From the sequence record NC_007603.1: DNA of 46,219 nt. One strand, given 5' to 3'. This DNA comes from Escherichia phage Rtp. The position numbers and the translations under genes are program-made. The notes beneath the pieces were generated by a model. The model did no database searches and was not told the origin of the DNA. It saw only the letters and a program-made list of their open reading frames with translations. This document shows positions 1-46,219 of this stretch, one piece after another (positions within the stretch are counted from its first letter, which is position 1; each line of letters starts with the position of its first letter).

Positions 1-214
1 AGCAATATTGCTTCAGATGCAATGATGTTTTTGATTGTTGCGGGTTGAGCAATGAAGTGATGAGTGAGTGAATGAAAGATTGATGGACTATCATACAAGT
101 TGATTTTGATCCTAGCTGAGCCATTTTAAGCATACGCGTTATAAAGGTTATGCCGTGTAGATTAGTCCTTCCGCGGAAATTCATACACGCCGTACCACGC
201 CAAGTTACGCCATA

Positions 215-296
215 GTTACACTATAATATCTATATATAACAACCATTTAGTGTAATTATTATTATTATATATATTACTATGTATATCATGTATATC
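215..296. repeat. about 80-bp AT-rich repeat, copy A
   Basis: TTACACTATAATATCTATATATAACAACC...TTATTATTATTATATATATTACTATGTATATCATGTA aligns at roughly 85 percent with 28088-28170. Confidence 0.7.
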
Positions 297-476
297 CCCC
301 TTGCGGGGAGGGTCGATAGTTTTTCTATGAAAATGACAATTTCTATATATATAAGGATAGGCATATACCCTCCGCGTTTTCCGCGGAAATCCATCTACAG
401 GCAAATTACATGAGCTATAGCTGGGCTTGGGCGCCCAAGAGCGTAGACATTGCCAAATATAAACACGAGATAACAC

Positions 477-504
477 TTGATAACGCGTATGTATGTGGTA
501 ATAT
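477..504 (+). promoter_or_regulatory. sigma70-like promoter (TTGATA-16bp-TAATAT, TGn extended -10)
   Basis: TTGATA at 477-482, 16-bp spacer, TAATAT at 499-504 preceded by TGG; lies upstream of the first ATG with an SD. Confidence 0.45.
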
Positions 505-545
505 GGAATCACCTTAACGAAGGGCAACCAATCAGGAGTAATAAA

Positions 546-1064
546 ATGTCAGAACATAAAGCAGTGGTAAGTCTCGGTGAAGTGGTTCGATACATGGCAA
601 AAAAGGCCCTGTCTAACGATACGAAATCATTTTTGGTGCCGGTGCGCATGATTGCACAGCAAGTGTATGGACTTGATAAAGTGGAAATGACGAGGGTGTA
701 CCAGGAAGACCTAGAGCCTGGTGGTAAGTACCACATGAATAAACTTAAATCATCATACGTTTCAAACACGGTAAGTCGCATGCCTGAAATCAAGTCTGCT
801 AACGTCAGGGCTAGACTCTCAATTAAGGACGCAGAGTTTGAGGGGGAGGTGGTTAGATGCGCGGTGATCTCACTTGTGCCAGGAGCTATCAATAGTGGGT
901 CGCGCAATAAAGCAGAGGCAGAGAAGGAGGCGGCAACCATTGAAAGGTTCAAGGCTCGACTGCTCAAGCTGTCACCGAGCGTCGCTGGCCTGGAAGGCGA
1001 TGAACTTAAGGGGGCCGTGGCAATGATTAACGCCTATCAGGAAATGATTAAGGAGACCAACTAA
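546..1064 (+). CDS. hypothetical early protein (173 aa)
   Basis: ORF track 477..1064 trimmed to ATG 546, which has AGGAG 8 nt upstream; the 477 start lies inside the promoter. Confidence 0.6.
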   Translation: MSEHKAVVSLGEVVRYMAKKALSNDTKSFLVPVRMIAQQVYGLDKVEMTRVYQEDLEPGGKYHMNKLKSSYVSNTVSRMPEIKSANVRARLSIKDAEFEGEVVRCAVISLVPGAINSGSRNKAEAEKEAATIERFKARLLKLSPSVAGLEGDELKGAVAMINAYQEMIKETN

Positions 1065-1123
1065 TGTTTGATTTTACCGAAGAGAAGCTGACAGATGAGC
1101 AGGTTATGAGGATTGTAGAATGA
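1064..1123 (+). CDS. 19-codon ORF MFDFTEEKLTDEQVMRIVE, homologous to the N-terminus of the 42193..43776 protein (possible gene remnant or translated mini-ORF)
   Basis: Strong SD AAGGAG 8 nt upstream, TAATG overlap with upstream stop; 13 of 17 residues match MFDFNEDKLSVEQVMAI of the minus-strand P-loop protein. Confidence 0.3.
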   Translation: MFDFTEEKLTDEQVMRIVE

Positions 1124-1383
1124 AACGTTTAATGAAATGCATGACTATTATTGCGGCAATGGTTGCTCTTACTGGCTGCAAGAAGGCGTCGGAGGTTCAG
1201 ATTCAGTCAGGTGAGTTCAATGTGGAGCGTCTATTCACAGTGGATGGATGTACCGCCTACCGATTCCTAGATAACAGTAGAGCCGTCTACTACACAAATT
1301 GCCATGGCAGTACGCAGAGTGAGTACAAGTCAGGCAGGGTCATGAAACAAGAAACAGTTCAGACAGATCGCACGAATTGGTAA
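1120..1383 (+). CDS. putative lipoprotein (87 aa)
   Basis: N-terminal signal with lipobox LTGC (MKRLMKCMTIIAAMVALTGC); GAGGA SD 7 nt upstream of ATG. Confidence 0.6.
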   Translation: MKRLMKCMTIIAAMVALTGCKKASEVQIQSGEFNVERLFTVDGCTAYRFLDNSRAVYYTNCHGSTQSEYKSGRVMKQETVQTDRTNW

Positions 1384-1443
1384 AAGGGGATTCATCCTGA
1401 CTGGTATAATCCCCATATAAAAAACGAGAAAGGAAGTTAACGA

Positions 1444-1983
1444 ATGAATCAGATGTACACCATGATTAAGCATCAACTGAACACGGAAGCAATAAATAAG
1501 CCCGTATACGTGTTTGACTACGACGGCACGCTATCGGACAGCTCTCATCGACTTGACAAGCTGCCAGCAAACGACTTGCATCTCACGGAGTCATGGTCTG
1601 AGTTCAACCGATTGTCAATACGTGACGAACCTATCGAATCAACCATTCAGGTAATGAATAGCCTCTTCGACTCAGGCGCATTCATAATCATCCTAACAGG
1701 CAGGTCAGATGAGACGTGTGAGATTTCTACTCAGTGGCTTCATGATGCCGGAGCAAAATACAACGTGATGGTCATGCGCCAGGCTAGCGACAACCGAAAA
1801 GACACAGTTATTAAAGAGGAGTTTTTACGATACATTGGCTTGCATCGAATCACCGCCTCGTGTGATGATAGCCCAAATGTGGTAGAGCACCTAAGAGGCC
1901 TAGGTATTACCACGTATCAGGTATGTGACTATGGCGATAAACTACACACCGGACTCGGATCGCATGGCGTTCATCATAAGTGA
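1444..1983 (+). CDS. HAD-superfamily phosphatase (possible polynucleotide 3'-phosphatase / nucleotidase)
   Basis: N-terminal DxDGT motif (FDYDGTL) typical of HAD hydrolases; SD AAGGAAG upstream. Confidence 0.55.
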   Translation: MNQMYTMIKHQLNTEAINKPVYVFDYDGTLSDSSHRLDKLPANDLHLTESWSEFNRLSIRDEPIESTIQVMNSLFDSGAFIIILTGRSDETCEISTQWLHDAGAKYNVMVMRQASDNRKDTVIKEEFLRYIGLHRITASCDDSPNVVEHLRGLGITTYQVCDYGDKLHTGLGSHGVHHK

Positions 1984-2101
1984 CGATATACGAACATAAA
2001 TTCAGCAGCAGGGGTATTGATATGCTCCTGCACTATGTAGACGAAAAATACGCAAAGCTCATGCTTAAGACGCATGGCGGCACAATAGCGAGGATTAATA
2101 T

Positions 2102-2362
2102 ATGAGCAAGTACGACCGCAGAATCATTGGTATTGATGGCACGGTAACGACAGTAGATGTTTATCGTGTTCTTGAAGCTTTTGGCGTATCTGACCCAGCA
2201 ACGCAGCACGCGGTAAAGAAGATGCTTTGTATGGGGTTGCGTGGCCACAAAGATTACTTAACTGATCTTAATGACTCTATTGAGTCACTACAGAAAGCTA
2301 AAGAGCTTTACGGGCAGAAGATGATTCATGAATCGTCTAAATCAATCCAGGCTGGTAAATAG
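2102..2362 (+). CDS. hypothetical protein (86 aa)
   Basis: ORF with AGGA SD; its TAG stop is the first triplet of the palindromic cassette. Confidence 0.55.
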   Translation: MSKYDRRIIGIDGTVTTVDVYRVLEAFGVSDPATQHAVKKMLCMGLRGHKDYLTDLNDSIESLQKAKELYGQKMIHESSKSIQAGK

Positions 2363-2402
2363 CACGAATTGCTAAAACCGCTCCGGCGGTTTTAGTTATA
2401 GT
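2360..2402 (+). promoter_or_regulatory. palindrome-promoter cassette (TAGCACGAATTGCTAAA, 22 bp, TATAGT)
   Basis: TAGCA-N5-TGCTA palindrome at 2360-2374; TATAGT at 2397-2402; small inverted repeat AAAACCGC/GCGGTTTT in the spacer. Confidence 0.5.
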
Positions 2403-2431
2403 TAGTTAACACCAAACGAGAGGAAAGAGAA

Positions 2432-2524
2432 ATGAAGCAATACCCATCAAGTAATCACCATAACGGTCACATCATGCAGTTCTACCGCCACAATCTGAAG
2501 ACTAAGGGAGTATTTGGAAAATGA
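2432..2524 (+). CDS. small ORF (30 aa)
   Basis: ATG 2432 behind cassette leader SD GAGAGGAAAGAG; ATGA overlap with next gene. Confidence 0.4.
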
Positions 2525-2745
2525 TTACAATTAACCTATCAGATAAAGACGCCGCAATCCTGAAGAGCATAGCTCAATTCAGTAACTCCAGCCCATTCGA
2601 GCAGATGAGGGTTGCCAAAGAGGTCGTGACGCAGATTAATAACCAGCAGTTCGACGTCGGCGACTTCGAGTCATCACGTCAGTACGAGGCGCTTAGCGTA
2701 AATGCGGCATACCTTAACAATTGGGATAAGGCGAATAAGAAATGA
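2521..2745 (+). CDS. hypothetical protein (74 aa)
   Basis: ORF track; start overlaps the upstream stop (translational coupling). Confidence 0.5.
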
Positions 2746-2930
2746 AAGATATTAAAACCACAGATCGAAGCGATGACTCCCTAATGTTCCAGGTTGACAG
2801 CAAGACAACGAAAGAGCACATGAATAAACTGGAGTCATTTGGGATTGATGTTGGCGTATCGAAAACAACATATGCCGATAAAATAATCAAATCAGCCATT
2901 CAATATAATGTTGGGTTCGGGGAGGGCTGA
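2742..2930 (+). CDS. hypothetical protein (62 aa)
   Basis: ORF track; ATGA overlap with upstream gene. Confidence 0.5.
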   Translation: MKDIKTTDRSDDSLMFQVDSKTTKEHMNKLESFGIDVGVSKTTYADKIIKSAIQYNVGFGEG

Positions 2931-2933
2931 AGG

Positions 2934-3080
2934 ATGATTTACATTCACACTTACTACACAGGTAAGTTTAATAGCGTTAAGCACGTTCGGCTACATGAGA
3001 AGAAGATCGATGCGATTAAGCAACATGAAGTTCTTGGAGGTGTAGTTATTGAGGCAATGAAAACCCAAAACATCAAATAG
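2934..3080 (+). CDS. small ORF (48 aa)
   Basis: ATG 2934 with GAAGG SD; TAG stop at 3078 is shared with the palindrome; below the ORF-track length cutoff. Confidence 0.4.
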   Translation: MIYIHTYYTGKFNSVKHVRLHEKKIDAIKQHEVLGGVVIEAMKTQNIK

Positions 3081-3120
3081 CACGAATTGCTAAAACAGTA
3101 CCGGGGTAATTTGTTATAGT
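3078..3120 (+). promoter_or_regulatory. palindrome-promoter cassette
   Basis: TAGCACGAATTGCTAAAA at 3078; 22-bp spacer; TATAGT 3115-3120 followed by TACCCCATCGACAAC leader. Confidence 0.5.
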
Positions 3121-3151
3121 TACCCCATCGACAACTACCAAGGATTAAGCC

Positions 3152-3442
3152 ATGAAAACTATTACCGCATTTATCGCAAAAGATGTAATTGACGGAGAAA
3201 TGTCATTATTCGCGTTCGAGCATAAAACGGGATCGCACTGGCACACTTACAGTCATTACATCGTTATCCCAACCAGCGCCTGCACTGGAGACTCACTAAA
3301 TGAGAAGCTGCGTAATTTAATTGAGTTAGTTGAGATAATGGAAGGTTGCGAGGAAAATAACAAAGTACCACGCATGTTCGATATGATTGATCCGGTTTTC
3401 ATTGAGTCTTTAGAGCTTGATTATGATGTGGTATCTAGTTGA
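3152..3442 (+). CDS. hypothetical protein (96 aa)
   Basis: ORF track; SD AAGGA upstream; downstream of a cassette. Confidence 0.55.
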   Translation: MKTITAFIAKDVIDGEMSLFAFEHKTGSHWHTYSHYIVIPTSACTGDSLNEKLRNLIELVEIMEGCEENNKVPRMFDMIDPVFIESLELDYDVVSS

Positions 3443-3459
3443 GGAAGTAGGGTGAGCGA

Positions 3460-3502
3460 TAGCACTTTTTATTAAAAAAGGATCGGACTATCTTGCTATA
3501 GT
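3460..3502 (+). promoter_or_regulatory. palindrome-promoter cassette (variant TAGCACTTTTTATTAAAA)
   Basis: TAGCAC at 3460; TTGCTATAGTTACCCCATCGAAAC at 3493-3516. Confidence 0.45.
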
Positions 3503-3533
3503 TACCCCATCGAAACTAAACGAGGAAGCGCAA

Positions 3534-3713
3534 ATGAAATTTCAACAGAGCAAACCCAAGCTCCAGGCCAACCACTTCGACGGCTACGCGACATTCATCA
3601 TTGCCCAGGCTTGCGGGATGCGTGACGAGCCACAGGTTCACACCATCCACATGACCGAAGAACAGGCCCGAGAGTTGGCGTACGAAATTCTAGAGCAATT
3701 AAACCGAATTTAA
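3534..3713 (+). CDS. small ORF (59 aa)
   Basis: ATG 3534 behind cassette leader with SD GAGGAAG. Confidence 0.45.
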   Translation: MKFQQSKPKLQANHFDGYATFIIAQACGMRDEPQVHTIHMTEEQARELAYEILEQLNRI

Positions 3714-3764
3714 CGCCCATAAAACGCATTCTAACGAACTATAATTTAAGTAAGGTGATTCATC

Positions 3765-3887
3765 ATGGAAGTACAAGAAAGCCCTGTAGAGTGGTGCAAG
3801 CGAATGCAGGACGAGGCCAAAACGGGTGAAGAGGCAATGGCCTACTACGAGTTGACGAAAATTTGGATGGAACGGGAGAAGAAATAA
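3765..3887 (+). CDS. small ORF (40 aa)
   Basis: ATG 3765 with SD AAGGTGA; TAATG overlap with the next ORF. Confidence 0.35.
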   Translation: MEVQESPVEWCKRMQDEAKTGEEAMAYYELTKIWMEREKK

Positions 3888-4030
3888 TGAGCTTCACTGA
3901 ATATGCAATAGCATGCGAAAGGCTGGTCTTTGATATGAAGACCTTCCACTGGTTCATCATTAAAGATTTAATTAAGCCTTATAAGCAAGGCGTCACGCCT
4001 GAACAGTTTGTTAAGTCATTCTACAAATAG
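3887..4030 (+). CDS. small ORF (47 aa)
   Basis: Translationally coupled start; TAG stop shared with the palindrome at 4028. Confidence 0.4.
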   Translation: MSFTEYAIACERLVFDMKTFHWFIIKDLIKPYKQGVTPEQFVKSFYK

Positions 4031-4070
4031 CACTAATTGCTAAACGCAGTCGCCAAGGATGGCATATAAT
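4028..4070 (+). promoter_or_regulatory. palindrome-promoter cassette
   Basis: TAGCACTAATTGCTAAA; 22-bp spacer with inverted repeat GCCAAGGATGGC; TATAAT 4065-4070. Confidence 0.5.
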
Positions 4071-4100
4071 TACCCAATCAACACAACGAGAGATTGAGAG

Positions 4101-4283
4101 ATGAAAAAAGCTAGTGAACTATTCGAGCACTACGTTGAAGTTTTAGGAATGGACATTGATGATGCGGCTTTGGAGCTTTTACGTCTTGGATACCCACCGA
4201 GAGAGATACCACCAATAAGAGATCTTGACTGCTCCGAGGTTATTGAGTTTATTTTCAGTCAGTTACGAACTAATGATAACTAA
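4101..4283 (+). CDS. hypothetical protein (60 aa)
   Basis: ORF track; SD GAGAGATTGAGAG leader. Confidence 0.5.
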   Translation: MKKASELFEHYVEVLGMDIDDAALELLRLGYPPREIPPIRDLDCSEVIEFIFSQLRTNDN

Positions 4284-4298
4284 GCAGGAGATTGAGAC

Positions 4299-4535
4299 AT
4301 GTTCGGACTAAATGACGCATACTTTAACGCGGTAAAACGCCAGGCAGACAAGCTAAATGATGAGTACAGCAAGCTGGGCGCAAAGAAGAAAGATGATAAG
4401 GTTGTTGCCGCACTAATCACACAGATTTGGGGTCCAGTATCAACCTTAATCGCTCGCGATAAATTCGTGTGGATTGCGGGTTATAGAAAAGGTCGCGTGG
4501 GTCATGACGAGAATGGGAATAGTCTTTATGAGTGA
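4299..4535 (+). CDS. hypothetical protein (78 aa)
   Basis: ORF track; SD AGGAGATTGAGAC upstream. Confidence 0.5.
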   Translation: MFGLNDAYFNAVKRQADKLNDEYSKLGAKKKDDKVVAALITQIWGPVSTLIARDKFVWIAGYRKGRVGHDENGNSLYE

Positions 4536-4614
4536 GTTAACAATCTGGTTTATCGCGGGGCTGATTGCTTGGGGTTACTTTTTAATCGCTTAGATGGAGA
4601 TTGTTAAAAAGAGC

Positions 4615-4643
4615 TTGCATCACTGAGTGGAACTATCTAATAT
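4615..4643 (+). promoter_or_regulatory. sigma70-like promoter (TTGCAT-17bp-TAATAT) upstream of the tRNA region
   Basis: Hexamers read directly; no ORF in the following 250 nt before the tRNA. Confidence 0.4.
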
Positions 4644-4892
4644 TAACCACGTAGACAAACGAGGCCACCAAGTGGCAACGGCGCACGGAGCGCACTACAC
4701 GGTAAGTCCGTAGCTCATTAATTAGCGTATGCGGCGCATAAAATCCCACATGGGACTTGTAAGACCTAGCGCAAATAGGCCGACATGTTCCAAGTCGAAA
4801 AAACTGACCGGACCTGAGCATGTCACTAAAGTAGCTCTATGTTAATCGGTCGTTACAGGCGACCCCGGAGCCGTAACCGGGACTCATTCAAA

Positions 4893-4969
4893 GCCCCGCT
4901 AGCTCAATTGGATAGAGCAACGACCTTCTAAGTCGTAGGTTACTGGTTCGAATCCAGTGCGGAGCGCCA
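4893..4969 (+). tRNA. tRNA-Arg (anticodon UCU)
   Basis: Hand-folded cloverleaf: acceptor GCCCCGC/GCGGAGC (one C-A mismatch), D-arm GCTC-AATTGGATA-GAGC, anticodon arm ACGAC-CTTCTAA-GTCGT, T-arm ACTGG-TTCGAAT-CCAGT, encoded CCA. Confidence 0.7.
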
Positions 4970-4996
4970 AGCTAAACCAATAATCCTGGGGGATTT

Positions 4997-5182
4997 ATGA
5001 AAATTGTAACATTTATCGTAAAAGATTCAGAAACAGGCTCCGTTCAGAAGTTTAACGCAAAGATGGACTTCACGAAAACCCGAGTTATCAAAGGCTCACT
5101 TAATGGAGTTTCTGTATCAGCGCAGCTCCCGCATGGCTTCGAACACTTATTCGGAAAAGAGTCATCAAATGACGATGAGTAG
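4997..5182 (+). CDS. hypothetical protein (61 aa)
   Basis: ORF track; SD GGGGGA upstream. Confidence 0.45.
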   Translation: MKIVTFIVKDSETGSVQKFNAKMDFTKTRVIKGSLNGVSVSAQLPHGFEHLFGKESSNDDE

Positions 5183-5366
5183 CTTGTGGGATGTGAAGTT
5201 GTCCATTCGCTTAATGGGCCGCTCGTGCAAGAATTGCACTCAAGATTACATCGCGTCAGTTGCCGCAATCAGCGCTGAGGATGCGGTAGAGAAAGTAAAG
5301 GAGTTGTCGGGCGCTGACCCTGATACTCACAAATTCTTAGTAGCTTACGTTCGTGAGCGAAAGTAA
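5169..5366 (+). CDS. hypothetical protein (about 65 aa; start uncertain)
   Basis: ORF track 5103..5366 trimmed to in-frame ATG 5169 overlapping the end of the upstream ORF. Confidence 0.35.
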   Translation: MTMSSLWDVKLSIRLMGRSCKNCTQDYIASVAAISAEDAVEKVKELSGADPDTHKFLVAYVRERK

Positions 5367-5409
5367 AAAGTGTTATACCCTCGTTAAGTTTCGTTTCTCT
5401 CGTTGTTTT

Positions 5410-5433
5410 AGCCCTCGCTTGAGGGCTTTTTTT
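5410..5433 (+). terminator. rho-independent terminator
   Basis: GCCCTC-GCTT-GAGGGC hairpin followed by a T7 run. Confidence 0.6.
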
Positions 5434-5443
5434 CGCCTGCATG

Positions 5444-5472
5444 TTGACAATAATATATGGGTGCGTTAGTAT
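5444..5472 (+). promoter_or_regulatory. near-consensus sigma70 promoter (TTGACA-17bp-TAGTAT)
   Basis: Hexamers read directly. Confidence 0.5.
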
Positions 5473-5513
5473 TAACTCATCGGGGCGACCCACTAACCAG
5501 AAGGAGACTCAAA

Positions 5514-5738
5514 ATTATTACATTAAAAGCAATTCACAAAGACGGTAGCGAGCAGGTTTTTGAAGTCCATAAGTTCGGATACAACGTAAAATCAAATAGG
5601 ATTGACGCGGTTGATGATGCTGGCCCATTCACAATTTGCATGGGTGAGTTGATTTCAGTCGTGTACGCAATGAACTCGAGAGGCTCAACAGTTGGTAGGT
5701 ACTTCAATACCGGTATAGACAGAGCAAAAGCAGAGTAA
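5514..5738 (+). CDS. candidate ORF with non-canonical AUU start (about 74 aa), or alternatively a non-coding transcript
   Basis: AAGGAG at 5501-5506, in-frame ATT 7 nt downstream; the ORF-track ATG 5457 lies inside the promoter with no SD; unit bounded by promoter and terminator. Confidence 0.25.
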   Translation: MITLKAIHKDGSEQVFEVHKFGYNVKSNRIDAVDDAGPFTICMGELISVVYAMNSRGSTVGRYFNTGIDRAKAE

Positions 5739-5744
5739 ACACCA

Positions 5745-5768
5745 AGCCCCTTAATTGGGGCTTTTTTA
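5745..5768 (+). terminator. rho-independent terminator
   Basis: AGCCCC-TTAATT-GGGGCT hairpin plus T6. Confidence 0.6.
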
Positions 5769-5812
5769 CGCCTGTAATATGGTATAATCTACCATCAACA
5801 AAGGAGGATTAA

Positions 5813-6319
5813 ATGAGCAAAGCAGCATTAAAGATGGGTGAGGGAAATTTCAAGGCGCTCTACAACAAGAAGTATGGCGACATTGCTATGGTGGCAATCA
5901 ACCGCAAGTACACGCCTGAGGAGGTTTTCGATTTCGCCGTTCGATACTTCTCCTGGGCAGAGAGTGCAGCAATCAAGGCAGCCGAGACAGCGTCATTCCA
6001 GGGCGTAGTAACTGAACACCTCATACACAAGCCTCGAGTGTTCACCTTAACGGGTTTGGCGCTCTTCATGGGTGTTAACATCAATAGATTCGCTCGCTGG
6101 CGTACTGAGGCTGGATACTCTGATGTGATGGAATTCATTGATAACGTAATCTACGAGCAGAAATATCAGCTTGGTGTTGCAGGCATCATTAACTCCACCA
6201 TTGTTGGTAAAGAGTTGGGAATCGACAAGCCGCAGGAGATCACCATTAGCAATAACTCTACGGCTAACGATGTTGATAGCATGAAGGAAGCGCTTGAATC
6301 TGTGATTGGTAAGCTGTAG
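5813..6319 (+). CDS. putative terminase small subunit
   Basis: 168-aa ORF immediately upstream of the large terminase; SD AAGGAGG; extended -10 TGgTATAAT upstream; call by position and size only. Confidence 0.5.
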   Translation: MSKAALKMGEGNFKALYNKKYGDIAMVAINRKYTPEEVFDFAVRYFSWAESAAIKAAETASFQGVVTEHLIHKPRVFTLTGLALFMGVNINRFARWRTEAGYSDVMEFIDNVIYEQKYQLGVAGIINSTIVGKELGIDKPQEITISNNSTANDVDSMKEALESVIGKL

Positions 6320-6364
6320 CACTTTTTGTTAAAAGAAGAGGCCCAATCAATGAGATAATGGGCC
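6317..6364 (+). promoter_or_regulatory. palindrome-promoter cassette (variant TAGCACTTTTTGTTAAAA)
   Basis: TAG shared with the terS stop; 22-bp spacer; GATAAT 6354-6359 inside inverted repeat GGCCCA/TGGGCC. Confidence 0.45.
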
Positions 6365-6387
6365 CAATGAAATAACGAGGTGATGAT

Positions 6388-6864
6388 ATGAATTGGCATG
6401 ATATTTTTGATTATGATGGATGTAATTTATACAGAAGGGATTCTGGAAAAAAGGCTGGAACAAAAGCGGGCCCTAGAGGTTACATTCAGTGCAGAGTTGG
6501 TGGTGGACTACCTAAGGTTTATGCTCACAGGATTATATGGGAGATGCACAATGACAAGATACCTAACAGCATGGTTGTTGACCACATTAACCACATATAC
6601 GACGACAATAGAATTGAAAACCTAAGGTTAGTAACAGTTAAGGAAAATTCTAGCAACATTAAGAGATCAAAGAGAAATACAAGTGGCATACAAGGAGTTA
6701 GGAGAAGGAGTGATAACGGAAATTGGTACGCGGACTTAAGAGTTGATGGAAAGCTAAGGCAAATGCCAATGCGACATTGCTTTGAAGACGCAGCAGCCGA
6801 TAGGATATATCTTGAAGTGTACCACGGGTTTCATCCAAATCATGGAGCAATAGTAAATGAGTGA
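6388..6864 (+). CDS. HNH endonuclease with AP2 domain (homing endonuclease-like)
   Basis: HRIIWEMHNDKIPNSMVVDHINHIYDDNRIENLRLV motif; paralog of 21464..21979; sits between terS and terL. Confidence 0.8.
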   Translation: MNWHDIFDYDGCNLYRRDSGKKAGTKAGPRGYIQCRVGGGLPKVYAHRIIWEMHNDKIPNSMVVDHINHIYDDNRIENLRLVTVKENSSNIKRSKRNTSGIQGVRRRSDNGNWYADLRVDGKLRQMPMRHCFEDAAADRIYLEVYHGFHPNHGAIVNE

Positions 6865-8428
6865 CCTAATCGTATGGGATGAGCTGACTCACGCTGAGAA
6901 GATGGCTATAAAGGCCATCTCTGAGCATAGTTTCGAGGGATTCTTGCGTTGTTTCTTCCAGATAACTCAGGGTGAGAGATTTAAAATGAATTGGCATGCG
7001 AAATACCTTTGCCGCGTCATAGATGAGATTCTTGAGGGTAAGAGAAAGGACACCATCATAAACGTAGCTCCTGGGTCAGCCAAAACCGAACTGTTTAGCA
7101 TCCATTTCCCTGTTTATAGCATGATTAAGATTAAGAAGGTTAGGAATCTTAGCTTGTCGTTCTCTGACTCACTTGTTAAGCGCAACTCCAAGCGCGTCCG
7201 CGACCTGATTAAGTCAAAAGAGTTTCAGGAACTTTGGCCATGCTCCTTTGGAACATGCAGGGATGACGAGATTCAGGTTCTGGATGAGAATGGTAAAGTT
7301 AGATTTGAGTCTATATCTAAGGCAATGGCGGGACAGGTGACGGGAAGCAGGGGTGGCTACATGACCGATGATTACAGTGGTTGCATAATGCTGGATGACC
7401 CGCTAAAACCTGATGATGCGCTGAGTAATGTAAGGAGGGAGGCTGTCAACATGCTTCTCAAGAACACAATTCGCTCGCGTCGCGCTAGCTCGGTAAAAGG
7501 GAAGGAAACGCCAATAATTGCTGTGCAGCAAAGACTTCATGTTCTGGATACTAGCCACTTCATGGAGTCAGGACAAATGGGCATCAAGTTCGATGTGGTG
7601 AAAGTTCCTGCCATAGTCACGGAGGATTACGCCGACACGCTTCCTGATTGGATCAAACAACAATTTATTGATGATGTTCTTTCATCACCATTTGTAGAGC
7701 GGGATGGGGTTAAGTATTACAGCTATTTTCCAGCAAAGGAATCAATAGAAGACTTAATGGCCATGCGAGACGCTGACCCTTACACATTCCTTAGTCAGTA
7801 CGCTCAAGAACCCGTAGCGCTTGGTGGCAATCTTATTAACGTGGATTGGTTCCAGCGCCTTAGTGATACATTCAGACCTCCAGCTAAGTACGATTATAGA
7901 TTCATAACTTGCGACACGGCGATGACTACAAAGAGTTATAGCGACTTCTCTGTACTCCAGTTGTGGGGCTATAAGGACGCTAAGATTTACCTGATAGACC
8001 AGCGCAGGGGTAAGTGGGAAGCTCCGGAGTTGGAAGCTGAACTGCTGGATTTCGAGAAGAAATCAAGGTCAACCAGTCAGTCAGATGGCATCCTTAGAAA
8101 GATTATTATCGAGAAGAAAGCATCCGGCATCGGACTCATTCAGTCGGCAGGAAGGGTAATGCGAACACCCATAGAGCCATACGTACCTGATAACGACAAG
8201 CTAACCAGGGTAATGAGCGCACTGCCGCAGATTAAGGCTGGCAATGTAGTTCTTCCAGAATCAGCGCCGTGGTTAAGCGGATTGCTTACTGAGATTGCAG
8301 CTTTTACGGCAGATGACTCGCATAAGCACGATGACCAAATTGACTGTCTAACAATGGCAATCAACCTGGTACTTAACATTGCCGATGATCCTAAGGCTCG
8401 ACTAATGCGCATAGCTGGAATGAAATAG
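6857..8428 (+). CDS. terminase large subunit
   Basis: 523 aa; N-terminal ATPase region and C-terminal nuclease-like region (ITCDTAMTT...DFSVLQLWG), typical terminase architecture. Confidence 0.85.
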   Translation: MSDLIVWDELTHAEKMAIKAISEHSFEGFLRCFFQITQGERFKMNWHAKYLCRVIDEILEGKRKDTIINVAPGSAKTELFSIHFPVYSMIKIKKVRNLSLSFSDSLVKRNSKRVRDLIKSKEFQELWPCSFGTCRDDEIQVLDENGKVRFESISKAMAGQVTGSRGGYMTDDYSGCIMLDDPLKPDDALSNVRREAVNMLLKNTIRSRRASSVKGKETPIIAVQQRLHVLDTSHFMESGQMGIKFDVVKVPAIVTEDYADTLPDWIKQQFIDDVLSSPFVERDGVKYYSYFPAKESIEDLMAMRDADPYTFLSQYAQEPVALGGNLINVDWFQRLSDTFRPPAKYDYRFITCDTAMTTKSYSDFSVLQLWGYKDAKIYLIDQRRGKWEAPELEAELLDFEKKSRSTSQSDGILRKIIIEKKASGIGLIQSAGRVMRTPIEPYVPDNDKLTRVMSALPQIKAGNVVLPESAPWLSGLLTEIAAFTADDSHKHDDQIDCLTMAINLVLNIADDPKARLMRIAGMK

Positions 8429-8468
8429 CACAAATTGCTAAACAATGAGGCCACGGATGGCGTATATT
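8426..8468 (+). promoter_or_regulatory. palindrome-promoter cassette
   Basis: TAGCACAAATTGCTAAA shares TAG with the terL stop; 22-bp spacer; TATATT 8463-8468. Confidence 0.5.
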
Positions 8469-8499
8469 TACCTTACACAAACGAGAGGAGAAAAGACAA

Positions 8500-8856
8500 A
8501 TGGCACGCACTTCAAAGGCTGTATATCTTGGCAACAACGATGATGTGTATTATGGTTTCACCGTAGGTAAGGAATATGAGATTGTATCGTATACTGGTGA
8601 TGACCTCATTCTGATCGCTGATGATGATGGCGAATGCCGTGGCATCAATAACGGGGCATTCCACAAGTTCGAACTCTCAGAAACAGAATGCGCAGCCGCA
8701 GCCACTGGCAATAATAAAAGACCAGATCTCAGATATTACATAAACGGACATGAGGTTGATTTACTTGAGTTTGACAAAGTTCGCTCTCACACCCTTGAGC
8801 TTGCCCACCTAGGCGTAAAATGCGACACAATAAAGTTCGAGGTAAAATTCGAGTAA
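8500..8856 (+). CDS. hypothetical protein (118 aa), moron-like insert between terL and portal
   Basis: Own cassette promoter upstream, own terminator downstream; SD GAGAGGAG. Confidence 0.6.
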   Translation: MARTSKAVYLGNNDDVYYGFTVGKEYEIVSYTGDDLILIADDDGECRGINNGAFHKFELSETECAAAATGNNKRPDLRYYINGHEVDLLEFDKVRSHTLELAHLGVKCDTIKFEVKFE

Positions 8857-8877
8857 CCACAAAAGCTATGATAAACT

Positions 8878-8899
8878 AGCCCCTACATGGGGCTTTTTT
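8878..8899 (+). terminator. rho-independent terminator
   Basis: AGCCCC-TACAT-GGGGCT hairpin plus T6, directly followed by ATTGGAGAAA SD. Confidence 0.6.
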
Positions 8900-8912
8900 A
8901 TTGGAGAAAAAC

Positions 8913-10181
8913 ATGGTCAAGACAGACAGCTACGCCAATATCTTTCTCGGCGGTAGTGATGGTAGTGAGATTTACGGGAGCTTGCAGAACCAGGCTCCTA
9001 CAATTCTGGCTTCGCTATATGCGGACAATGCTCTGGTGCGTCGAATCATCGACACAATCCCGGAGACAGCATTGGCGGCAGGATTCCATATTGACGGCAT
9101 TGATGACGAACCTGCATTCTGGTCGAGATGGGATGATTTGGAGATGACGCAGAATATCAACGATGCCTGGTCATGGGCCAGATTGTTCGGTGGGGCTGCT
9201 ATTGTCGCTATCGTCAAGGACAATAGAGCATTAACAAGCCCCGTCAGAGAAGGTGCCGAGCTTGAAACCGTTCGCGTTTACGACCGCACGCAAGTAAAAG
9301 TACAAACTCGCGAGGAGAATCCACGCAACGCGCGCTTTGGTGAGCCACTAACCTATCGCATCACAACTAATGAGAGCGATATGTTCTATGATGTTCATTA
9401 CAGCCGCATTCATATCATCGATGGCGAGCGAATCCCTAACGTAATGCGTCGGCAAAATGACGGCTGGGGCCGTAGCGTTCTATCCAGTGACATTCTTGAC
9501 TCAATCAAGGATTACACCAACTGTGAACGACTTGCTACGCAATTACTGAAACGTAAGCAGCAAGCGGTATGGAAAGCTAAAGGTCTGGCTGAACTGTGTG
9601 ATGATAGCGAAGGATTTGGTGCAGCAAGATTACGCCTGGCCCAGGTTGACAACAATAGCGGTGTTGGTCAGGCGATTGGCATTGACGCAGAATCTGAAGA
9701 GTACAGCGTTCTAAACTCTGATATTGGCGGGATTGATGCGTTTCTGGATAAGAAGTTTGACAGAATAGTCGCCCTGAGCGGTATTCATGAAATCATCCTG
9801 AAGAACAAGAACGTTGGTGGCGTGTCATCAAGCCAGAATACGGCGCTAGAGACATTCCACAAGCTGGTTGACCGCAAGCGCAATGCTGAGTTGCTCCCTA
9901 TTCTTGAATTCTTGATCCCGTTCATCGTGAACGCAGAAGAGTGGTCAGTTGAGTTTAATCCGTTGGCTCAGGAATCAAGTAAGGATAAGGCCGAGATTCT
10001 TGAGAAGAACGTAAACAGCATTGCGGCACTAATTGCAGCAGGCGCTATGGATATCGACGAGGCTCGTGATACACTACGAACTATAGCCCCAGAGGTTAAG
10101 ATCAATGATGGTTCAGTAGAGACAGAGGTGACAATTAGTGAAACCAGTAACGACCCGTTGGAAGTACCCACAGACGATTGA
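8913..10181 (+). CDS. portal protein
   Basis: About 422 aa, immediately after the terminase block; start trimmed from TTG 8901 to ATG 8913 (GGAG 6 nt upstream). Confidence 0.75.
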   Translation: MVKTDSYANIFLGGSDGSEIYGSLQNQAPTILASLYADNALVRRIIDTIPETALAAGFHIDGIDDEPAFWSRWDDLEMTQNINDAWSWARLFGGAAIVAIVKDNRALTSPVREGAELETVRVYDRTQVKVQTREENPRNARFGEPLTYRITTNESDMFYDVHYSRIHIIDGERIPNVMRRQNDGWGRSVLSSDILDSIKDYTNCERLATQLLKRKQQAVWKAKGLAELCDDSEGFGAARLRLAQVDNNSGVGQAIGIDAESEEYSVLNSDIGGIDAFLDKKFDRIVALSGIHEIILKNKNVGGVSSSQNTALETFHKLVDRKRNAELLPILEFLIPFIVNAEEWSVEFNPLAQESSKDKAEILEKNVNSIAALIAAGAMDIDEARDTLRTIAPEVKINDGSVETEVTISETSNDPLEVPTDD

Positions 10182-10866
10182 GAGCCAGGTTAACCGCAAT
10201 CTCAGTATTGCGGTAACTGAGTTAATTTCGGCAATGAGGGAGTCTGCAACAAGGCTTAAAATTGATACTGCAGAGGAGCTTGAGCAAGAGGATGGATACC
10301 TTGACGGGATAATTGCGGCGCTGGTGGCGTCATTTATATCAACCATCCCAGCTATAGGGGCAGCAATATACAGATACAATAGTTCGCAATTTCTTGTTCT
10401 TGCAATCAAGACTGGAGGGAGGTCTAATCCTAGCGTTCTAGACCTTGAAGTTAACGGAATAAATGGCGATGAGCCGTGGTATAATGATGACCTCAAGAAG
10501 TGGATTTACACCACGGATAAGTCAGCCAGAAAACTGCTAAACAACATCAAGGATGATTTCTTACAGACGACTGCAACAATACAGAATGGTGACTACGTTA
10601 AGCTATCTGACAGGTACAAAATCTACAGGAAGCGAACGGCAAACATTGCTTCTGGGATTGTTTCAAGCCTAAACTCGACGCTTATGAGGCGCAGGCTTGA
10701 GGATGCTGGTGTTAGCCGTTATATCTGGCATGGCATGCTAGATGAGAGGGAGCGCCAATCACACATAGCAAGAGAAGGCCTTAGCTTTAAACTTGGTGGG
10801 GCAGATATATTTCCGGGCCAAGAGTATGGCTGTCGTTGCTGGTCAGTTCCAGATTGGGAATCATAA
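10138..10866 (+). CDS. head morphogenesis protein (Mu F / SPP1 gp7-like minor head protein)
   Basis: Position after portal; C-terminal HIAREGL...GCRCWSVP motif; GTG start with SD AGAGGTGA; overlaps the portal 3' end. Confidence 0.55.
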   Translation: MKPVTTRWKYPQTIESQVNRNLSIAVTELISAMRESATRLKIDTAEELEQEDGYLDGIIAALVASFISTIPAIGAAIYRYNSSQFLVLAIKTGGRSNPSVLDLEVNGINGDEPWYNDDLKKWIYTTDKSARKLLNNIKDDFLQTTATIQNGDYVKLSDRYKIYRKRTANIASGIVSSLNSTLMRRRLEDAGVSRYIWHGMLDERERQSHIAREGLSFKLGGADIFPGQEYGCRCWSVPDWES

Positions 10867-10879
10867 TAGGAGAGTTTAA

Positions 10880-11968
10880 ATGAGTAAAATCCGCTATGAC
10901 AGCGCAAAGTTTAAGGCAACAATCGACGAGAATGGATTCTTAGTCGACACACCAGTAGTCGCGCGTCTCGGCGTGCAAGTCTACTACATGGAGGACGGTC
11001 GCACCGTTCGAGAGTTTCGTCCAGCAGAGGAGGTTTTCAAGGATGAGTCTCTGGCAAGTTACCAGGGCAAGCCAATGACGCTGGACCACGTCTTCGTTAA
11101 CTCGGAGAATGCTAAAGACGTAGTGGTAGGTTCCGTTACTGGCAAGGCTGAACCATTGGGTAGCTCGGTCGTTGCTCCGATTGTTGTTTACGACAACACA
11201 GCCATTCAGGAAGCTATGGCAGGTAACGCCAAAGAGTTATCAGTCGGATACACTGCGGTTCTTGACGAGACCCCAGGCTGGGGAGACCCTGTTACTGGCG
11301 AATATATCCTAAAAATTGATGACAGACAGGAGCTTCAACCGCCAGAAGGATGGCTAGAGTTCGACGCAATTCAGCGTGACATTAAAGTGAACCATCTCGC
11401 AATGGTATATCGCGGTCGTGCAGGTATTGCCAAATTGAATATGGACGGTGAGCAGGAAAACCCGTATACTACTGACGTTGATATCAATAAAGAGGATAAA
11501 CAGGAAATGATTAAGATTAAACTCGACGGCGCGCAGGAATTTGAGGTCGCACCGGAAGTCGCTTCTCACATCGAAGCGCTGAACGCAAAGGCTGACACCG
11601 CAATCGCTGAGCGCGACTCGCTGAAAGCTAAGGTAGATGCAATCCCGGCTGAAATCGAAGCTGCCGTCGCTAAAGCTAAAGCTGACGCTGACGCCCTGGC
11701 TGCCCTGGTAGCTGTTGCCGCTGAAGCTGGTGTCAAAGCTGATGGTCTGGATGCTAAAGGTATTAAAGTGGCTTACGTTAAAGAAGTCTCAGGCCTGGAT
11801 GTTTCCGAGAAATCCGACGCTTACATCGACGCAGCGTTCGACATTGCCAAAGAATCTGATAAAATGGCAGAAGTACGTAAAGCGACTACCGCTTCCGACA
11901 AATCTGACAGCGCCGAAGAGCCTAAGAAATTAGACCCGCGTGCTCGTTTAGCTAAAATCAAGAAATAA
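10880..11968 (+). CDS. putative capsid scaffolding protein (possibly protease-scaffold fusion)
   Basis: Ala/Lys-rich coiled-coil-like C-terminus; located directly upstream of the capsid genes. Confidence 0.45.
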   Translation: MSKIRYDSAKFKATIDENGFLVDTPVVARLGVQVYYMEDGRTVREFRPAEEVFKDESLASYQGKPMTLDHVFVNSENAKDVVVGSVTGKAEPLGSSVVAPIVVYDNTAIQEAMAGNAKELSVGYTAVLDETPGWGDPVTGEYILKIDDRQELQPPEGWLEFDAIQRDIKVNHLAMVYRGRAGIAKLNMDGEQENPYTTDVDINKEDKQEMIKIKLDGAQEFEVAPEVASHIEALNAKADTAIAERDSLKAKVDAIPAEIEAAVAKAKADADALAALVAVAAEAGVKADGLDAKGIKVAYVKEVSGLDVSEKSDAYIDAAFDIAKESDKMAEVRKATTASDKSDSAEEPKKLDPRARLAKIKK

Positions 11969-11980
11969 GGAGTTATAAAC

Positions 11981-12460
11981 ATGGCAATTCGTTCTGTAGC
12001 ACTCGCTGGTATGGTTTCTGATACCTCTCTCTATAACATCGACGGCGCTTGTGTAGTTGGTGGTGCAAATGCTATTCCGGTCGGGACTGTTGTTGGTGCG
12101 TCAGTGCCCGCTGATGAGCGCCTGGCTGGTCACAAGGTGATTACAGCCACTGGCATCACTGCTGATAATGTTTACGGTGTGGTTGTTCGCTCTCATTATG
12201 AGACTCCTGATGGCACCGCTCGCGTAAATGAAGCAGTTAACGTAATGACCCACGGTCGAATCTGGGTTCGCACAAGCCTTACTGCCGCGCCTACATTTGG
12301 TGCCCCAGTTCTTGTATCTGCCACTGGACTGGTTGAATCAGCAGGTGCAGTTGAGACTGGTTGGACTTTTGCAGGTGGTTACATCGCAAACACTGGCACA
12401 GACCCACAAAACCTGAGCGTTGATGGCGCCCTGGTTGAAGTTCAGGTTAAGCAGAAGTAA
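11981..12460 (+). CDS. putative head structural or decoration protein
   Basis: 159 aa, Gly/Ala/Val-rich; between scaffold and major capsid; followed by a strong terminator. Confidence 0.4.
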   Translation: MAIRSVALAGMVSDTSLYNIDGACVVGGANAIPVGTVVGASVPADERLAGHKVITATGITADNVYGVVVRSHYETPDGTARVNEAVNVMTHGRIWVRTSLTAAPTFGAPVLVSATGLVESAGAVETGWTFAGGYIANTGTDPQNLSVDGALVEVQVKQK

Positions 12461-12476
12461 AGCTTAAAGCTAAATT

Positions 12477-12501
12477 AAAGCCTCCTTCGGGAGGTTTTTT
12501 T
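12477..12501 (+). terminator. rho-independent terminator
   Basis: CCTCC-TTCG-GGAGG hairpin plus T7. Confidence 0.65.
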
Positions 12502-12507
12502 ACACCA

Positions 12508-12535
12508 TTGCGTGGGCTAAAAACTCGTGTATAAT
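12508..12535 (+). promoter_or_regulatory. sigma70-like promoter (TTGCGT-16bp-TATAAT) upstream of the major capsid gene
   Basis: Hexamers read directly. Confidence 0.45.
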
Positions 12536-12573
12536 GAACTCGTAGACACCTAACTGAAAAGGAACAATAAAGA

Positions 12574-13518
12574 ATGGCCATTAAATTTGATGCAGAACAA
12601 GCTAAAATCACTACTCACCTTGAGCAAATGGGCGTAGAGAAAGCGGATGCCGCTGGTATCTGGGCCGTTAGCCAGCTGACCGCAGCCCTTAATCGCGCTT
12701 ATGAAAAAGAATACGCAGAGAACTCTGTTGTTAATATCTTCCCGGTAACCAATGAAATCCCTGGTCATGCGAAGTATTTCGAATATCCAGAATTTGATGG
12801 TGTTGGCATTGCTCAGATTATCGCTGATTACTCTGATGACCTTCCGCTGGTTGATGCTTTCATGACTGAGAAACAAGGCAAAGTGTTCCGTTTCGGTAAC
12901 GCATTCCTGATTTCTACTGATGAAATCAAAGCTGGTGCCGCAACTGGTCAGTCGCTGTCAGCTCGTAAGCAAGCACTGGCTTTTGAGGCTCACGATAACC
13001 TGCTTGATAAACTGGTATGGTCTGGCTCAGCTCCGCACGGTATCGTAAGCGTATTTGACCAACCGAACATCAACAACGTTGTTGCAACTCCAAACTGGAG
13101 CGTCCCGCAGAACGCAATTGATGACGTCACCGCGATGATTGATGCGGTTGAGAGTTCAACTCAGGGCCTGCATCATGTAACTGACATTCTGCTTCCGGCT
13201 TCCGCTCGTCGAGTAATGCAGGGCCTGGTTCCGCAGACAAACCTGAGTTACGGCGAATTGTTCACTCGTAATAACCCGGGTCTGACTATTCGTTTCCTGC
13301 AATTCCTGGACAACTACGATGGCGCAGGTGGTAAGGCTGCCCTGGCGTTTGAGAAGAGTCCACTCAATATGTCTATTGAGATTCCAGAGGTTACTAACGT
13401 ACTTCCGGCTCAACCTAAAGACCTGCATTTCCGCTATCCTGTAACATCAAAAGCTACAGGTTTGATCGTTTATCGCCCCCTGACGATGGCTGTAATCAAA
13501 GGCATTACCTTCGCTTAA
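12574..13518 (+). CDS. major capsid protein
   Basis: 314 aa; flanked by promoter and terminators (high-expression unit); size and position typical of an HK97-fold capsid protein. Confidence 0.7.
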   Translation: MAIKFDAEQAKITTHLEQMGVEKADAAGIWAVSQLTAALNRAYEKEYAENSVVNIFPVTNEIPGHAKYFEYPEFDGVGIAQIIADYSDDLPLVDAFMTEKQGKVFRFGNAFLISTDEIKAGAATGQSLSARKQALAFEAHDNLLDKLVWSGSAPHGIVSVFDQPNINNVVATPNWSVPQNAIDDVTAMIDAVESSTQGLHHVTDILLPASARRVMQGLVPQTNLSYGELFTRNNPGLTIRFLQFLDNYDGAGGKAALAFEKSPLNMSIEIPEVTNVLPAQPKDLHFRYPVTSKATGLIVYRPLTMAVIKGITFA

Positions 13519-13523
13519 TAAAT

Positions 13524-13546
13524 CGCCCTCTTCGGAGGGCTTTTTT
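13524..13546 (+). terminator. rho-independent terminator
   Basis: GCCCTC-TTCG-GAGGGC hairpin plus T6. Confidence 0.65.
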
Positions 13547-13609
13547 ACGTCTGTACCAAATGGATTTGTTGAGTTATAATCACTCAATCAGATAACAAAG
13601 GAGACAAAA

Positions 13610-13855
13610 ATGATTCGTTTAGAACACACTGGCGCTTGCCTCATTGTTTACAAGGGTGAGAAATATTTACCTGGTGACACTTTCGAGGTCGACGTAATTT
13701 GCGACGGACTCAAGCGTTTAATCGCAGAGGGTAAACTCACCATTGAGGGTGACGCTAAGGCAACCAAGCAGATCGCGCAAGAAATTGTTAGCAAGAAAAA
13801 GCGCAAAGAACCGAAAACCATCTCCGAAGCTGAGACTGGTAGCGAGTACAAATAA
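13610..13855 (+). CDS. hypothetical protein (81 aa)
   Basis: ORF track; SD AAGGAG upstream; weak hairpin GGACGC-TTAT-GCGTCC downstream. Confidence 0.5.
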   Translation: MIRLEHTGACLIVYKGEKYLPGDTFEVDVICDGLKRLIAEGKLTIEGDAKATKQIAQEIVSKKKRKEPKTISEAETGSEYK

Positions 13856-14006
13856 ATCACATGGACGCTTATGCGTCCTTTATTGTATGGAGCTAATATG
13901 TTGTTATTTTTAGCAGTTATGTCACTACTAATATCCATTCCGCTCGCATTTGTTGGTCTAATTCTTCTTATTGGATTCATTAAAGGTGGGGCTTCCTGGA
14001 GGTAAC

Positions 14007-14405
14007 ATGAATGATGCAATTTTGGCGTTTATGCGATCGCTTGTTCCTGCGCTCAAAGCAGTGGATGACGAATCAATTAATGTGTGGATCGATTTGGCGC
14101 GTCTCTACGTATGTGCGGATAAGTTTGGTAATGATGCAGATCGCGCTGTGGGCCTTTATGCACTACACCTGATGCTTTCTGATGGAGCATTTAAGGGTGA
14201 GAATGAAGGCTTGGAAACATACAGCCGTAGAATGGCAAGCTACTCACTGAGCGGTGAATTCTCTATCACTTATGATAATCAATCAGCAATCCAGGGTGAC
14301 TTATCATCTTCCTCTTGGGGCCGCATGTACAAGGCACTCCTGCGCAAGAAAGGTGGCGGCTTTGGGTTGATTACTTCCGCTGCTGGCGGTGGGTGCGGTT
14401 GCTGA
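14007..14405 (+). CDS. putative head-tail joining protein
   Basis: ORF track 13971..14405 trimmed to ATG 14007 (GGAGG upstream); position in the head-tail module. Confidence 0.5.
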   Translation: MNDAILAFMRSLVPALKAVDDESINVWIDLARLYVCADKFGNDADRAVGLYALHLMLSDGAFKGENEGLETYSRRMASYSLSGEFSITYDNQSAIQGDLSSSSWGRMYKALLRKKGGGFGLITSAAGGGCGC

Positions 14406-14776
14406 TGAACTATAACGAAATCGAATCAATCACTCGCGATGGCATTAATTTCTTTAGTGATGCTAATGGCGTTTACGAGATGAGTACTGGCGCTGGATAT
14501 GTTGAAATCGTTAACGGCGTTGAAGTAGAAGTGCCGGCGCAAACATTCCAGCTAAAAGGCTTAGTGCGGGAAATCAAGACGCGAGATATCGATGGTGAGT
14601 TTATCCAGTTTGGCGATAAGCGCGGAATCTTCACAGCTCAGGTTGAAATTAAACAGGGTTATCAGATTAAAGTTGATGGCGAGACTTTTGTTGTTGTTGA
14701 CCCGCGCCCCGTTAAACCAACAGGGACGACTGTTGGTTATCGTCCGATTCTTCGCAGGGTGGCTACTTATGGCTAG
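14405..14776 (+). CDS. putative head-tail joining protein
   Basis: ATG 14405 overlaps upstream stop (ATGA); ORF track 14315..14776 trimmed. Confidence 0.5.
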   Translation: MNYNEIESITRDGINFFSDANGVYEMSTGAGYVEIVNGVEVEVPAQTFQLKGLVREIKTRDIDGEFIQFGDKRGIFTAQVEIKQGYQIKVDGETFVVVDPRPVKPTGTTVGYRPILRRVATYG

Positions 14777-15206
14777 AAACATTGGGAGTGTAGTTACGTT
14801 TGAGAAATCTATTGCTGACTGGATTGACAGAGCGGAGGATGGTTTTGGGATTGTGGTATCCAATACGGTTATCAAGACAGCAAACGCAATTGTTGACCTT
14901 TCACCCGTCGATACCGGCAGATTCAAGGCTAACTGGCAAATCTCCGCAAACTCACCAGCTCAACAGTCACTCAATGAGTACGACCAGACTGGCGGCCAGA
15001 CCAAAACATATCTCGCCAGGCAAGCCAGAGCAGTCGCCAACTCAAAAGCTACTAGTGTTATTTATATCACTAACCGACTTGATTACGCAGCCGACCTTGA
15101 GTATGGGGCTTCAAACCAAGCTCCAGCTGGTGTTTTAGGTGTGGTGCAAGCGAGGCTTGGCAGGTATTTCCAGGAAGCGGTGGAGGAGGCTCGTCGTGCA
15201 ATATGA
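14769..15206 (+). CDS. putative neck / tail completion protein
   Basis: ATG 14769 overlaps the previous gene end; ORF track 14592..15206 trimmed. Confidence 0.5.
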   Translation: MARNIGSVVTFEKSIADWIDRAEDGFGIVVSNTVIKTANAIVDLSPVDTGRFKANWQISANSPAQQSLNEYDQTGGQTKTYLARQARAVANSKATSVIYITNRLDYAADLEYGASNQAPAGVLGVVQARLGRYFQEAVEEARRAI

Positions 15207-15597
15207 ATTGTCATTAGCAGCAAGGAAGTTCGTCAACGATTTGTTGGTGAATGAATTTCCGGTCAGATATCCAGTTGCGTGGGAGAATGCTGCATTCACT
15301 CCTCCTGCGGATGGATCAATATGGCTTAAGTACGACTACACGGAGGTTGATACTGTAACTTACGGACTAAGCAGGAAGTGCAAATACTACGTTGGCATGG
15401 TGCAGATTTCAGTGTTCTTCAGTCCGGGCACTGGAATTGATAAGCCGAGACAAATAGCTAATCAATTGGCAGAATCTATCGTTGATGGTACAATGCTTGA
15501 CAGCGGGACCATTTATGAGTCTGGAGTTGTTAACCCGGTTATCAAATCCAAGTCTGGGTGGTTTATCCCGGTTCGTTTTTATGTTCGTCTAGACTAA
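15139..15597 (+). CDS. putative tail terminator protein (start uncertain, GTG)
   Basis: ORF track; no in-frame ATG near the 5' end; GTG 15139 overlaps the upstream gene by 68 nt. Confidence 0.4.
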   Translation: MWCKRGLAGISRKRWRRLVVQYELSLAARKFVNDLLVNEFPVRYPVAWENAAFTPPADGSIWLKYDYTEVDTVTYGLSRKCKYYVGMVQISVFFSPGTGIDKPRQIANQLAESIVDGTMLDSGTIYESGVVNPVIKSKSGWFIPVRFYVRLD

Positions 15598-15612
15598 CAA
15601 AAGGAAAAATAC

Positions 15613-16269
15613 ATGGCTCATTTATCAAACGGCACTCAGGTGCTCGTAGAAGGCTCCCGTGGTGATGCTATTGCCGTTACTGCAATCTCTAACGCCGCCA
15701 GCCCAGTCCTAACTGTTGATGATGCTTCTGGCATTGTTGTTGGTGATTACCTGCTGTTTACAGCATCTGCTTCCACGCTGCTGGCTGACAAGCAAGTTCG
15801 CGTAACTGCGGTAAGTGGCACATCTGTTACGGTAGAGGGCATTGATACCTCCAGCACCACAAAATTCCCGGCAGGTTTAACTGGTGAAGTTGTTAAGATT
15901 CTTTCCTGGTTCGAAGTTCCGTGTGTTCAGGACGTTTCCACTGATGGCGGCGAACAGCAGTTCGTTAACTTCCAGTGTCTTTCTGATGACCGTGAACAGA
16001 AGATTCCTACTTATAAGTCTGCGGTAACTAACACCTTCACTTTCGCGCATGAGTACACTAACCCGGTCTATCCGGTTCTTCGTGACTATGATGAGTCTGG
16101 TCAGGTTGTTGCGATTCGCCTGTTTGTACCTCGCGCTCAGGAAATGCGTTTGCAGTCCGGCACTATCGCTTTCAATGACACCCCGACCATTGGCGTTAAC
16201 GAAATCGAAACGGTATCCATCGCAGTATCCATTCGCGGTCGACTGTCCTCTGTGGCAGCTGAAGTTTAA
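15613..16269 (+). CDS. major tail protein
   Basis: 218 aa directly upstream of chaperone/tape-measure genes; strong terminator follows. Confidence 0.65.
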   Translation: MAHLSNGTQVLVEGSRGDAIAVTAISNAASPVLTVDDASGIVVGDYLLFTASASTLLADKQVRVTAVSGTSVTVEGIDTSSTTKFPAGLTGEVVKILSWFEVPCVQDVSTDGGEQQFVNFQCLSDDREQKIPTYKSAVTNTFTFAHEYTNPVYPVLRDYDESGQVVAIRLFVPRAQEMRLQSGTIAFNDTPTIGVNEIETVSIAVSIRGRLSSVAAEV

Positions 16270-16276
16270 AACACAA

Positions 16277-16297
16277 ACCCTCTTCGGAGGGTTTTTT
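16277..16297 (+). terminator. rho-independent terminator
   Basis: CCCTC-TTCG-GAGGG hairpin plus T6. Confidence 0.65.
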
Positions 16298-16303
16298 ATT
16301 GCA

Positions 16304-16346
16304 TAGCACTTTTTGCTAAAGCGCTTATTAAAATTTGCTGTATATT
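16304..16346 (+). promoter_or_regulatory. palindrome-promoter cassette inside the tail module
   Basis: TAGCACTTTTTGCTAAA; 22-bp spacer; TATATT 16341-16346; leader TACCTTATCGAAACGAAA. Confidence 0.5.
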
Positions 16347-16379
16347 TACCTTATCGAAACGAAATGAGAGATTAAAGAA

Positions 16380-16766
16380 ATGAAAGCAATCATCGCAATT
16401 ATGGCAACCTTGTTACTTGCTGGATGCAACTCAGATAAAGTAAAGACACTCAACGTTGACCTCACTGCAAACGAATGCAAGAACATCGTATACAACGCAA
16501 CGGTTAACAATGAATCATTTACTCATATTTCATTCAAATACCCAGATCTAAAGGATGCCGTTATGTACGTATCGCACATTGAATGCACGAAAACTGTTAG
16601 CAACTTTACACGTGGTGTTGTGATTGAGCGCACTGCAACATTGGCAAAGGTATCAAAGCCTAGTGACGCTTCAATTGAGATGGTTTATACTAAGCTCTAC
16701 AGTTTAGAAGGTTTCGCTAAGGAAGTTGGCGAGAAGCTGGCTTACTCACGCGTTGTTATGAAATAA
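16380..16766 (+). CDS. putative lipoprotein (128 aa), moron within the tail gene cluster
   Basis: Signal peptide with lipobox LAGC (MKAIIAIMATLLLAGCNSD); own cassette promoter upstream. Confidence 0.6.
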   Translation: MKAIIAIMATLLLAGCNSDKVKTLNVDLTANECKNIVYNATVNNESFTHISFKYPDLKDAVMYVSHIECTKTVSNFTRGVVIERTATLAKVSKPSDASIEMVYTKLYSLEGFAKEVGEKLAYSRVVMK

Positions 16767-16784
16767 AATAGAGGGCAAAACTAG

Positions 16785-17099
16785 ATGGCAAAGTTCAAAC
16801 TTTCACTGGCGGCACTGCCAGACTTCAAGCTACCAGTAAAATTCAAACTGGCTAACGACCAGGATGTAGAGGTTATCTTTACGGTCAAGCACAAGAAGAC
16901 CTCAGAGCTTCAGGAGTTACTACAAAAAGAAGACTTAAGCACTAAAGAATTGATTACGGCAATCGCCTCTGATTGGGATCTGGAAGAAGAATTTAATGAA
17001 GAAAACGTCATTGAGTTTGCTGACCTATTCCCAGCTTCTACAGTTGCATTAACTACTGCTTATATGCAGGCACTGGCGGGTCAGCGAGTAAAAAACTAA
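16785..17099 (+). CDS. tail assembly chaperone (lambda G-like)
   Basis: 104 aa directly upstream of the tape measure; slippery heptamer A_AAA_AAC at its 3' end. Confidence 0.65.
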   Translation: MAKFKLSLAALPDFKLPVKFKLANDQDVEVIFTVKHKKTSELQELLQKEDLSTKELITAIASDWDLEEEFNEENVIEFADLFPASTVALTTAYMQALAGQRVKN

Positions 17100-17419
17100 A
17101 ACGAGCGGTGTATCTACAGTACCAGTCAGACCCAACCGATGCTGAACTGGAAGCTATTGGGATGCGCCGCTCTGATTACGAAGATGAAGAGCCTGAAGTT
17201 TTACACTTCGACGACAACATGATGAAGGCGTGGGACATTTATTGTTCAATGGCTACACAGTGGAGAGTCGGAGCTAACGGAGCTACAGGCCTAGATTACA
17301 GCGTGCTAAACTTCCTCTTTAGAGTGTATAATGTTTCTGAAGAAGAATTGGTGCTCAGCGATTTACGCATCCTTGAAGCTAAGGCTCTAGAGATGATGGA
17401 TAACCTGAGAAAAAAATAA
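17096..17419 (+). CDS. tail assembly chaperone -1 frameshift extension (GT-like product, in-frame continuation after slip at 17090-17096)
   Basis: -1 frame open from 17096 to 17419; ORF track 17108..17419 has only a GTG start and a weak SD, consistent with expression by frameshift. Confidence 0.5.
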   Translation, partial: LKRAVYLQYQSDPTDAELEAIGMRRSDYEDEEPEVLHFDDNMMKAWDIYCSMATQWRVGANGATGLDYSVLNFLFRVYNVSEEELVLSDLRILEAKALEMMDNLRKK

Positions 17420-17440
17420 CCCGCTTCGGCGGGTTTTCTA
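17419..17440 (+). terminator. rho-independent terminator-like hairpin
   Basis: ACCCGC-TTCG-GCGGGT followed by TTTTCTATT. Confidence 0.45.
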
Positions 17441-17454
17441 TTATGGAGGCTTAG

Positions 17455-20220
17455 ATGGCAACAAATGAATTAGCCGGAATCACACTAGCCGTAGACGTCT
17501 CGCAGGTAGACAGGGGAACGCAATCCCTACAAAAGTTTAGGCAGGCAAACCAGCAAGCCGCTTCCGGCATTAGTGAATTCGTCAATGCTGAGCAGGTTGC
17601 TAAAATCCAGGCGAGGGATACCGCTCGCGCACTGGCTGAACAGCAAGCATCTTTAGCAAGGCTGCAAACAGCTATTGATCCAACTGCGGCAAAGTTTCGC
17701 AAGCTACAAGAGGCTGCGGTAGGTCTTGATAAGGCATTTGCTGCTGGCGTAGTTCCTGATGAGGAGTTTTTCCGCTTAGGCGAAGCTCTAGAAACCCAAA
17801 ACGCAAGACTTGCACGCTCCAGAGCAGCCCTTACCGAAGAAGGTAGAGCGGCAGCGCAGGCAGCAAAGGATAAGGCAAGGGCAAAGGCTGAGGCAGATAG
17901 ATTCATCGCATCACTGCAACGCCAGGCTCAAGCTGCGACATTGACGCGCGAGGAGTACTTAAAGTTACAGGCAGCACAACTTGGTGTATCCGCAGAGGCG
18001 ACACCATTAATTAACCAGATTAGCACTGCAACCCAGAGAACTGTTGAAAATCTTGGCAGGCAAGCAGCGGCATTTCAGAAATCAGGATTAAGCGCCGGGC
18101 AATACAAGAATGCCATATCTCAACTACCGGCGCAGATTACTGATATTGGCACGTCGCTTGCTGGCGGCATTCCGATTTGGCTTATTGCAATTCAGCAGGG
18201 TGGTCAGATTAAGGATAGCTTTGGCGGCATTGCTAATACTGCGAGATTCCTCCTTTCTTATCTCAACCCGCTCACAGTAGCCGCTGGTGTTCTTGGTGCT
18301 GGCTTTGCTTACGCTGCGGTAAGCATTTACCAGAGCGAATCTGCAATAAAGGCAGCAAGAAAAGCGGTTGAGGAAACGCTTGGAGTCACGGATGAGGCGG
18401 CTAGGCAGCTAAGCATTAGCATCGCCAAGATTTCTGAGGCCTCGGGAAAGACAGCTGAAGATATCGCGAAGTCATTCGTATCAACCCGTGACGGAGCGCA
18501 AGAAGCAATTCTGAAGCTGATTGATGTTGGTGTTAGTTACGATGAAGCTAGGGAGCTTGTGGAGCGTTACAAGAATGCATCAAACTTTACCCAGGTTAAC
18601 GCGCAAATTGAGCAGCACAGACTTGAGGCTGCAAAGATTCAGGATAGCTGGTTCGAGAATGCTATGGCCGTTAGCTACTACAATGATGTTGCAGTGCCGG
18701 GGCTGGTTAACTCGCCATTAACCAATGTATCAGCAAGAAACAACGCAGCAATTCAGGAGTTTGCTATCCTTCTTGAGAAGGATGTAAACAAGGCTCTAAT
18801 TGATGGAAACCGATACGTTGCTGAACAAGTTGATTTGATTGGCAAGGAATATCTGGCACTTGATCGCGTTGCTGGAGCGGAGAAGTCACTTGCAGACGCA
18901 AGAAAACAGGCCGCAGCAATTGCAAGGAGCGGTAATGCGGAAGCTATTGCTCAAGCTAACAGAGTAATTCAGTTAAGGCAGCGTGAACTTGACGAGGCAA
19001 TTAAGGCAGAGAAAGAAAGAAATAAACCAGCAAAAACGAAAGCACCAAAGGAAGCTAGAGACCTTACCATTAATTATGAGTCGGGAGTCCTCGCTCTGGA
19101 GGCTCAGTTAAGGTTGCTTCAGAATGTAGGAAGTCAGACAAAGGCCATCAGCACTGAGCGGAGAAAGCTACTTGAGGAGGAAGCTAAGTTTGCAATCCTT
19201 GAGGAGCGCCAGGCGGCTGGTACAATCGGCAGAGAGCAGGCCAGACTTCTTCTTGAGAAAGACAAAGTTCTCGAGTTGGCCAGGCAGAAGGCTGAGCTAG
19301 GTGATCAGATTGTTTTGCAGGAACGCGCAAATAAGCTAGCTGAAGACAATAGGAAGAAGACTCTTCAGATTAACAATGAGGCAAATAACATTGATTTGGG
19401 TGCTGGTTTGTCATCTCGAGAGCAGCAGAGGGCTAAAGAGATTCAGGCTCTTCAATCCAATCAGGTTAATGCTGGTGGCTCTCTCGATGACGTCGATTTC
19501 CAGCAATTACTGGAAGCGAGAAAGCAGTACTACAAGGATGAGGATGCTCTTAGGGCAGACTGGAAAGCTGGTGTGACTTCAACTCTCGCTGACTTGACTG
19601 AGAAGTACACTGACTACAATCAGATTGCTAATGATTTAACTGTTGCGGCATTCGACGGGATAACAGAGCAAATTACAAACCTTGTAACCACTGGTGAGAC
19701 GAACTTTAGGGAGTTTACAGCAAGCATCCTGAAAATGATTGCGAAGATTGCAACTCAGTTACTTTTGGTTAAGGCCATCGAATCAACATTGACTAGCTTT
19801 GGTGGTGGGGGAGGTAACGCGTTTGGCTCATTTGCATCTGCCATAGGTTTTGCTGGTGGCGGTTACACTGGCGATGGTGGCAAGTATCAGCCCGCTGGTA
19901 CAGTTCATAAAGGTGAGTTTGTATTCACTAAGGAAGCGACAAGCCGAATCGGTGTTAAGAACCTTTACGCACTAATGAAAGGTTACGCAAGCGGCGGTGT
20001 TGTTGGCGGCCCTTCCGGTTACGCAAATGGCGGCTTAGTTTCTGGTGGCACTAATGTTGATGTTAGTGGCATCACTGTTAACGTGAACTCAGGGGTTGGT
20101 AGCGACCCAGAGCAAGCCAAAGCGTTGCAGAACGGCGTCAAGGCAATCGTAGCGGAAGAGATTGCTCAGTCATTCCAGCAGGGTGGCAAGGCCTATCAGT
20201 ACCTGCGCGGATTCAATTAA
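17455..20220 (+). CDS. tail tape measure protein
   Basis: 921 aa, Ala/Gln/Glu-rich coiled-coil composition, Gly-rich C-terminal region; after the chaperone pair. Confidence 0.9.
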   Translation: MATNELAGITLAVDVSQVDRGTQSLQKFRQANQQAASGISEFVNAEQVAKIQARDTARALAEQQASLARLQTAIDPTAAKFRKLQEAAVGLDKAFAAGVVPDEEFFRLGEALETQNARLARSRAALTEEGRAAAQAAKDKARAKAEADRFIASLQRQAQAATLTREEYLKLQAAQLGVSAEATPLINQISTATQRTVENLGRQAAAFQKSGLSAGQYKNAISQLPAQITDIGTSLAGGIPIWLIAIQQGGQIKDSFGGIANTARFLLSYLNPLTVAAGVLGAGFAYAAVSIYQSESAIKAARKAVEETLGVTDEAARQLSISIAKISEASGKTAEDIAKSFVSTRDGAQEAILKLIDVGVSYDEARELVERYKNASNFTQVNAQIEQHRLEAAKIQDSWFENAMAVSYYNDVAVPGLVNSPLTNVSARNNAAIQEFAILLEKDVNKALIDGNRYVAEQVDLIGKEYLALDRVAGAEKSLADARKQAAAIARSGNAEAIAQANRVIQLRQRELDEAIKAEKERNKPAKTKAPKEARDLTINYESGVLALEAQLRLLQNVGSQTKAISTERRKLLEEEAKFAILEERQAAGTIGREQARLLLEKDKVLELARQKAELGDQIVLQERANKLAEDNRKKTLQINNEANNIDLGAGLSSREQQRAKEIQALQSNQVNAGGSLDDVDFQQLLEARKQYYKDEDALRADWKAGVTSTLADLTEKYTDYNQIANDLTVAAFDGITEQITNLVTTGETNFREFTASILKMIAKIATQLLLVKAIESTLTSFGGGGGNAFGSFASAIGFAGGGYTGDGGKYQPAGTVHKGEFVFTKEATSRIGVKNLYALMKGYASGGVVGGPSGYANGGLVSGGTNVDVSGITVNVNSGVGSDPEQAKALQNGVKAIVAEEIAQSFQQGGKAYQYLRGFN

Positions 20221-20250
20221 TTAACGGGGCTTCGGCCCCTAAGGATTTCT

Positions 20251-20601
20251 ATGGCTATCGATACATTTAATTACTGCACTCAAGTCCAAAATGGAGGCGG
20301 CTCATTTTCTAACACGAACAACGTGCGAATTGTTAGCTTCGGAAATGGTTATTCACAACGCGGAACGGGTGGATATCGTAGTAATACCAGAAGCTACCAG
20401 ATGACTTACACAAATAAGGACTGGCGCGAGGTTATGGAATTTTGTTTCAACCACATCATCACCCCATTCTTCTGGACCACACCGCAAGGTGATACATCAA
20501 TGTTTGTGATTCAGCAGGATAGCATTAGTGTAACTCCGCTCAGCAAGGAAGTTCAGACTGTAAACATGCAATTCGTAGAAGTATTTAGCTCAATGCGTTA
20601 A
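20251..20601 (+). CDS. minor tail protein (lambda M-like)
   Basis: 116 aa directly after the tape measure; synteny M-L-K-I-J. Confidence 0.65.
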   Translation: MAIDTFNYCTQVQNGGGSFSNTNNVRIVSFGNGYSQRGTGGYRSNTRSYQMTYTNKDWREVMEFCFNHIITPFFWTTPQGDTSMFVIQQDSISVTPLSKEVQTVNMQFVEVFSSMR

Positions 20602-20605
20602 ACTA

Positions 20606-20627
20606 AGCCCCATTAGGGGCTTTTTTT
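20606..20627 (+). terminator. rho-independent terminator
   Basis: AGCCCC-ATTA-GGGGCT plus T7, followed by ATTGGAGAAA SD (same arrangement as at 8878). Confidence 0.6.
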
Positions 20628-20640
20628 ATTGGAGAAATAT

Positions 20641-21396
20641 ATGTTAAGTCCAAAGTTTGAAAATCAGTTGCAAAGTCTTTTCCCTGGCGAGATTGTGACT
20701 CTAATCCAGGTAGACGGGACGGCGTTTGGCTCTCTCGTTTACAACTTCCACAATGAAAACATTTCATATACACCAGAAGAAATAATGCTGGCCCAAATGA
20801 ATGGCGAGCCACTACCAGAGAAGATAATCACATTTCGCGGAGAAGAGTATGGCCCAAGACCTTTCGGTATCTCTGGTATAAATATGACTTCTGACGGCAA
20901 GGCTAACAAGGTCACGTTGACAGTATCAAACGTAGACCAGAGAATTAGCGCACTTATCCGCACCTACAATGGATTGGTTAAAGCAAAGGTTACTATCTGG
21001 ATTACTACGCGCGATAACATCAATGAGGATGGAAGCATTGCCGATGGTGACTATCGCCGATTCGTTTACTTCATTGAGAGACCAAAGCAAGTTGATTACA
21101 AGACGGCATCATTTGAGCTTAGCAGTCCGATGGATATGGATGGTATCTACATTCCTGCGCGACTTGTTCAGTCTGTTTGCTATTGGGCGTCAAGGGGGTG
21201 GTATCGCAGCGGTAATGGCTGCGACTACGCTGGTAATCGTTATTTTGACAAGGATGACAATCCAGTTAATGACCCCTCCTTAGACTTCTGCGCCGGAACT
21301 GTTAATAGCTGCAAGATTAGATTCGGCGAGAATAACCAGCTTTCATTTGGTGGATGCGCGGCTGCAAGCCTGCAAGCTAAAGCTAATCAATCATAG
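20641..21396 (+). CDS. minor tail protein (lambda L-like)
   Basis: C-terminal cysteine cluster (C..C..C..C) as in gpL Fe-S proteins; ORF track 20629 trimmed to ATG 20641 with GGAG SD. Confidence 0.75.
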   Translation: MLSPKFENQLQSLFPGEIVTLIQVDGTAFGSLVYNFHNENISYTPEEIMLAQMNGEPLPEKIITFRGEEYGPRPFGISGINMTSDGKANKVTLTVSNVDQRISALIRTYNGLVKAKVTIWITTRDNINEDGSIADGDYRRFVYFIERPKQVDYKTASFELSSPMDMDGIYIPARLVQSVCYWASRGWYRSGNGCDYAGNRYFDKDDNPVNDPSLDFCAGTVNSCKIRFGENNQLSFGGCAAASLQAKANQS

Positions 21397-21441
21397 CACT
21401 TATTGCTAAGAGGATAGCTCAATATTGCGCTATCCTATAAT
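21394..21441 (+). promoter_or_regulatory. palindrome-promoter cassette (27-bp spacer variant)
   Basis: TAGCACTTATTGCTAAG shares TAG with the L stop; inverted repeat GGATAGC/GCTATCC; TATAAT 21436-21441. Confidence 0.45.
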
Positions 21442-21463
21442 CTCTTAAATTGGGGGTTAAAAT

Positions 21464-21979
21464 ATGAATTGGCATGATTACTTTAGATATGAAGACGGCA
21501 AGTTATACTGGATTAGCTTTCCAAACCCAGAGCAGACAAGGAGCGTAAAGATAGGAGATGTTGCTGGATACAAACACCCTGACAACAAGGGTTACATTAG
21601 GGTTCAAGTTATGGGTAAGATGCTAAGGGTCCATCGCGTGATATGGGAAATGCATAACGGAAAAATACCAGAAGGCATGGAGATTGACCACATAAATGGG
21701 ATTAGATCAGACAACAGAATTGAAAACCTAAGAATTGTTAATGGTCTTGAGAACATGAAAAATAAGGGGATTTATAAAAACAACAAAACTGGATTTGTTG
21801 GGGTTGAGAAAATTAAAGCAAACGGAAAGTACAGGGCAAGCATAAGAGTTAATAAAAAACTTATTTTTCTAGGTGAGTATATTTCAATTGAAGATGCCAT
21901 TGACGCTAGAAAGAAAGCTGAATGTGAATACCTTTTCCATAAGAATCACGGAGTTAGAAATGCTTACACCAAAAGTTAA
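21464..21979 (+). CDS. HNH endonuclease with AP2 domain (homing endonuclease-like), paralog of 6388..6864
   Basis: HRVIWEMHNGKIPEGMEIDHINGIRSDNRIENLRIV motif; inserted between L-like and K-like tail genes. Confidence 0.8.
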   Translation: MNWHDYFRYEDGKLYWISFPNPEQTRSVKIGDVAGYKHPDNKGYIRVQVMGKMLRVHRVIWEMHNGKIPEGMEIDHINGIRSDNRIENLRIVNGLENMKNKGIYKNNKTGFVGVEKIKANGKYRASIRVNKKLIFLGEYISIEDAIDARKKAECEYLFHKNHGVRNAYTKS

Positions 21980-22718
21980 ACTGGAAATCTTCCAGCACGC
22001 AAAAGAAGTTTACCCGCACGAATGTTGCGGGATTGTCACGCAAAAGGGTCGGGCTCAAAAATATCACAGAATCACTAATGCCAGCAAGGATCCAGAAAAC
22101 GAGTTTATCCTTGATTCAAATGAGTATGCTGATGTTCTTTTTGAGTTAGCTCACAATGAATCTATTGTTTACGTGGTTCACTCTCATACGGGTGACGGAG
22201 CGACAACGAGACCTAGCCCAGCAGATATCTGTAGCTGCAATGAATGCGAGATTCCGTATGTTATCGTCAGCATTCCAGAGGGTGACATGAGAATTCTCGA
22301 GCCATCAACCATGCATCTGATTGGTAGGCCATGGGGGCTTGGTAGCTTCGATTGCTGGGAGTTGGTGATGGCGTTTCACAAGAAATACGGCGTCAAACTG
22401 AATGACTATCGAGTCAATTACCCGTGGTGGGAGAAGCGGTACAATGAAAACATATATGACGACAATTGGATTAAGGAAGGATTTGAGCTGGTAAAAACTT
22501 CAGATATTCCTATTGGCTCCATGATTATGATGCAGGTGCAAAGTGAGGTGACAAACCACGCCGGAATCTACATTGGCAATAACAGGTTCATCCACCATCT
22601 CTATGGTAAAATGAGCTCTGTTGATATCTACTCCGATTACTGGCGAGAGCGCACAGTGCGAATCGTTCGCCATAAGGATTTACCAGAGGATGTAATTTAT
22701 GACCCAGAAACTGATTGA
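21960..22718 (+). CDS. tail tip assembly protein (lambda K-like; JAMM/MPN plus NlpC/P60)
   Basis: HSHTGDGATTRPSPAD (JAMM-like) and a C-terminal Cys/His region; ORF track 21873 trimmed to ATG 21960 (GGAG upstream), which overlaps the HNH gene 3' end. Confidence 0.75.
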   Translation: MLTPKVKLEIFQHAKEVYPHECCGIVTQKGRAQKYHRITNASKDPENEFILDSNEYADVLFELAHNESIVYVVHSHTGDGATTRPSPADICSCNECEIPYVIVSIPEGDMRILEPSTMHLIGRPWGLGSFDCWELVMAFHKKYGVKLNDYRVNYPWWEKRYNENIYDDNWIKEGFELVKTSDIPIGSMIMMQVQSEVTNHAGIYIGNNRFIHHLYGKMSSVDIYSDYWRERTVRIVRHKDLPEDVIYDPETD

Positions 22719-23271
22719 TATTAAGTTAGGATTATCACTAGGCCGCAAGTTTGGAAAGATTCACCAGATGGCAGTGAATAGCGTTCCCGAGGCTATGCGA
22801 GCACTATGCTCACAGATTCCAGCATTCAAAGAATTCATGAACAGTCATGTTGGTCAAAATACAAGGTACGCCGTGTTCGTTGATGGCAAAAATGTGAACG
22901 AGCATCGAATCTCTGATTTTAGTGCCGTTCAGGAGATACGCATCTTACCAATCCCTCAAGGCCGCAAGTCTGGAGGGTTGTTTCAGACTATCCTGGGAGC
23001 AGCACTAATCGTTGTTGGTGTTGTTTTTCAGCAATACTACCTTGTTGGGGCTGGCATTTCACTTGCTGCTGGCGGCGTTGCTCAGTTGCTTTCACCTCAA
23101 GCTACCGGGTTGAAAGACCAAAGTAACCAGACAAGTAACAGGGCATCTTACGCATTCGGTTCGGCTGTGAACACTGTAGCTGCTGGTTATCCAGTATGCC
23201 TTCCATATGGATATCGAACGGTTGGAGGTTCGGTATTTAGTGCCGGCAGCTACGCTGAAGACAATGCTTAA
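22699..23271 (+). CDS. tail assembly protein (lambda I-like)
   Basis: 190 aa between K-like and J-like genes; hydrophobic central segment. Confidence 0.65.
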   Translation: MTQKLIDIKLGLSLGRKFGKIHQMAVNSVPEAMRALCSQIPAFKEFMNSHVGQNTRYAVFVDGKNVNEHRISDFSAVQEIRILPIPQGRKSGGLFQTILGAALIVVGVVFQQYYLVGAGISLAAGGVAQLLSPQATGLKDQSNQTSNRASYAFGSAVNTVAAGYPVCLPYGYRTVGGSVFSAGSYAEDNA

Positions 23272-23278
23272 ATATCAT

Positions 23279-23300
23279 ACCCGCCTAGTGCGGGTTTTTT
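23279..23300 (+). terminator. terminator-like hairpin between I-like and J-like genes
   Basis: CCCGC-CTAGT-GCGGG plus T6. Confidence 0.4.
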
Positions 23301-23312
23301 ATTTAGTGTAGA

Positions 23313-26300
23313 ATGGCACAAATGATCAAAACAAACATGAGGCTTTGTGATATGGCTGAAGAGATTAAGATTTATGGTGCCAAGGGTGGTAGCCAAAAGC
23401 AGCATCAACCAGTGGAGCAGGAAGATAACCTAATTTCACTTAACAAGGTTAAGGTTCTTTTGGCGGTTGCTGACGGTGAGGTGGATCCTAACTTCTCATT
23501 GAAGGATTTATACCTTGCTGACGTTCCGGTACAAAATCAGGATGGTAGCTACAACTATGAAGGTGTTCGCGCTGAGTTCCGTGCTGGCACGCAGTATCAG
23601 GACTATATCGCCGGTCTTGACGGTGCTAACTCAGAGATTCAGGCATCCAGAGAAATCAAGAACGATACCCCGTACATCATTGCAGTTAACAATACTCAGC
23701 TTTCAGCAATTCGAGTTAAGCTATTCTGGCCTCGACTGGTTAAGCAAGAAAGCAATGGAGACCTGAACGGAACAACCTGCGAGTATGCAATTGACCTTTC
23801 TGTTAATGGTGGCGCTTACCAGGAATACACTCGCGGAGTTGCTAACGGAAAGACCACTACAGGTTACGACCGAAGCATTCGCGTAAACCTTCCGGCAGAA
23901 TTTGATAGCGCGCTTGTTCGCATCCGTAAGATTACGCCGGATTCAACAAGTAGCACCCTGGTTAACGGTATGCAGATTACAACCTATCAGGAAGTAATTG
24001 ACGCTAAATTCCGCTATCCGCTTACGGCTCTGGTTTACGTTGAGTTTGGTTCTGACTTGTTCCCTAACGGCATCCCAACAATCTCAATCAAGAAGAGATG
24101 GAAGTTGATTCAGGTTCCTACAAACTATAACCCTGAAACCAGAACTTATAGCGGCACATGGAATGGCCTATTCAAGATGGCATGGTCAAACAACCCAGCA
24201 TGGGTTCTTTATGACTTAGTAACAAACCGCCGTTACGGACTTGACCAGCGAGAACTAGGTGTAGAGATTGATAAGTGGGGCCTGTACGAAGCTGCACAAT
24301 TCTGTGACCAGATGGTTCCAGATGGTAAGGGTGGCTTAGAGCCGCGTTACCTTTGCGATATGGTTGTACAGAACAAGGTTGAGGCTTACACGCTAATTCG
24401 TGATATCTGTTCAATCTTTCGCGGCCTGACTTTCTATGACGGCGAAAAGATTGGCATCGTGGTTGATAAGCCTCGCAACCCATCTTACATCTTCACCAAT
24501 GATAACGTTGTAAACGGATTGTTCAGTCGCACATTTGCCAGCGATAAAAGTCTTTACACCACGGCAAACGTTCAGTTTGATGATGTAGAGAACAACTATC
24601 AGCAGGATGTTGAGCCAGTATTTGAGCTTGAGGCTACTCGCAGGTTCGGGTTTAATCCAGTCGACCTTACGGCAATTGGCTGCACTCGCAGAAGTGAAGC
24701 AAACAGACGTGGCAGATGGCTCCTAAAAACCAACCTGAGAAGCGAAACTATCAGCTTCACTACCGGGCTGGAAGGCATGATTCCGATGATTGGCGAGGTA
24801 ATTGCGGTCAATGACGCAGCATGGTCTAGCAACTATCAGTTGAACCTTTCCGGTCGTATTGAATCAGTTCAGGGATTGCAGGTTTTTACACCGTTTAAAG
24901 TTGACGCCGCGCCTGGTGACAGAGTTCTTCTGAATAAGCCTGACGGAAGTCCGGAGGCGAGAACGATCGCAAGCGTTTCTGAAGATGGAAGAACTATAAA
25001 CCTTAACACTGCTTTCAGTTTTGTAGCTCAACCTGATACTGTTTTTGCAATCGATAAAGATAATCTGGCCCTTCAGCAATATGTTGTGACCGGGATTCAA
25101 AAAGCAGATTCTGACAGTTCGGATTCATTTCAGTATACGATTACCGCAGTAGAGTATGACCCGAACAAGTATGACGAGATTGACTACGGCGTTAATATTG
25201 TTGACCGTCCAACTTCAGTCGTAGAGCCTGATAGATTGTCGCCACCTGAGAATTTAACAGTGTCAAGCTACAGCAAGGTTGTTCAAGGATTATCAGTTGA
25301 GACGATGGTTATCGGGTGGGATAAAGCGCCATACGCTAAAACCTACAATGTTCAGTGGAGAAAAGAGAATGGCAACTGGATTAACGTACCAAGAACAGCT
25401 AGCACAGAGGTTGATATCGAAGGTATTTACGCAGGAATTTATGACGTTAGGGTTCGCAGCGTATCAGATACTGAAAACGTGTCTGCCTGGTCTGGTATTG
25501 TAACTGTATCGCTAACTGGCAAGATTGGTCGCCCATCGGCACCTACGGTTATCACGGCGTCAACTGATGAAGTATTTGGTATCCGTGTTAAATGGGGATT
25601 CCCTGAAGGCTCTGGTGATACTGCTTACACTGAGCTTCAGCAGGTTCCAGATAATGGTGATGGTACTTACAATCCTGATAATGCAAGTTTGCTTACGTTG
25701 CTTCCTTATCCTGCCTACGAATACTGGCATACGCCAATTCAGCCAGGTAAGGTGATTTGGTATCGCGCAAGATTGATTGACAGAATCGGAAATACCTCTG
25801 ATTGGTCTAATTTCGCAAGAGGCATGAGTACTGACGACGCCAACATTATCAATGATTTCATCAAGGTTGATATTGAAGGTTCAGAAGGATTCAAATACCT
25901 CGAGCAGAATGCGATTCAAAAGAATCAGGACATTCAGAATCAAGCTGAGGCAATTATCGAGAACGCACTGGCTAATGATGGCGATGTTCGCAGAATGACA
26001 AAGGAGAACGGCAAGCGTAAGGCTGAATATGTTCAGGCTGTGAATCTCATAGCCGATGAAACTCAGGCGCGCGTAGAGGCTCTAACGGCCCTTAAGGCGC
26101 AGATAGATGATGAAGTTGTAGCATCGATTACAGAAGTTCAGACTGCATTAGCCACAGAGACAGAGGCAAGGACTACCGCAGACACGACTCTATCAGCAAG
26201 ACTTGGTGAAAATGAGGCGGCTTTAAACCAGAAGCTGGACGCATTCTCTAATGCCACATCGACTGGTGTGCAGTACGGAATTAGTCTTGGCCTGAAATAC

Positions 26301-26723
26301 AATGGACAGACTTATTCATCCGGTATGAGCATGGAGCTTGTCGGCACTGGTGACAATGTTCGTAGTCAATTCATTTTTGACGCAAACAGATTCGCTATCA
26401 GCAACGGCATTGGTTCTGGTTCCGGTCAGTGGCAACTACCATTCGTTGTCGAGAATGGAAACGTAATCATCCAGAGCGCAGTAATTGGTGATGGCTCAAT
26501 CAGTAACGCGAAGATTGGTAACTTCATTCAGTCCAGCAACTACGTAGCAGGAAGCACAGGCTGGAGGATTGATAAGGATGGTAACGCCGAAATTCGCGGT
26601 AAGCTGTACGCTAACAGTGGGGAGTTCGCTTTTAATGGCACTAATAACACAGTGCAGATTAATGGCAATGGCATTACTGTTAACTTACCAAATGGAGGAA
26701 GAGTTGTTGTAGGTACATTCTAA
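23313..26723 (+). CDS. central tail fiber / host specificity protein (lambda J-like)
   Basis: 1136 aa after M-L-K-I; fibronectin-like central region and C-terminal fiber region; alternative start at ATG 23352. Confidence 0.9.
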   Translation: MAQMIKTNMRLCDMAEEIKIYGAKGGSQKQHQPVEQEDNLISLNKVKVLLAVADGEVDPNFSLKDLYLADVPVQNQDGSYNYEGVRAEFRAGTQYQDYIAGLDGANSEIQASREIKNDTPYIIAVNNTQLSAIRVKLFWPRLVKQESNGDLNGTTCEYAIDLSVNGGAYQEYTRGVANGKTTTGYDRSIRVNLPAEFDSALVRIRKITPDSTSSTLVNGMQITTYQEVIDAKFRYPLTALVYVEFGSDLFPNGIPTISIKKRWKLIQVPTNYNPETRTYSGTWNGLFKMAWSNNPAWVLYDLVTNRRYGLDQRELGVEIDKWGLYEAAQFCDQMVPDGKGGLEPRYLCDMVVQNKVEAYTLIRDICSIFRGLTFYDGEKIGIVVDKPRNPSYIFTNDNVVNGLFSRTFASDKSLYTTANVQFDDVENNYQQDVEPVFELEATRRFGFNPVDLTAIGCTRRSEANRRGRWLLKTNLRSETISFTTGLEGMIPMIGEVIAVNDAAWSSNYQLNLSGRIESVQGLQVFTPFKVDAAPGDRVLLNKPDGSPEARTIASVSEDGRTINLNTAFSFVAQPDTVFAIDKDNLALQQYVVTGIQKADSDSSDSFQYTITAVEYDPNKYDEIDYGVNIVDRPTSVVEPDRLSPPENLTVSSYSKVVQGLSVETMVIGWDKAPYAKTYNVQWRKENGNWINVPRTASTEVDIEGIYAGIYDVRVRSVSDTENVSAWSGIVTVSLTGKIGRPSAPTVITASTDEVFGIRVKWGFPEGSGDTAYTELQQVPDNGDGTYNPDNASLLTLLPYPAYEYWHTPIQPGKVIWYRARLIDRIGNTSDWSNFARGMSTDDANIINDFIKVDIEGSEGFKYLEQNAIQKNQDIQNQAEAIIENALANDGDVRRMTKENGKRKAEYVQAVNLIADETQARVEALTALKAQIDDEVVASITEVQTALATETEARTTADTTLSARLGENEAALNQKLDAFSNATSTGVQYGISLGLKYNGQTYSSGMSMELVGTGDNVRSQFIFDANRFAISNGIGSGSGQWQLPFVVENGNVIIQSAVIGDGSISNAKIGNFIQSSNYVAGSTGWRIDKDGNAEIRGKLYANSGEFAFNGTNNTVQINGNGITVNLPNGGRVVVGTF

Positions 26724-26726
26724 AAC

Positions 26727-26750
26727 AAAAGCCCCGAAAGGGGCTTTATC
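26727..26750. terminator. bidirectional rho-independent terminator
   Basis: AGCCCC-GAAA-GGGGCT hairpin with T-rich runs on both sides, between convergent genes. Confidence 0.6.
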
Positions 26751-26751
26751 T

Positions 26752-27686
26752 TTAATACATATCAGGTAGGTAAGGTAGAGGTATGCCAAGTGTAACGTCT
26801 GGTCTATTTCCAATTCCATATCTAACTATCCTTGTGCCCGTGCCGCTTCTTACGTTACCACCAGTCATTACCACGCCTTTGTTTCTCAACTCCTTGTATG
26901 CAGGTATTGCCCTTGTGTTAAACCCACACCTAAGTATTGGGAAGTATGAGTTTCCTATGCTCTGGTTTGAGCTTGTCAAAGTCACGAACCCAGAAACGAC
27001 AAGAGGCCTCGTTAATGTTGAAAAAGTGCACTGATTGTTCGAGTTGAATATGTTTATTCCAGGCCCTGGGGTTGGCGCAACTTGCTGGAATATTATTAGA
27101 TCAAGAGTTACGCTACCAGGGGTATTCCCAGTATCTTTTGTATTTATATTCGTGCAATATAGAGTTCTGTTACCATCAAACTCAACTGAGACACCTGAGT
27201 TATTCCACTTCCCAAAAGGTATTCCAGCTATTGGCATTGTGTAGCTGTTTGTGAATGATACGGTTCCTGAAAATTTGCAAGTAAGAAGCCTATCCCTTGT
27301 TGTTATAGAGGCAAAATCAGTACTGTCAGCAACGTATATACCTTGCCCAGTTGACGCTCTCAATACCTCTACTACAGTTCCCGAAAATTGCGTAATACGG
27401 TCATTATAAGCATTCTCTCCACCAATAGTTATCGTTCCCTGAGTATTGGTTGCTGAAAATCCATTTATATAATAAATCTCAACCCCCCTATCAAGTTCAA
27501 AACTGTAAGCGCCATTTCTTGGTAGTAAGAATTTTGATGAACCATTGCTACCACTTATTGGGAATGTCTTTGTAAATCCTCCGCTAGAAACGTTGAAGTT
27601 ACCAGCAAAAGACAACCCCCTCATCCCTGAGGTTATCGTCATTGGTTTTCGACCATCATTTAGATCAATGTAGATGCCTTGAGCCA

Positions 27687-27687
<1 letters not shown>
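26752..27687 (-). CDS. putative receptor-binding protein (tail tip), G/S/T/N-rich
   Basis: 311 aa; AAGGAG SD; TAATG overlap with the upstream lipoprotein gene; composition typical of fibre or RBP proteins; located after the J-like gene as expected for T1-like RBP loci (from memory). Confidence 0.45.
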
Positions 27688-28000
<313 letters not shown>

Positions 28001-28087
28001 TCGTATACACGTAACCGATGTAACTCGATGTATACAATCTCATCCGCGGAAAATGATATACGCGCTGTTACGCTAATTTACGCATTG

Positions 28088-28170
28088 GTTACATTAAAAT
28101 ATCTATATATATCAACCTTTTACTCTTATTATTATTATTATATATATTACTGTGTATATCATGTAACTAC
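28088..28170. repeat. about 80-bp AT-rich repeat, copy B
   Basis: TTACATTAAAATATCTATATATATCAACC...TTATTATTATTATATATATTACTGTGTATATCATGTA; pairs with 215-296. Confidence 0.7.
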
Positions 28171-28310
28171 TTCTATAGAGTGTTCCGCTTATAATTTTAA
28201 TGTCATGTTGATTTACACAGTATATAATAGCCAGCATAGCAATGCACCCTCCACTAGAAATGATATACACGATATACACGCTGGTTACATTGAGCTATAG
28301 CTTGGATGAG

Positions 28311-28658
28311 ATGCCAAAAAACGTAACAAGCGCCAATGCCTACACGAAATTACAAGTATTCACGCGTAAGTTTGAATCAACGATTGGCGAAACCAATTGG
28401 ACTGGATACGGTGCTGAATATATAGTTACCTCATCGAAAGCAAACAACCAGAGAGATACAGAAATGGCCTACTACATTATCAAAGAGAAAAACAATGCAC
28501 TGTTCGGCGACTGCTATTTCGGCGGCCCTGCTGGATACACCACAGATAAGAGTGAAGCCGACAGATTCGATACCAAAGAAGAAGCCCGGGATGTACTGAC
28601 TGGTTACTTCACTGAAGAAGATTTGAAGTCTGTTAAAGTAGTTAAGGTTAAGGAATAG
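28311..28658 (+). CDS. hypothetical protein (about 115 aa)
   Basis: ORF track 28242..28658 trimmed to ATG 28311 (the upstream part overlaps the repeat/promoter region). Confidence 0.45.
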   Translation: MPKNVTSANAYTKLQVFTRKFESTIGETNWTGYGAEYIVTSSKANNQRDTEMAYYIIKEKNNALFGDCYFGGPAGYTTDKSEADRFDTKEEARDVLTGYFTEEDLKSVKVVKVKE

Positions 28659-28661
28659 GAT

Positions 28662-29627
28662 ATGAGCTTTAAAGTTTTTACTCGAGAAGAGTTAAGCAAC
28701 GAGACTTACCACGATGAAACTGACCACATCTCCGGTAGCTCACTTGTCGAGATTATCCATGGATCACCAGCCAAGTGGAAATTCAAGCAGCGCGATAGCG
28801 ATAGCAAGGCCCTTAAGTTTGGAACGCTTAGCCACACTTACATCCTGGAAGATGACATGTTTGATAAAGAATACCTTCGAGCTACAGACCTTGACGCGAT
28901 TGAAGGCTTAATTACAAGTCAGACAGGTTTAGCTTCAGCACTTAAAAAAGTTGGTATAGCTGGCACGTCCGGGAAGGGGTATAGCGATCTCGTAGAGATG
29001 ATGTATCGCTCTGGTGAGGATTGGCCTGTTAAATGGCTAATTGAGCAGTATGAGAGCTCACAGGCTCTTGTAGAGGGTAAGGAGCTAGTTAGCGCAGTAG
29101 ACTATGACAAGGTTGTAGCGATGCGTGAGGTTCTCTGCAACATTCCGGCGTATAATGCGATCGTGAACAGTGAGACGGCGCAGAAAGAGTTATCGATCTT
29201 CGGTGAGATTCTAGGAGTCGGCGTTAAGATTCGAATTGACCACGTTGATGTTGTTGATGGAGTAGTTCGGATCACAGATTACAAAACGACAGCAGACGCA
29301 AGCCCGGAAGGATTCGGTAAGTCAGCATTCAACCACGGATACCTTGCAAAAATGGCACTTCAGCGTGATCTGTTTGTGAAAGCATTCAACGAGAAGCGCA
29401 AGGTTGTTGTGGGGTTGCTGGCACAGGAGAAGGTGGAGCCATACTTACCAATGCTGTACACCCTAACTGACGAACAGCTTCGCATTGGTCGTCTCCAGTA
29501 CCTTGAGGCGCTAGCCACTTACAAGAAGTGCAAGGAGCTAGATATCTGGCCTGGTTACTCGAATGGCATTACAGAGCAAGAGCTATTAGTTCCTGAGTGG
29601 GCAATTAAACAATATAGAGAGATATAA
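28662..29627 (+). CDS. PD-(D/E)XK family exonuclease (recombination exonuclease-like)
   Basis: RIDHVDVVDG...ITDYKT motif pattern; directly upstream of the Erf-like gene. Confidence 0.5.
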   Translation: MSFKVFTREELSNETYHDETDHISGSSLVEIIHGSPAKWKFKQRDSDSKALKFGTLSHTYILEDDMFDKEYLRATDLDAIEGLITSQTGLASALKKVGIAGTSGKGYSDLVEMMYRSGEDWPVKWLIEQYESSQALVEGKELVSAVDYDKVVAMREVLCNIPAYNAIVNSETAQKELSIFGEILGVGVKIRIDHVDVVDGVVRITDYKTTADASPEGFGKSAFNHGYLAKMALQRDLFVKAFNEKRKVVVGLLAQEKVEPYLPMLYTLTDEQLRIGRLQYLEALATYKKCKELDIWPGYSNGITEQELLVPEWAIKQYREI

Positions 29628-29628
29628 A

Positions 29629-29671
29629 TAGCACGAATCGCTAAAGACAAAATTAAAAGGCGGGGTATGAT
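29629..29671 (+). promoter_or_regulatory. palindrome-promoter cassette
   Basis: TAGCACGAATCGCTAAAG; 22-bp spacer; GGGGTATGATTACCCC containing TATGAT. Confidence 0.5.
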
Positions 29672-29700
29672 TACCCCATCAACAACGAACGAGGTTAAAG

Positions 29701-30351
29701 ATGCAAATTTCAGAATTATGCAAATCAATTTTAAAAGCGCTTCACACTGCTAAATCGTTATTTGCGAAGGCTGAAAAGTCTAAGCAGAACTCTCACTTAA
29801 AGAATAAATACGCTACCTTAGAAGACGTTTTGGCGGCTGTTGAGCCTGGTTTATATGAGTGTGGTTTGGTGATGTTCCAGAGTGTACTTGATGACGAACA
29901 AACAAATCGCATGAAGGTCGAGACAAAGCTGTTTCATGTTGAATCTGGAGAGTGGGTAAGCTTCTTAATGATAGTCCCAATCAGCAAGAATGATGCACAG
30001 GGTTACGGATCAGCTTTAACATACGCTCGTCGCTACGGTATCACAGCTGCCTTGGGTCTTAGCCAGGCTGATGATGATGGAAATCTTGCAGCTAAAGGCG
30101 TTAAGGATTTCAAGCGAGAGCTAGAGAAATGCAATACTCTTGATGAGCTTCGTAACGTCTGGAAAGAGGCTAAGCAGTCACTTGATGCGGCTGGATGGAA
30201 GGTTTTTGAACCTCACATTATCGAGCGCAAGGCAGAGATTGAGGCAAATGCGATGACTGGCTTCAACCCAGCAACACCAAAGAAAGTTGCAGAAAAAAGT
30301 AGTCCTGAAGAAAAGATTAAAGTAGAATCACAACAAATCGACACATTCTAA
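29701..30351 (+). CDS. Erf-like single-strand annealing protein
   Basis: 216 aa; N-terminal region resembles the ERF family; synteny exonuclease-Erf-SSB. Confidence 0.55.
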   Translation: MQISELCKSILKALHTAKSLFAKAEKSKQNSHLKNKYATLEDVLAAVEPGLYECGLVMFQSVLDDEQTNRMKVETKLFHVESGEWVSFLMIVPISKNDAQGYGSALTYARRYGITAALGLSQADDDGNLAAKGVKDFKRELEKCNTLDELRNVWKEAKQSLDAAGWKVFEPHIIERKAEIEANAMTGFNPATPKKVAEKSSPEEKIKVESQQIDTF

Positions 30352-30394
30352 ATTTAACGGGGCTGCGGCCCCAACAAACATAGAGAGATAAAAC

Positions 30395-30826
<432 letters not shown>

Positions 30827-30829
30827 AGA

Positions 30830-30855
30830 TAAGGCCCCTTTCGGGGCCTTTTTTA
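30830..30855 (+). terminator. rho-independent terminator
   Basis: AGGCCCC-TTTC-GGGGCCT plus T6. Confidence 0.65.
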
Positions 30856-33738
30856 TTAAATCAATTTAACAGATCTTAACTCATTACCAGAAGTTGTAGA
30901 TATTGTTGTTGAACTAACTAACGTCCCAGACAATGCAAACGAAATAGCTCCAGTCGATGAGGATCTAGTAGCAAACCTTTGAGGTGAATCGCTTATAACA
31001 CTTATCTTATTTGCTGTAAAAGTATTAGAGCCAGAAAAACCAGTAGTTACAACCAAATCCTGATTGAGTCTAAATCCAAATCCAACAGTAACAGAGGTTG
31101 ACTCGCTCACAGGAATGTTAAGCCCATTTAGCCGCACACCTGAGATATCAAAGAAATCACAAGAAGAAAGAAGCGCCCTTCTTGAAATGCCTGTTGTTAT
31201 TGGTAGCGTACTCTGAGACTGTCCATTGAAGTTACATACAAATCTTGTGTTAATGAAACTAATATCATGATTAACAGAGCCATCAACCGGAGAGGCCGTA
31301 TCAGATGTTGACTTAACAATACCGCCAACAAATTTTATTGCCACAGGTCCATTTGGGTCTGAACCATAGTAAGCTCTAAGCCTTTCAACATTACAATTAA
31401 CCATGTAATAGCTCCCCCTCTGGTTTGTCTCAAATATAGGGTATCTCGAGCTTCCGACAGGTGAAGAGAGATCATATATAGAAACGTTAGGGTTATGAAG
31501 ACTGTTAGCACCCATGAAAACGATATTATTTGATAAAATCCCCTTTATACTTATGTTGGTAGTAAACCTTCCAGTCAATGAGCTTTCAGAATTTGTCATG
31601 TCCGAGAATGGCCCCTTAAACCTTGAAAAATCAATAGTAAGCCCCAAGCTAGCAGATGATGGGAAAGCCGACATGTTAACATCTGATATTGAAACGTCAG
31701 AAGGGAAAAGCAGCGCACCATCTCTACTTGAGTAGAATAAATTACCAGGATGAGAACTGTAGCTTCCTGACTTGAAGTTAAGGCCCTTAATCCTAACTGA
31801 GTTAAACAGAGTGCTCTTTATTGGTGAGCCAGCTACAGGTCCATTTCCTTCATAAGAAATTCCATTTATCAAACCCGTCCCGGTCAGGCCAGTACTTCTT
31901 GTGCCTGTAAAAGTAATGTTATCCATGTAAAGGTTTCCGTCAAAGAAACCTCCAGCGTCTGCCCTTGTTGTTATGATATTCCCATTCGTATATCTAGACG
32001 CATTAAATGCACTATCCCTTATATGCAAATCGCCAAGACCAGTAACAACAACACCACGGGCACCGATATTGCAGTTTTCAATCTTAAGGTAGTTATGGAA
32101 AGGCATGTGAAAGTCAATTCTACTTAGATCACAATTTTCAAAAGTTACGTTTGCGCAGTTGTTACTACCATTTGCGCCCCATCCTTTACCGTTAACCCTT
32201 GCGTTCATAATCCTTACGTTCATTGATTCACCTATTGATAAGGCGTATGAGTAAAGCTCACCAGAAGAATCTCTTGCGTCTGCAACAGACTCGGCAAAAA
32301 GACCATCAACTGTGATATCATATGAGTTAGCTATTGCCAACCTTGTATCGCTAAACCCTTGTGTTATCGGCTTGTTAATAAAAGAAATATCTTTTATTGA
32401 CAACCTTGTAGAATTATTAACATAAACTATCTGATACCGTGTCGAAAGACTTTCATCTATAGTTAAACCCTTGATTTCCTGAGTTGTCTTGTTTATCTTC
32501 AAGGCTCTAACTGATGTAACATTATTTCCAAGATCATACTTCAGTGAGTTCTCCAGATAACCCCTATTGTAAACCCTATTGAGTTCAATTCTTTTCTGAA
32601 CAGAATCCCTATATGTGTACATGTCCTGATTTGTATAAAAAACAATAAAACAACCATCAAGGTCACGATTTTCAGATATAGAGTCGAACAAATTACTTCC
32701 AGCAGTTCTTGATTCATTAGACATGGAGTTAAAAGATGAAACAACAGATGACGAAGCGTCATAAGTTGTAGGTTCCCCGTTGGTTATAGTTATCTGCCCG
32801 GTCCATGAGGATGATGGTTTTATAACAGAGCCTGTAAAATCAGCACTCAATGAACCAATATCAATATAATCGGAACCAGAAACAAGAAAAACACCATCAT
32901 TCTGCTTTATCTTTAGATTTTTGGATTTTGCGTAGTTTATCGCTCGATTTATACCTGAAATATCATTAGTAATACCATCTCCAACACACCCAAAATCATA
33001 GAAACTAACATAACCTTTAGATCCTAGCTCAGACCACGAAGAATCACCAATCCCACCAGAAGAATATGGTGTCGAGTTTTCCGGGACTGTCTTAGGTAGA
33101 TCTCCCATCCATACGTATGACTTTGGCTTACCGGAGTCAAGCCATATCATTTGTTGATTTCTTGACTCTATTACACCTCCGGACTCAAATGATGAAATTA
33201 AGGCACCAGATAATGATTCCGCATAACCCCGTGCAGCTTGTTCTGATGACATTGCTAATCCAGCACTCGCTGCAGCAGAAGCCATATCACCTGCTACCTG
33301 GGCAGCATTCTGCGCAACCTGTGATGACATGTTTACAACATCGCCATACTGATTGTTAACCTGTGTTACTTTAGATTCAAAATCATTAAAGTCAAAGTTG
33401 TTAAATACATCAACTGCATCAGCAACCTCAGTTTCACGTGACTGATAGTAACGAAGAGTCTCAGCAACATCTTGAGCTAATCCCTGAACGGTAATCCCAT
33501 CATGAGCAAGAATAGCGTAACCAGTTCCAGCAGGAACAGTTTCAGAATTAGGGTTATAAACATTAATCTGCGTATCGCTGATGATCTCAGAGATGGTGTA
33601 AATTTTTACTGGCTCAGTTTTAAATACAATGGTGGCACCTACGCGAATCAGTGTAAGCGGTGCTTTCCATGTTGTCCCGACACCAGTCACCTCGCCGTTT
33701 GCAGCTAATGATGCGGATCCCAAGTCATAAATTGCCAT
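30856..33738 (-). CDS. lateral tail fiber / tailspike with right-handed beta-helix (pectate-lyase-like) domain
   Basis: About 960 aa; FYDFGCVGDGITNDISGINRAINYA resembles the pectate-lyase/tailspike N-cap motif; ORF track GTG 33768 trimmed to ATG 33738. Confidence 0.7.
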   Translation of the reverse strand: MAIYDLGSASLAANGEVTGVGTTWKAPLTLIRVGATIVFKTEPVKIYTISEIISDTQINVYNPNSETVPAGTGYAILAHDGITVQGLAQDVAETLRYYQSRETEVADAVDVFNNFDFNDFESKVTQVNNQYGDVVNMSSQVAQNAAQVAGDMASAAASAGLAMSSEQAARGYAESLSGALISSFESGGVIESRNQQMIWLDSGKPKSYVWMGDLPKTVPENSTPYSSGGIGDSSWSELGSKGYVSFYDFGCVGDGITNDISGINRAINYAKSKNLKIKQNDGVFLVSGSDYIDIGSLSADFTGSVIKPSSSWTGQITITNGEPTTYDASSSVVSSFNSMSNESRTAGSNLFDSISENRDLDGCFIVFYTNQDMYTYRDSVQKRIELNRVYNRGYLENSLKYDLGNNVTSVRALKINKTTQEIKGLTIDESLSTRYQIVYVNNSTRLSIKDISFINKPITQGFSDTRLAIANSYDITVDGLFAESVADARDSSGELYSYALSIGESMNVRIMNARVNGKGWGANGSNNCANVTFENCDLSRIDFHMPFHNYLKIENCNIGARGVVVTGLGDLHIRDSAFNASRYTNGNIITTRADAGGFFDGNLYMDNITFTGTRSTGLTGTGLINGISYEGNGPVAGSPIKSTLFNSVRIKGLNFKSGSYSSHPGNLFYSSRDGALLFPSDVSISDVNMSAFPSSASLGLTIDFSRFKGPFSDMTNSESSLTGRFTTNISIKGILSNNIVFMGANSLHNPNVSIYDLSSPVGSSRYPIFETNQRGSYYMVNCNVERLRAYYGSDPNGPVAIKFVGGIVKSTSDTASPVDGSVNHDISFINTRFVCNFNGQSQSTLPITTGISRRALLSSCDFFDISGVRLNGLNIPVSESTSVTVGFGFRLNQDLVVTTGFSGSNTFTANKISVISDSPQRFATRSSSTGAISFALSGTLVSSTTISTTSGNELRSVKLI

Positions 33739-33803
33739 TGTGTAAAGTCTCCATTTGTAAAATAGCACGAATTGCTAAGTTGGATTGTAGCATCTTTCAG
33801 GCA

Positions 33804-33828
33804 TAAAAAAACCTCCCGAGGGAGGTTA
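33804..33828 (-). terminator. rho-independent terminator (minus strand)
   Basis: Minus-strand CCTCCC-TCG-GGGAGG plus T7, overlapping the primase stop. Confidence 0.6.
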
Positions 33829-34749
33829 GTTTAGCAAGTCTTTGGCTTTGTACACTTTCTTGCGTATTCCTGTTTTGAATGACTTCCCGTCATTAGGTAT
33901 CACCACATCAACATTGCGATCATCAGCGGCAATAAGTATATCAGTATCACAATCGCGGCAAGCAACCCTAAACTTCCTTGACCTGTCGCGGTGGATGACC
34001 ATTTCCACGTTGTAAGAGGAGAAAGCAACAAACACTTCGCGACCACCTGTAGCCAAGTGAACACGTACACCATCAATAAAATTATCGACAATATAAGTAT
34101 AGCTACCATCCTGCTTAGAACCAATAACGGAAACAGAATCACGTGTGTAATCACCAGCAAGGAATTTAACATTTGAATCTCCATCAATAAACATTAAGTT
34201 GCAGAACTCATCACCAAGACCATCCTCGTAAACCATTGAGCAGGGTACGGCATGAATCATTGAGCCATCCTTAGCTATGCCAACATCGAATCCATCATCA
34301 AGATAAATACCTTCATATGTTGTGAGTGGGCTTGATTCAACTCTTACAGTCCGATCCATGACTTCAAGAACTTTTTCATGATCTACCTGTGCGCCCATTT
34401 TGTAACGCTGAGTCCTTGATGCTTGCTTATTTGCCTTATTAACCACCTCTACAGGGATAAGGTTTAACCACTCACCGAGAACATCTATACATTCACTGAA
34501 TGACTCCCCCCTCATCTTTTGTAACCACAGAATTCCATCGCCTGAGCCACACTGGTTGCAGATAATGCCACCATCACCTTCTTTGCTAACCTTGTTAGTC
34601 CATCGTGCTCGGTCGTTTCCTCCACAATAAATACATGGCTGATGCTTTTTGGTCTGGAAGAATTTTGGGTCTGCGCCGCAGATATTGATAAGTGCCTTAT
34701 CCCACAGGCCGCGCATTCTTGGTAAAACCTCTTTCTTATCGTAGTGCAT
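33826..34749 (-). CDS. putative DNA primase (zinc-ribbon type)
   Basis: N-terminal CIYCGG-x-DR...C-x-QCG-x-GDG zinc-binding motif resembling P4-type primase zinc ribbons. Confidence 0.5.
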   Translation of the reverse strand: MHYDKKEVLPRMRGLWDKALINICGADPKFFQTKKHQPCIYCGGNDRARWTNKVSKEGDGGIICNQCGSGDGILWLQKMRGESFSECIDVLGEWLNLIPVEVVNKANKQASRTQRYKMGAQVDHEKVLEVMDRTVRVESSPLTTYEGIYLDDGFDVGIAKDGSMIHAVPCSMVYEDGLGDEFCNLMFIDGDSNVKFLAGDYTRDSVSVIGSKQDGSYTYIVDNFIDGVRVHLATGGREVFVAFSSYNVEMVIHRDRSRKFRVACRDCDTDILIAADDRNVDVVIPNDGKSFKTGIRKKVYKAKDLLN

Positions 34750-34807
34750 ATCAATCTATCTCTGAACAAATAAAAAAGGATGCACCGATTATGGCACATC
34801 CAATTCC

Positions 34808-35281
34808 TTACTCTTTAGCTTTTCGTGCTGCCTCATTAGCGGCCTTGATCTTTCTCCATGAACGACACTCTGGTTTGGTTGCTAACTCGGACTCAGTAAC
34901 CACACGCAGCATGTGACGCTTCTTGCACCGTAATGTCAGCGGCTTTCCGTTGCCGTCGAATTGCAGGTCTGGTCGGCAGAATGTAGCGCGAAAACCTTCT
35001 CCATTTCGCTTGTAGTAGTTGTGAGAAAGCTGAGCGCCGCGAGCAGATATCATTCCACGCTTAAACCATTCCTCTACAGCCTGTGGTGTTACCTTTAACT
35101 GCTTTGCGATATTCGCCTTTGTGCCGAAGAAATCAAGAACAATCTCCAGTCGCGCGCGCAACCCTGCCCTTACTTCATCTTTCAAAACGTAGTAACCTGA
35201 AGGTCGTTTTCGTTGTTTTTTGTCTTCAGTGCGGACAGTTCCGTTATTACCGTTGATTGTTCTCTTGTCGACTGTATTCAT
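34808..35281 (-). CDS. putative HTH DNA-binding protein
   Basis: IAKQLKVTPQAVEEWFKRG resembles a Cro/C1-type helix-turn-helix; basic N-terminus. Confidence 0.5.
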   Translation of the reverse strand: MNTVDKRTINGNNGTVRTEDKKQRKRPSGYYVLKDEVRAGLRARLEIVLDFFGTKANIAKQLKVTPQAVEEWFKRGMISARGAQLSHNYYKRNGEGFRATFCRPDLQFDGNGKPLTLRCKKRHMLRVVTESELATKPECRSWRKIKAANEAARKAKE

Positions 35282-35294
35282 TTCATTACCTCAA

Positions 35295-35336
35295 TAGCAT
35301 TTTTTGTTAAAAGTCATTCTGATTTGATGGTAGTAT
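35295..35336 (+). promoter_or_regulatory. palindrome-promoter cassette (variant TAGCATTTTTTGTTAAAAG)
   Basis: Motif plus TAGTAT at 35331-35336 upstream of the helicase gene. Confidence 0.4.
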
Positions 35337-35382
35337 TGTACTCAATTAAACGCTACAAGACAATTTTTATAGGAATTTAGAT

Positions 35383-37377
35383 ATGTTGCCTATCGAGAAG
35401 CTGGTTGCTAACTTTGATAAAGAAAGAATCAAACAGATTCAGAAGGATTACCAGTTTGGGGAGATAACCCCATACGAGTTCCAGTGCGTAACATTTGATG
35501 CTATCGGAAAGGCTATTGGGAAGTATGAGGCCCCATTTATAGCAGACCTTTCAGTTTCTGCTGGTAAGACAATCATTCTTGCCATGATTGGTAAGCGCAT
35601 GGAGCAATTGGGATTGCCTTATATGGTTCTTTCTCGCCAGTCAGAGATAATCAGCCAGAACTCAGAGGAGCTTCGTAATTTCGGCATCCGTAATAGCGTC
35701 TATTGCGCTGGCCTTAATGTTAAATCAGTTTACTACCCAACCATAGTTGCCAGTGAGGGCACGGCGGCTAATGGCTTGTTTAAGGGGCTTGGTGACTATG
35801 TTCCGGCAGTTATCGCTATAGATGAGTGTCATCATATGGACCATATGGATATTGTTGAAGCAGAGGAGAACGAAGAAACATTTGAACAAATGAGCACAAA
35901 GAAAGGCGAAATGGTTTTTAAGGATGGCGTAAACACGGGATTGCTTGGCACTGGTCGTGCGCAGTACACGCTAATCATTACTGAAATGAAACGTCGTTGT
36001 CGTGAGAGGTATGGTCGTGAGCTTCGTATATTCGGTCTAACTGGCAGCCCATATCGTAACAATGATCATATCGTCGTTAGCAACCCAAACATCCGTGGCT
36101 TCTGGCGCAAAACAGTTATTCAGGTCCCAACCAATTACCTGGTTGATTTAGGATTCGTGGTACCAACAGTTTACGGCGAGGTTGGTGATTTGGGTTATGA
36201 CCTTGCGGAGTTTGCGCCAGACGGAAGTGATGGTGTGAAAGACTTTGGCAAGAAAGAAATGGACGCCATGCAGGAAAAGATTCATCAAAACCAGTCCATG
36301 ACGCAAAAGATTATGCAATTTGCTGCAAAGTTCATGGAGACTCGCAACGCTGCGCTTGTGACATGTGCCGGTAAACGTCATTGTGAGGAAGCAGCAGCAG
36401 CGCTTCCTGAGGGTGTAACCTGGGCTATAGTAACTGACTCTACTGGTGAGAAAAAGCGTAGGGAGATTCTTTCTGACGCAGTTGAAGGTAAGTATAAATT
36501 CATATTTCAGATCGGTTGTCTCACAACTGGCGTGAACGTCCCGCCATGGGATACATCAATCATTCTGCGCAAAGTTGGTAGTATCACGCTTCTTATTCAG
36601 CTTTTGGGGCGAGGCATGCGAATACTTAAGAAGAAACATAAGGAAATGGGGATGGTCAAGGATGATCACGTGGTGCTAGACTTTGCTGGCACTCTTGATG
36701 ACATGGCAGAATTATACTTTGATCCAATCATAGAGGAGGTGCAGGATCAGAAATTCAAGTCCTCTCGTAAAGTTGGGGATAAGTCAAGAGTATGTCAGGC
36801 CTGTGGCTATAAAAACCCCCCACTTGCTCGTCGTTGCAATAACGTAATTGACGGTAAACGATGTGAGCATTTTTTTACATTTCGCTTGTGTGAAGATATA
36901 GAGGACCCGCAGACAAAATCTATTATTAAGAAAGGTTGTGGTGAGAAGAATGATATTGCCGCTAAAAACTGTCGGTGCTGCGGAGAGATGCTAATAGACC
37001 CGAATGCAAAGTTATCTGGGAAAATGTATCGTAAAGGCGACTGGTTGCGAGTCTACGACTTTAAGATTGGATTAACAAAGAATCAATCAGGGATTGTTGC
37101 CTCATACGAGGTCATGGCTCATAGTGGTGATAGGTTCCGGGCCTATGAGACGTTTTTTCCAGAGTCAGACCATCGCGTTTGCTCTGTAAGATGGAAATCA
37201 TTTTGCTCGACTCACATAGAGAGCAGGACTGAGGCTTTTAGAATTGGCAGGTTGCGTAATGCTAAGATGATTATGACTAATGCTCACCTTTTCCGTGCGC
37301 CATTAAGGATTACACACCGTAAGAACCAGAAAGGCCAGGATATTATCGCCAATAAATCTTTTACTATGGAGGATTGA
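35383..37377 (+). CDS. SF2 (DExH-type) helicase with C-terminal zinc-ribbon cysteines
   Basis: Walker A SAGKT, DECHH motif, multiple CxxC pairs near the C-terminus. Confidence 0.75.
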   Translation: MLPIEKLVANFDKERIKQIQKDYQFGEITPYEFQCVTFDAIGKAIGKYEAPFIADLSVSAGKTIILAMIGKRMEQLGLPYMVLSRQSEIISQNSEELRNFGIRNSVYCAGLNVKSVYYPTIVASEGTAANGLFKGLGDYVPAVIAIDECHHMDHMDIVEAEENEETFEQMSTKKGEMVFKDGVNTGLLGTGRAQYTLIITEMKRRCRERYGRELRIFGLTGSPYRNNDHIVVSNPNIRGFWRKTVIQVPTNYLVDLGFVVPTVYGEVGDLGYDLAEFAPDGSDGVKDFGKKEMDAMQEKIHQNQSMTQKIMQFAAKFMETRNAALVTCAGKRHCEEAAAALPEGVTWAIVTDSTGEKKRREILSDAVEGKYKFIFQIGCLTTGVNVPPWDTSIILRKVGSITLLIQLLGRGMRILKKKHKEMGMVKDDHVVLDFAGTLDDMAELYFDPIIEEVQDQKFKSSRKVGDKSRVCQACGYKNPPLARRCNNVIDGKRCEHFFTFRLCEDIEDPQTKSIIKKGCGEKNDIAAKNCRCCGEMLIDPNAKLSGKMYRKGDWLRVYDFKIGLTKNQSGIVASYEVMAHSGDRFRAYETFFPESDHRVCSVRWKSFCSTHIESRTEAFRIGRLRNAKMIMTNAHLFRAPLRITHRKNQKGQDIIANKSFTMED

Positions 37378-37378
37378 T

Positions 37379-37798
37379 ATGAATATTACAGACAAAGTTG
37401 ATTACATTGAGTTTTACCCTGGCCCGGTTAAGTCATGCCCTAAAGAGGATGATGAACAAATCTTTTGCTCTGATTGGGTTAAGTATAACTACCCAGAGAT
37501 GGTATTTTTCCACTGCGTGAATGAGGGTAAGAAAACCATTGGTCAAGCAAGAAAAGATCAGGCTAAGGGTCTCCTTAAGGGAGTGTCAGACTGTATGTTT
37601 CTTATACCTGAATCTATCCGAGGCAAATACCCTTTCGGAGCTATAGAGCTAAAGAGAGCAGGAAAAACGCAGGCAAGCCCAGTCAGTGAGGAGCAGAAGG
37701 CTTTCCTTAAAAGCGTAATGGAATCAGGTGGTTTTTCCGCAGTTGCCTACGGCAGGGAAGGGTTCCTTGCAGCATTCAAAGAAATGATTTCAAAATAG
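37379..37798 (+). CDS. VRR-NUC-like nuclease
   Basis: 139 aa; SD...IELK pattern resembling a PD-(D/E)XK / VRR-NUC core; immediately follows the helicase. Confidence 0.45.
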   Translation: MNITDKVDYIEFYPGPVKSCPKEDDEQIFCSDWVKYNYPEMVFFHCVNEGKKTIGQARKDQAKGLLKGVSDCMFLIPESIRGKYPFGAIELKRAGKTQASPVSEEQKAFLKSVMESGGFSAVAYGREGFLAAFKEMISK

Positions 37799-37838
37799 CA
37801 CTAATTGCTAAAGGCGATTTTAAAAGATGGGGTATAGT
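37796..37838 (+). promoter_or_regulatory. palindrome-promoter cassette
   Basis: TAGCACTAATTGCTAAAG shares TAG with the upstream stop; 22-bp spacer; GGGGTATAGTTACCCC. Confidence 0.5.
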
Positions 37839-37874
37839 TACCCCATCGAAACGAAACGAAGAGAGAGAAACAAA

Positions 37875-38075
37875 ATGGCTACTATCTACACTGGAAAATT
37901 CTACGAGTCACGCAAAACTGGTTATATTTATGAGTTGCAAATCACTGAGGATGGTTATGTTTTGGTTGATATCGAAGATTGCACTTACGCATTCGAGGTT
38001 AGCCCGACCTACAAGGATGACTTGGAAACTGTTAAAAACGAATTTGGAGAAAAATTTAATGAGGTATCAGAATAA
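37875..38075 (+). CDS. hypothetical protein (66 aa)
   Basis: ORF track 37827 trimmed to ATG 37875 behind the cassette leader. Confidence 0.45.
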   Translation: MATIYTGKFYESRKTGYIYELQITEDGYVLVDIEDCTYAFEVSPTYKDDLETVKNEFGEKFNEVSE

Positions 38076-38296
38076 TGGCAATTTTTACATTTGAGCATCA
38101 ATGGGAAGCATTCAAGGTAATGGCGGCGGAGGAATTATACAACGCACATTATAAGCGTGATTTATGGGGTGTTGTGAGTTGCCTGGATATGAGCTTCGAA
38201 GAAGAGTACCTGAACACTGATATCGAAACATGGCGCGACCGCATGGTTGCTGATATCGAAGAGATGAAAAAAGATTGCCCGGAGGATTTTTTATGA
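38075..38296 (+). CDS. hypothetical protein (73 aa)
   Basis: TAATG coupling with the upstream gene. Confidence 0.45.
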   Translation: MAIFTFEHQWEAFKVMAAEELYNAHYKRDLWGVVSCLDMSFEEEYLNTDIETWRDRMVADIEEMKKDCPEDFL

Positions 38297-38481
38297 TTGG
38301 CATCTGCGTAAAAACAAATGGCTTCTTTACACTTCTTGAGGATTATGAAATTAATTTCGATTCAAATGAAATAACAGTGTTAAGCGATGATGGGTGCTAT
38401 TGGTTCCTTAGTTATCAAGGTGATGGTTATTACGGTTGCAGAGATTCAGGCGGAAAAGAGGTTATTTTCTTAGTCGAATAG
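38293..38481 (+). CDS. hypothetical protein (62 aa)
   Basis: ATG 38293 with GGAGG SD and ATGA overlap; TAG stop shared with the palindrome. Confidence 0.45.
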   Translation: MIGICVKTNGFFTLLEDYEINFDSNEITVLSDDGCYWFLSYQGDGYYGCRDSGGKEVIFLVE

Positions 38482-38521
38482 CACTTTTTGTTAAAAATCA
38501 AATCCATGGATGGATTATATT
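38479..38521 (+). promoter_or_regulatory. palindrome-promoter cassette
   Basis: TAGCACTTTTTGTTAAAAA; 22-bp spacer with inverted repeat ATCCATGGATGGAT; TATATT. Confidence 0.45.
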
Positions 38522-38551
38522 AAACACATCAACAACGCAGAGGTTTGAGAG

Positions 38552-38677
38552 ATGAAAATTGTAGACAGAGAGATGTTTGAGATCGCACAGATATACGCAA
38601 ATGATGCTGTAAAAACTGGCTCTGATTATTGCTGGATGTGCGCTAAAGAATACCTGAAAATGGCCTACGGCTTATGA
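38552..38677 (+). CDS. small ORF (41 aa)
   Basis: ATG 38552 behind leader SD AGAGGTTTGAGAG; ATGA coupling downstream. Confidence 0.35.
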   Translation: MKIVDREMFEIAQIYANDAVKTGSDYCWMCAKEYLKMAYGL

Positions 38678-38922
38678 TAGTTGAAACCGGGCGAGCAGCA
38701 GTATGGGCGCATTGTGGAGAGGCTGGATTGCAAGATGACATTAAGCAGATATCCCGATTCTTTGACATAAAAGATATTAGCGTTGTGTTCAATGGTAAAT
38801 TCTCTTATATGGATGAGCGCCCAAGAAAATACGTGAGAGTTAAGCCAGGTGTTAGAATTGATGTTAATGAGTTCCTCAAAGCTGAGGGATACAAGTTTAA
38901 GATAACGAAGCCTAAGGATTAA
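38674..38922 (+). CDS. hypothetical protein (82 aa)
   Basis: ORF track; coupled start. Confidence 0.45.
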   Translation: MIVETGRAAVWAHCGEAGLQDDIKQISRFFDIKDISVVFNGKFSYMDERPRKYVRVKPGVRIDVNEFLKAEGYKFKITKPKD

Positions 38923-38924
38923 GT

Positions 38925-39176
38925 ATGTTGGGTTTAGATTTCCAGCCAGATCATTACGACTTAGTATATGGTCAAAGTGGTGCAAAGTTTAGAGCGATAC
39001 CTATTGCTGACTGGTTTCCTCCTGATTATGTGGATGTGAACGCAAAAACTAAAGACGGGAAGTGGGTTCAGATTTACTACTCCCCAGCATGCGGAAACCT
39101 TTGCATGACTGACCTTGATCAGAAGTTAGCAATTAGTGCGGAAGTTATCGACTACTGGTTGAAAGAAGTTGAATGA
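38925..39176 (+). CDS. hypothetical protein (83 aa)
   Basis: ORF track; SD AAGGA upstream. Confidence 0.45.
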   Translation: MLGLDFQPDHYDLVYGQSGAKFRAIPIADWFPPDYVDVNAKTKDGKWVQIYYSPACGNLCMTDLDQKLAISAEVIDYWLKEVE

Positions 39177-39258
39177 AGAGCCTGATACTAGTAGCATTAG
39201 TCCAACTGTTTAGCTTTACTATCTTATACTTTATGGTAATGAATTAAGGAACTTATAA

Positions 39259-40395
39259 ATGGCAACTGCAAAGATTACTAACGAGCAGCTTCTTGAAGAA
39301 CTAGCAAACGGCATGACAAACAAGGCAATCGCAGAGAAGTACGGAATGAACATTCGCAACGTTGAATTGCGTCGTAGTAAACTGGCGAAGAGTGGAGAAT
39401 TGCACGGAAACCCGGGCATCAAGAAGTTAGTTCCTGACGGTTATTTGGTTAAGGGAACCTCCACGATGATTGATGCTGATGGTAACGAAAAGCTGCGCTG
39501 GGTTAAAACATCTGTAGATAATGAGAGACTTGAGGTTTTAATGGAGCAAGCTCGCGAGGCATTTTGCTCTGATTTGCCAAAGGCTACTCCATCTGAATCA
39601 CCTAATGTTAACTTTGATGATAACACGCTTGCGATGTATCCAGTTTTTGATTTGCACATTGGGGCGATGGCTCACAAACATGAGTGCGGCGAAAACTATG
39701 ATACAGCAACAGCAGAGAAGGTTATGAATGGGTTCTTTGACTACGCTGTAGATAAGGCGCCAAACTCTAAGAATGCTGTATTGGTATTGGGTGGCGATTT
39801 CCTGCATTACGACTCCCTGGAGGCTAAAACCCCGGCCTCAGGCCATATCTTAGATTCTGACAGTCGTTACGCCAAGATTGTTTATGTTGCAATCCGCTCG
39901 GTCAGGCGTGCAATTTCTCGAATGATGGAAAAGCATCAAGTTATTGATATTAAAGTAATAAGTGGGAATCACGACGAGGCAGGAATGGTTTGGCTCCGCG
40001 CTGCACTTGCTGCGTTTTATGAAGATGAGCCTCGCGTAAATGTTGATATTAGCCCTGCCGCAATGATGATGACCAGCTTTGGAACTACGCTTATTGGATA
40101 CACTCACGGGCACCAAATGCGGAAAGCCGATACTAGACTAACTGTTATGGCAACTGATTTTCGTAAGTTATTTGGTCAAAGTGAGTATGTTTACACACAT
40201 AGTGGCCACTGGCATTCGCAGAAGATTACAGAAACAAACTTGGGAATTGATGAGGTTCATGGTCAGCTTGGAAGTCCAGACGCATACTCTGCTAATGGTG
40301 GGTGGCGCTCACAAAGACAGGCTGCGGTAATCGTCTACCACAAAGAATTTGGTGAAGTTGGACGATTTATTTGCCGCCCTAAAATGTTTAGCTAA
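39259..40395 (+). CDS. metallophosphoesterase (calcineurin-like) with N-terminal HTH-like region
   Basis: DLHIG (DxH), GGDFLHYD (GDxxD) and GNHDE motifs in canonical order. Confidence 0.6.
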   Translation: MATAKITNEQLLEELANGMTNKAIAEKYGMNIRNVELRRSKLAKSGELHGNPGIKKLVPDGYLVKGTSTMIDADGNEKLRWVKTSVDNERLEVLMEQAREAFCSDLPKATPSESPNVNFDDNTLAMYPVFDLHIGAMAHKHECGENYDTATAEKVMNGFFDYAVDKAPNSKNAVLVLGGDFLHYDSLEAKTPASGHILDSDSRYAKIVYVAIRSVRRAISRMMEKHQVIDIKVISGNHDEAGMVWLRAALAAFYEDEPRVNVDISPAAMMMTSFGTTLIGYTHGHQMRKADTRLTVMATDFRKLFGQSEYVYTHSGHWHSQKITETNLGIDEVHGQLGSPDAYSANGGWRSQRQAAVIVYHKEFGEVGRFICRPKMFS

Positions 40396-40438
40396 TAGCA
40401 CTTTTTGCCTAACTCATGCCGTAAAAATGCGGCATAAT
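40396..40438 (+). promoter_or_regulatory. palindrome-promoter cassette
   Basis: TAGCACTTTTTGCCTAA; inverted repeat ATGCCG/CGGCAT in the 22-bp spacer; CATAAT. Confidence 0.45.
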
Positions 40439-40468
40439 CACCAAATCTAAACAAACGAGGATTCAATC

Positions 40469-40642
40469 ATGGTTAAATTGTTTTGCATTAAGAACGCATC
40501 TAAGACACTTCCGTTCACTGAGGATAAGCCATATAGCGGTGAGTATCAGGGTGACGGATACTACAAAATTTATGGTGACGACATGACGTGTATTCTTGCG
40601 CCGATTGATGGTTCGCTTGTTGAATTTATTATCGAAGATTAG
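40469..40642 (+). CDS. small ORF (57 aa)
   Basis: ATG 40469 with SD ACGAGGA; followed by a strong terminator. Confidence 0.4.
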   Translation: MVKLFCIKNASKTLPFTEDKPYSGEYQGDGYYKIYGDDMTCILAPIDGSLVEFIIED

Positions 40643-40668
40643 CGCATCTAAAACATAGTGTTACGCAC

Positions 40669-40694
40669 GGGGAGCCTTTTGGCTCCCCTTTTTT
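40669..40694 (+). terminator. rho-independent terminator
   Basis: GGGGAGCC-TTTT-GGCTCCCC plus T6. Confidence 0.7.
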
Positions 40695-40772
40695 ATGCTT
40701 CCTTTCCAAGCAGGGCCAATGTATCATTCTTTTACTAACTTAAACATTGACAAATAGATAAAGGTGGGTCAC

Positions 40773-40988
40773 ATGAGGGAAGTAATTAACGCCGCTACGG
40801 CATCAACTGGCGGTGCTGCGGTAACTGGCGCGGCAACTGGTCAAATGACTATAGCAATAATCAGCCTTATAGCTCTAATCATTTTTGGAGCTTGGGGTGC
40901 TTACTGGAAGTATAAGGATAGCCAGGCGATTCGACGAGCGCTTGAATCAGGGGATTTAAAGACGGCAATCAAGATAAGGAGCAAGTAA
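40773..40988 (+). CDS. holin (pinholin-like, two hydrophobic segments)
   Basis: 71 aa; Gly/Ala-rich first hydrophobic segment then IAIISLIALIIFGAWGAYW, charged C-terminus; immediately upstream of the endolysin. Confidence 0.55.
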   Translation: MREVINAATASTGGAAVTGAATGQMTIAIISLIALIIFGAWGAYWKYKDSQAIRRALESGDLKTAIKIRSK

Positions 40989-41474
40989 ATGAAGCAGAAG
41001 CTAGTGGTTGGTGCTGCGACCGCTGCGGCAATATACATCGCAGCGCCGCTTATTGAGCTTGTTGAAGGCGTAGAGAATAAGCCATACATGGATATTGCTG
41101 GAATCCCTACAGTTTGCGCCGGCGTTACTGGCCCTGACGTGGTTTGGGGAAAGAATTACAGCAATAGAGAGTGCCGAAAACTTCTAGAGAAGCACATTCA
41201 GATTCATGGCAAGTATGTTGAGGATGCAGTTACCTACCCAATTGCACCTCAGACGAGAGCGGCCTTAATCAGCTTTAGCTATAACGTTGGCGGCTCCTCG
41301 ATGAGGAAATCTACGGCTGTAAGGCTAATCAACCAGGGCAAAGTGGAGCAAGGTTGTAAGGCTTTGGGTCTTTGGAATAAAGCTACCGTTAATGGCAGGA
41401 AGGTTGTGGTTAAGGGGTTGGTGAATCGCAGGAATGAGGAGATTAAGTTATGCTTAAGTGGATTGCAGCGTTAG
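40989..41474 (+). CDS. SAR endolysin (phage lysozyme, P21 R-like)
   Basis: N-terminal signal-anchor-release segment VVGAATAAAIYIAAPLI followed by a lysozyme-like catalytic region resembling P21 R as recalled. Confidence 0.75.
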   Translation: MKQKLVVGAATAAAIYIAAPLIELVEGVENKPYMDIAGIPTVCAGVTGPDVVWGKNYSNRECRKLLEKHIQIHGKYVEDAVTYPIAPQTRAALISFSYNVGGSSMRKSTAVRLINQGKVEQGCKALGLWNKATVNGRKVVVKGLVNRRNEEIKLCLSGLQR

Positions 41475-41839
41475 TAATGTGCGTAGCTTTATCTGGATGC
41501 TCAGCAACATCTGCTCTGACCGGATTAATTGGCAGTAAGCCAGAGATTAGCGCTCAAGCTGGTGCAGAAAATAATAAGGTTGGTGTTGGGTTAACGAACA
41601 AGGTTGACTCAAGTAACTCAAGTGAAGCCACGGTTAAAGATTCTAATGTTGGGTCACTGGATAGCTCGAGCGGGAAAAAGACTGCTGACAACTCGATTAA
41701 GGCCTCAACAATCACTGCCGAAAAGATTGAAATTACCAATAACGAATCATCAGCGCTTCCGTGGGTTGGAACAGGAGCTATGGGGTTGCTGGTTTTAATT
41801 CTCATGGCATTAATCTTAAGACGTAAAAAAGCCTCCTAA
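41450..41839 (+). CDS. unimolecular spanin-like lipoprotein (u-spanin)
   Basis: N-terminal lipobox LSGC plus C-terminal transmembrane segment (GLLVLILMALIL) then RRKK; position after the endolysin. Confidence 0.6.
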   Translation: MLKWIAALVMCVALSGCSATSALTGLIGSKPEISAQAGAENNKVGVGLTNKVDSSNSSEATVKDSNVGSLDSSSGKKTADNSIKASTITAEKIEITNNESSALPWVGTGAMGLLVLILMALILRRKKAS

Positions 41840-41855
41840 TGGAGGCTATATTTTT
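41825..41855. terminator. bidirectional rho-independent terminator
   Basis: A6-GCCTCC-TAAT-GGAGGC-TATATTTTT between convergent genes. Confidence 0.6.
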
Positions 41856-42189
41856 AGCTAAATAACTCGTCGTCAGTCATTGTTCCTACATTCATAATCT
41901 CTTTTATGTACTTGCTCTCATACCCGCTAAGTGCCTCGAAGTTGAAATCAAATGGCCTTTTCAAACTCCCCTTGCTAACAAACTCACCACACTTACCATC
42001 AATGTATCCAGCAGTTAACATCTTTGCGCAGAACTCCTTTGAAGCAGCACTGCAAAACTCTCTATGCGATAAACCCGATGCCTTGCTGAACCTCTCAGAG
42101 TCCTTATGTTGGTATATGAACCGCGCCAAATGCTGGCGCGTAAAGTATGAATACGACTCACAGAAGCGGTATAAATCCAAAATGAACAC
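41854..42189 (-). CDS. hypothetical protein (111 aa)
   Basis: ORF track; last gene of the leftward block. Confidence 0.5.
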   Translation of the reverse strand: MFILDLYRFCESYSYFTRQHLARFIYQHKDSERFSKASGLSHREFCSAASKEFCAKMLTAGYIDGKCGEFVSKGSLKRPFDFNFEALSGYESKYIKEIMNVGTMTDDELFS

Positions 42190-42192
42190 TTA

Positions 42193-43776
42193 TCACCCCA
42201 ATAGTCGTGGATTAACGTAAACTTTATCACCAATCAGGCACGTATAGTTTTTCTCATCAAGCATTGGCAGTAAGCGATCTTTAATCTTTGTCATTACACC
42301 AGCTTGAGCCTCAAACGGCTTAACCTTTCGAGCTGCCTCATACAATGAACGAATACCAACTACACCTTTCCCGTTCTTGCCTTGCTTGATCAGTATATCA
42401 ACCAGCTTGCTCATCTCAGCATGGTCGCCAGCGTGACCAGCAGCGTTAGCTGATGACAGATACGTCTTGCTCAGCTCCTGGAACATAATCACAGCTTCTT
42501 GCATGGTATCAAGTTCAATCTCTCTGGATTTCTGTGGACTACCGCCATTTGGGTTGAACCAGTTGCGCACAGTGTGAAGAACAGCTGCAATCCTGATGGC
42601 CTGCTTATCGAACTTACCCAACGCGCCACGTAACATTGTGTGTGAATACTTCCCGCCATCTGCAAGGTGAGGCTCCATCTCCTGACGCGCACGGTTGAGG
42701 TATTTCATCGCTGAGTTGCTCACTGTCAGCTTAACATCTTGCTCATTCATTATTTCATGAACTAAACGGAAGTAATCTGCCTTCAGCTCGCCATTAATTG
42801 GTTCGTATGTTGAGTTGCCATTCTCATCAACGAATACGCGCTCACCAAGGAATGATTTTTCACGAACCAAAAGGAAACGTTCAGATACACCGATACCACG
42901 CGCACCAGCATTCATGATGGCGTTGATTGTTTCATCCTGCGCAATTACAGAGATGCAACCCATAGCAACGAAACTCATGTTATTTTCTGCGTTGGCACGC
43001 GCGATAGATACGTTACCGGCATCCCATGCCTTAAGCACAAGTTCGCTGTTCGTTTTCTTAGAGCCATCACCATAGGTCATGCCAAGAAGTGAATTGACGC
43101 TAGTTGCTTCATCCGAGATTACAGCGAAGTTACCCTGTCGGTTGTTTATTCGCGCAAGACCTTCCGGAGTGGTATCTGACACTGGAAATACGATATCGCA
43201 CATCTTTTCCAGCTTTTCCTCTAAATCCTCTTTTTCCTCAAACAGCGCCGCCATCTCTGATGGTGACTTCTCCTGCTTCATCTCTTTTGATAATACAGAT
43301 AGTTTTGCCATGATCTTCTTGCGCTCACGCTTTCTCAATTCATTCAGTCGCTCAGTCTCAGCAATCATTGGAGCAATTGAAAGTGAGTTGATGGCTGATT
43401 TACCTGTCGATGGTGGTTGGCTTGTCACGACATAAAGCGAAGTTGGCTGCTGAGTTCCATGATACTCAACAGTAAAACGGCCCAGCATGGCAGCGGAAAT
43501 ACACCCCAGAAAGTGCATATAAGCTGAAGACTCAGGGAACTGAACAGAACGGGCAATATTGGCTGAAAGCTTACCAACAACATCAATGTCATTACCGAGT
43601 GAGATTACGGGATACTTGTCATTAGCCGCATCAATCTCGACTGGTGCTTTCCAGAATGATTGAGACTGACGATAGCCATTAGCATTAATAGCGACGCGCA
43701 GGGGTGGGAGGTTGTCTGCGGCAGCAATTGCCATAACCTGTTCAACAGATAGTTTATCTTCGTTGAAATCAAACAT
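42193..43776 (-). CDS. P-loop NTPase (putative replication / primase-associated ATPase)
   Basis: 527 aa; Walker A-like PPSTGKS; cassette promoter variant upstream; function not resolved. Confidence 0.55.
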   Translation of the reverse strand: MFDFNEDKLSVEQVMAIAAADNLPPLRVAINANGYRQSQSFWKAPVEIDAANDKYPVISLGNDIDVVGKLSANIARSVQFPESSAYMHFLGCISAAMLGRFTVEYHGTQQPTSLYVVTSQPPSTGKSAINSLSIAPMIAETERLNELRKRERKKIMAKLSVLSKEMKQEKSPSEMAALFEEKEDLEEKLEKMCDIVFPVSDTTPEGLARINNRQGNFAVISDEATSVNSLLGMTYGDGSKKTNSELVLKAWDAGNVSIARANAENNMSFVAMGCISVIAQDETINAIMNAGARGIGVSERFLLVREKSFLGERVFVDENGNSTYEPINGELKADYFRLVHEIMNEQDVKLTVSNSAMKYLNRARQEMEPHLADGGKYSHTMLRGALGKFDKQAIRIAAVLHTVRNWFNPNGGSPQKSREIELDTMQEAVIMFQELSKTYLSSANAAGHAGDHAEMSKLVDILIKQGKNGKGVVGIRSLYEAARKVKPFEAQAGVMTKIKDRLLPMLDEKNYTCLIGDKVYVNPRLLG

Positions 43777-43962
43777 TACTTCTCTCCGTGTTGTTTCTGA
43801 GCGGCCATTATATCAACGACCGCTTATAATTCATTATCAATTTGTGCTATTAATTGTTCTTAATCCACTTTAGACACATCCAGGTGCCAGCAACGTAAAG
43901 CGCTAGCTTTGCTAACTCGTACGCTAAGTGTGTAAATAAAGCAAAATTAGAAATAAGCTCAC

Positions 43963-44202
43963 TCATTTTTTAATCTTCATCTCCAGAATTTCATAACTTA
44001 TGTAATTATTTATCATTCCAATAAGTGATTTTGGGTATGTTTTCATATGCTTCTTGGCTGAATCTTCATCAAGATGCGCTGATATGTTGTGATAATTGTA
44101 TTCATAATCCATGCCCATTAGTACGTATATCTTATCGTGCGCATTAATGAAGTTATTTGATTTTATTTCCCCAAGCGACCAGCCCTTTCCTTTTCTAATC
44201 AT
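43963..44202 (-). CDS. hypothetical protein (79 aa)
   Basis: ORF track; ATGA coupling with the upstream gene. Confidence 0.45.
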   Translation of the reverse strand: MIRKGKGWSLGEIKSNNFINAHDKIYVLMGMDYEYNYHNISAHLDEDSAKKHMKTYPKSLIGMINNYISYEILEMKIKK

Positions 44203-44552
44203 TTGTATTGAGCCTCAAATAAGTAAGTCTGGCAAAGCGTGTAGAAACCAACGTCCTCACTTCGGTAAAGCTGCCATGCATTACCATCCTCATCGTAAAT
44301 GTAACCGGCATTTTGTCCCAGCCCTGCATGAAGTGACACCTGATAGCGCTCCCCTTCTTTAAAGTCTTTTTTAACCCCTGACTTGTGATTAACCTTAGTT
44401 ACATAAAGCGTTTTGGTCTTAATGTACTTGCCGCGCTCTTCCAGGTTAATCCATTTGCCATCTTTCTTGATTTGCTCTACACCATCTTTAACGCGAGCTT
44501 TGTAGAGTACGTTTTCGCTGCTAATCCAGTTTTTAGTCAGTGTAGTAGTCAT
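44199..44552 (-). CDS. hypothetical protein (117 aa)
   Basis: ORF track 44199..44576 trimmed to ATG 44552, which overlaps the TAA of the upstream small ORF (TAATG). Confidence 0.5.
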   Translation of the reverse strand: MTTTLTKNWISSENVLYKARVKDGVEQIKKDGKWINLEERGKYIKTKTLYVTKVNHKSGVKKDFKEGERYQVSLHAGLGQNAGYIYDEDGNAWQLYRSEDVGFYTLCQTYLFEAQYK

Positions 44553-44713
44553 TATTTCGCTCTCTTCGTTGTCCACATGAATTTGTTTGGTACTGATTTG
44601 CGCACTATTCGTACAACAATCTTATCAGTCTTCTGAACTAAACCGTAAATCTTTCCATCAAGGGAGGCTCGGTAAACGGCCTCCTCCATTGCGTCATGAA
44701 AGTTGTCGAACAT
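44552..44713 (-). CDS. small ORF (53 aa)
   Basis: ATG at 44713 overlaps the upstream stop (TAATG); translational coupling chain; not in the ORF track. Confidence 0.35.
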   Translation of the reverse strand: MFDNFHDAMEEAVYRASLDGKIYGLVQKTDKIVVRIVRKSVPNKFMWTTKRAK

Positions 44714-44886
44714 TAGTGAGCCTTGTAGTTGGTAGAGAATTTAGCACCTTCGAATTTTGAAGGGCGGCGGTTAGCGTTAATTGCTTCGTAAGTTTTTTTA
44801 GTGTCGCGAGCATCAATCACTTCAACAACCATCATGGCAACCATCGGGAAAACTACTGCGATAACCATCAGAGTTAAAATAATCAT
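44713..44886 (-). CDS. small membrane protein (57 aa)
   Basis: ORF track 44713..44934 trimmed to ATG 44886 (the upstream part is the translated cassette leader); hydrophobic segment IILTLMVIAVVFPMVAMMVV. Confidence 0.45.
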   Translation of the reverse strand: MIILTLMVIAVVFPMVAMMVVEVIDARDTKKTYEAINANRRPSKFEGAKFSTNYKAH

Positions 44887-44922
44887 TTTCTTTACCTTTC
44901 GTTGTTTCGTTTCGATGGAAAG

Positions 44923-44966
44923 ATAATACCGCATCCTTGCGATTCTGTTTTAGCAATTCGTGCTAT
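44923..44966 (-). promoter_or_regulatory. palindrome-promoter cassette (minus strand)
   Basis: Minus-strand TAGCACGAATTGCTAAA; 22-bp spacer; TATTAT; leader TTTCCATCGAAACGAAACAACG. Confidence 0.5.
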
Positions 44967-45110
44967 TTCGTGCCTTTTCTATCGCCTTGAGCATAATTTC
45001 ATGACTCTCAAGCAAGTCTTCGCGAAACCAGTCGCCGCAGGGCCAACCCTTTCCGCTGTATGCGCTAATAACTGCCAGATCGAAATAATTTATCTCAGAT
45101 GGTAGAAGCA

Positions 45111-45350
45111 TCATTTCACCTCGTCAAAAGTTGCAACCCCAGGAATAAACATCCCAACCTTCCAACCCGCAATGGCAATCCATCCAGAATCGTGCTTGTG
45201 TGGTCGCTCAGCGCCATTAATCACCCATTCGTTCGGGATTATCTTCCCGTTAATGATTAGCGGCTCAGCGTCGTATACAGAGCCTTTAACGAATGGCGTT
45301 AATACTTTCTTGTCGGTACTTGTAATGCAATTGGTGCAGCGAATTTTCAT
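45111..45350 (-). CDS. hypothetical protein (about 79 aa; start uncertain)
   Basis: ORF track 45111..45446 trimmed to internal ATG 45350 because the upstream part overlaps a better-supported small ORF. Confidence 0.35.
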   Translation of the reverse strand: MKIRCTNCITSTDKKVLTPFVKGSVYDAEPLIINGKIIPNEWVINGAERPHKHDSGWIAIAGWKVGMFIPGVATFDEVK

Positions 45351-45360
45351 ATCTAAATAC

Positions 45361-45537
45361 TCAAATAAATGGTAGGCATTCAGTGCAGCCAAGGCCATCG
45401 CAGCACAGGAATTCATCCTCTGACTGGAATTGTTTCGCCAGATCAATGTCTAACTTTCCGCGCACCACAAGGTCAGTGTAATCTTCATTAAGCCCAATCA
45501 GTGCGCATTCGCTTCGTAATTCGTCTTTCTTATTCAT
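45361..45537 (-). CDS. small Cys-rich ORF (58 aa, CCDGLGCTEC)
   Basis: ATG with GAGGTGGG SD immediately after the upstream gene stop; not in the ORF track. Confidence 0.35.
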   Translation of the reverse strand: MNKKDELRSECALIGLNEDYTDLVVRGKLDIDLAKQFQSEDEFLCCDGLGCTECLPFI

Positions 45538-45545
45538 TTCCCACC

Positions 45546-45749
45546 TCAGAAGTTACCAAGAACCAAAGACATTTGCTTGCGAGTCTTGCACTCAGACAGC
45601 TTACCGAATAAAGTCTTGGCCTCAATATCATTAGCCTGTTTTGCATAGAATGCGCAGTCACAGGCAATATCTTTAACAGCGCGGCGAGCTACCTGAATCT
45701 GCATTGCGATTTCGTTTAAAGTGTTCTTGATTGCGATATCCATCTTCAT
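45546..45749 (-). CDS. hypothetical protein (67 aa)
   Basis: ORF track; first gene downstream of the leftward promoter cassettes at the window end. Confidence 0.5.
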   Translation of the reverse strand: MKMDIAIKNTLNEIAMQIQVARRAVKDIACDCAFYAKQANDIEAKTLFGKLSECKTRKQMSLVLGNF

Positions 45750-45875
45750 TCCCTCATCTCGTTTAACTTAGTGTTTTTAGAGGTTCGCTTTGATGCCATC
45801 GCTGCTTGAGTGGTTATCCTGTTCCTTCAGGAGGCCGTTCGGCTCTTTACTTCCCACCCCGTTCTCTATGTACTA

Positions 45876-45918
45876 ACTATACTTCTTTTCTTCACTGCCG
45901 TTTTAACAAAAAGTGCTA
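45876..45918 (-). promoter_or_regulatory. palindrome-promoter cassette (minus strand)
   Basis: Minus-strand TAGCACTTTTTGTTAAAA; 22-bp spacer; TATAGT. Confidence 0.45.
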
Positions 45919-46117
45919 TTTACTAACTTTCTACTTCATTTACTTCTTTCGAGGAACCCGGTCAGACTTTGCTGCCGGAGAAGGTGTCTGGGAGTTTACC
46001 TATTCGGAAGTGACTCAACGTGCCCTTTCTCAACACTTGCCGGCATTTTTCATCCGGACGATTCGACCTCTGGGAGGCAGCTACTTGGCGTTCGCTTCAC
46101 TGCTTCCTTGAGATACA

Positions 46118-46159
46118 TATTACCAGTTTCTCGATTTATGTCTTTAGCAAAAAGTGCTA
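46118..46159 (-). promoter_or_regulatory. palindrome-promoter cassette (minus strand), second tandem copy
   Basis: Minus-strand TAGCACTTTTTGCTAA, about 20-bp spacer, TAATAT. Confidence 0.4.
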
Positions 46160-46219
46160 TTCGTTGGATTTATGGATTGTTGAAGATATTGCAATGATTC
46201 ACATGATTATTGCACGTAT

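Follow-up and report, generated by a model that had tools for sequence, protein, structure and literature searches.

A promoter-like cassette at the end of the VRR-NUC nuclease gene

The analysed stretch of Rtp DNA (Drexlerviridae; 46,219 nt, hereafter the window) contains, at positions 37795-37877 of the plus strand, a cassette that overlaps the end of a nuclease gene and reaches the start codon of a 66-aa gene. The features of this region are as follows.

37379-37798, plus strand: VRR-NUC nuclease gene (Pfam VRR_NUC)
37795-37814, plus strand: 20-bp marbox-like box ATAGCACTAATTGCTAAAGG, an exact match to the published marbox GCAHWWWWTGYYAAA
37796-37798, plus strand: TAG, the stop codon of the VRR-NUC nuclease gene
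37798-37812, plus strand: core of the box, GCACTAATTGCTAAA
37826-37847, plus strand: hairpin GATGGGGTA-TAGT-TACCCCATC around the -10 hexamer
37833-37838, plus strand: -10 hexamer TATAGT, 20 nt past the AAA of the box, with G at -14
37845-37877, plus strand: predicted +1 (A 37845), leader ATCGAAACGAAACGAAGAGAGAGAAACAAA, which holds the Shine-Dalgarno sequence (GAGAGAG), and start codon
37875-37877, plus strand: ATG of the 66-aa gene, with the start codon at offset 79 of the cassette

When this strand is folded, the hairpin has an energy of -16.0 kcal/mol, with z = -4.06 relative to dinucleotide shuffles. Transcription from this cassette would begin at position 37845.

Cassettes in the window

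The box, ATAGCAC-N3-TTGYTAAA, is present in 21 copies in the window. In 20 of them a fixed-length spacer separates it from a -10 hexamer (TAtAnT), past which come a conserved A, the probable start site, and a conserved A-rich leader with the Shine-Dalgarno sequence and start codon of a gene. Each cassette would be a compact module for starting transcription and translation. An earlier note on this DNA had listed 18 copies, all of which are present where it placed them, and three more are found at 33763 (plus strand), 1368 (plus strand) and 34830 (minus strand). Allowing one mismatch, TAGCA-N5-TGCTA has 19 matches, with 1.8 expected from shuffling, and the composite of a marbox, N20 and TAnnnT occurs 18 times, with 0.48 expected. 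All 20 complete cassettes are directed at a downstream gene or transcript, and the distance from box to start codon is 70-88 nt. Besides the cassette described above, the copies are located as follows.

1367-1446, plus strand: variant box ATCGCACGAATTGGTAAA-N20-TATAAT; ATG at 1444
2359-2434, plus strand: cassette with a terminator-like spacer hairpin, AAAACCGC-TCCG-GCGGTTTT, followed by a very short ORF
3077-3154, plus strand: cassette
3459-3536, plus strand: cassette with box variant TTTTTATTAAA
4027-4103, plus strand: cassette
6316-6390, plus strand: cassette before an HNH-type endonuclease-like gene (6388-6864); -10 GATAAT within a hairpin
8425-8502, plus strand: cassette behind the large terminase gene
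16303-16382, plus strand: cassette behind the major tail protein gene and its terminator
21393-21466, plus strand: cassette before a second HNH-type gene; -10 ambiguous, since TATCCT has the canonical spacing and TATAAT follows 5 bp further on
27915-28001, minus strand: cassette with degenerate box TAGCACGAATAGATAAA
29628-29703, plus strand: cassette before the ERF recombinase gene
33762-33781, plus strand: box only, lacking a -10 at the canonical distance; located over the 5' end of a minus-strand gene for a 970-aa tail-fibre-like protein
34747-34831, minus strand: cassette before the primase gene; -10 CATAAT, located in the loop of an intrinsic terminator, GGATGTGCC-ATAATC-GGTGCATCC-TTTTTT (34801-34778, minus strand)
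35294-35385, plus strand: cassette before a helicase gene; its -10 overlaps the opposite-strand -10 of the conventional promoter of a Cro-like regulator gene
38478-38554, plus strand: cassette
40395-40471, plus strand: cassette with box variant GCCTAA; a hairpin adjoins the -10 (CATAAT)
43774-43850, minus strand: cassette before a DUF3987 helicase-like gene
44884-44966, minus strand: cassette
45864-45919, minus strand: box and -10, with no ORF start within about 160 nt downstream
46105-46160, minus strand: box and -10 (TAATAT with TGn), with no ORF after it

The cassettes had been described as organising the early and accessory genes, a scope that is too narrow, since they also stand before portal-region, tail, recombination, helicase and primase genes. 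Nor is the TAG of the box the upstream stop codon in most copies, as had been claimed: in 9 of 21 it closes a long upstream ORF in frame, and several other copies have a TAA inside the box or 3-4 nt upstream of it.

In an ungapped alignment of 18 copies, TAGCA, T9 and A15 are invariant, their neighbours are near-invariant, and the -10 (T37, A38, T39 and T42) lies at a fixed distance from the box. The 22-bp spacer, previously called almost invariant, is invariant in length and variable in sequence. An A is found at offset 49 in 14 of the 18 copies. The leader TACCCCATCGAAACGAAACGAGAG, reported as conserved, is conserved at single positions; as a whole it is a consensus, with three copies within three mismatches of it. 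No family matching the cassette was found in Rfam.

The same cassettes in related phages

The box is unchanged in phage T1 (22 matches, 1.2 expected), in the Klebsiella Webervirus MezzoGao (14 matches, 0.22 expected) and in Pantoea phage AAS23, and all three phages have the same cassettes. The capsid proteins of these phages are only about 50% identical. A box that stays unchanged despite this divergence fits recognition by a conserved host factor. The leader is also conserved across the phages of different host genera. Hafnia phage Meifeng, an unrelated temperate myovirus sharing only the capsid gene, was left out of the comparison. Together with those of the Rtp window, the cassettes of T1, MezzoGao and AAS23, which were drawn from the output of a pattern search, form a set of 65 from four phages. 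Within this set, offset 49 is A in 51 cassettes and offset 48 is C in 44. When the window is compared with the related phage ZL19, 14 of 64 homology-block ends fall inside cassettes, with 4.9% expected (p = 2e-6, one genome pair).

The earlier note asked whether this element has been described for T1-like phages, and it has. In phage TLS, German, Kropinski, Misra and co-workers (Phage 2024) reported a 21-nt direct repeat, aaATAGCACnnnTTGnTAAAA, that is transcription-oriented, occurs in 21 copies about 76 nt upstream of start codons, and is also found in T1, Rtp and Rogue1 (PMC11447400). This repeat is the same element as the box of the Rtp cassettes. The authors gave its function as unknown, suggested a stoperator, an enhancer site or an UP element, and did not link the repeat to a -10 at fixed distance, to marboxes or to hairpins (PMC11447400). 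That experts on these phages made no marbox proposal counts against the reading developed below. Our literature search found no paper tying the repeat to marboxes, and a search for experiments on Drexlerviridae promoters that map start sites or measure binding or activation found none in the searchable literature.

The box matches an asymmetric marbox

The marbox consensus is 5'-GCAHWWWWTGYYAAA-3' in its 15-mer form (PMC6900184), and MarA, SoxS and Rob are described in the literature as binding marboxes as monomers with two helix-turn-helix motifs. Nine exact copies and seven with one mismatch are present in the 46 kb of the window. A 20-mer form, AYnGCACnnWnnRYYAAAYn, reportedly comes from Martin et al. 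1999. In the logo of the 65 cassettes every specified position of this 20-mer fits except the last Y, and within the 15 positions of the search pattern the fit is partly circular because the cassettes were gathered with that 15-mer. The flanks outside the pattern fit as well, with A at -1 in 58 of 65 cassettes and Y at 0 in 60 of 65. Moreover, the variation of the box tracks the degeneracy of the marbox in this set: W positions are only A or T, and Y positions are C or T. Counting against the match, 43 of 65 cassettes have A where the 20-mer has its last Y (position 19); micF also has A there.

The palindrome TAGCA-N5-TGCTA, described previously as perfect or near-perfect, is perfect in only about half of the copies (37 of 65 cassettes), and the conserved box extends beyond it asymmetrically. 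Offsets 5 and 9 are complementary in none of the 65 cassettes and offsets -1 and 15 in three, with all four positions conserved. Nothing on the 5' side mirrors the 3' AAA(A), and GCAC is invariant in Pantoea phage AAS23 even though the TA to its left is not. Such asymmetric conservation is expected for a monomer with two helix-turn-helix motifs, and it argues, together with the match to the asymmetric monomer marbox in place of a dimer operator, against the palindrome as the recognition unit.

Geometry of the putative promoters

In agreement with the earlier note, no -35 hexamer is recognisable at 16-18 bp from the -10; in 55 of 65 cassettes the best candidate at this distance agrees with TTGACA at 2-3 of 6 positions, as many as chance would give. 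The TTGCTA/TTGTTA of the box sits 22 bp upstream of the -10. G is found at -14 in 52 of 65 cassettes and TGn in 24 of 65. The centre of the box, previously put near -42, is located at about -41 (-40.5 relative to the predicted +1), which is the position of a class II activator. From this promoter anatomy we arrive at the same reading as the earlier note, namely that the cassettes would be activator-dependent promoters and not plain sigma-70 promoters.

Class II marbox promoters are defined in the literature by a forward marbox that overlaps the -35 region and is centred between -36 and -55, and the micF marbox is placed at about -41, as 'CACT-7X-AAA'. In all 20 complete cassettes the marbox is forward, with GCAC distal and AAA proximal. 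E. coli micF reads GCACTGAATGTCAAA-N20-TAGAAT-N7-+1, using its annotated +1, and the phage cassette reads GCACTTTTTGCTAAA-N20-TATAGT-N6-A. The gap between marbox and -10 is 20 nt in the phage cassettes, 20 nt in micF and about 21 nt in fumC. The cassettes resemble micF, fumC, lpxC P2 and lpxL P1, the class II promoters of the E. coli mar/sox/rob regulon, in having the same asymmetric box in forward orientation, a centre at about -41, a weak or absent -35 and a sigma-70-type -10. They differ from the host regulon in density, with about 20 promoters per 46 kb apparently running a whole virulent genome. In addition, the phage boxes are nearer the consensus than many host marbox sites, and the phage spacer, unlike that of the host promoters, often contains a hairpin and is followed by a conserved leader.

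Hairpins in the spacer

A stable, GC-rich hairpin is found in two thirds of the cassettes (43 of 65) and is absent from the other 22. Thirty of the 43 enclose the -10, and their arms co-vary (GGGGTA/TACCCC, AAGGCC/GGCCTT, GGGGAA/TTCCCC and others), whereas 13 adjoin it. The adjoining hairpins are followed by a mean of 4.2 T in the next 8 nt, and several of them were called terminators by the T1 annotators; they probably terminate or stabilise the upstream transcript. The enclosing hairpins are followed by only 0.8 T in 8 and thus lack the U-tract of an intrinsic terminator, with the exception of the primase cassettes, which carry a run of six T. Transcripts started in a cassette would lack the 5' arm, so an enclosing hairpin could form only in read-through RNA, where it may mark or stabilise the 3' ends of upstream messages.

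Probable class II marbox promoters served by host activators

The cassettes are probably host-activator-dependent class II marbox promoters. In the mechanism that we propose, a monomer of a host activator of the MarA/SoxS/Rob family (RamA in Klebsiella) would bind A-Y-n-GCAC-n2-W-n2-R-Y-Y-AAA, centred near -41 with its GCAC end upstream, in place of the missing -35. With the activator in place, RNA polymerase carrying sigma-70 would be recruited to, or retained on, the good TAtAnT hexamer, which usually has G at -14; transcription would start at the conserved C-A about 7 nt past the -10, and a short unstructured A-rich leader would supply the Shine-Dalgarno sequence of the next gene. As about 20 such promoters serve regions for early functions, replication, structure and lysis, host stress regulators would be needed for most of the phage's transcription or would boost it. 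Rob is abundant and constitutively made and would therefore be the likely default activator. No phage-encoded candidate of the AraC family was found: among all six-frame ORFs, the best match to a MarA/SoxS/Rob profile had an E-value of 0.07, and neither HTH_18 nor HTH_AraC turned up in a Pfam scan of the non-structural proteins. Laboratory strains that are not stressed contain little MarA and SoxS, and their Rob is largely inactive, yet T1-like phages grow well on them. This counts against the host-activator reading and suggests that basal activity is enough or that the promoters are partly activator-independent.

Related arrangements are found in other phages. Middle and late promoters of Mu (Mor, C) and middle promoters of T4 (MotA/AsiA) also lack a -35 and have an activator bound at about -30 to -50. 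There, however, the phage itself encodes the activator, and neither the sequence nor the spacing of the sites is that of the present box; between Mot box and -10 there are 11-13 bp, compared with 20 in the cassettes. T4-like phages contain promoter-early and promoter-middle stem-loops (PeSL and PmSL; PMC2839356, PMC4122927). Like the cassettes, these are reiterated modules of terminator, promoter, Shine-Dalgarno sequence and start codon between small genes. The T4-like modules are associated with indel or replacement breakpoints, and the homology-block ends of the one genome pair compared here hint that the cassettes may be too. PmSL resembles the cassette in using an activator box (the Mot box) and a -10 in place of a -35, but its activator, MotA, is encoded by the phage, whereas the cassette box matches a host activator site. 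PeSL has its stem-loop upstream of a complete promoter (-35, N17, -10). In contrast to both, the stem-loop of the cassette is nested between box and -10 or around the -10.

Alternative explanations

The box could instead be an operator or activator site of a phage protein, for example a Cro-like helix-turn-helix protein that binds TAGCA-N5-TGCTA as a dimer at about -42 and turns the cassettes on or off. A candidate exists in the 157-aa protein encoded at 34808-35281 (minus strand; T1 gp23, 'transcriptional regulator'), which has a weak P22_Cro match (24.1 bits, cut-off 30.2); its gene has a conventional promoter of its own (TTGTCT-17-TACAAT) and is kept in the T1, Klebsiella and Pantoea phages, where it is annotated as a transcriptional regulator. 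One helical turn separates the five-bp arms, as it does in the operator of such a dimer, and the dyad is perfect in the 37 cassettes noted above. We nevertheless hold a phage operator to be rather unlikely. The conserved pairs C5/T9 and A-1/A15 and the unmirrored AAA(A) break the dyad, the left TA varies in the Pantoea phage without co-variation of the right arm, and the box has not drifted while the phage proteins have diverged to about 50% identity. A chance match to the host marbox in sequence, orientation and spacing would also be surprising. Unlikely too, and somewhat more so, are activator-independent sigma-70 promoters built on the -10 with G-14 or TGn, the box being an UP-like element for alpha-CTD or a scar of recombination or duplication. 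The good hexamers (TATAGT, TATTAT, TATAAT), the frequencies of TGn and G-14 given above and the clustering of ZL19 homology-block ends speak for this, as does the UP element suggested by the TLS authors (PMC11447400). An 18-position motif at a fixed distance across genera points to sequence-specific recognition instead, and the invariant GC-containing positions (GCAC, TTG) are unlike the A/T tracts of UP elements. Relative to the UP consensus, moreover, the T and A tracts of the box lie about 5-8 bp too near the -10. Compared by consensus sequence, the UP element, the T4 Mot box, IHF and Fis misfit in position or sequence.

A mainly RNA-level role, in which hairpin and A-rich leader form an intercistronic processing or stabilising site and the hexamer is an incidental loop, would suit the strong hairpins of the 43 cassettes, the co-varying arms of the 30 around the hexamer and the leader kept across genera. 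It is quite improbable, given that the 22 cassettes without a hairpin keep box, spacing and hexamer, that the hexamer is conserved as TAnnnT like a -10 and unlike a loop, and that the upstream DNA box finds no place in it; nor does any Rfam family match. An RNA-level role may coexist with a promoter role. Stoperator-like sites, as in mycobacteriophage L5, would be asymmetric repressor sites that block elongation or silence, and the TLS authors proposed them for the transcription-oriented, intergenic boxes (PMC11447400). In a virulent phage with no evident repressor this is very improbable, and a block to elongation leaves the strict 20-nt gap to the -10, the +1 context and the Shine-Dalgarno sequence unexplained. 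For a sigma-54 (-24/-12) promoter the chance is close to nil: TAGCACGAATTGCT superficially resembles TGGCAC-N5-TTGC, but GG-N10-GC is required and AG-N8-GC is invariant here, with A in place of the first G of GG in 63 of 65 cassettes. Moreover, a sigma-54 promoter would already have begun its transcript at the position of the conserved -10, 20 nt downstream. Two further candidates were rejected: a sigma-32 promoter with CCCCAT as its -10 has a matching -35 in one copy only, and not every copy has CCCCAT; an extended -10 formed by TTGCTAAA would have no T at -7.

Implications of the marbox reading

Beyond single promoters, it is a real though tentative possibility that Drexlerviridae of Escherichia, Klebsiella and Pantoea have given almost all promoter recognition to host MarA/SoxS/Rob (or RamA), with hairpins as insulation. 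T1-like phages are classic contaminants of laboratories and fermenters, common in the gut and candidates for therapy, and their genome papers list only 3-10 'sigma-70 promoters' and an unexplained repeat. Reading that repeat as a class II marbox offers a hypothesis open to bench tests. If it is true, phage growth would be coupled to intrinsic multidrug resistance through the regulon in control of it, mar/sox/rob/ramA, and bile salts, salicylate, redox stress or resistance mutations in marR or ramR would raise both the expression of phage genes and the burst. Each genome would also bring about 20 near-consensus marboxes into the cell, a number that replication multiplies, and these could titrate activators away from efflux-pump and porin control. 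These effects would bear on phage-antibiotic synergy or antagonism, on infection in the bile-rich gut and on the susceptibility of marR and ramR mutants. Studies of activation would further gain a set of about 60 class II marbox promoters that are natural and close to consensus. The packing of hairpins inside promoters is unusual in itself; such nested promoters would insulate, as upstream transcripts would end or be stabilised there, and transcripts started inside would escape.

The repeated cassette and its position relative to genes

The focal copy (37796-37877, +) reads TAGCACTAATTGCTAAA-GGCGATTTTAAAAGATGGGG-TATAGT-TACCCCATCGAAACGAAACGAAGAGAGAGAAACAAA-ATG. In the 46,219-base window, TAGCA-N5-TGCTA with at most one mismatch is found 19 times, versus 1.8 expected. 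All copies listed in the earlier note are present, and the following are additional to its list:

33763 (+), box only
1368 (+), variant copy
34830 (-), copy before the primase gene

In an ungapped alignment, the box block A-TAGCAC-nWW-TTG-Y-TAAA is invariant or near-invariant, the TAtAnT hexamer lies exactly 20 nt past the AAA of the box, and offset 49, counted from the box start, is A. The spacer, previously described as almost invariant, is constant in length and variable in sequence. The start codon follows the box start by 70-88 nt. The TAG of the box, said to be the upstream stop codon in most copies, has this role in only 9 of 21, while in some other copies TAA adjoins the box or lies within it.

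The perfect box (ATAGCACGAATTGCTAAG) at 33762-33781 (+), which has no -10 at the canonical distance and may be a decoy site or a relic, overlaps the 5' end of a minus-strand gene for a 970-aa tail-fibre-like protein, precedes a bidirectional terminator (33810-33827) and is conserved in phage ZL19 (35560). At the right end of the window, tandem cassettes at 46159 and 45918 (-) span 45864-46160. No ORF follows them for more than 100-160 nt and the region has no Rfam match; they could give rise to a long leader or a non-coding RNA.

The box corresponds to the marbox

The marbox, 5'-GCAHWWWWTGYYAAA-3', is bound by a monomer and is thus asymmetric and oriented (PMC6900184). The window contains nine exact matches to it and seven with one mismatch, and the composite marbox-N20-TAnnnT occurs 18 times versus 0.48 expected. 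The window is a Drexlerviridae genome, best matched by Escherichia phage ZL19 (95% identity) and also matching ACG-M12-like phages. The box is unchanged in phage T1, Klebsiella phage MezzoGao and Pantoea phage AAS23, whose major capsid proteins are only ~50% identical to that of the window.

Matches in comparator phages
T1, marbox alone, at most 1 mismatch: 22 matches, 1.2 expected
T1, composite, at most 2 mismatches: 19 matches, 0.47 expected
Klebsiella Webervirus MezzoGao, composite: 14 matches, 0.22 expected
Pantoea Sauletekiovirus AAS23, pattern with at most 3 mismatches: 17 matches (12 judged cassettes), 2.99 expected

A set of 65 cassettes (window 20, T1 19, MezzoGao 14, AAS23 12) was gathered with the marbox 15-mer, which makes the fit within those 15 positions partly circular. 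The motif of the earlier note, the flanks, the asymmetry, the geometry and the shuffles are independent of the 15-mer. The 20-mer marbox of Martin et al. 1999 is reportedly AYnGCACnnWnnRYYAAAYn. Outside the search pattern, its A-Y is matched by A at -1 (58/65) and a pyrimidine at 0 (60/65). Moreover, variation between copies tracks the degeneracy of the consensus, W being A or T only and Y being C or T. Only the final Y does not fit: 43 of the 65 cassettes have A there, and so does micF. Judged by sequence, the box is a marbox.

The palindrome, which the earlier note described as perfect or near-perfect, is partial and incidental. The conserved offsets 5/9 are complementary in 0/65 cassettes and -1/15 in 3/65, and the pair at offsets 2/12 in 37/65 only. 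GCAC and TAAA are fixed in the Pantoea phage, but its left TA is variable (AAAGCAC, GCAGCAC, GATGGCAC).

Promoter-like anatomy and predicted class II geometry

Across the 65 cassettes, the hexamer bears the -10 signature (T 52, A 62, T 53 and final T 62), G occupies the position two bases upstream (-14) in 52, TGn is found in 24, and C-A lies at the expected start-site position. The earlier statement that no -35 is recognisable holds, as the best TTGACA match 16-18 bp upstream of the hexamer has 2-3 of 6 bases, the same as random; the -35-like TTGCTA/TTGTTA is 22 bp from the hexamer, too far. Owing to the hexamer, G-14, C-A and random-level TTGACA match, the cassettes resemble promoters that lack a -35 and would have the conserved box in its position.

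In class II marbox promoters, a forward marbox overlaps the -35 and is centred between -36 and -55; that of micF is at about -41, with the sequence CACT-7X-AAA. In E. coli K-12, micF comprises GCACTGAATGTCAAA, 20 nt, TAGAAT and 7 nt to the annotated first base of MicF, and the phage cassettes comprise GCACTTTTTGCTAAA, 20 nt, TATAGT, 6 nt and A. Both read box-20 nt-hexamer and thus share orientation and spacing. Relative to the start site that we infer, the box centre is near -40.5. In fumC, ATGGCACGAAAGACCAAACA is followed after about 21 nt by TAATAA. The predicted geometry of the cassettes is class II.

Conservation of the discriminator and early leader (TACCCC-ATCGAAAC, offsets 43-56, e.g. 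37839-37852) extends to the Klebsiella and Pantoea phages and goes beyond the needs of the Shine-Dalgarno context. Pairing with the spacer accounts for part of it, and the remainder may reflect an RNase E or translation-enhancer element. The helicase cassette (35294-35385, +) overlaps back to back with a conventional sigma-70-type promoter (35335-35363, -; TTGTCT-17-TACAAT) serving the divergent 157-aa Cro-like HTH gene, and their -10 hexamers use the same bases on opposite strands. This regulator gene is among the few with a recognisable -35. In T1 (L002), two full boxes with -10-like hexamers (14989-15091 and 18753-18855, both -) lie antisense in the late structural region, between capsid and tail genes, and could give antisense transcripts.

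Hairpins around the -10 hexamer

Offsets 15-63 fold far better than shuffled sequence (mean z = -2.8, 53 cassettes), with z <= -2.3 in 10 of the 20 window cassettes under dinucleotide-preserving shuffles. A hairpin at <= -8 kcal/mol and z <= -2 is found in 43/65 cassettes. In 13 it abuts the -10, often as CCCGGC-GAAA-GCCGGG-TATTAT, and is followed by T-rich sequence (mean 4.2 T in 8 nt). The T1 annotation gives several abutting hairpins as rho-independent terminators, those at 38973-39001, 39998-40024 and 41980-42007 overlapping cassettes. In another 30 the hairpin encloses the -10, and its arms vary by copy with complementarity kept (GGGGTA/TACCCC, AAGGCC/GGCCTT, GGGGAA/TTCCCC, AAGGGCA/TGCCCTT, GTAACGTC/GGCGTTAC). 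The focal hairpin (37826-37847, -16 kcal/mol, z = -4.1) is of this type. Enclosing hairpins have 0.8 T in the following 8 nt in place of a T-tract and are thus unlikely to be intrinsic terminators, the primase cassette excepted.

In the primase cassette (34747-34831), a canonical terminator (34801-34778, -) carries the -10 CATAAT in its loop and has a T6 tail. This terminator, GGATGTGCC-ATAATC-GGTGCATCC-TTTTTT, ends the Cro-like regulator gene; T1 (35898-36000, -) and MezzoGao (21494-21596, -) are arranged alike here. A transcript started in the primase cassette would miss the 5' arm and so escape the terminator. Likewise, any transcript started at a cassette would lack the 5' arm and could not form the hairpin, which would arise from read-through RNA only. 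We would guess that messages from upstream end at the hairpin or are stabilised by it, and that the transcript of the hairpin's own cassette is unaffected.

Candidate binding factors and alternative readings

No phage protein similar to MarA, SoxS or Rob was found: a profile built from the three proteins and run unfiltered on the full set of 737 six-frame ORFs reached an E-value of 0.07 at best. The Pfam scan of the non-structural proteome contained no AraC-type HTH domain; it gave a sub-threshold P22_Cro match in the 157-aa protein (34808-35281, -) and a faint GerE match at the N-terminus of a 378-aa phosphoesterase-like protein. Within this family, Rob is made constitutively and is abundant, stress induces MarA and SoxS, and Klebsiella has RamA as the counterpart. 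The site is kept while phage proteins drift, and it equals a host-factor consensus, which points to binding by a host factor conserved across Enterobacterales. We infer both the binding protein and activation from these sequence comparisons.

The repeat itself is already described. When phage TLS was re-annotated in 2024, 21 copies of a 21-nt direct repeat, aaATAGCACnnnTTGnTAAAA, were listed, which follow the direction of transcription and precede start codons by about 76 nt; only three sigma-70-like promoters were found in that genome, and T1, Rtp and Rogue1 were noted to have repeats like it (PMC11447400). Stoperators, UP elements and enhancer sites were the roles suggested by its authors (PMC11447400). 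Other T1-like genome papers predict 5-20 sigma-70 promoters and leave the box unmentioned. The literature searched contained no link of marbox, MarA, SoxS or Rob to T1-like phages and no start-site map of any Drexlerviridae phage; within it, the class II marbox promoter reading appears new.

The main alternative to a host activator is a phage Cro-like dimer on the dyad, made less likely by the asymmetry of the box and its failure to drift. Activator-independent extended -10 promoters, with the box acting as a UP-like element, are possible in part. Stoperators would leave the fixed distance to the -10 unaccounted for, and a purely RNA-level role of the cassette would explain neither the 22 hairpin-free cassettes nor the DNA box. 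A sigma-54 reading fails the spacing test.

Cassettes and genome mosaicism

Between the window and ZL19, a single genome pair, 14 of 64 homology-block ends fall inside cassettes (+/-15 nt). Cassettes make up 4.9% of the genome, and the enrichment, for this pair only, has a binomial p = 2e-6. Replaced segments begin at cassettes 3078, 6317, 16304 and 21394, and two of the four carry HNH-type endonuclease-like genes. Paralogous HNH/AP2-like genes at 6388-6864 (+) and 21464-21979 (+), both beginning MNWHD.F.Y..G.LY, each lie directly behind a cassette where ZL19 homology breaks, which suggests that they are mobile, landing at or travelling with cassettes. The cassettes resemble the PeSL/PmSL of T4-like phages, which join terminator, promoter and SD in a composite module and have been linked to modular shuffling; the PmSLs among them combine an activator box with a -10. 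For this one genome pair, the data fit a modular exchange mediated by cassettes, like that put forward for the PeSLs of T4-like phages.

Other genes in the window

A tRNA-Arg gene (anticodon TCT; 4893-4969, +) lies among small left-arm genes and is the sole Rfam or ARAGORN match in the window. The 143-aa protein at the SSB position (30395-30826, +) has a long glutamine-rich C-terminal run (QQNNRQQQQQQQQQQQQRQQPQQQQQ), which accounts for its spurious TFIIA Pfam match.

Follow-up and report, generated by a model that had tools for sequence, protein, structure and literature searches.

The promoter cassettes of the T1-like siphophage studied here carry, besides a regulator palindrome, a second inverted repeat: a stem-loop of variable sequence whose arms co-vary and which lies across the -10 hexamer or in the spacer just before it. 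This stem-loop is real and family-wide. By the window we mean the whole 46,219-bp stretch of DNA that was analysed; it represents the family Drexlerviridae, its closest relatives in GenBank are the Escherichia phages ZL19 (~90-92% identity) and ACG-M12 (~84%), and pieces of the IMG/VR contig UViG_638275560_000001 match it at 100%. We consider it rather likely that the stem-loop serves as a transcript-boundary element in read-through RNA, acting as an attenuator or pause site and as a protective 3′ hairpin. To our knowledge a second, co-varying repeat over the -10 of the Rtp-type cassette has not been described before, and our search of the literature on the cassette, on T1/Rtp promoters and on Drexlerviridae transcript maps found nothing relevant.

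IMG/VR, the window and ACG-M12 were scanned for the cassette pattern, which yielded 330 unique cassettes spread over many T1-like phages; with eight more genomes (genera Webervirus, Hanrivervirus and Veterinaerplatzvirus; ZL19 and A110b) the number rose to 404. Seven of the genomes used were unannotated Drexlerviridae. The column-by-column analysis used 220 unique cassettes, and the flank-pairing test a non-redundant set of 169. Folding of each repeat was judged against 200 dinucleotide shuffles, and hairpins with a stem score of at least 15 were counted as strong. Because the cassettes are phylogenetically related, p-values across the family are optimistic. Two loci labelled Campylobacter phage, UNVERIFIED (L123 and L128; GenBank MG065688 and MG065640), are nevertheless ordinary Drexlerviridae near coliphages and bear the same cassettes; the host label looks doubtful.

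The promoter cassette and its presumed regulator

The window holds about 20 copies of the cassette, on both strands. The order of elements is a palindrome (TAGCA-N5-TGCTA), a spacer, the -10 hexamer, six mostly C/T-rich bases, an A plus TCGAAACGAAAC, a Shine-Dalgarno sequence and ATG, the last two within ~30 nt downstream. Usually the upstream gene ends on the TAG of the palindrome; this holds for 115 cassettes preceded by an open frame of 40 codons or more. The palindrome arms are invariant over hundreds of copies, and the distance from palindrome to hexamer is exactly 22 bp in 268 of the 330 cassettes. Within the hexamer A2 and T6 are invariant (220 unique cassettes), which is the sigma-70 pattern, and an extended -10 is indicated by a G two bases 5′ of the hexamer (G-14) in 80% of cassettes and a T five bases 5′ (T-17) in 71%. 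An A stands 7 nt after the hexamer in 82%; from the spacing and the conservation of this A we infer that it is the start site. The only variable positions are -18 to -7 and +6 to +11 relative to the hexamer, with G enriched at -10 to -7 and C at +8 to +11. A conserved 'GGATG' 5′ of the -10 was considered as a motif of its own and rejected, as it consists of the T-17/G-14 spacer element and of arms pairing with CCATC.

The centre of the palindrome lies ~42 bp 5′ of the predicted start, a position that would suit a class II activator, and the cassette is best read as an activator-type promoter for host RNA polymerase without a usable -35. The palindrome half TTGCTA was rejected as a -35 because 22 bp separate it from the -10. 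Matches to TTGACA-N16-18-TATAAT numbered 31 in window positions 1-40000, against 30.0 and 40.6 in shuffles; with canonical sigma-70 matches at this chance level, the palindrome cassette seems to be the main promoter type of the phage. The first-pass annotation had reasoned that, if transcription started further upstream, the cassette would be a processing or attenuation site rather than a promoter. That opposition is not supported: the -10 has the sigma-70 pattern, and cassettes of divergent operons retain palindrome and -10 without the hairpin, so that the cassette appears to be a promoter as well as the carrier of an RNA stem-loop.

The regulator acting at the palindrome is presumably the 157-aa helix-turn-helix (HTH) protein listed in the table; 823 phage records contain a homologue of it. 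Ten conserved inverted repeats upstream of Rtp genes, reportedly described by Wietzorrek et al. in J Bacteriol in 2006 as putative sites of the regulator Rtp52, are what we take to be this same TAGCA-N5-TGCTA palindrome, 22 bp 5′ of the -10.

Several other features of the cassettes were recorded. The leader ATCGAAACGAAAC or ATCAACAACGAAC, directly after the predicted start, is conserved in many phages and is A/C-rich, G-poor and unstructured. AAGACA directly follows the palindrome in the cassettes 28000(-), 29629(+) and 46159(-) and in many cassettes of other phages with a 23-bp spacer, placing a partial -35 (GACA) 16-17 bp from the -10; such cassettes might be partly regulator-independent. 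A perfect palindrome, TAGCACGAATTGCTA, is found at 33763-33777, at the start of a 970-aa minus-strand gene and between that gene and the terminator 33810-33827. On neither strand is a proper -10 found 22 bp away, and the palindrome may be a repressing or orphan site.

Stem-loops in the window and pairing across the family

The focal cassette begins at 37796. Its 6-bp core stem, GGGGTA-TAGT-TACCCC (37829-37844), had been pointed out in the first-pass annotation; it is there, and the stem is longer than was noted, at 9 bp. The 50-nt stretch that contains it folds at -17.1 kcal/mol (z -4.4), with 0 of 200 shuffles as good. Three other listed repeats, at 6340-6364, 21411-21436 and 40416-40435, likewise agree with their description. 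The one given as 29663-29678 exists one base away, at 29662-29677, and extends to 29659-29680 across one mismatch, and the 4-bp GCCA/TGGC repeat at 4052, although present, is not significant alone. Five of the six repeats thus listed fold far better than shuffles, and 11 of the 20 window cassettes fold with z <= -2.4. These repeats had been described as embedding or flanking the -10; this fits the seven window hairpins that straddle it, but four sit in the spacer and touch at most the first -10 bases (see table).

Table. Cassette stem-loops of the window, the elements of the focal cassette, and the gene of the presumed regulator. Straddling, repeat across the -10; spacer, repeat in the spacer that ends at or overlaps the first -10 bases. 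z and counts out of 200 refer to dinucleotide shuffles.
Feature	Position	Strand	Place	Remarks
Stem-loop GGGGATT...AATCCCC around -10 TATAAT (1405-1410)	1386..1414	+	straddling	-13.4 kcal/mol, z -4.8
Hairpin AAACCGC-TCCG-GCGGTTT with T-rich tail, terminator-like	2375..2392	+	spacer	wholly 5′ of -10 (2397-2402); z -2.9
Stem-loop GGGGTAA-(10 nt)-TTACCCC, -10 TATAGT (3115-3120) in loop and stem	3103..3126	+	straddling	-13.3 kcal/mol, z -3.9
Weak repeat GCCA-AGGA-TGGC, 4 bp	4052..4063	+		z -0.5, 60/200; same type at 8450-8461 and 44928-44943(-)
Stem-loop GGCCCA...TGGGCC around -10 GATAAT (6354-6359)	6340..6364	+	straddling	before HNH endonuclease gene; z -2.8, 2/200; z -4.3 in whole-window scan
Hairpin AGGATAGC...GCTATCCT	21411..21436	+	spacer	ends at first T of TATAAT (21436-21441); z -4.3, 0/200
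Stem-loop GG-C-GGGGTA-TGAT-TACCCC-A-TC across -10 TATGAT (29666-29671)	29659..29680	+	straddling	5′ of Erf-like gene; z -3.6, 0/200
Intrinsic terminator GGATGTGC-CATAAT-CGGTGCATCC with T-run	34778..34801	-	straddling	after regulator gene; -10-like hexamer in loop
Gene of presumed HTH regulator, 157 aa	34808..35281	-		P22_Cro/YdaS-like HTH below Pfam cut-off; phrog_2856 transcriptional regulator, E 1.5e-84
Focal regulator palindrome TAGCACTAATTGCTA	37796..37810	+		TAG is stop of ORF 37379-37798; centre ~42 bp before predicted start
Focal stem-loop GATGGGGTA-TAGT-TACCCCATC	37826..37847	+	straddling	9 bp, 4-nt loop; first two bases of -10 in stem
Focal -10 hexamer TATAGT	37833..37838	+		22 bp 3′ of palindrome
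Focal predicted start A 37845 and leader ATCGAAACGAAAC	37845..37857	+		followed by Shine-Dalgarno, ATG at 37875
Hairpin AATCCA-TGGA-TGGATT	38501..38516	+	spacer	ends on first T of -10 TATATT; z -2.4
Hairpin ATGCCG-(8 nt)-CGGCAT	40416..40435	+	spacer	right arm over first three bases of -10 CATAAT (40433-40438); z -3.8, 0/200
Stem-loop AGCGGTC...GGCCGCT (one U.G pair) around -10 TATAAT	43800..43824	-	straddling	5′ of helicase gene; z -4.3

An Rfam 15 scan of the whole window returned no RNA family at or above the gathering score except a tRNA gene at 4893-4966 (RF00005, 65 bits), which lies among small early genes and is annotated as tRNA-Arg in relatives.

Pairing between the flanks of the hexamer is a property of the family. 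Stem scores of at least 15 were obtained for 44% of the 330 unique cassettes as compared with 3.4% of shuffles, and the 330 include 136 straddling and 48 spacer hairpins. In the non-redundant set of 169, the spacer can pair perfectly over at least 6 bp with the 12 bases that follow the hexamer in 50 cassettes, whereas permutation of the right flanks gave 6.9 ± 2.5 such stems and at most 15 in 1000 permutations; each left flank is thus matched specifically to the right flank of its own copy. The arms themselves are diverse, with 84 distinct arm pairs (for example GGGGTT/AACCCC, GGGCTT/AAGCCC, GGGATAAC/GTTATCCC and GTTGCCC/GGGCAAC). Furthermore, orthologous cassettes, those preceding the same gene in different phages, keep the hairpin while the arms change or the hairpin switches between the straddling and the spacer position. 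Orthologues of the 29659 stem read GGGATA/TATCCC and GAGGTA/TACCTC, the five orthologous cassettes of 43800 have five different stems, and in ZL19 and ACG-M12 the focal stem is kept only through G.U pairs. Together, the permutation excess, the number of arm pairs and the switching among orthologues argue that the conserved feature is the pairing and not the arm sequence, that pairing is under selection, and that a sequence-specific operator is excluded.

A second operator, that is, a site for a dimeric protein overlapping the -10, had been one of the options raised for these repeats. Dyad symmetry over the -10 is the classical position of a repressor site, and the focal and 29659 copies share GGGGTA/TACCCC. 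However, the shared TACCCC reflects the C-rich consensus of the discriminator, and instead of one half-site at a fixed position we found the many arm pairs just described, in several registers, with loops of 4-17 nt and with unrelated stems in orthologues. We regard an operator as barely credible.

One register, (-12..-7):(+6..+11) counted from the first hexamer base, dominates: the loop consists of the extended -10 element and the right arm of the discriminator, and in 61 of the 136 straddling hairpins this arm finishes at +11, position -1 of the predicted start; a second register lies within the spacer. Since only -18 to -7 and +6 to +11 are free to vary, this geometry can be explained as a hairpin packed into a crowded promoter.

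Read on the minus strand, the stems 37826-37847 and 29659-29680 are followed by U-runs (UUUUAAAAU and CCUUUUAAUU, respectively) and look like antisense terminators. This was rejected as a general role, with an A-rich 5′ flank in only 14% of straddling hairpins family-wide.

The folding molecule and a proposed role at transcript boundaries

Mismatches within the stems differ between the strands. Single stem interruptions were G.T in 15 and 14 cases and A.C in 4 and 4 (two data sets), whereas shuffles predict roughly equal numbers, 1.8-2.3 G.T and 2.6-3.4 A.C (p = 1e-4 and 0.008; a small sample of 18-19 cases from related cassettes). Of the 25 tetraloops in spacer hairpins, 6 are UUCG, and GNRA loops are seen as well. 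The hairpin also depends on what lies upstream: a score of at least 15 is reached by 53% of cassettes with a co-directional upstream ORF versus 14% in a divergent context (Fisher p = 1e-5), and 14-30% of cassettes with no evident upstream gene still have one. In the window, no hairpin is seen in 28000(-) and 35295(+), the cassettes at the head of divergent operons, in the minus-strand cassette nearest the right end, 46159(-), or in cassette 16304, which follows the canonical terminator 16275-16294. Family-wide, the hairpin is missing from 4 of 4 cassettes directly after a canonical terminator (p = 0.025), a result that is suggestive only, because there are just four true cases.

On the strength of the G.T bias, the orthologues maintained by G.U pairs, the UUCG and GNRA loops and the dependence on an upstream gene, the folding molecule is most likely RNA of the sense strand, transcribed by polymerases that enter the cassette from upstream. 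As the left arm lies 5′ of the -10, the hairpin cannot be part of transcripts that begin at the cassette. Of the possibilities offered in the first-pass annotation, an RNA hairpin in transcripts begun further upstream, with a role in attenuation or processing, is the best supported; the right arm ending at -1 agrees with it as well as the G.T bias, the loops and the co-directional upstream gene.

A structure in the DNA was the other possibility raised. A cruciform or single-strand hairpin, extruded for instance under negative supercoiling left by upstream transcription, would expose or clamp the extended -10 and so tune open-complex formation. It is exactly the extended -10 that the stem flanks, the right arm occupies the discriminator as far as -1, folding on the minus strand is just as good, and the link to a co-directional upstream gene also fits supercoiling generated by transcription. 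Yet the free positions of the cassette already explain the geometry, stand-alone promoters at the heads of divergent operons lack the repeat, orthologues shift the hairpin from the -10 into the spacer, and a G.T in the sense strand becomes an A.C mismatch on the complementary strand. Cruciform extrusion is, moreover, disfavoured by loops of 8-17 nt, such as occur here. As a pure role, a DNA structural element is thus disfavoured, and we consider it improbable.

It is also conceivable, though quite improbable, that the stem-loop mechanically couples neighbouring transcription units, upstream transcription activating the regulator-dependent promoter. In a relay version, the hairpin would close at -1 and the incoming polymerase would be paused or released on the next promoter, a terminate-and-reinitiate handover; in a supercoil version, negative supercoiling behind the polymerase would extrude the repeat in the DNA and present the extended -10 as a single-stranded loop.

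The role at transcript boundaries that we favour can be set out as follows. The inverted repeat would be a separate, optional module occupying the few free positions of the promoter. With its left arm 5′ of the -10 and its right arm ending at or before the start, the G-rich/C-rich stem-loop would form only in upstream-initiated RNA, transcribed by polymerases that come in from the adjacent upstream gene, and would mark the 3′ boundary of the upstream transcription unit. Read-through would be attenuated or paused, with full termination where a U-run follows; the upstream mRNA would be left with a protective 3′ hairpin and the next regulated promoter would be insulated. At least five T within the 8 nt after the stem are found in 12% of the hairpins that straddle the -10 and in 29% of those in the spacer, and the usual tail after straddling hairpins is ATCGAAAC. 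Since the U-tract is mostly missing and the tail is usually of this kind, most cassette hairpins are not canonical intrinsic terminators. A true terminator is found at 34778-34801(-), where 10 orthologues have different stems, all with a -10-like hexamer in the loop and a T-run; this copy may be terminator and primase-gene promoter in one structure. We hold the transcript-boundary role with moderate confidence; besides the usual lack of a U-tract elsewhere, the loops of 10-12 nt, the hairpins of cassettes with no evident upstream gene and the equally good folding on the minus strand count against it. Near this terminator, the 3′ end of the regulator gene resembles the palindrome (CAGCACGAAAAGCTA).

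The main rival is a purely post-transcriptional role, in which the hairpin would block 3′ exonucleases after endonuclease cuts in the A-rich leader, or guide such cuts, and would leave the polymerase unaffected; we think this possible but unlikely. The RNA-level evidence for folding is the same for both, 88% of straddling hairpins have no U-tract, and the conserved, unstructured leader ATCGAAAC comes directly after the hairpin. RNase III sites were considered and rejected, the stems of 5-9 bp being too short for an enzyme that needs longer ones. Loops of 10-12 nt, which are poor for a protective hairpin, make weak barriers and so count against the stability role as well. Cassettes preceded by a terminator lack the hairpin, which weighs somewhat in the same direction though it is compatible with either role, and the copy at 34778-34801(-) is a true terminator at the same position. 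Finally, the counterpart of the stem-loop in T4-type phages lowered downstream expression (PMC2839356).

Known systems, genome mosaicism and implications

The closest match to the cassette is the PeSL/PmSL family of T4-type phages. A PeSL comprises a stop codon, a promoter, a polyG..polyC stem-loop with G-T pairs, a Shine-Dalgarno sequence and ATG, the stem-loop lying between -35 and -10 or overlapping the -10; one such stem-loop reduced lacZ expression as strongly as rrnB T1, and the authors proposed, and partly showed, a terminator or attenuator role, and likewise an involvement in modular shuffling (Arbiol et al. 2010, PMC2839356). PmSL is the version in which a Mot box serves as activator box (Comeau et al. 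2014, PMC4122927). The cassettes described here are similarly repeated intergenic units that start with the upstream gene's stop codon and reach as far as the Shine-Dalgarno sequence and start codon of the next gene; they combine a promoter with a stem-loop of variable sequence, often a G-run and a C-run with G-T pairs, which sits either across the -10 or between it and the upstream element, and they flank small genes and coincide with indel boundaries. As in PmSL, the -35 is replaced by an activator box. In contrast, the host genome is that of a Drexlerviridae siphophage and there is no sequence homology; a 15-bp HTH palindrome at a fixed 22 bp from the -10 takes the place of TTGACA or TGCTT; and matches to the near-consensus sigma-70 -35/-10 of PeSL, with its 17-bp spacer, are at chance level. 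Most stems here are without a U-tract, and covariation, strand bias and context dependence are quantified here over several hundred cassettes. Because the near-consensus -35/-10 pair is not in excess and the genome is that of a Drexlerviridae phage, the cassette is an analogue in another phage family rather than a member by descent.

Like intrinsic terminators, the hairpins are GC-rich, have UUCG or GNRA loops and stand directly 3′ of a gene; a minority, 34778-34801(-) and 2375-2392, are full terminators with a T-run, and in spacer hairpins the T/A-rich -10 comes after the stem. They differ in that 88% of the straddling hairpins are followed by a sequence like ATCGAAAC with no U-tract and in loops that often measure 8-12 nt. 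Across the family, a hairpin plus U-tract was found in individual copies only, such as 34778-34801(-).

An inverted repeat at the promoter core also recalls the hairpin promoters of the N4 virion RNA polymerase and cruciform-regulated promoters. In N4, a phage polymerase reads conserved promoter hairpins with loops of 3 nt. The present cassettes, in contrast, have sigma-70-like signals, and their hairpin is optional, variable and biased towards G.T on one strand. An obligatory hairpin or cruciform was not found, given the cassettes of divergent operons without a hairpin and this one-strand bias. The Rtp52-site repeat (Wietzorrek et al. 2006) belongs to the same genome type and the same cassette; it is a sequence-conserved protein site, however, whereas the repeat examined here is a second one, variable in sequence and co-varying.

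The small ORFs at the two genome ends are densely interspersed with cassettes, which also coincide with boundaries of homology. When window positions 1107-46219 were compared with ZL19, 9 of 34 segment ends fell within -10 to +85 bp of a cassette start, where ~4% were expected (p = 7e-6), and whole genes with their own cassette are present in one phage and absent from the other (for example 6317-6872 and 21394-21944). This enrichment, the HNH genes that bring their own cassette, and the crossovers inside PeSL stem-loops of T4-type phages (PMC2839356) would fit a recombination structure, in which the stems promote, or result from, cassette exchange through modular shuffling or homing-endonuclease spread and have no role in expression. 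However, such exchange needs shared sequence, and no part of the cassette varies more than the arms; the sense bias for G.T, the UUCG and GNRA loops and the dependence on an upstream gene would also be left unexplained. We consider this explanation highly improbable. Two paralogous small genes, 6388-6864 and 21464-21979 (proteins MNWHD...), each stand behind a cassette of their own. One ACG-M12 relative is annotated as an HNH endonuclease, both genes are missing at the corresponding place in ZL19, and relatives in other phages likewise have their own cassette, with unrelated stems.

These results imply that two signals are contained in ~60 bp, an activator-dependent promoter interleaved with a structure that would act on the previous transcript. 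For annotation, the -10 regions of T1-like phages should not be read as operators, and hairpins at gene ends that are without a U-tract are probably functional. The several hundred co-varying stems form a natural data set on how hairpins that lack a U-tract and stand at a promoter affect read-through, mRNA decay and modular gene exchange. The promoter/stem-loop design of T4-type myoviruses occurs in an unrelated siphophage family as well, one whose regulator has homologues in the 823 phage records noted above.

Follow-up and report, generated by a model that had tools for sequence, protein, structure and literature searches.

What do the genes crowded together at 40773-41839 of Escherichia phage Rtp encode, and how would their products act together? 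The window, that is, the whole stretch of DNA analysed, comprises 46,219 nt of record NC_007603.1, and an earlier note on it had proposed a compact lysis cassette at this place, made of a pinholin-like holin, an endolysin of the signal-anchor-release (SAR) type and a single-component spanin. Three tightly packed plus-strand open reading frames indeed lie there (Table 1), and the overlap claimed for them is evident from both the open reading frame list and the sequence: the endolysin ATG directly abuts the holin TAA without a gap, and the spanin start lies within the end of the endolysin gene, so that these two genes share 25 nt. We conclude, with a probability of about 0.88, that the three genes form the lysis cassette of a coliphage of the T1 family (Drexlerviridae), gene-for-gene orthologous to T1 genes 13, 12 and 11. 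The identification is correct and ordinary; such a cassette is already known and has been described before. Hidden open reading frames within the cassette (embedded o-spanin-like genes or others) were also considered, and the candidates at 41095-41187 and 41604-41798 were rejected, as they had neither lipobox nor transmembrane features.

Table 1. Coordinates of the lysis cassette of phage Rtp and of its flanking elements
Feature	Position	Strand	Size or structure	Remarks
Exonuclease gene	39259-40395			
DUF7244 protein (SH3 clan) gene	40469-40642	+	57 aa	Pfam PF23896 8.5e-29; T1 gp14 orthologue, 44% identity
Intrinsic-terminator-like hairpin	40669-40694	+	8-bp stem, 7 G-C pairs, T6 tail	Between DUF7244 gene and cassette
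Holin gene	40773-40988	+	71 aa	Ribosome-binding site AAAGGTGG 5 nt upstream
Endolysin gene	40989-41474	+	161 aa	Ribosome-binding site TAAGGAG 7 nt upstream
Spanin gene (predicted function)	41450-41839	+	129 aa	Ribosome-binding site GAGGAG 8 nt upstream
Bidirectional terminator-like hairpin	41830-41855	both		Overlaps spanin stop codon; closes cassette and convergent minus-strand genes

Rtp was assigned to the T1-family coliphages as a Braunvirinae-like member of the Drexlerviridae. The genes for the exonuclease, the DUF7244 protein, the holin, the endolysin and the spanin follow one another in this order in Rtp, and the order is identical in RobRod40 and T1; Eremina et al. (2026, PMC13164509) reported an exonuclease-SH3-holin-endolysin-spanin module for 508 of 522 Drexlerviridae genomes. 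T1 further shares the flanks of the cassette, with the exonuclease and DUF7244 genes upstream and a convergent helicase unit downstream. The two phages differ in subfamily, T1 being placed in the Tunavirinae, and in the overlap of the endolysin and spanin genes, which is only 1 nt in T1. In addition, an HNH endonuclease gene that is absent in Rtp stands between the exonuclease and DUF7244 genes of T1.

Cassette relatives were sought at the nucleotide level with positions 40600-41900 as the query, and 80 phage records match it over no less than 80% of its length at 80-95% identity. The cassette of RobRod40 (Drexlerviridae, Braunvirinae) is 94.5% identical to that of Rtp and is annotated as holin, endolysin and Rz-like spanin; in the OzMSK and Piccard phages the annotations of these genes read holin, SAR endolysin and u-spanin. 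Published accounts of T1-like cassettes have used the terms pinholin, SAR endolysin and u-spanin since 2015, and class II pinholin is the name that lysis groups have given to the holin in published annotations of T1-like phages. Across the T1 family, both the pinholin and the SAR labels are bioinformatic.

The products of the three genes matched PHROG 2877 holin (E 1.2e-37), a PHROG endolysin family (1.3e-47) and PHROG 1804 Rz-like spanin (4.4e-50), respectively. Against T1, the holin is the orthologue of gp13 (59% identity), the endolysin that of gp12 (44%), and the spanin is 38-39% identical to gp11 (38% by BLASTP, E 4e-26; 39% over 123 aa in the clustering comparison), with E values of 2e-32 to 4e-26 for the three comparisons. 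The endolysin was also matched by Pfam Phage_lysozyme PF00959 (GH24) at 5.7e-34; the holin and the spanin had no significant family match in the Pfam and NCBIfam profile searches. Homologues of the cassette proteins that lack a Pfam or NCBIfam family bear a precomputed PF27028.1 tag. The genes, these homologies and the sequence features described below are direct observations on Rtp.

The endolysin begins with MKQK, of which K2 and K4 are basic, followed by a 20-residue hydrophobic stretch that forms the putative SAR segment (residues 5-24 approximately; 45% Gly/Ala/Ser/Thr). Its best solved relatives in the PDB are RrrD (4zpu, 4.7e-27) and R21 of phage 21 (3hde, 2.2e-26), and the alignment begins at query residue 8, within the SAR segment. 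R21 is a SAR endolysin; we take 3hde to be the full-length and 3hdf the truncated form of it, both PDB entries being titled "Lysozyme". The catalytic triad of the Rtp enzyme, E26-x8-D35-x5-T41, which follows the E-x8-D/C-x5-T pattern of T4-lysozyme-like GH24 domains, is intact and was aligned to E35, D44 and T50 of R21, so that the homology to R21 includes the SAR segment as well as the E-D-T triad, and a Cys is absent from the SAR segments of both proteins. P1 Lyz, like the Rtp endolysin, belongs to the GH24 lysozymes and bears a SAR segment at its N-terminus; activation of P1 Lyz depends on a Cys in that segment. Given that the Rtp endolysin has Cys at positions 43, 62, 123 and 155 only, and none in residues 1-24, it is of the R21 type and not of the P1 Lyz type. 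The homology to R21, running into the SAR domain, and the intact triad support the earlier assignment of a SAR endolysin, for which release from the membrane on depolarisation is predicted.

The spanin gene is the last of the cassette and adjoins the endolysin gene. Its product starts with the signal MLKWIAALVMCVA-LSGC, in which the lipobox Cys is Cys17 and the LSGC motif is identical to that of the T1 spanin. The C-terminal transmembrane segment on which the proposed unimolecular architecture hinges is present by hydropathy at approximately 104-124, and it is a strong one: residues 105-123 have a Kyte-Doolittle (KD) value of 2.36 and a summed Hessa dG of -2.06, the best 18-residue C-terminal window reaches a KD of 2.54, and the tail RRKKAS contains four Lys/Arg. 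After Cys17, no further Cys occurs in the periplasmic domain before the transmembrane segment is reached. The lipobox Cys, the C-terminal hydrophobic segment and the basic tail were kept in all of the aligned relatives (36/36). The AF2 model of the spanin, of low confidence overall (mean pLDDT 56.7), has a transmembrane helix at 104-126, for which pLDDT averages 85 at 111-120 and 65-68 in the blocks on either side. Residues 20-27 form a short helix and 29-98 a coil, with pLDDT values of 41-49 over 31-90; this low-confidence coil does not reproduce the beta-rich periplasmic prediction reported for the T1 gp11 family, in which beta strands come after a short helix.

By the published criterion, a protein joins a spanin family when it shares 40% identity or more with a member across 40% of the length or more, with single linkage (Kongari 2018). 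The direct identity between the Rtp spanin and T1 gp11 is just below the 40% threshold, and membership is gained through intermediates: P0192 shares 79% identity with T1 gp11 and, over 92 aa, 50% with the Rtp spanin, and both phage proteins fall in one 46-member single-linkage component. Published work has found T1 gp11 able to complement the RzRz1 defect of lambda, and the LSGC lipobox of gp11 to be functional (Kongari 2018). Architecture and homology thus support the prediction that the third gene encodes a unimolecular spanin of the T1 gp11 family, and the comparison with T1 gp11 drawn in the earlier note proved apt, as the two are homologues from the same phage family. The lambda Rz/Rz1 pair has the same role and topology as predicted for the Rtp spanin, bridging the periplasm from the inner to the outer membrane, but it consists of two polypeptides, whereas the Rtp spanin is one and has no periplasmic cysteines. 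The coiled-coil helices of Rz/Rz1 are not predicted in the Rtp spanin, and there is no similarity beyond a weak sub-threshold match to NCBIfam spanin2_3 (21 bits, the cut-off being 80). The phage 21 spanin is likewise a two-component Rz/Rz1, unlike the unimolecular spanin of Rtp.

Signal peptides and topologies were checked by hand, with hydropathy, the Hessa scale and the -3/-1 rule, and these checks bear on what else the endolysin and the third gene product might be. Were the N-terminus of the endolysin a common signal peptide that is cleaved off, a soluble enzyme would be secreted to the periplasm and controlled in another way. The K2/K4 n-region followed by a hydrophobic stretch is the layout of a Sec signal peptide too, and the signal peptidase I scan found several small-residue -3/-1 pairs at residues 10-14. 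However, these pairs lie within the hydrophobic core and have no c-region, and cleavage at the sole candidate after the core, between G27 and V28, would remove the catalytic Glu26. Cleavage is implausible because Glu26 lies only two residues past the hydrophobic segment; Pro20, together with the catalytic Glu directly after the core, also speaks against it. Moreover, 3hde, the crystal structure of full-length R21, still includes the SAR domain, and it is with this domain that the N-terminal segment of the Rtp enzyme aligns. T1 gp12 is laid out in the same way as the Rtp enzyme, and we consider a cleaved signal peptide highly improbable. It is less credible still that the third gene encodes another kind of small phage lipoprotein, such as a Cor/Llp-like superinfection exclusion protein. 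T1-like phages do have small lipoproteins of different function, Cor among them, and the records of some relatives label the third protein merely as a hypothetical or putative membrane protein. Against this, the protein is homologous to T1 gp11, a demonstrated substitute for lambda Rz/Rz1, the C-terminal transmembrane segment and basic tail that its relatives conserve are foreign to Cor-type lipoproteins, and the gene has a fixed last place in the lysis cassette.

The label "pinholin-like" was the weakest element of the earlier note. The holin has 71 aa, the same size as T1 gp13 and similar to that of the phage 21 holin S21 (68 aa). In S21 and the Rtp holin alike, the first segment is Gly/Ala-rich and weakly hydrophobic, the second is stronger, and the C-tail is basic. 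The N-segment of the Rtp holin (residues 4-23) is 80% Gly/Ala/Ser/Thr, with a KD of 0.84 and a Hessa value of 0.37 per residue; on the same scales, the experimentally established TMD1 of S21 has 55% Gly/Ala/Ser/Thr, a KD of ~0.5 (0.52) and 0.39 per residue. The strong transmembrane segment, and by hydropathy the sole unambiguous one, is formed by residues 25-45. None of the 19-residue windows confined to residues 4-23 reaches a KD of 1.0, and the windows with a KD of at least 1.0 extend into the strong segment; residues 4-45 make up a 42-residue stretch without charge. In the alignment of 43 homologues, the Gly/Ala/Thr-rich composition of the N-segment is kept, conservation is higher in the N-segment than in the transmembrane core (0.70 vs 0.54), positions 15, 19 and 23 carry small residues in 84-100% of the homologues, and the basic cytoplasmic tail is conserved. 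The AF2 model has a helix at 2-18, a break and a helix at 23-58; it is compatible with a hairpin, with the N-segment helix at low confidence (pLDDT 53-58) and a putative inter-helix loop of approximately 2-4 residues, far shorter than in S21.

Sequence comparison did not connect the Rtp holin with S21: no similarity was detected by BLASTP against S21-68 (E 5.0), and Pfam Phage_holin_2_1 (PF04971), which S21 itself matches at 8.6e-36, was not matched by the Rtp protein. A dual-start antiholin of the S21 kind was considered and rejected. Upstream in the same frame, the sole start codon is GTG 40764, itself within the Shine-Dalgarno sequence, and a TAG at 40755-40757 ends the frame; within the first ten residues, Met is confined to position 1 in 39 of the 43 homologues, a second Met being rare. 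Of the earlier description, therefore, the Gly/Ala-rich N-segment stands, being real and conserved, whereas a sequence relationship to S21 was not found and one transmembrane segment only is unambiguous. The cautious wording "pinholin-like" is appropriate for such a protein.

The holin is, in our view, probably a pinholin-like protein of class II whose N-segment would be a releasable first transmembrane helix. The prototype of pinholins, S21, has two transmembrane segments with both termini inside (N-in, C-in), and pinholin holes, of about 2 nm, depolarise the membrane but let no proteins through. The SAR-like composition of its first segment is a pinholin trait, and so is the neighbourhood of a SAR endolysin, the R21-type endolysin gene adjoining the holin gene. 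It is possible, but less probable, that the holin is a single-pass protein (N-out, C-in) and not a pinholin, with its N-terminus periplasmic from the start; its holes could then be large, and the rest of the cassette would be unchanged. Such a topology would fit the single clearly transmembrane segment, the failure of windows confined to the N-segment to reach a KD of 1.0, the T1 GenBank record, which annotates a holin with "single transmembrane domain", and the want of S21 homology, of a match to the S21 family in Pfam and of a dual-start motif. The very short loop between the putative helices and the low confidence of the AF2 N-helix point the same way. Yet, on the same scales, the N-segment equals or exceeds the proven SAR TMD1 of S21 in hydrophobicity and is conserved above the transmembrane core, its small-xxx-small-xxx-small pattern is typical of membrane helix packing, the uncharged stretch is as long as a hairpin would be, and the lysis groups annotating T1-like phages use the term class II pinholin. 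The topology of the holin and the size of its holes are thus matters that we infer. A further reading, which we regard as improbable, is that the T1-family holin belongs to a mechanistically distinct, uncharacterised class and is not a true pinholin, and that the DUF7244 protein is a genuine fourth lysis factor. A distinct holin class is suggested by the absence of S21 similarity and of a dual start, together with the unusually conserved N-segment and amphipathic cytoplasmic tail. A pinholin-like holin remains our preferred reading, although the cassette would function alike with any depolarising holin.

For Rtp we infer every dynamic step of lysis, the steps before lysis being drawn from the known biology of this phage family. 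Before lysis, the holin would build up harmlessly in the inner membrane. The endolysin would be exported via Sec and held in the membrane by its uncleaved, weakly hydrophobic SAR segment, tethered and inactive. The spanin would be exported and lipidated at Cys17; since the +2 residue is Ser18 and not Asp, its N-terminus is predicted from sequence to be sorted to the outer membrane, and its C-terminal transmembrane segment would remain in the inner membrane. With its two ends in different membranes, one spanin polypeptide would therefore cross the periplasm through the peptidoglycan mesh. At the programmed time the holin would trigger and depolarise the membrane, upon which the SAR segment of the endolysin would exit the bilayer and the lysozyme would refold to its active form, as R21 does, and degrade the wall. 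Because the SAR segment has no Cys, a disulfide switch is not expected. With the wall gone, the spanin would be free to act on the outer membrane and disrupt it, probably via fusion with the inner membrane.

The value of these results is chiefly that of correct annotation, for the locus is a textbook T1-type lysis module with near-identical copies annotated in GenBank. Of modest value beyond this is the observation that the "pinholin" label for the whole T1 family is a prediction, given to a holin without detectable similarity to S21.

The flanks of the cassette were also compared. Terminator-like hairpins stand at both ends of the cassette in Rtp and T1 alike. The upstream hairpin is common to Rtp, RobRod40 and OzMSK, and T1 has one in the same position with a different sequence (L004 6782-6808). 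At the place matching the downstream hairpin, the T1 record has a terminator (43966-43988), and the hairpin scan finds one there too. The stretch from the upstream terminator to the holin start yielded no consensus sigma-70 promoter. The DUF7244 gene lies just upstream of the cassette, outside the segment covered by the earlier note. Eremina et al. (2026, PMC13164509) have suggested that its SH3-like product belongs to the lysis module of the Drexlerviridae in an accessory role. The Rtp protein has no signal sequence that would take it to the periplasm. The terminator-like hairpin between the DUF7244 and holin genes weakens the idea of their co-expression, though without excluding it, and that such a hairpin separates the proposed accessory gene from the holin gene in Rtp and T1 alike is likewise an observation of modest value.

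The window carries three tightly packed lysis genes at 40773-41839, and the earlier note described this sequence accurately. The ATG of the endolysin gene directly abuts the holin TAA, and the spanin start lies within the endolysin gene, giving an overlap of 25 nt. The cassette is flanked at both ends by terminator-like hairpins, the downstream one of which probably terminates transcription in both directions, serving also the convergent minus-strand genes at 41854-43776. A hairpin of other sequence, without annotation in the T1 record, occupies the same position as the upstream one in T1 (6782-6808 of locus L004), between the gp14 and gp13 genes. No consensus sigma-70 promoter was found between the upstream hairpin and the holin start.

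Lysis cassette of the window and its surroundings
Feature	Position	Strand	Remarks
tRNA-Arg gene	4893-4969	+	anticodon TCT
DUF7244 gene	40469-40642	+	57 aa; Pfam, SH3 clan, E 8.5e-29; T1 gp14 orthologue; upstream of holin gene
Terminator-like hairpin	40669-40694 including T6 (stem-loop 40669-40688)	+	strong; between DUF7244 and holin genes
Holin	40773-40988	+	71 aa; RBS AAAGGTGG 5 nt before ATG
Holin cytoplasmic tail	40908-40985	+	residues 46-71
Endolysin	40989-41474	+	161 aa; RBS TAAGGAG 7 nt upstream
Spanin	41450-41839	+	129 aa; RBS GAGGAG 8 nt upstream
Terminator-like hairpin	41830-41855 (stem-loop 41830-41847)	both	T-runs on both strands; overlaps spanin stop codon

Each lysis protein was compared singly with its counterpart in the T1 genome. 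Identity was 59% for the holin and gp13 (E 2e-32, both 71 aa), 44% for the endolysin and gp12 (E 1e-44), and 38% for the spanin and gp11 (E 4e-26). In both genomes the cassette is preceded by genes for a DNA repair exonuclease and a small DUF7244 protein and followed by a convergent helicase unit. Given this identity and flanking synteny, the third protein, previously described only as like T1 gp11, is a divergent gp11 orthologue.

The endolysin is a GH24 lysozyme (Pfam, E 5.7e-34), and among solved structures its best matches are E. coli RrrD (4zpu) and R21 of phage 21 (E ~1e-26). R21 belongs to the signal-anchor-release (SAR) endolysins; 3hde is its full-length and 3hdf its truncated form. 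The alignment to the full-length structure chains begins at residue 8, within the hydrophobic N-terminal segment. This segment (residues 5-24; 45% Gly/Ala/Ser/Thr) is preceded by K2 and K4, and the catalytic Glu follows it by at most 2 residues, in the triad E26-x8-D35-x5-T41 (E35, D44 and T50 in R21). Under the manual -3/-1 rule, candidate cleavage sites are confined to G27|V28 and the hydrophobic core, and cleavage at G27|V28 would delete the catalytic Glu; this makes a cleaved signal peptide implausible, in agreement with the SAR segment proposed earlier. The segment has no Cys, which points to the R21 (refolding) type and not to the P1 Lyz (disulfide) one.

In the spanin, the predicted LSGC lipobox and C-terminal transmembrane segment were both present. 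The lipoprotein signal, MLKWIAALVMCVA-LSGC, has a lipobox identical to that of T1; Cys17 is followed by Ser, and Cys is absent from the periplasmic part. After the C-terminal segment WVGTGAMGLLVLILMALIL (Kyte-Doolittle hydropathy (KD) 2.36, Hessa sum -2.06) comes RRKKAS. Among 1.84 billion representative proteins, an exhaustive search retrieved just 45 relatives; the 36 full-length members that were aligned all keep the lipobox Cys, and all 36 end in a hydrophobic segment with a basic tail. By the published gp11-family criterion (40% identity over 40% length, single linkage), the window spanin joins the T1 gp11 cluster via an intermediate family member, P0192 (50% identical to the window spanin, 79% to gp11); compared directly, the window spanin and gp11 are 39% identical. 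The AF2 model has a signal helix, a short helix (20-27), a transmembrane helix (104-126) and a periplasmic domain of low-confidence coil; for the gp11-type family, a beta-rich periplasmic domain has been predicted (PMC6139136). Published work cited by Kongari et al. 2018 (PMC6139136) shows that T1 gp11 complements lambda RzRz1 in a lipobox-dependent manner, and the function assigned to the window spanin rests on this work.

The holin is the least secure element of the assignment. The earlier note had called it pinholin-like; the Gly/Ala-rich first segment was confirmed, and no sequence similarity to the phage 21 pinholin S21 was found. BLASTP against S21-68, a sequence verified at 100% identity to that in the record of phage 21, gave E 5.0, and Pfam Phage_holin_2_1, which matches S21 at 8.6e-36, did not match the window holin. 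A single-pass holin would fit these results, the hydropathy profile, in which only residues 25-45 are clearly transmembrane, the "single transmembrane domain" of the T1 record, and the lack of a dual start. Against this stand the 42 uncharged residues at positions 4-45 and an N-segment no less hydrophobic than the established SAR TMD1 of S21 (KD 0.84 vs 0.52; Hessa per residue 0.37 and 0.39), with more Gly/Ala/Ser/Thr (80% vs 55%). Across 43 homologues, the N-segment has a higher mean column identity than the transmembrane core (0.70 vs 0.54), Gly14 and Gly23 never vary, AATGQ (20-24) hardly does, and small residues occupy positions 15, 19 and 23. The AF2 model has a low-confidence helix (2-18), a break, and a second helix (23-58). 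Lysis specialists' published annotations class T1-family holins as class II pinholins; no experiment on a T1-family holin was found in the accessible literature. We favor a pinholin-like two-segment protein (probability about 0.6) and consider a single-pass holin less likely.

Either holin would depolarise the membrane and so trigger the SAR endolysin. With the genes and their sequence features established directly, we infer that, in the window phage, the holin clock would depolarise the membrane, the tethered lysozyme would be released, refold and degrade the wall, and wall loss would free the periplasm-spanning lipoprotein to disrupt the outer membrane. For T1-like phages, "pinholin, SAR endolysin, unimolecular spanin" has been the usual description since at least 2015, and a family-wide survey followed in 2018 (PMC6139136). 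The cassette, correctly interpreted in the earlier note, does not depart from this T1-type arrangement and is ordinary and already described.

For a holin, conservation of the cytoplasmic tail is unusually high (D49, S50, A56, G60 and A65 invariant across the 43 homologues), a hint of some specific interaction or a role in regulation. Several relatives' holins are called 16-20 codons longer, at 87-91 aa (OzMSK, 1620-1889 of locus L003; P0121, P0124 and P0129). In P0121, a Val opposite the window's start Met suggests a GTG start, and the window frame upstream is closed by TAG at 40755-40757; the extended calls probably reflect misassigned start codons.

The DUF7244 protein has been described as a standalone SH3 domain and as belonging to the "shell" of the lysis module in Drexlerviridae, where 188 of 522 genomes have it, and proposed as an accessory lysis-module protein (2026 paper, PMC13164509). 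Since a terminator-like hairpin separates its gene from the holin gene and the protein has no visible export or signal sequence, this role is viewed with caution.

The cassette is 94.5% identical in nucleotides to that of Escherichia phage RobRod40 (Drexlerviridae, Braunvirinae) and 85-91% identical to those of dozens of further coliphages. The nearest records label the genes holin, endolysin and Rz-like spanin, and OzMSK and the BASEL "Piccard" phages holin, (SAR) endolysin and u-spanin. The nearest records for window 1-25000, from the same phage group, cover 66-79% at 86-90% identity. These matches indicate essentially a whole T1-family siphophage genome, probably a new species-level Braunvirinae-like one of ~46 kb. 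Two records ~88% identical to the cassette are named "Pseudomonas phage PsgS01F" (PP134917.1) and "Campylobacter phage A110b" (MG065688.1); because T1-like phages are notorious contaminants, these host assignments look doubtful. The window also carries a tRNA-Arg gene, detected by ARAGORN and Rfam (65 bits).

Follow-up and report, generated by a model that had tools for sequence, protein, structure and literature searches.

The closest described relatives of the gene considered here belong to PHROG 9053, a family of hypothetical proteins that includes UMO77986.1 of phage ZL19, QGH77227.1 of BEK1-1, Rogue1_0073, bas02_0060 of JeanPiccard and MM01_00068. The annotation of Rogue1 describes its homologue as "similar to ... 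rtp74 [Enterobacteria phage RTP]", and a literature search returned no paper that names rtp74, PHROG 9053 or the homologues. The original paper on phage Rtp, by Wietzorrek et al. in 2006, is said to place many small genes without a known function at the ends of the genome. Two further groups of phage proteins offer points of comparison. Many small, acidic, promoter-proximal phage proteins act by stoichiometric binding, and, by functional analogy, T7 Gp2, Ocr and many anti-CRISPR or anti-restriction proteins resemble Rtp74 in being shorter than 100 residues and strongly acidic. The small zinc-binding phage proteins with Cys4 sites, for example Mu Com and the DksA/TraR-type C4 fingers, share with Rtp74 a small size and at least four conserved cysteines that include a CxxC knuckle.

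Rtp74 has the same length, cysteine pattern and genomic position as the members of PHROG 9053, and is identical to the founding entry of the family. The window, which is the whole stretch of 46,219 nucleotides that was analyzed and the complete genome of Escherichia phage Rtp (NC_007603.1; also present as a contig in IMG/VR), carries the gene on its minus strand, where translation of 45361..45537 gives the 58-aa sequence MNKKDELRSECALIGLNEDYTDLVVRGKLDIDLAKQFQSEDEFLCCDGLGCTECLPFI. An exact-sequence look-up found this product to be identical to "hypothetical protein rtp74 [Escherichia phage Rtp]" (CAJ42278.1 / YP_399018.1 / UniProt Q333B0), and residues 2-58 match positions 3-59 of the 59 in the PHROG 9053 profile with an E value of 5.2e-37. 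An earlier note on this DNA had called the reading frame unannotated, which is true of the ORF track that its reader was given and not of the public record, where the exact protein is deposited as rtp74. Both rtp74 and PHROG 9053 are already in the public record, and the gene itself is an ordinary small phage protein that was already known. Very probably, the best explanation of the locus as a whole is that 45361..45537 is the genuine, deposited rtp74, which encodes a small, acidic, Cys-rich protein, and that the 111-aa ORF that overlaps it is an artifact (Table 1).

Table 1. Coordinates of features at and around rtp74, as positions in the window.
Feature	Position	Strand	Basis or remark
rtp74 CDS, 58 aa + TGA stop, ATG start	45361..45537	-	ORF list, exact deposited match, PHROG 9053, purifying selection
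Shine-Dalgarno (SD) of rtp74, GAGGTGGG	45540..45547	-	overlaps rtp75 TGA stop (45546..45548)
CC-x4-C-x2-C cluster, codons 45-54, proposed metal site	45376..45405	-	conservation; with C11 at 45505..45507
10-nt junction, rtp74 stop to rtp73 ATG	45351..45360	-	GTATTTAGAT in Rtp, GGATTGAGAT in most relatives
True rtp73 CDS, 79 aa + stop, ATG 45350	45111..45350	-	exact match CAJ42277.1; PHROG 4448 positions 1-79 of 79
Spurious 5' extension of track ORF (TTG 45446)	45351..45446	-	pN/pS 0.93; stops in relatives; 111-aa product not on record
rtp75, 67 aa, upstream gene of same leftward operon	45546..45749	-	ORF list; deposited protein
Proximal promoter, rtp75-rtp74 operon	45876..45919	-	box ATAGCACTTTTTGTTAAA 45919..45902, 20-nt spacer, -10 TATAGT 45881..45876
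Distal promoter, same type	46117..46160	-	box ATAGCACTTTTTGCTAAA 46160..46143, -10 hexamer TAATAT 46122..46117
DUF3987 / PHROG 2373 DNA helicase gene, operon end	42193..43776		profile match

A length of 58 codons alone is not beyond chance, as dozens of such ORFs are listed in 2.7 kb; rtp74 is raised above chance by its SD and by the evidence for conservation. The proposal that a minus-strand ORF with a strong SD directly follows the stop of the upstream gene was borne out. The duplex of GAGGTGGG with the anti-SD of the 16S has an energy of -10.1 kcal/mol, equaled or bettered by only 0.7% of 20-mers on the same strand, and the rtp74 homologues are also preceded by strong SDs (ACGAGGAG, CGAGGGG). 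Translation of rtp74 would start from this SD, which overlaps the rtp75 stop.

The rtp74 homologues of 18 distinct phage genomes were aligned by codon. Variable columns number 26, 20 and 51 at codon positions 1, 2 and 3, each of 58 (chi-square p = 6e-9), and the pN/pS, pooled from pairwise values, is 0.26 for the rtp74 frame over the whole gene. As read from this alignment, rtp74 has been shown to be a gene of translated type under purifying selection. The region could instead be conserved as DNA or RNA, for instance as a regulatory element, an alternative of practically no probability. It is refuted by the concentration of variation at third positions; the ORF length (55-63 aa), the SD and the start are all conserved, and TGC and TGT interchange at all five of the Cys codons with the amino acid kept.

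The overlapping track ORF (45111..45446) is a TTG-started, minus-strand frame of 111 aa. The earlier note had recorded its overlap with the 58-aa ORF, which amounts to 86 nt, and had suspected that the track ORF is in truth shorter; both points hold. As the longest ORF at the locus, it might be taken for the real gene, with the 58-aa ORF as a chance frame inside it. When pN/pS was pooled by frame for the overlap (84 nt within the long ORF), the rtp74 frame came out at 0.20, the long-ORF frame at 0.93 and the third frame at 1.8. This test of frame conservation, which the earlier note had named as a check, supports the 58-aa frame, does not favor the long frame through the overlap, and refutes the 111-aa ORF as a real gene.

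Comparison with relatives places the start of rtp73 at ATG 45350. The deposited 79-aa protein begins MKIRCTNC, alignments of its homologues from 140 phage records begin without exception at residue 1-2 of that form, and the match to PHROG 4448 spans positions 1-79 of 79. The 111-aa form has no match in a collection of about 15 billion proteins, and anti-SD duplex energies reveal no usable, properly spaced SD upstream of the TTG at 45446. Of the 16 loci with the 10-nt junction, 14 have the arrangement TGA-GGATTGAGAT-ATG, which puts an in-frame TGA two codons before the rtp73 ATG. The reading of the 111-aa ORF as the gene, and of rtp74 as a frame that arose by chance, has a negligible likelihood when set against these results.

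The junction shows how the long frame arose in Rtp. In the relatives it serves both as the SD for the next gene and as a TGA stop in the rtp73 frame, and among the 16 loci with the same junction the TGA is lost only in Rtp (GTATTTAGAT) and in ZL19 (GGATTTAGAT). Because of two G-to-T changes in the junction, the long frame is open in Rtp and the SD of rtp73 is weakened to -2.2 kcal/mol. Given that its own SD is degraded, translation of Rtp73 in Rtp probably leans on coupling to the termination of rtp74 10 nt upstream. Rtp, and perhaps ZL19, might also make an N-terminally extended Rtp73 following the loss of the TGA, given that in Rtp the frame runs open from the TTG at 45446 and that the junction TGA is lost in ZL19 too. 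Such dual coding is extremely improbable, as the long frame of ZL19 is closed again by another stop farther upstream, the TTG lacks a properly spaced SD and the extension shows no constraint; dual coding would be a lineage-specific accident. With separate rtp74 and rtp73 genes as the preferred reading, the locus is a clean case of a longest-ORF track that miscalls a start, through two point changes in a 10-nt junction. The correct calls (58 aa for rtp74, 79 aa for rtp73) have been public since the Rtp genome was deposited.

The junction is also found in other settings. The segment TGAGGATTGAGATATG (45351-45363), which spans the stop, the SD and the ATG, is kept with differing downstream cassettes, namely rtp73, a gene that begins MKIKLVKF... 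and a gene that begins MKVKCLNN.... Its retention when the downstream cassette differs suggests a possible recombination or module boundary, with the SD of the following gene inside it. rtp73 occurs without rtp74 in phiJLA23, and a different small gene separates the two in JeanPiccard, BEK2 and others. A metagenomic protein of 61 aa, P0137, follows Rtp74 to about residue 43, then continues in an alternative frame (...RAAMDLAASNVYHLFED) as far as the junction TGA. Either a frameshift or a sequencing error accounts for this form, which displays the product of the alternative frame.

Homologues of Rtp74 were found by tblastn in 99 phage records, and 91 clusters in the protein database, 55-63 aa in length, are 67-95% identical to Rtp74. 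The homologue records that were inspected belong to the Drexlerviridae, in the subfamilies Braunvirinae and Rogunavirinae, and most of those inspected, including ZL19, BEK1-1, Rogue1, MM01 and JeanPiccard, have the homologue as a separate CDS. The copy in IME542 (L003/L007, 1458-1651), which carries no annotation, has no in-frame ATG, GTG or TTG, and the ATG close to it lies in another frame; in phiJLA23 (L020, 1192-1263) only a remnant persists, made up of the last ~24 codons. Because IME542 lacks an in-frame start codon and phiJLA23 retains only a remnant, rtp74 is judged from these genomes to be dispensable and to be undergoing loss in some lineages. Two records, PP134917.1 ("Pseudomonas phage PsgS01F") and MG065688.1 ("Campylobacter phage A110b"), are assigned to Pseudomonas syringae and Campylobacter jejuni as hosts. 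Their genomes of ~44 kb encode rtp74 homologues with 78-80% and rtp73 homologues with 91% protein identity. Both look like T1-like coliphages, and it is possible that they are contaminants or that their hosts were mis-assigned.

Rtp74 has a net charge of -7 and a pI of 4.2, and all 90 of the family members compared are acidic (pI 4.05-4.87, net charge -3 to -10). Two AlphaFold2 runs, based on 33 and 90 sequences, agree on helices at residues 3-14, 18-25 and 31-45, with overall pLDDT values of 77 and 75. The helices score 80-90 and the 13-residue tail from residue 46 scores 50-64; the larger alignment of the second run did not raise the confidence for the Cys-containing tail. Rtp74 is predicted by these models to be a strongly acidic, cytoplasmic protein, composed of a small three-helix bundle and a Cys-rich tail.

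The C-terminal sequence of Rtp74 is CC-DGLG-C-TE-C-LPFI. The cluster described earlier as CxxxxxCxxC is present, counted from C45 (C45-C46-x4-C51-x2-C54), and a further cysteine lies at position 11. Conservation is at least 90% at C11, C45, C46, C51, C54, G48, G50 and P56, and positions 47, 49, 52 and 53 vary freely. Exactly five cysteines occur in 77 of the 90 family members and the CC-x4-C-x2-C pattern in 82, and in the rare natural variants without C45 or C46 the partner cysteine is retained, so that four remain. The pattern is plausibly what a metal site or an obligatory cysteine cluster would produce, without amounting to proof of one. The chances appear to be even that C11, one of C45 and C46, C51 and C54 hold a single metal ion, most likely Zn2+, that would clamp the tail to helix 1; zinc binding, which the earlier note had raised as a possibility, is thus plausible. 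The conserved cysteines might instead form an iron-sulfur cluster, or be redox or disulfide cysteines rather than ligands of a structural zinc. Four or five conserved cysteines with a CxxC would fit a [2Fe-2S] or [4Fe-4S] cluster or a redox pair, and the metals are indistinguishable from sequence alone. This alternative is considered unlikely, given that searches of Pfam and NCBIfam found neither WhiB-like nor other Fe-S families, that stable disulfides are disfavored in the reducing cytoplasm and that Cys4 sites in proteins as small as Rtp74 most often hold zinc.

Searches for more distant relatives returned little beyond the family. Profile searches of Pfam, NCBIfam and PADLOC with Rtp74 gave no match at E <= 1, and the family profile found only a chance match (E = 2.1) among all PDB sequences. 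Against 1.84 billion representative proteins, the profile recovered only its own family, two truncated or frameshifted forms and one repeat protein of 1549 aa. A fold search gave no significant relative; the top Foldseek match in the PDB, which is non-significant, is the albumin-binding module of protein G. The 1549-aa protein, P0139, is metagenomic and resembles a surface protein. Six of its repeats, for example the stretch 999-1022, match profile positions 15-38 with a summed E value of 4e-9, and the matched stretch of the profile reads G-L-N-x-D-Y-T-x-x-V-x-x-G-K-x-D-x-D-L-A-K. The match is probably a short convergent motif in FIVAR-like three-helix repeats.

Several class memberships were weighed and rejected. 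The FIVAR and GA modules of Gram-positive surface proteins are three-helix bundles of similar size to Rtp74, which has no significant profile or fold match to such a module. A classical zinc ribbon or C4 finger requires two CxxC motifs, and Rtp74 has one (C51-x2-C54) and an all-helical body without strands. Compared to Mu Com and the DksA/TraR-type proteins, Rtp74 would have to supply its other ligands from the CC pair and the distant cysteine of helix 1; it is an acidic and not a basic protein, has a helical body in place of a zinc ribbon, and has no match in Pfam or NCBIfam. Assignment to a curated zinc-finger family was discarded, with no Pfam or NCBIfam match and no PDB sequence at E <= 1. 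The cysteines of WhiB-like Fe-S proteins are ordered C-x(14-22)-C-x2-C-x5-C, and those of Rtp74 are spaced C-x33-CC-x4-C-x2-C, with no Pfam match. A Cys-rich RiPP precursor of the SCIFF/ranthipeptide type was set aside as well, as there is no precursor match in NCBIfam or Pfam and no maturase among the neighboring genes, which are small unknowns and a helicase.

The leftward operon that contains rtp74 begins with the small genes rtp75-74-73-72, with rtp74 in second place, and continues as far as the DUF3987 helicase gene. Rtp72 is 54 aa as deposited, and the small genes of unknown function belong to PHROGs 4448, 4548, 5407 and 2684. The homologues in the Drexlerviridae also lie near the start of a leftward small-gene operon upstream of the DUF3987 helicase, and the genes that flank them differ between phages. 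In at least 7 of 18 relatives the distance from a promoter box to the ATG of the homologue downstream is 71-75 nt, so that the homologue is the first gene of its unit. In Rtp, the operon would be transcribed from two promoters of the box type, at about 46160 and 45919.

The box, ATAGCAC-N4-TGYTAAA, occurs twice in the 470 non-coding nt upstream of rtp75 and a third time at the end of rtp72. Across the genome the 18-mer has 20 copies at no more than two mismatches, compared to 0.97 expected. Copies on the plus strand start at 1367, 2359, 3077, 3459, 4027, 6316, 8425, 16303, 21393, 29628, 33762, 35294, 37795, 38478 and 40395, and those on the minus strand at 46160, 45919, 44966, 43850 and 28001. 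The boxes are intergenic and read in the direction of the downstream genes, with one exception: the plus-strand box at 33762-33779 opposes the local minus-strand genes, and after it come a weak hexamer and a hairpin that resembles a terminator (AAAAACCTCCCGAGGGAGGTT). A TAnnnT hexamer lies exactly 20 nt after the box in 15 of the 20 copies, against a background of 1.6% per position. In the -35 region, 16-18 nt from the hexamer, only 1-4 of the six TTGACA positions are matched, and a scan with the sigma-70 consensus missed the operon promoters because they have no -35 hexamer.

An older consensus for the marbox, AYnGCACnnWnnRYYAAA, was reportedly given by Martin et al. in 1999, and it has 13 matches in the Rtp genome, compared to 0.04 expected. 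A more recent source defines the marbox as 5'-gcannwwntgnnaaa-3' and sets out the classes of promoter that contain it (PMC12052159). By that definition, the Rtp box fits exactly, in the forward orientation and centered near -42, which is the class II arrangement (PMC12052159), and the genome has 14 exact matches where 1.1 would be expected. In phage TLS, a repeat was reported as aaATAGCACnnnTTGnTAAAA, with similar repeats remarked in T1, Rtp and Rogue1, and the TLS repeats were read as stoperator-like, enhancer-binding or UP-like elements (PMC11447400). A literature search returned no paper that ties the repeat to MarA, SoxS or Rob. A tblastn search for a phage-encoded homologue of MarA or SoxS, using approximate query sequences, gave nothing better than E = 1.8. 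The distribution and form of the boxes suggest that T1-like phages may drive most of their transcription through the host activators Rob, MarA and SoxS.

Many of the promoters have the -10 hexamer inside a short inverted repeat, such as GGGGTA-TAGT-TACCCC, GGGGATT...AATCCCC or GGCCCAAT...ATGGGCC. Such sites lie at 37825-37850, 3105-3135, 29655-29680, 1385-1415 and 6335-6365 on the plus strand and at 43830-43805 on the minus strand, and a conserved leader, TACCCCATCGAAACGAAAC, follows many of them. A second regulator might use the inverted repeat as its operator, or the repeat might form a hairpin at the 5' end of the RNA.

The role of Rtp74 can be approached by analogy. Like the small acidic inhibitors named at the outset, it is encoded close to the promoter of an early-type operon whose genes are small and variable, is dispensable and is patchy in distribution; the likeness to T7 Gp2, Ocr and the anti-CRISPR proteins is one of genomic context, with no similarity in sequence or fold. 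On that analogy, it is tentatively proposed that Rtp74 might be a non-enzyme that binds another macromolecule, a dispensable accessory early protein for host take-over or counter-defense. It would act stoichiometrically on a macromolecule of the host or the phage. A more specific and more doubtful suggestion is that Rtp74 may found a new fold class, as a small, acidic, metal-clamped, three-helix protein that T1-like phages would make from the first gene of an early operon and that would bind and neutralize a host factor, which is proposed because of its context (promoter-proximal, in a variable accessory region, acidic, with conserved cysteines) and the lack of any known relative. Its target might be sought among defense systems, proteins of DNA repair or replication restart, and components of the transcription machinery that serves the marbox-type promoters.

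A different mode of action would be mimicry of the acidic C-terminal tip of host SSB, such that Rtp74 titrates SSB-interacting proteins. The tip of host SSB is DDDIPF-COOH. Rtp74 is acidic throughout, and 15 of the 90 family members end in ...C-I-P-F-COOH, in some cases after D-D or Q-D. However, 62 of the 90, including Rtp74 itself, end in LPFI and a further 9 in LPW, so that the terminal Phe carboxylate is absent in most, and the likeness extends to only four residues. Mimicry of the SSB tail is very unlikely to apply to Rtp74, and was rejected as a general explanation for the family, as most members end in LPFI. The reading of Rtp74 as a small acidic protein that might bind another macromolecule is retained at the tentative level given above.

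Rtp74 is one of many small proteins of unknown function encoded at the ends of T1-like genomes. Its five-cysteine pattern, its acidity and the frequent position of its gene as the first of a unit make it a reasonable, if unexceptional, candidate for a metal-stabilized protein that interacts with the host. The marbox observation may matter more than rtp74 itself; if it is true, this family of phages transcribes most of its genome by way of the host proteins Rob, MarA and SoxS.

Follow-up and report, generated by a model that had tools for sequence, protein, structure and literature searches.

The genome of Escherichia phage Rtp ends in a stretch in which two leftward promoter cassettes lie one behind the other, with an interval between them that seems to encode no protein. 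What this interval contributes to the phage, and what reads the cassettes on either side of it, are the questions addressed here. The window is the whole stretch of 46,219 nucleotides of the sequence record NC_007603.1, and the locus comprises its positions 45750-46219.

The control region formed by the genome ends

In phage ZL19 the last bases of the Rtp genome (…ttgcacgtat) run directly into its first bases (agcaatattgc…), and the two are likewise joined in the circular record of phage phiA2-1. Positions 45750-46219 and 1-545 therefore constitute one divergent intergenic region of about 1 kb. The original prediction had proposed that the leftward cassettes form a divergent control region with the rightward region at the start of the window, and the joining of the two ends supports this. 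The gene that follows on the leftward side is given below.

45546-45749, minus strand: first leftward early gene, 67 aa (ORF list)

The 67-residue product has a homologue in PH1062 with a sequence identity of 42%, and has neither a Pfam hit nor a known family.

Two leftward cassettes and the interval between them

The two cassettes and the ORFs of the interval are made up of the following features.

46141-46160, minus strand: upstream leftward box, 20-bp and marbox-like, ATAGCACTTTTTGCTAAAGA (exact match to GCANNWWNTGNNAAA)
46117-46122, minus strand: upstream -10 hexamer TAATAT with TGG before it, 18 bp after the box
45900-45919, minus strand: downstream leftward box, marbox-like, ATAGCACTTTTTGTTAAAAC (exact match to GCANNWWNTGNNAAA, direct repeat)
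45876-45881, minus strand: downstream -10 hexamer TATAGT, 18 bp after the box
45750-45868, minus strand: leader of about 119 nt, from the inferred start at 45868 to the first leftward gene (ATG at 45749)
45806-46111 and 45913-46197, plus strand: two ORFs, not genes (broken in relatives)

Two minus-strand cassettes about 240 nt apart had been noticed at the outset, and they are recovered here as a 19-nt direct repeat (45902-45920 and 46143-46161) with an identity of 95% and a spacing of 241, each copy being followed by a -10 hexamer. Both copies are exact occurrences of ARCAAAAAGTGCTAT on the plus strand, that is of ATAGCACTTTTTGYT on the minus strand, the minus-strand reading of the two being ATAGCACTTTTTGYTAAA. 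The motif family has 12 copies in the Rtp genome at up to two mismatches, against 0.33 expected. The upstream box ATAGCACTTTTTGCTAAAGA, which has at most one mismatch to AYNGCACNNWNNRYYAAAY, is centred at about -41 from an inferred transcription start near 46109, and the start of the downstream promoter is placed near 45868. The downstream cassette is kept in ZL19, BUCT-XGG-1 and PH1062.

The leader between the downstream start and the first gene comes to about 119 nt, close to the 130 nt or so first estimated, and is unusually long, the other cassettes of the genome having leaders of 25-35 nt with ACCCCATCGAAACGAAAC. Its conservation is confined to close relatives. The possibility that this second leader arose by duplication of the first one was rejected, as the similarity between them is not significant.

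The two plus-strand ORFs had been regarded as artefacts, and comparison with relatives agrees with that view. The ORF at 45806-46111 is interrupted by in-frame stops or frameshifts in BUCT-XGG-1, PH1062, SLUR75, LTH01, UPEC06 and A7_1, and the ORF at 45913-46197 is interrupted in the same manner in ZL19, PH1062, BUCT-XGG-1, SA80RD, SLUR75 and WildeMaa. The small minus-strand ORFs of the interval are not conserved either, SLUR75 and WildeMaa having a 1-nt insertion that shifts the frame of a 24-aa candidate. A candidate leader peptide, MKNAGKC, was rejected because two of the three substitutions in it are non-synonymous and no conserved ribosome-binding site precedes it. No conserved protein-coding gene was found in the interval, and by these genome comparisons the interval between the two predicted activator-type promoters is a non-coding unit.

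Resemblance of the cassette to class II marbox promoters

The marbox has the consensus 5'-GCANNWWNTGNNAAA-3' and is non-palindromic; in class II promoters it is found in forward orientation, overlapping the -35 position and centred between -36 and -55 (PMC12052159). In the Rtp genome 14 exact matches to this consensus are present against 1.1 expected, 13 of them being cassettes, and none of 100 shuffled sequences reaches 14. An older form of the marbox consensus, a 19-mer, yields 16 matches at up to one mismatch where 1.15 are expected.

About 20 cassettes have been identified in the genome, 15 of them rightward and 5 leftward (at 46160, 45919, 44966, 43850 and 28001, the one at 43850 belonging to the primase gene). 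Each consists of a box of the form ATAGCAC-NNN-TTGCTAAA, 18 bp, a -10 hexamer, a short leader with ACCCCATCGAAACGAAAC and a start codon. Thirteen of the boxes have no mismatch to the marbox consensus, including both leftward boxes of the interval, and seven have one; the gap from the box to the -10 hexamer is 18 bp in 18 of the 20. No usable -35 hexamer is seen in the cassettes. The box, in forward orientation, has its centre at -40.5 or -41.5 from the start inferred off the -10 hexamer and overlaps the -35 position.

The marbox of the mar operator of E. coli, ATGCCACGTTTTGCTAAATC, is identical to the Rtp upstream box at 15 of 20 positions. The micF promoter of E. coli is made up of a 20-bp marbox, 18 bp, the hexamer TAGAAT and 7 nt up to the annotated 5' end, and this geometry is the same, to the base, as that of 18 of the 20 Rtp cassettes. 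The Rtp cassettes thus share with E. coli class II marbox promoters such as micF the consensus, the forward orientation, the overlap with -35 and the layout; they differ from the host promoters in being present in about 20 copies in a virulent phage, where they drive nearly all phage operons and not the stress genes of the host.

The cassettes were initially described as palindromes. The sites themselves are real, and an inverted repeat of five plus five bases, TAGCA-N5-TGCTA, is present at the centre of the box, but they are better read as asymmetric activator sites of the marbox type at about -41. The copies that break the second half-site of the repeat retain the AAA of the marbox, and the variation of the box at positions 10 and 13-15 is inside the degeneracy of the marbox. 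The retention of AAA where the repeat is broken argues that selection maintains the asymmetric marbox and not the palindrome. By consensus and geometry the cassette looks like a class II promoter of the MarA/SoxS/Rob type, with activation as the predicted effect.

No homologue of MarA or SoxS is encoded in the Rtp genome, and the product of rtp1 (DUF7174), the only weak MarA hit, has no MarA-like fold in its AlphaFold model (mean pLDDT 77), which leaves host proteins or an unrelated phage regulator as the remaining activators. That a phage regulator, either a 157-aa HTH protein encoded at 34808-35281 or the product of rtp1, uses the box as its operator, and that the box is not a site for MarA, SoxS or Rob, has in our estimate slightly less than an even chance. 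The inverted repeat at the box centre is in keeping with such an operator, as are the membership of the 157-aa protein in PHROG 2856 'transcriptional regulator', the weak winged-helix-like fold matches of the rtp1 product and the location of rtp1 under the only canonical sigma-70 promoter seen near the control region. It is opposed by the asymmetric, marbox-like pattern of conservation and variation described above, by the base-for-base agreement with micF, and by the early promoters of Seuratvirus. In SLUR75, a member of that genus, related boxes of the form ATAGCAC-N5-GCCTA with an 18-bp gap are found at four early promoters, and neither the rtp1 product nor the 157-aa protein has a homologue in this phage, which mildly favours a host factor. 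Taken together, a host activator and a phage regulator are placed roughly evenly as readers of the box.

The sites themselves have been noticed before. Wietzorrek and co-workers, in their description of the Rtp genome in J Bacteriol in 2006, reportedly assigned 10 inverted repeats to a regulator, Rtp52, which is presumably the 157-aa HTH protein at 34808-35281. These repeats would be the same sequences in the same genome as the cassettes, but about 20 are counted here instead of 10, and their conservation is asymmetric and marbox-like, not simply palindromic. Searches of the literature on marbox and bacteriophage returned nothing on point, and the exact marbox identity and the micF-like geometry appear not to have been described.

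A 96-nt core shared by three groups of coliphages

The predicted leftward transcript of the interval can be divided into three parts.

46069-46109, minus strand: variable 5' leader of the predicted untranslated RNA, about 41 nt (ten-locus alignment)
45973-46068, minus strand (46068→45973): conserved core of the putative RNA, 96 nt (covariance model, blastn)
45920-45972, minus strand: variable purine-rich 3' part of the interval (unalignable between lineages), running into the second cassette

In blastn searches positions 45975-46069 are 85-88% identical to unannotated intergenic DNA of Seuratvirus (SLUR75, WildeMaa, SA80RD) and of Vequintavirinae (LTH01, UPEC06, A7_1, A5-4, A73), and the carriers besides Rtp among Drexlerviridae (ZL19, BUCT-XGG-1, PH1062) have identities of 94-97%. 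The core is thus present in 11 of 50,697 phage records, comprising 3 Drexlerviridae, 3 Seuratvirus and 5 Vequintavirinae, a count that excludes Rtp itself, whose own record is not among the matches. With a covariance model the Rtp core scores 113.8 bits and is the sole copy in the genome, and each of the other genomes likewise has one copy. The flanks of the core are unalignable between lineages in the alignment of ten loci, and all the carriers infect E. coli. AT-rich repeats lie close to the core within the large control region.

No counterpart of the core was detected in 5,426 complete E. coli genomes, in plasmids, in 100,044 species genomes or in metagenomes, where one match is due to chance. 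Searches of IMG/VR with longer patterns gave only Rtp itself, and the 120 loci from a scan of the same collection with 14-mers proved on nhmmer comparison to be chance matches in all cases but Rtp. A 25-mer of the P1 hairpin (described below) has a match in gammaproteobacterial dnaG; its interpretation as a primase-derived relic was rejected, as the flanks are dissimilar, and the match is regarded as a coincidence.

A scan of the whole Rtp genome against Rfam 15 has a tRNA as its only hit, and a permissive scan of 45700-46219 gives only sub-threshold matches, to ES003 (E = 0.05, on the other strand and over a cassette) and to mir-505. Literature searches on the core sequences and on phage non-coding RNAs returned nothing on point. 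On the evidence of these searches the core is an undescribed, rare element that crosses family boundaries, and it looks like a horizontally mobile, portable accessory module that is exchanged by phages.

Secondary structure, strand and constraint

The structure was derived from an alignment of 9 distinct sequences of the three lineages in 97 columns, with RNAalifold and with a model of our own, and the two concur on three helices.

46057-46040, minus strand: P1 hairpin with a GAAAA loop, columns 12-15 with 26-29 (RNAalifold and own model)
46030-46024 with 45984-45979, minus strand: long-range helix, columns 39-46 with 86-91 (never varies)
46016-45992, minus strand: P3 hairpin with a GAAUA pentaloop in Rtp, columns 54-64 with 70-78 (RNAalifold and own model)

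P3 is the tip of a long irregular hairpin with invariant internal loops. In the model 96% of the cells are paired, against 38-50% when the partners are slid. Compensatory changes are found at three pairs of columns (14/27, 60/74 and 63/71), on which three the covariation rests; the pair 14/27 is G-C in four sequences and A-U in five, and the switch takes place within Drexlerviridae.

The alignment also discriminates between the two strands. Thirteen G-U cells would become C·A mismatches if the other strand were read, the overall pairing is 96.3% for the minus strand against 91.7% for the plus strand, and four of the variable pairs favour the minus strand while one favours the plus strand. This wobble pattern together with the co-oriented promoters points to a leftward RNA, and we infer that the core works as an RNA with the minus-strand sequence. 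The suggestion first made with reservation, that the interval encodes a small RNA or a long regulatory leader, gains support from the lack of a conserved ORF, from a core that is conserved across three phage families, from its compensatory changes, from the wobble preference for the leftward strand and from the presence of a co-oriented promoter in every lineage.

The substitutions are concentrated in P3, with 13 variable columns out of 23; outside this hairpin the figure is 5 of 64 (Fisher p = 5e-6). As judged from the nine sequences, the core outside P3 is under strong constraint. The P3 hairpin reads GUCCC-GAAAA-GGGGC in LTH01, CUCCC-GAACA-GGGGG in SLUR75 and GUCUC-GAAAA-GAGGC in SA80RD, and its stem is degenerate in the Rtp lineage, with three of five pairs; in the pentaloop G-A-A-N-A the fourth base is the sole variable one. 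The GAAAA loop is also carried by P1. The fold stability of the core is not unusual (z +0.1 to +1.45), and thermodynamic stability was accordingly discarded as evidence of structure. Long invariant single-stranded stretches, for example AGACACCUUCU and GAAUCGUCC, are present in the core. With internal loops and tails that are large and invariant, the core is more suggestive of a target recognized by a protein or a base-pairing partner than of a compact self-contained fold.

Genomic context in the three lineages

In all three lineages a co-oriented promoter is located 40-110 nt upstream of the core. In LTH01 two sigma-70 promoters that match at 11 of 12 positions flank the core on the same strand, and the layout is that of Rtp, with tandem promoters and an ORF-free interval. 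SLUR75 has one box-type promoter upstream, and the core is situated in the 5' UTR of the first early gene. No terminator-like site was found after the core in Rtp (45920-46105), LTH01 or SLUR75, so that in Rtp the transcripts of the upstream promoter are expected to run past the second promoter and on into the early operon.

The genes downstream of the core are small early genes that are unrelated between lineages. A comparison of all ORFs of Rtp and SLUR75 gave a helicase, tail proteins and an 86-aa protein as shared, the last occurring in 768 phage records; a phage partner protein for the core was sought in the same comparison and none is specifically shared by the two phages.

The relatives of Rtp that lack the core, phiA2-1 and AugustePiccard, share with it the upstream DNA and the cassette, which in them drives the first gene through a leader of about 35 nt. 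As the cassette is used directly in these phages, the RNA unit of Rtp looks like an addition and the cassette like a duplicated one; the tandem layout would then represent an added RNA unit with its own cassette.

Possible roles of the core

We tentatively prefer, at well under an even chance, the interpretation of the core as a cis-acting, host-directed early leader RNA. According to this scheme the activator-dependent upstream promoter would fire early and produce an untranslated RNA from about 46109, in which the variable leader of 41 nt precedes the core and the core folds during transcription. With no terminator on the way, the same polymerase would pass the second promoter and enter the early genes. 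The core would act in cis through host components only, its target being either RNA polymerase during elongation or the transcript that carries the core, and the possible actions include a put-like processivity, an anti-Rho activity or the protection of early mRNA. A transcript would then differ in its behaviour according to which of the two promoters it came from. The module moves among phages whose proteins and downstream genes are unrelated and its carriers all infect E. coli, which makes a host-directed leader acting in cis the simplest reading.

The nearest parallel is found in the put RNAs of phage HK022, which are about 70 nt long, consist of two stems, are located just downstream of early promoters and act with no protein factors (PMC9378689). 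The two stems of a put RNA form a V, which binds the zinc-binding domain of the RNA polymerase beta' subunit and suppresses pausing and termination. The Rtp core is similar to putL and putR in its size, in its two stem-loop domains, in its location between an early promoter and an early operon, and in that no partner phage protein was found. It differs from them in its predicted secondary structure, in its occurrence in virulent non-lambdoid phages and in being followed by a leftward operon with no evident terminators to override. The score of a local alignment of putL with the core is equal to that of shuffled controls. This lack of similarity to putL is evidence against the cis-acting leader, as are the lack of a strong terminator in the leftward operon that would call for antitermination, the unremarkable fold energy and the degenerate P3 of Rtp.

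Only slightly less likely in our judgement is a role in trans, in which the core, released from the early transcript or working as a part of it, would titrate an E. coli RNA-binding protein or an anti-phage system as a decoy or sponge, or would regulate a host mRNA as an antisense RNA. Such a role would suit the patchy accessory distribution in three unrelated lineages of virulent coliphages with an own promoter each time, the long single-stranded stretches that do not vary (AGACACCUUCU and GAAUCGUCC, for instance), the lack of a partner phage protein and the place of the core at the front of early-region transcription. Against this, no intrinsic terminator or other defined 3' end is seen in any lineage, and no host counterpart or target was found in the E. 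coli genomes or the species genomes. Phage or prophage sRNAs that depend on Hfq, such as DicF, have in common with the predicted Rtp RNA that they are short non-coding transcripts from a phage promoter. An intrinsic terminator is the hallmark of the Hfq-dependent class, and in Rtp, LTH01 and SLUR75 the core is followed neither by such a terminator nor by a U-tail. The cis and the trans role are inseparable by sequence alone.

An element acting at the level of DNA, such as a single-strand initiation signal, a component of an origin, or a protein-binding or packaging site, is considered very unlikely. The replacement of G-C by A-T pairs fits DNA hairpins equally well, the fold is not stable as RNA, and the core is located in a large control region near AT-rich repeats; the wobble pattern, on the other hand, favours one strand as RNA, the promoter is always directed into the core, and the replication and packaging genes differ among the three phage groups, a helicase and tail proteins alone being weakly shared.

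It is equally improbable that the core has no function and is left over from recombination between phages, having so far escaped decay. Its rarity (11 records), its high identity, which would permit a recent transfer, and its unremarkable fold energy could be accounted for in this manner. The flanks, however, are unalignable, whereas 59 of the 64 columns that lie outside P3 show no variation and the changes are concentrated in one hairpin (p = 5e-6), three pairs are compensatory, and each lineage retains a promoter of its own type ahead of the core.

The similarity of P3 to boxB of phage lambda raises the question of a nut site. The boxB elements of nutR and nutL in the lambda record read GCCCU GAAAA/GAAGA AGGGC, and the P3 of the core is likewise a 5-bp G/C stem with a GAANA pentaloop of which the fourth base is variable. 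Compared with lambda nut, the core is of far greater size and includes additional invariant segments, and it comes with neither a boxA nor an N-like protein. No boxA (CGCUCUUA / UGCUCUUUAACAA) is present on the transcribed strand of the interval, and its matches across the Rtp genome are at chance level (19 against 20 expected). A nut site of the lambda type, with boxB-like hairpins recruiting an N-like arginine-rich antiterminator and the Nus factors of the host, is scarcely credible. In its favour are the pentaloop and stem of P3, a weak local match to nutR (TGAGAAAGGGCA against TGAAAAAGGGCA, p ~ 0.01) and a fitting placement just after an early promoter. Against it, boxA is missing, the proteins encoded first after the core show no relationship from one lineage to another and lack an arginine-rich motif at the N-terminus, no protein is specifically shared by Rtp and SLUR75 (although a very divergent N might have escaped notice), and the P3 stem is degenerate in Rtp itself. 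A leader antiterminator of the rrn type was also rejected, as the alignment with the rrnB leader is no better than with shuffled sequences and boxA is lacking.

Implications for phage development

If the core is functional, it would represent an undescribed RNA family that unrelated virulent coliphages swap as a module of promoter plus RNA, with a host-directed role, for example in elongation control, in the protection of mRNA or in counter-defence, for which no phage protein would be required. If the marbox reading is true, about 20 promoters of a T1-like phage would be wired to the host proteins Rob, MarA and SoxS, the development of the phage would be tied to the bile, oxidative and antibiotic stress signals of the gut, and the inverted repeats that were reportedly assigned to Rtp52 in 2006 would have to be reinterpreted.

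The combination of the two, in which the core is a new class of horizontally mobile, protein-independent phage RNA and Rtp-like phages run essentially all of their transcription from consensus class II marboxes, is in our opinion decidedly unlikely. Were it true, the core would either reprogram the RNA polymerase of the host in the manner of put, albeit with a fold unrelated to that of put and in phages that are virulent, or disarm an E. coli-specific defence or RNA-binding factor, and the Rtp-like phages would be dependent on Rob, MarA and SoxS, the stress activators of the host, or would sense them.

As a minor observation on the variable 5' leader, the sequence GAAGCAGTGA is present in it and is also seen, by eye, near the start of the predicted RNA of LTH01.

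Shared promoter unit of the Rtp operons

About 20 sites with a marbox-like box followed by 18 bp and a -10 hexamer, referred to here as cassettes, have been counted on both strands of the Rtp genome. Nearly all the operons share this start unit, which comprises a consensus marbox, an 18 bp spacing, the -10 hexamer and a leader of 25-35 nt with ACCCCATCGAAACGAAAC.

Cassettes identified in the Rtp genome
1367, 2359, 3077, 3459, 4027, 6316, 8425, 16303, 21393, 29628, 33762, 35294, 37795, 38478, 40395 (+ strand)
46160, 45919, 44966, 43850, 28001 (- strand)

The cassette at 33762 (+) is without a good -10 hexamer and has a terminator-like hairpin in place of a gene after the box. In the leftward arm, a separate, degenerate cassette at 43850 (region 43776-43963), made up of ATAGCACAAATTGATAATGA, 18 bp and TATAAT, serves the primase/helicase gene (42193-43776), and the arm therefore carries four tandem activator-type promoters.

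A related box, ATAGCAC-N5-GCCTA, is found in the early promoters of Seuratvirus, as represented by SLUR75, and its distance to the -10 hexamer is also 18 bp. Homologues of the Rtp HTH proteins, which are the candidate phage regulators of the box, were not found in SLUR75.

Early promoters with the related box in the SLUR75 record
59061 (+), 59503 (+), 58787 (-), 52823 (+)

Other features of the Rtp genome and related phages

The DNA upstream of the upstream leftward cassette (46161-46219 joined to 1-60) contains TTGCAAT, ATTGCA and AGCAATATTGCT motifs. Over 120 records of Escherichia siphophages, including Braunvirinae, carry this DNA at 92-95% identity, for the most part unannotated. ES003, an E. 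coli sRNA model of Rfam, has a sub-threshold match in this region that extends over the cassette (46142-46212, + strand, E = 0.05). Further rightward, very AT-rich repeats of the tatatata type (225-360) are bracketed by two copies of the palindrome TTCCGCGGAA (169-178 and 379-388); this stretch with its flanking palindromes could serve as an origin or operator region.

A tRNA gene is located among the small rightward early genes.

4893-4966, tRNA gene (Rfam tRNA, 65 bits)

A stretch of 25 nt identical to the region of P1, a hairpin of the 96-nt RNA-like core element, occurs in the gamma proteobacterium L18 (805-829) within the coding sequence of dnaG (RVQMKKAGK), and is considered a coincidence because the flanks are dissimilar.

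In LTH01, a core-bearing phage of Vequintavirinae, the segment at 1674-1890, directly upstream of the RNA promoter, includes a G+C-rich part adjoining a terminator and is about 80% identical in about 170 large myoviruses (Phapecoctavirus, Justusliebigvirus and phi92). Most of these records leave the segment unannotated, and it may represent a further conserved non-coding element.
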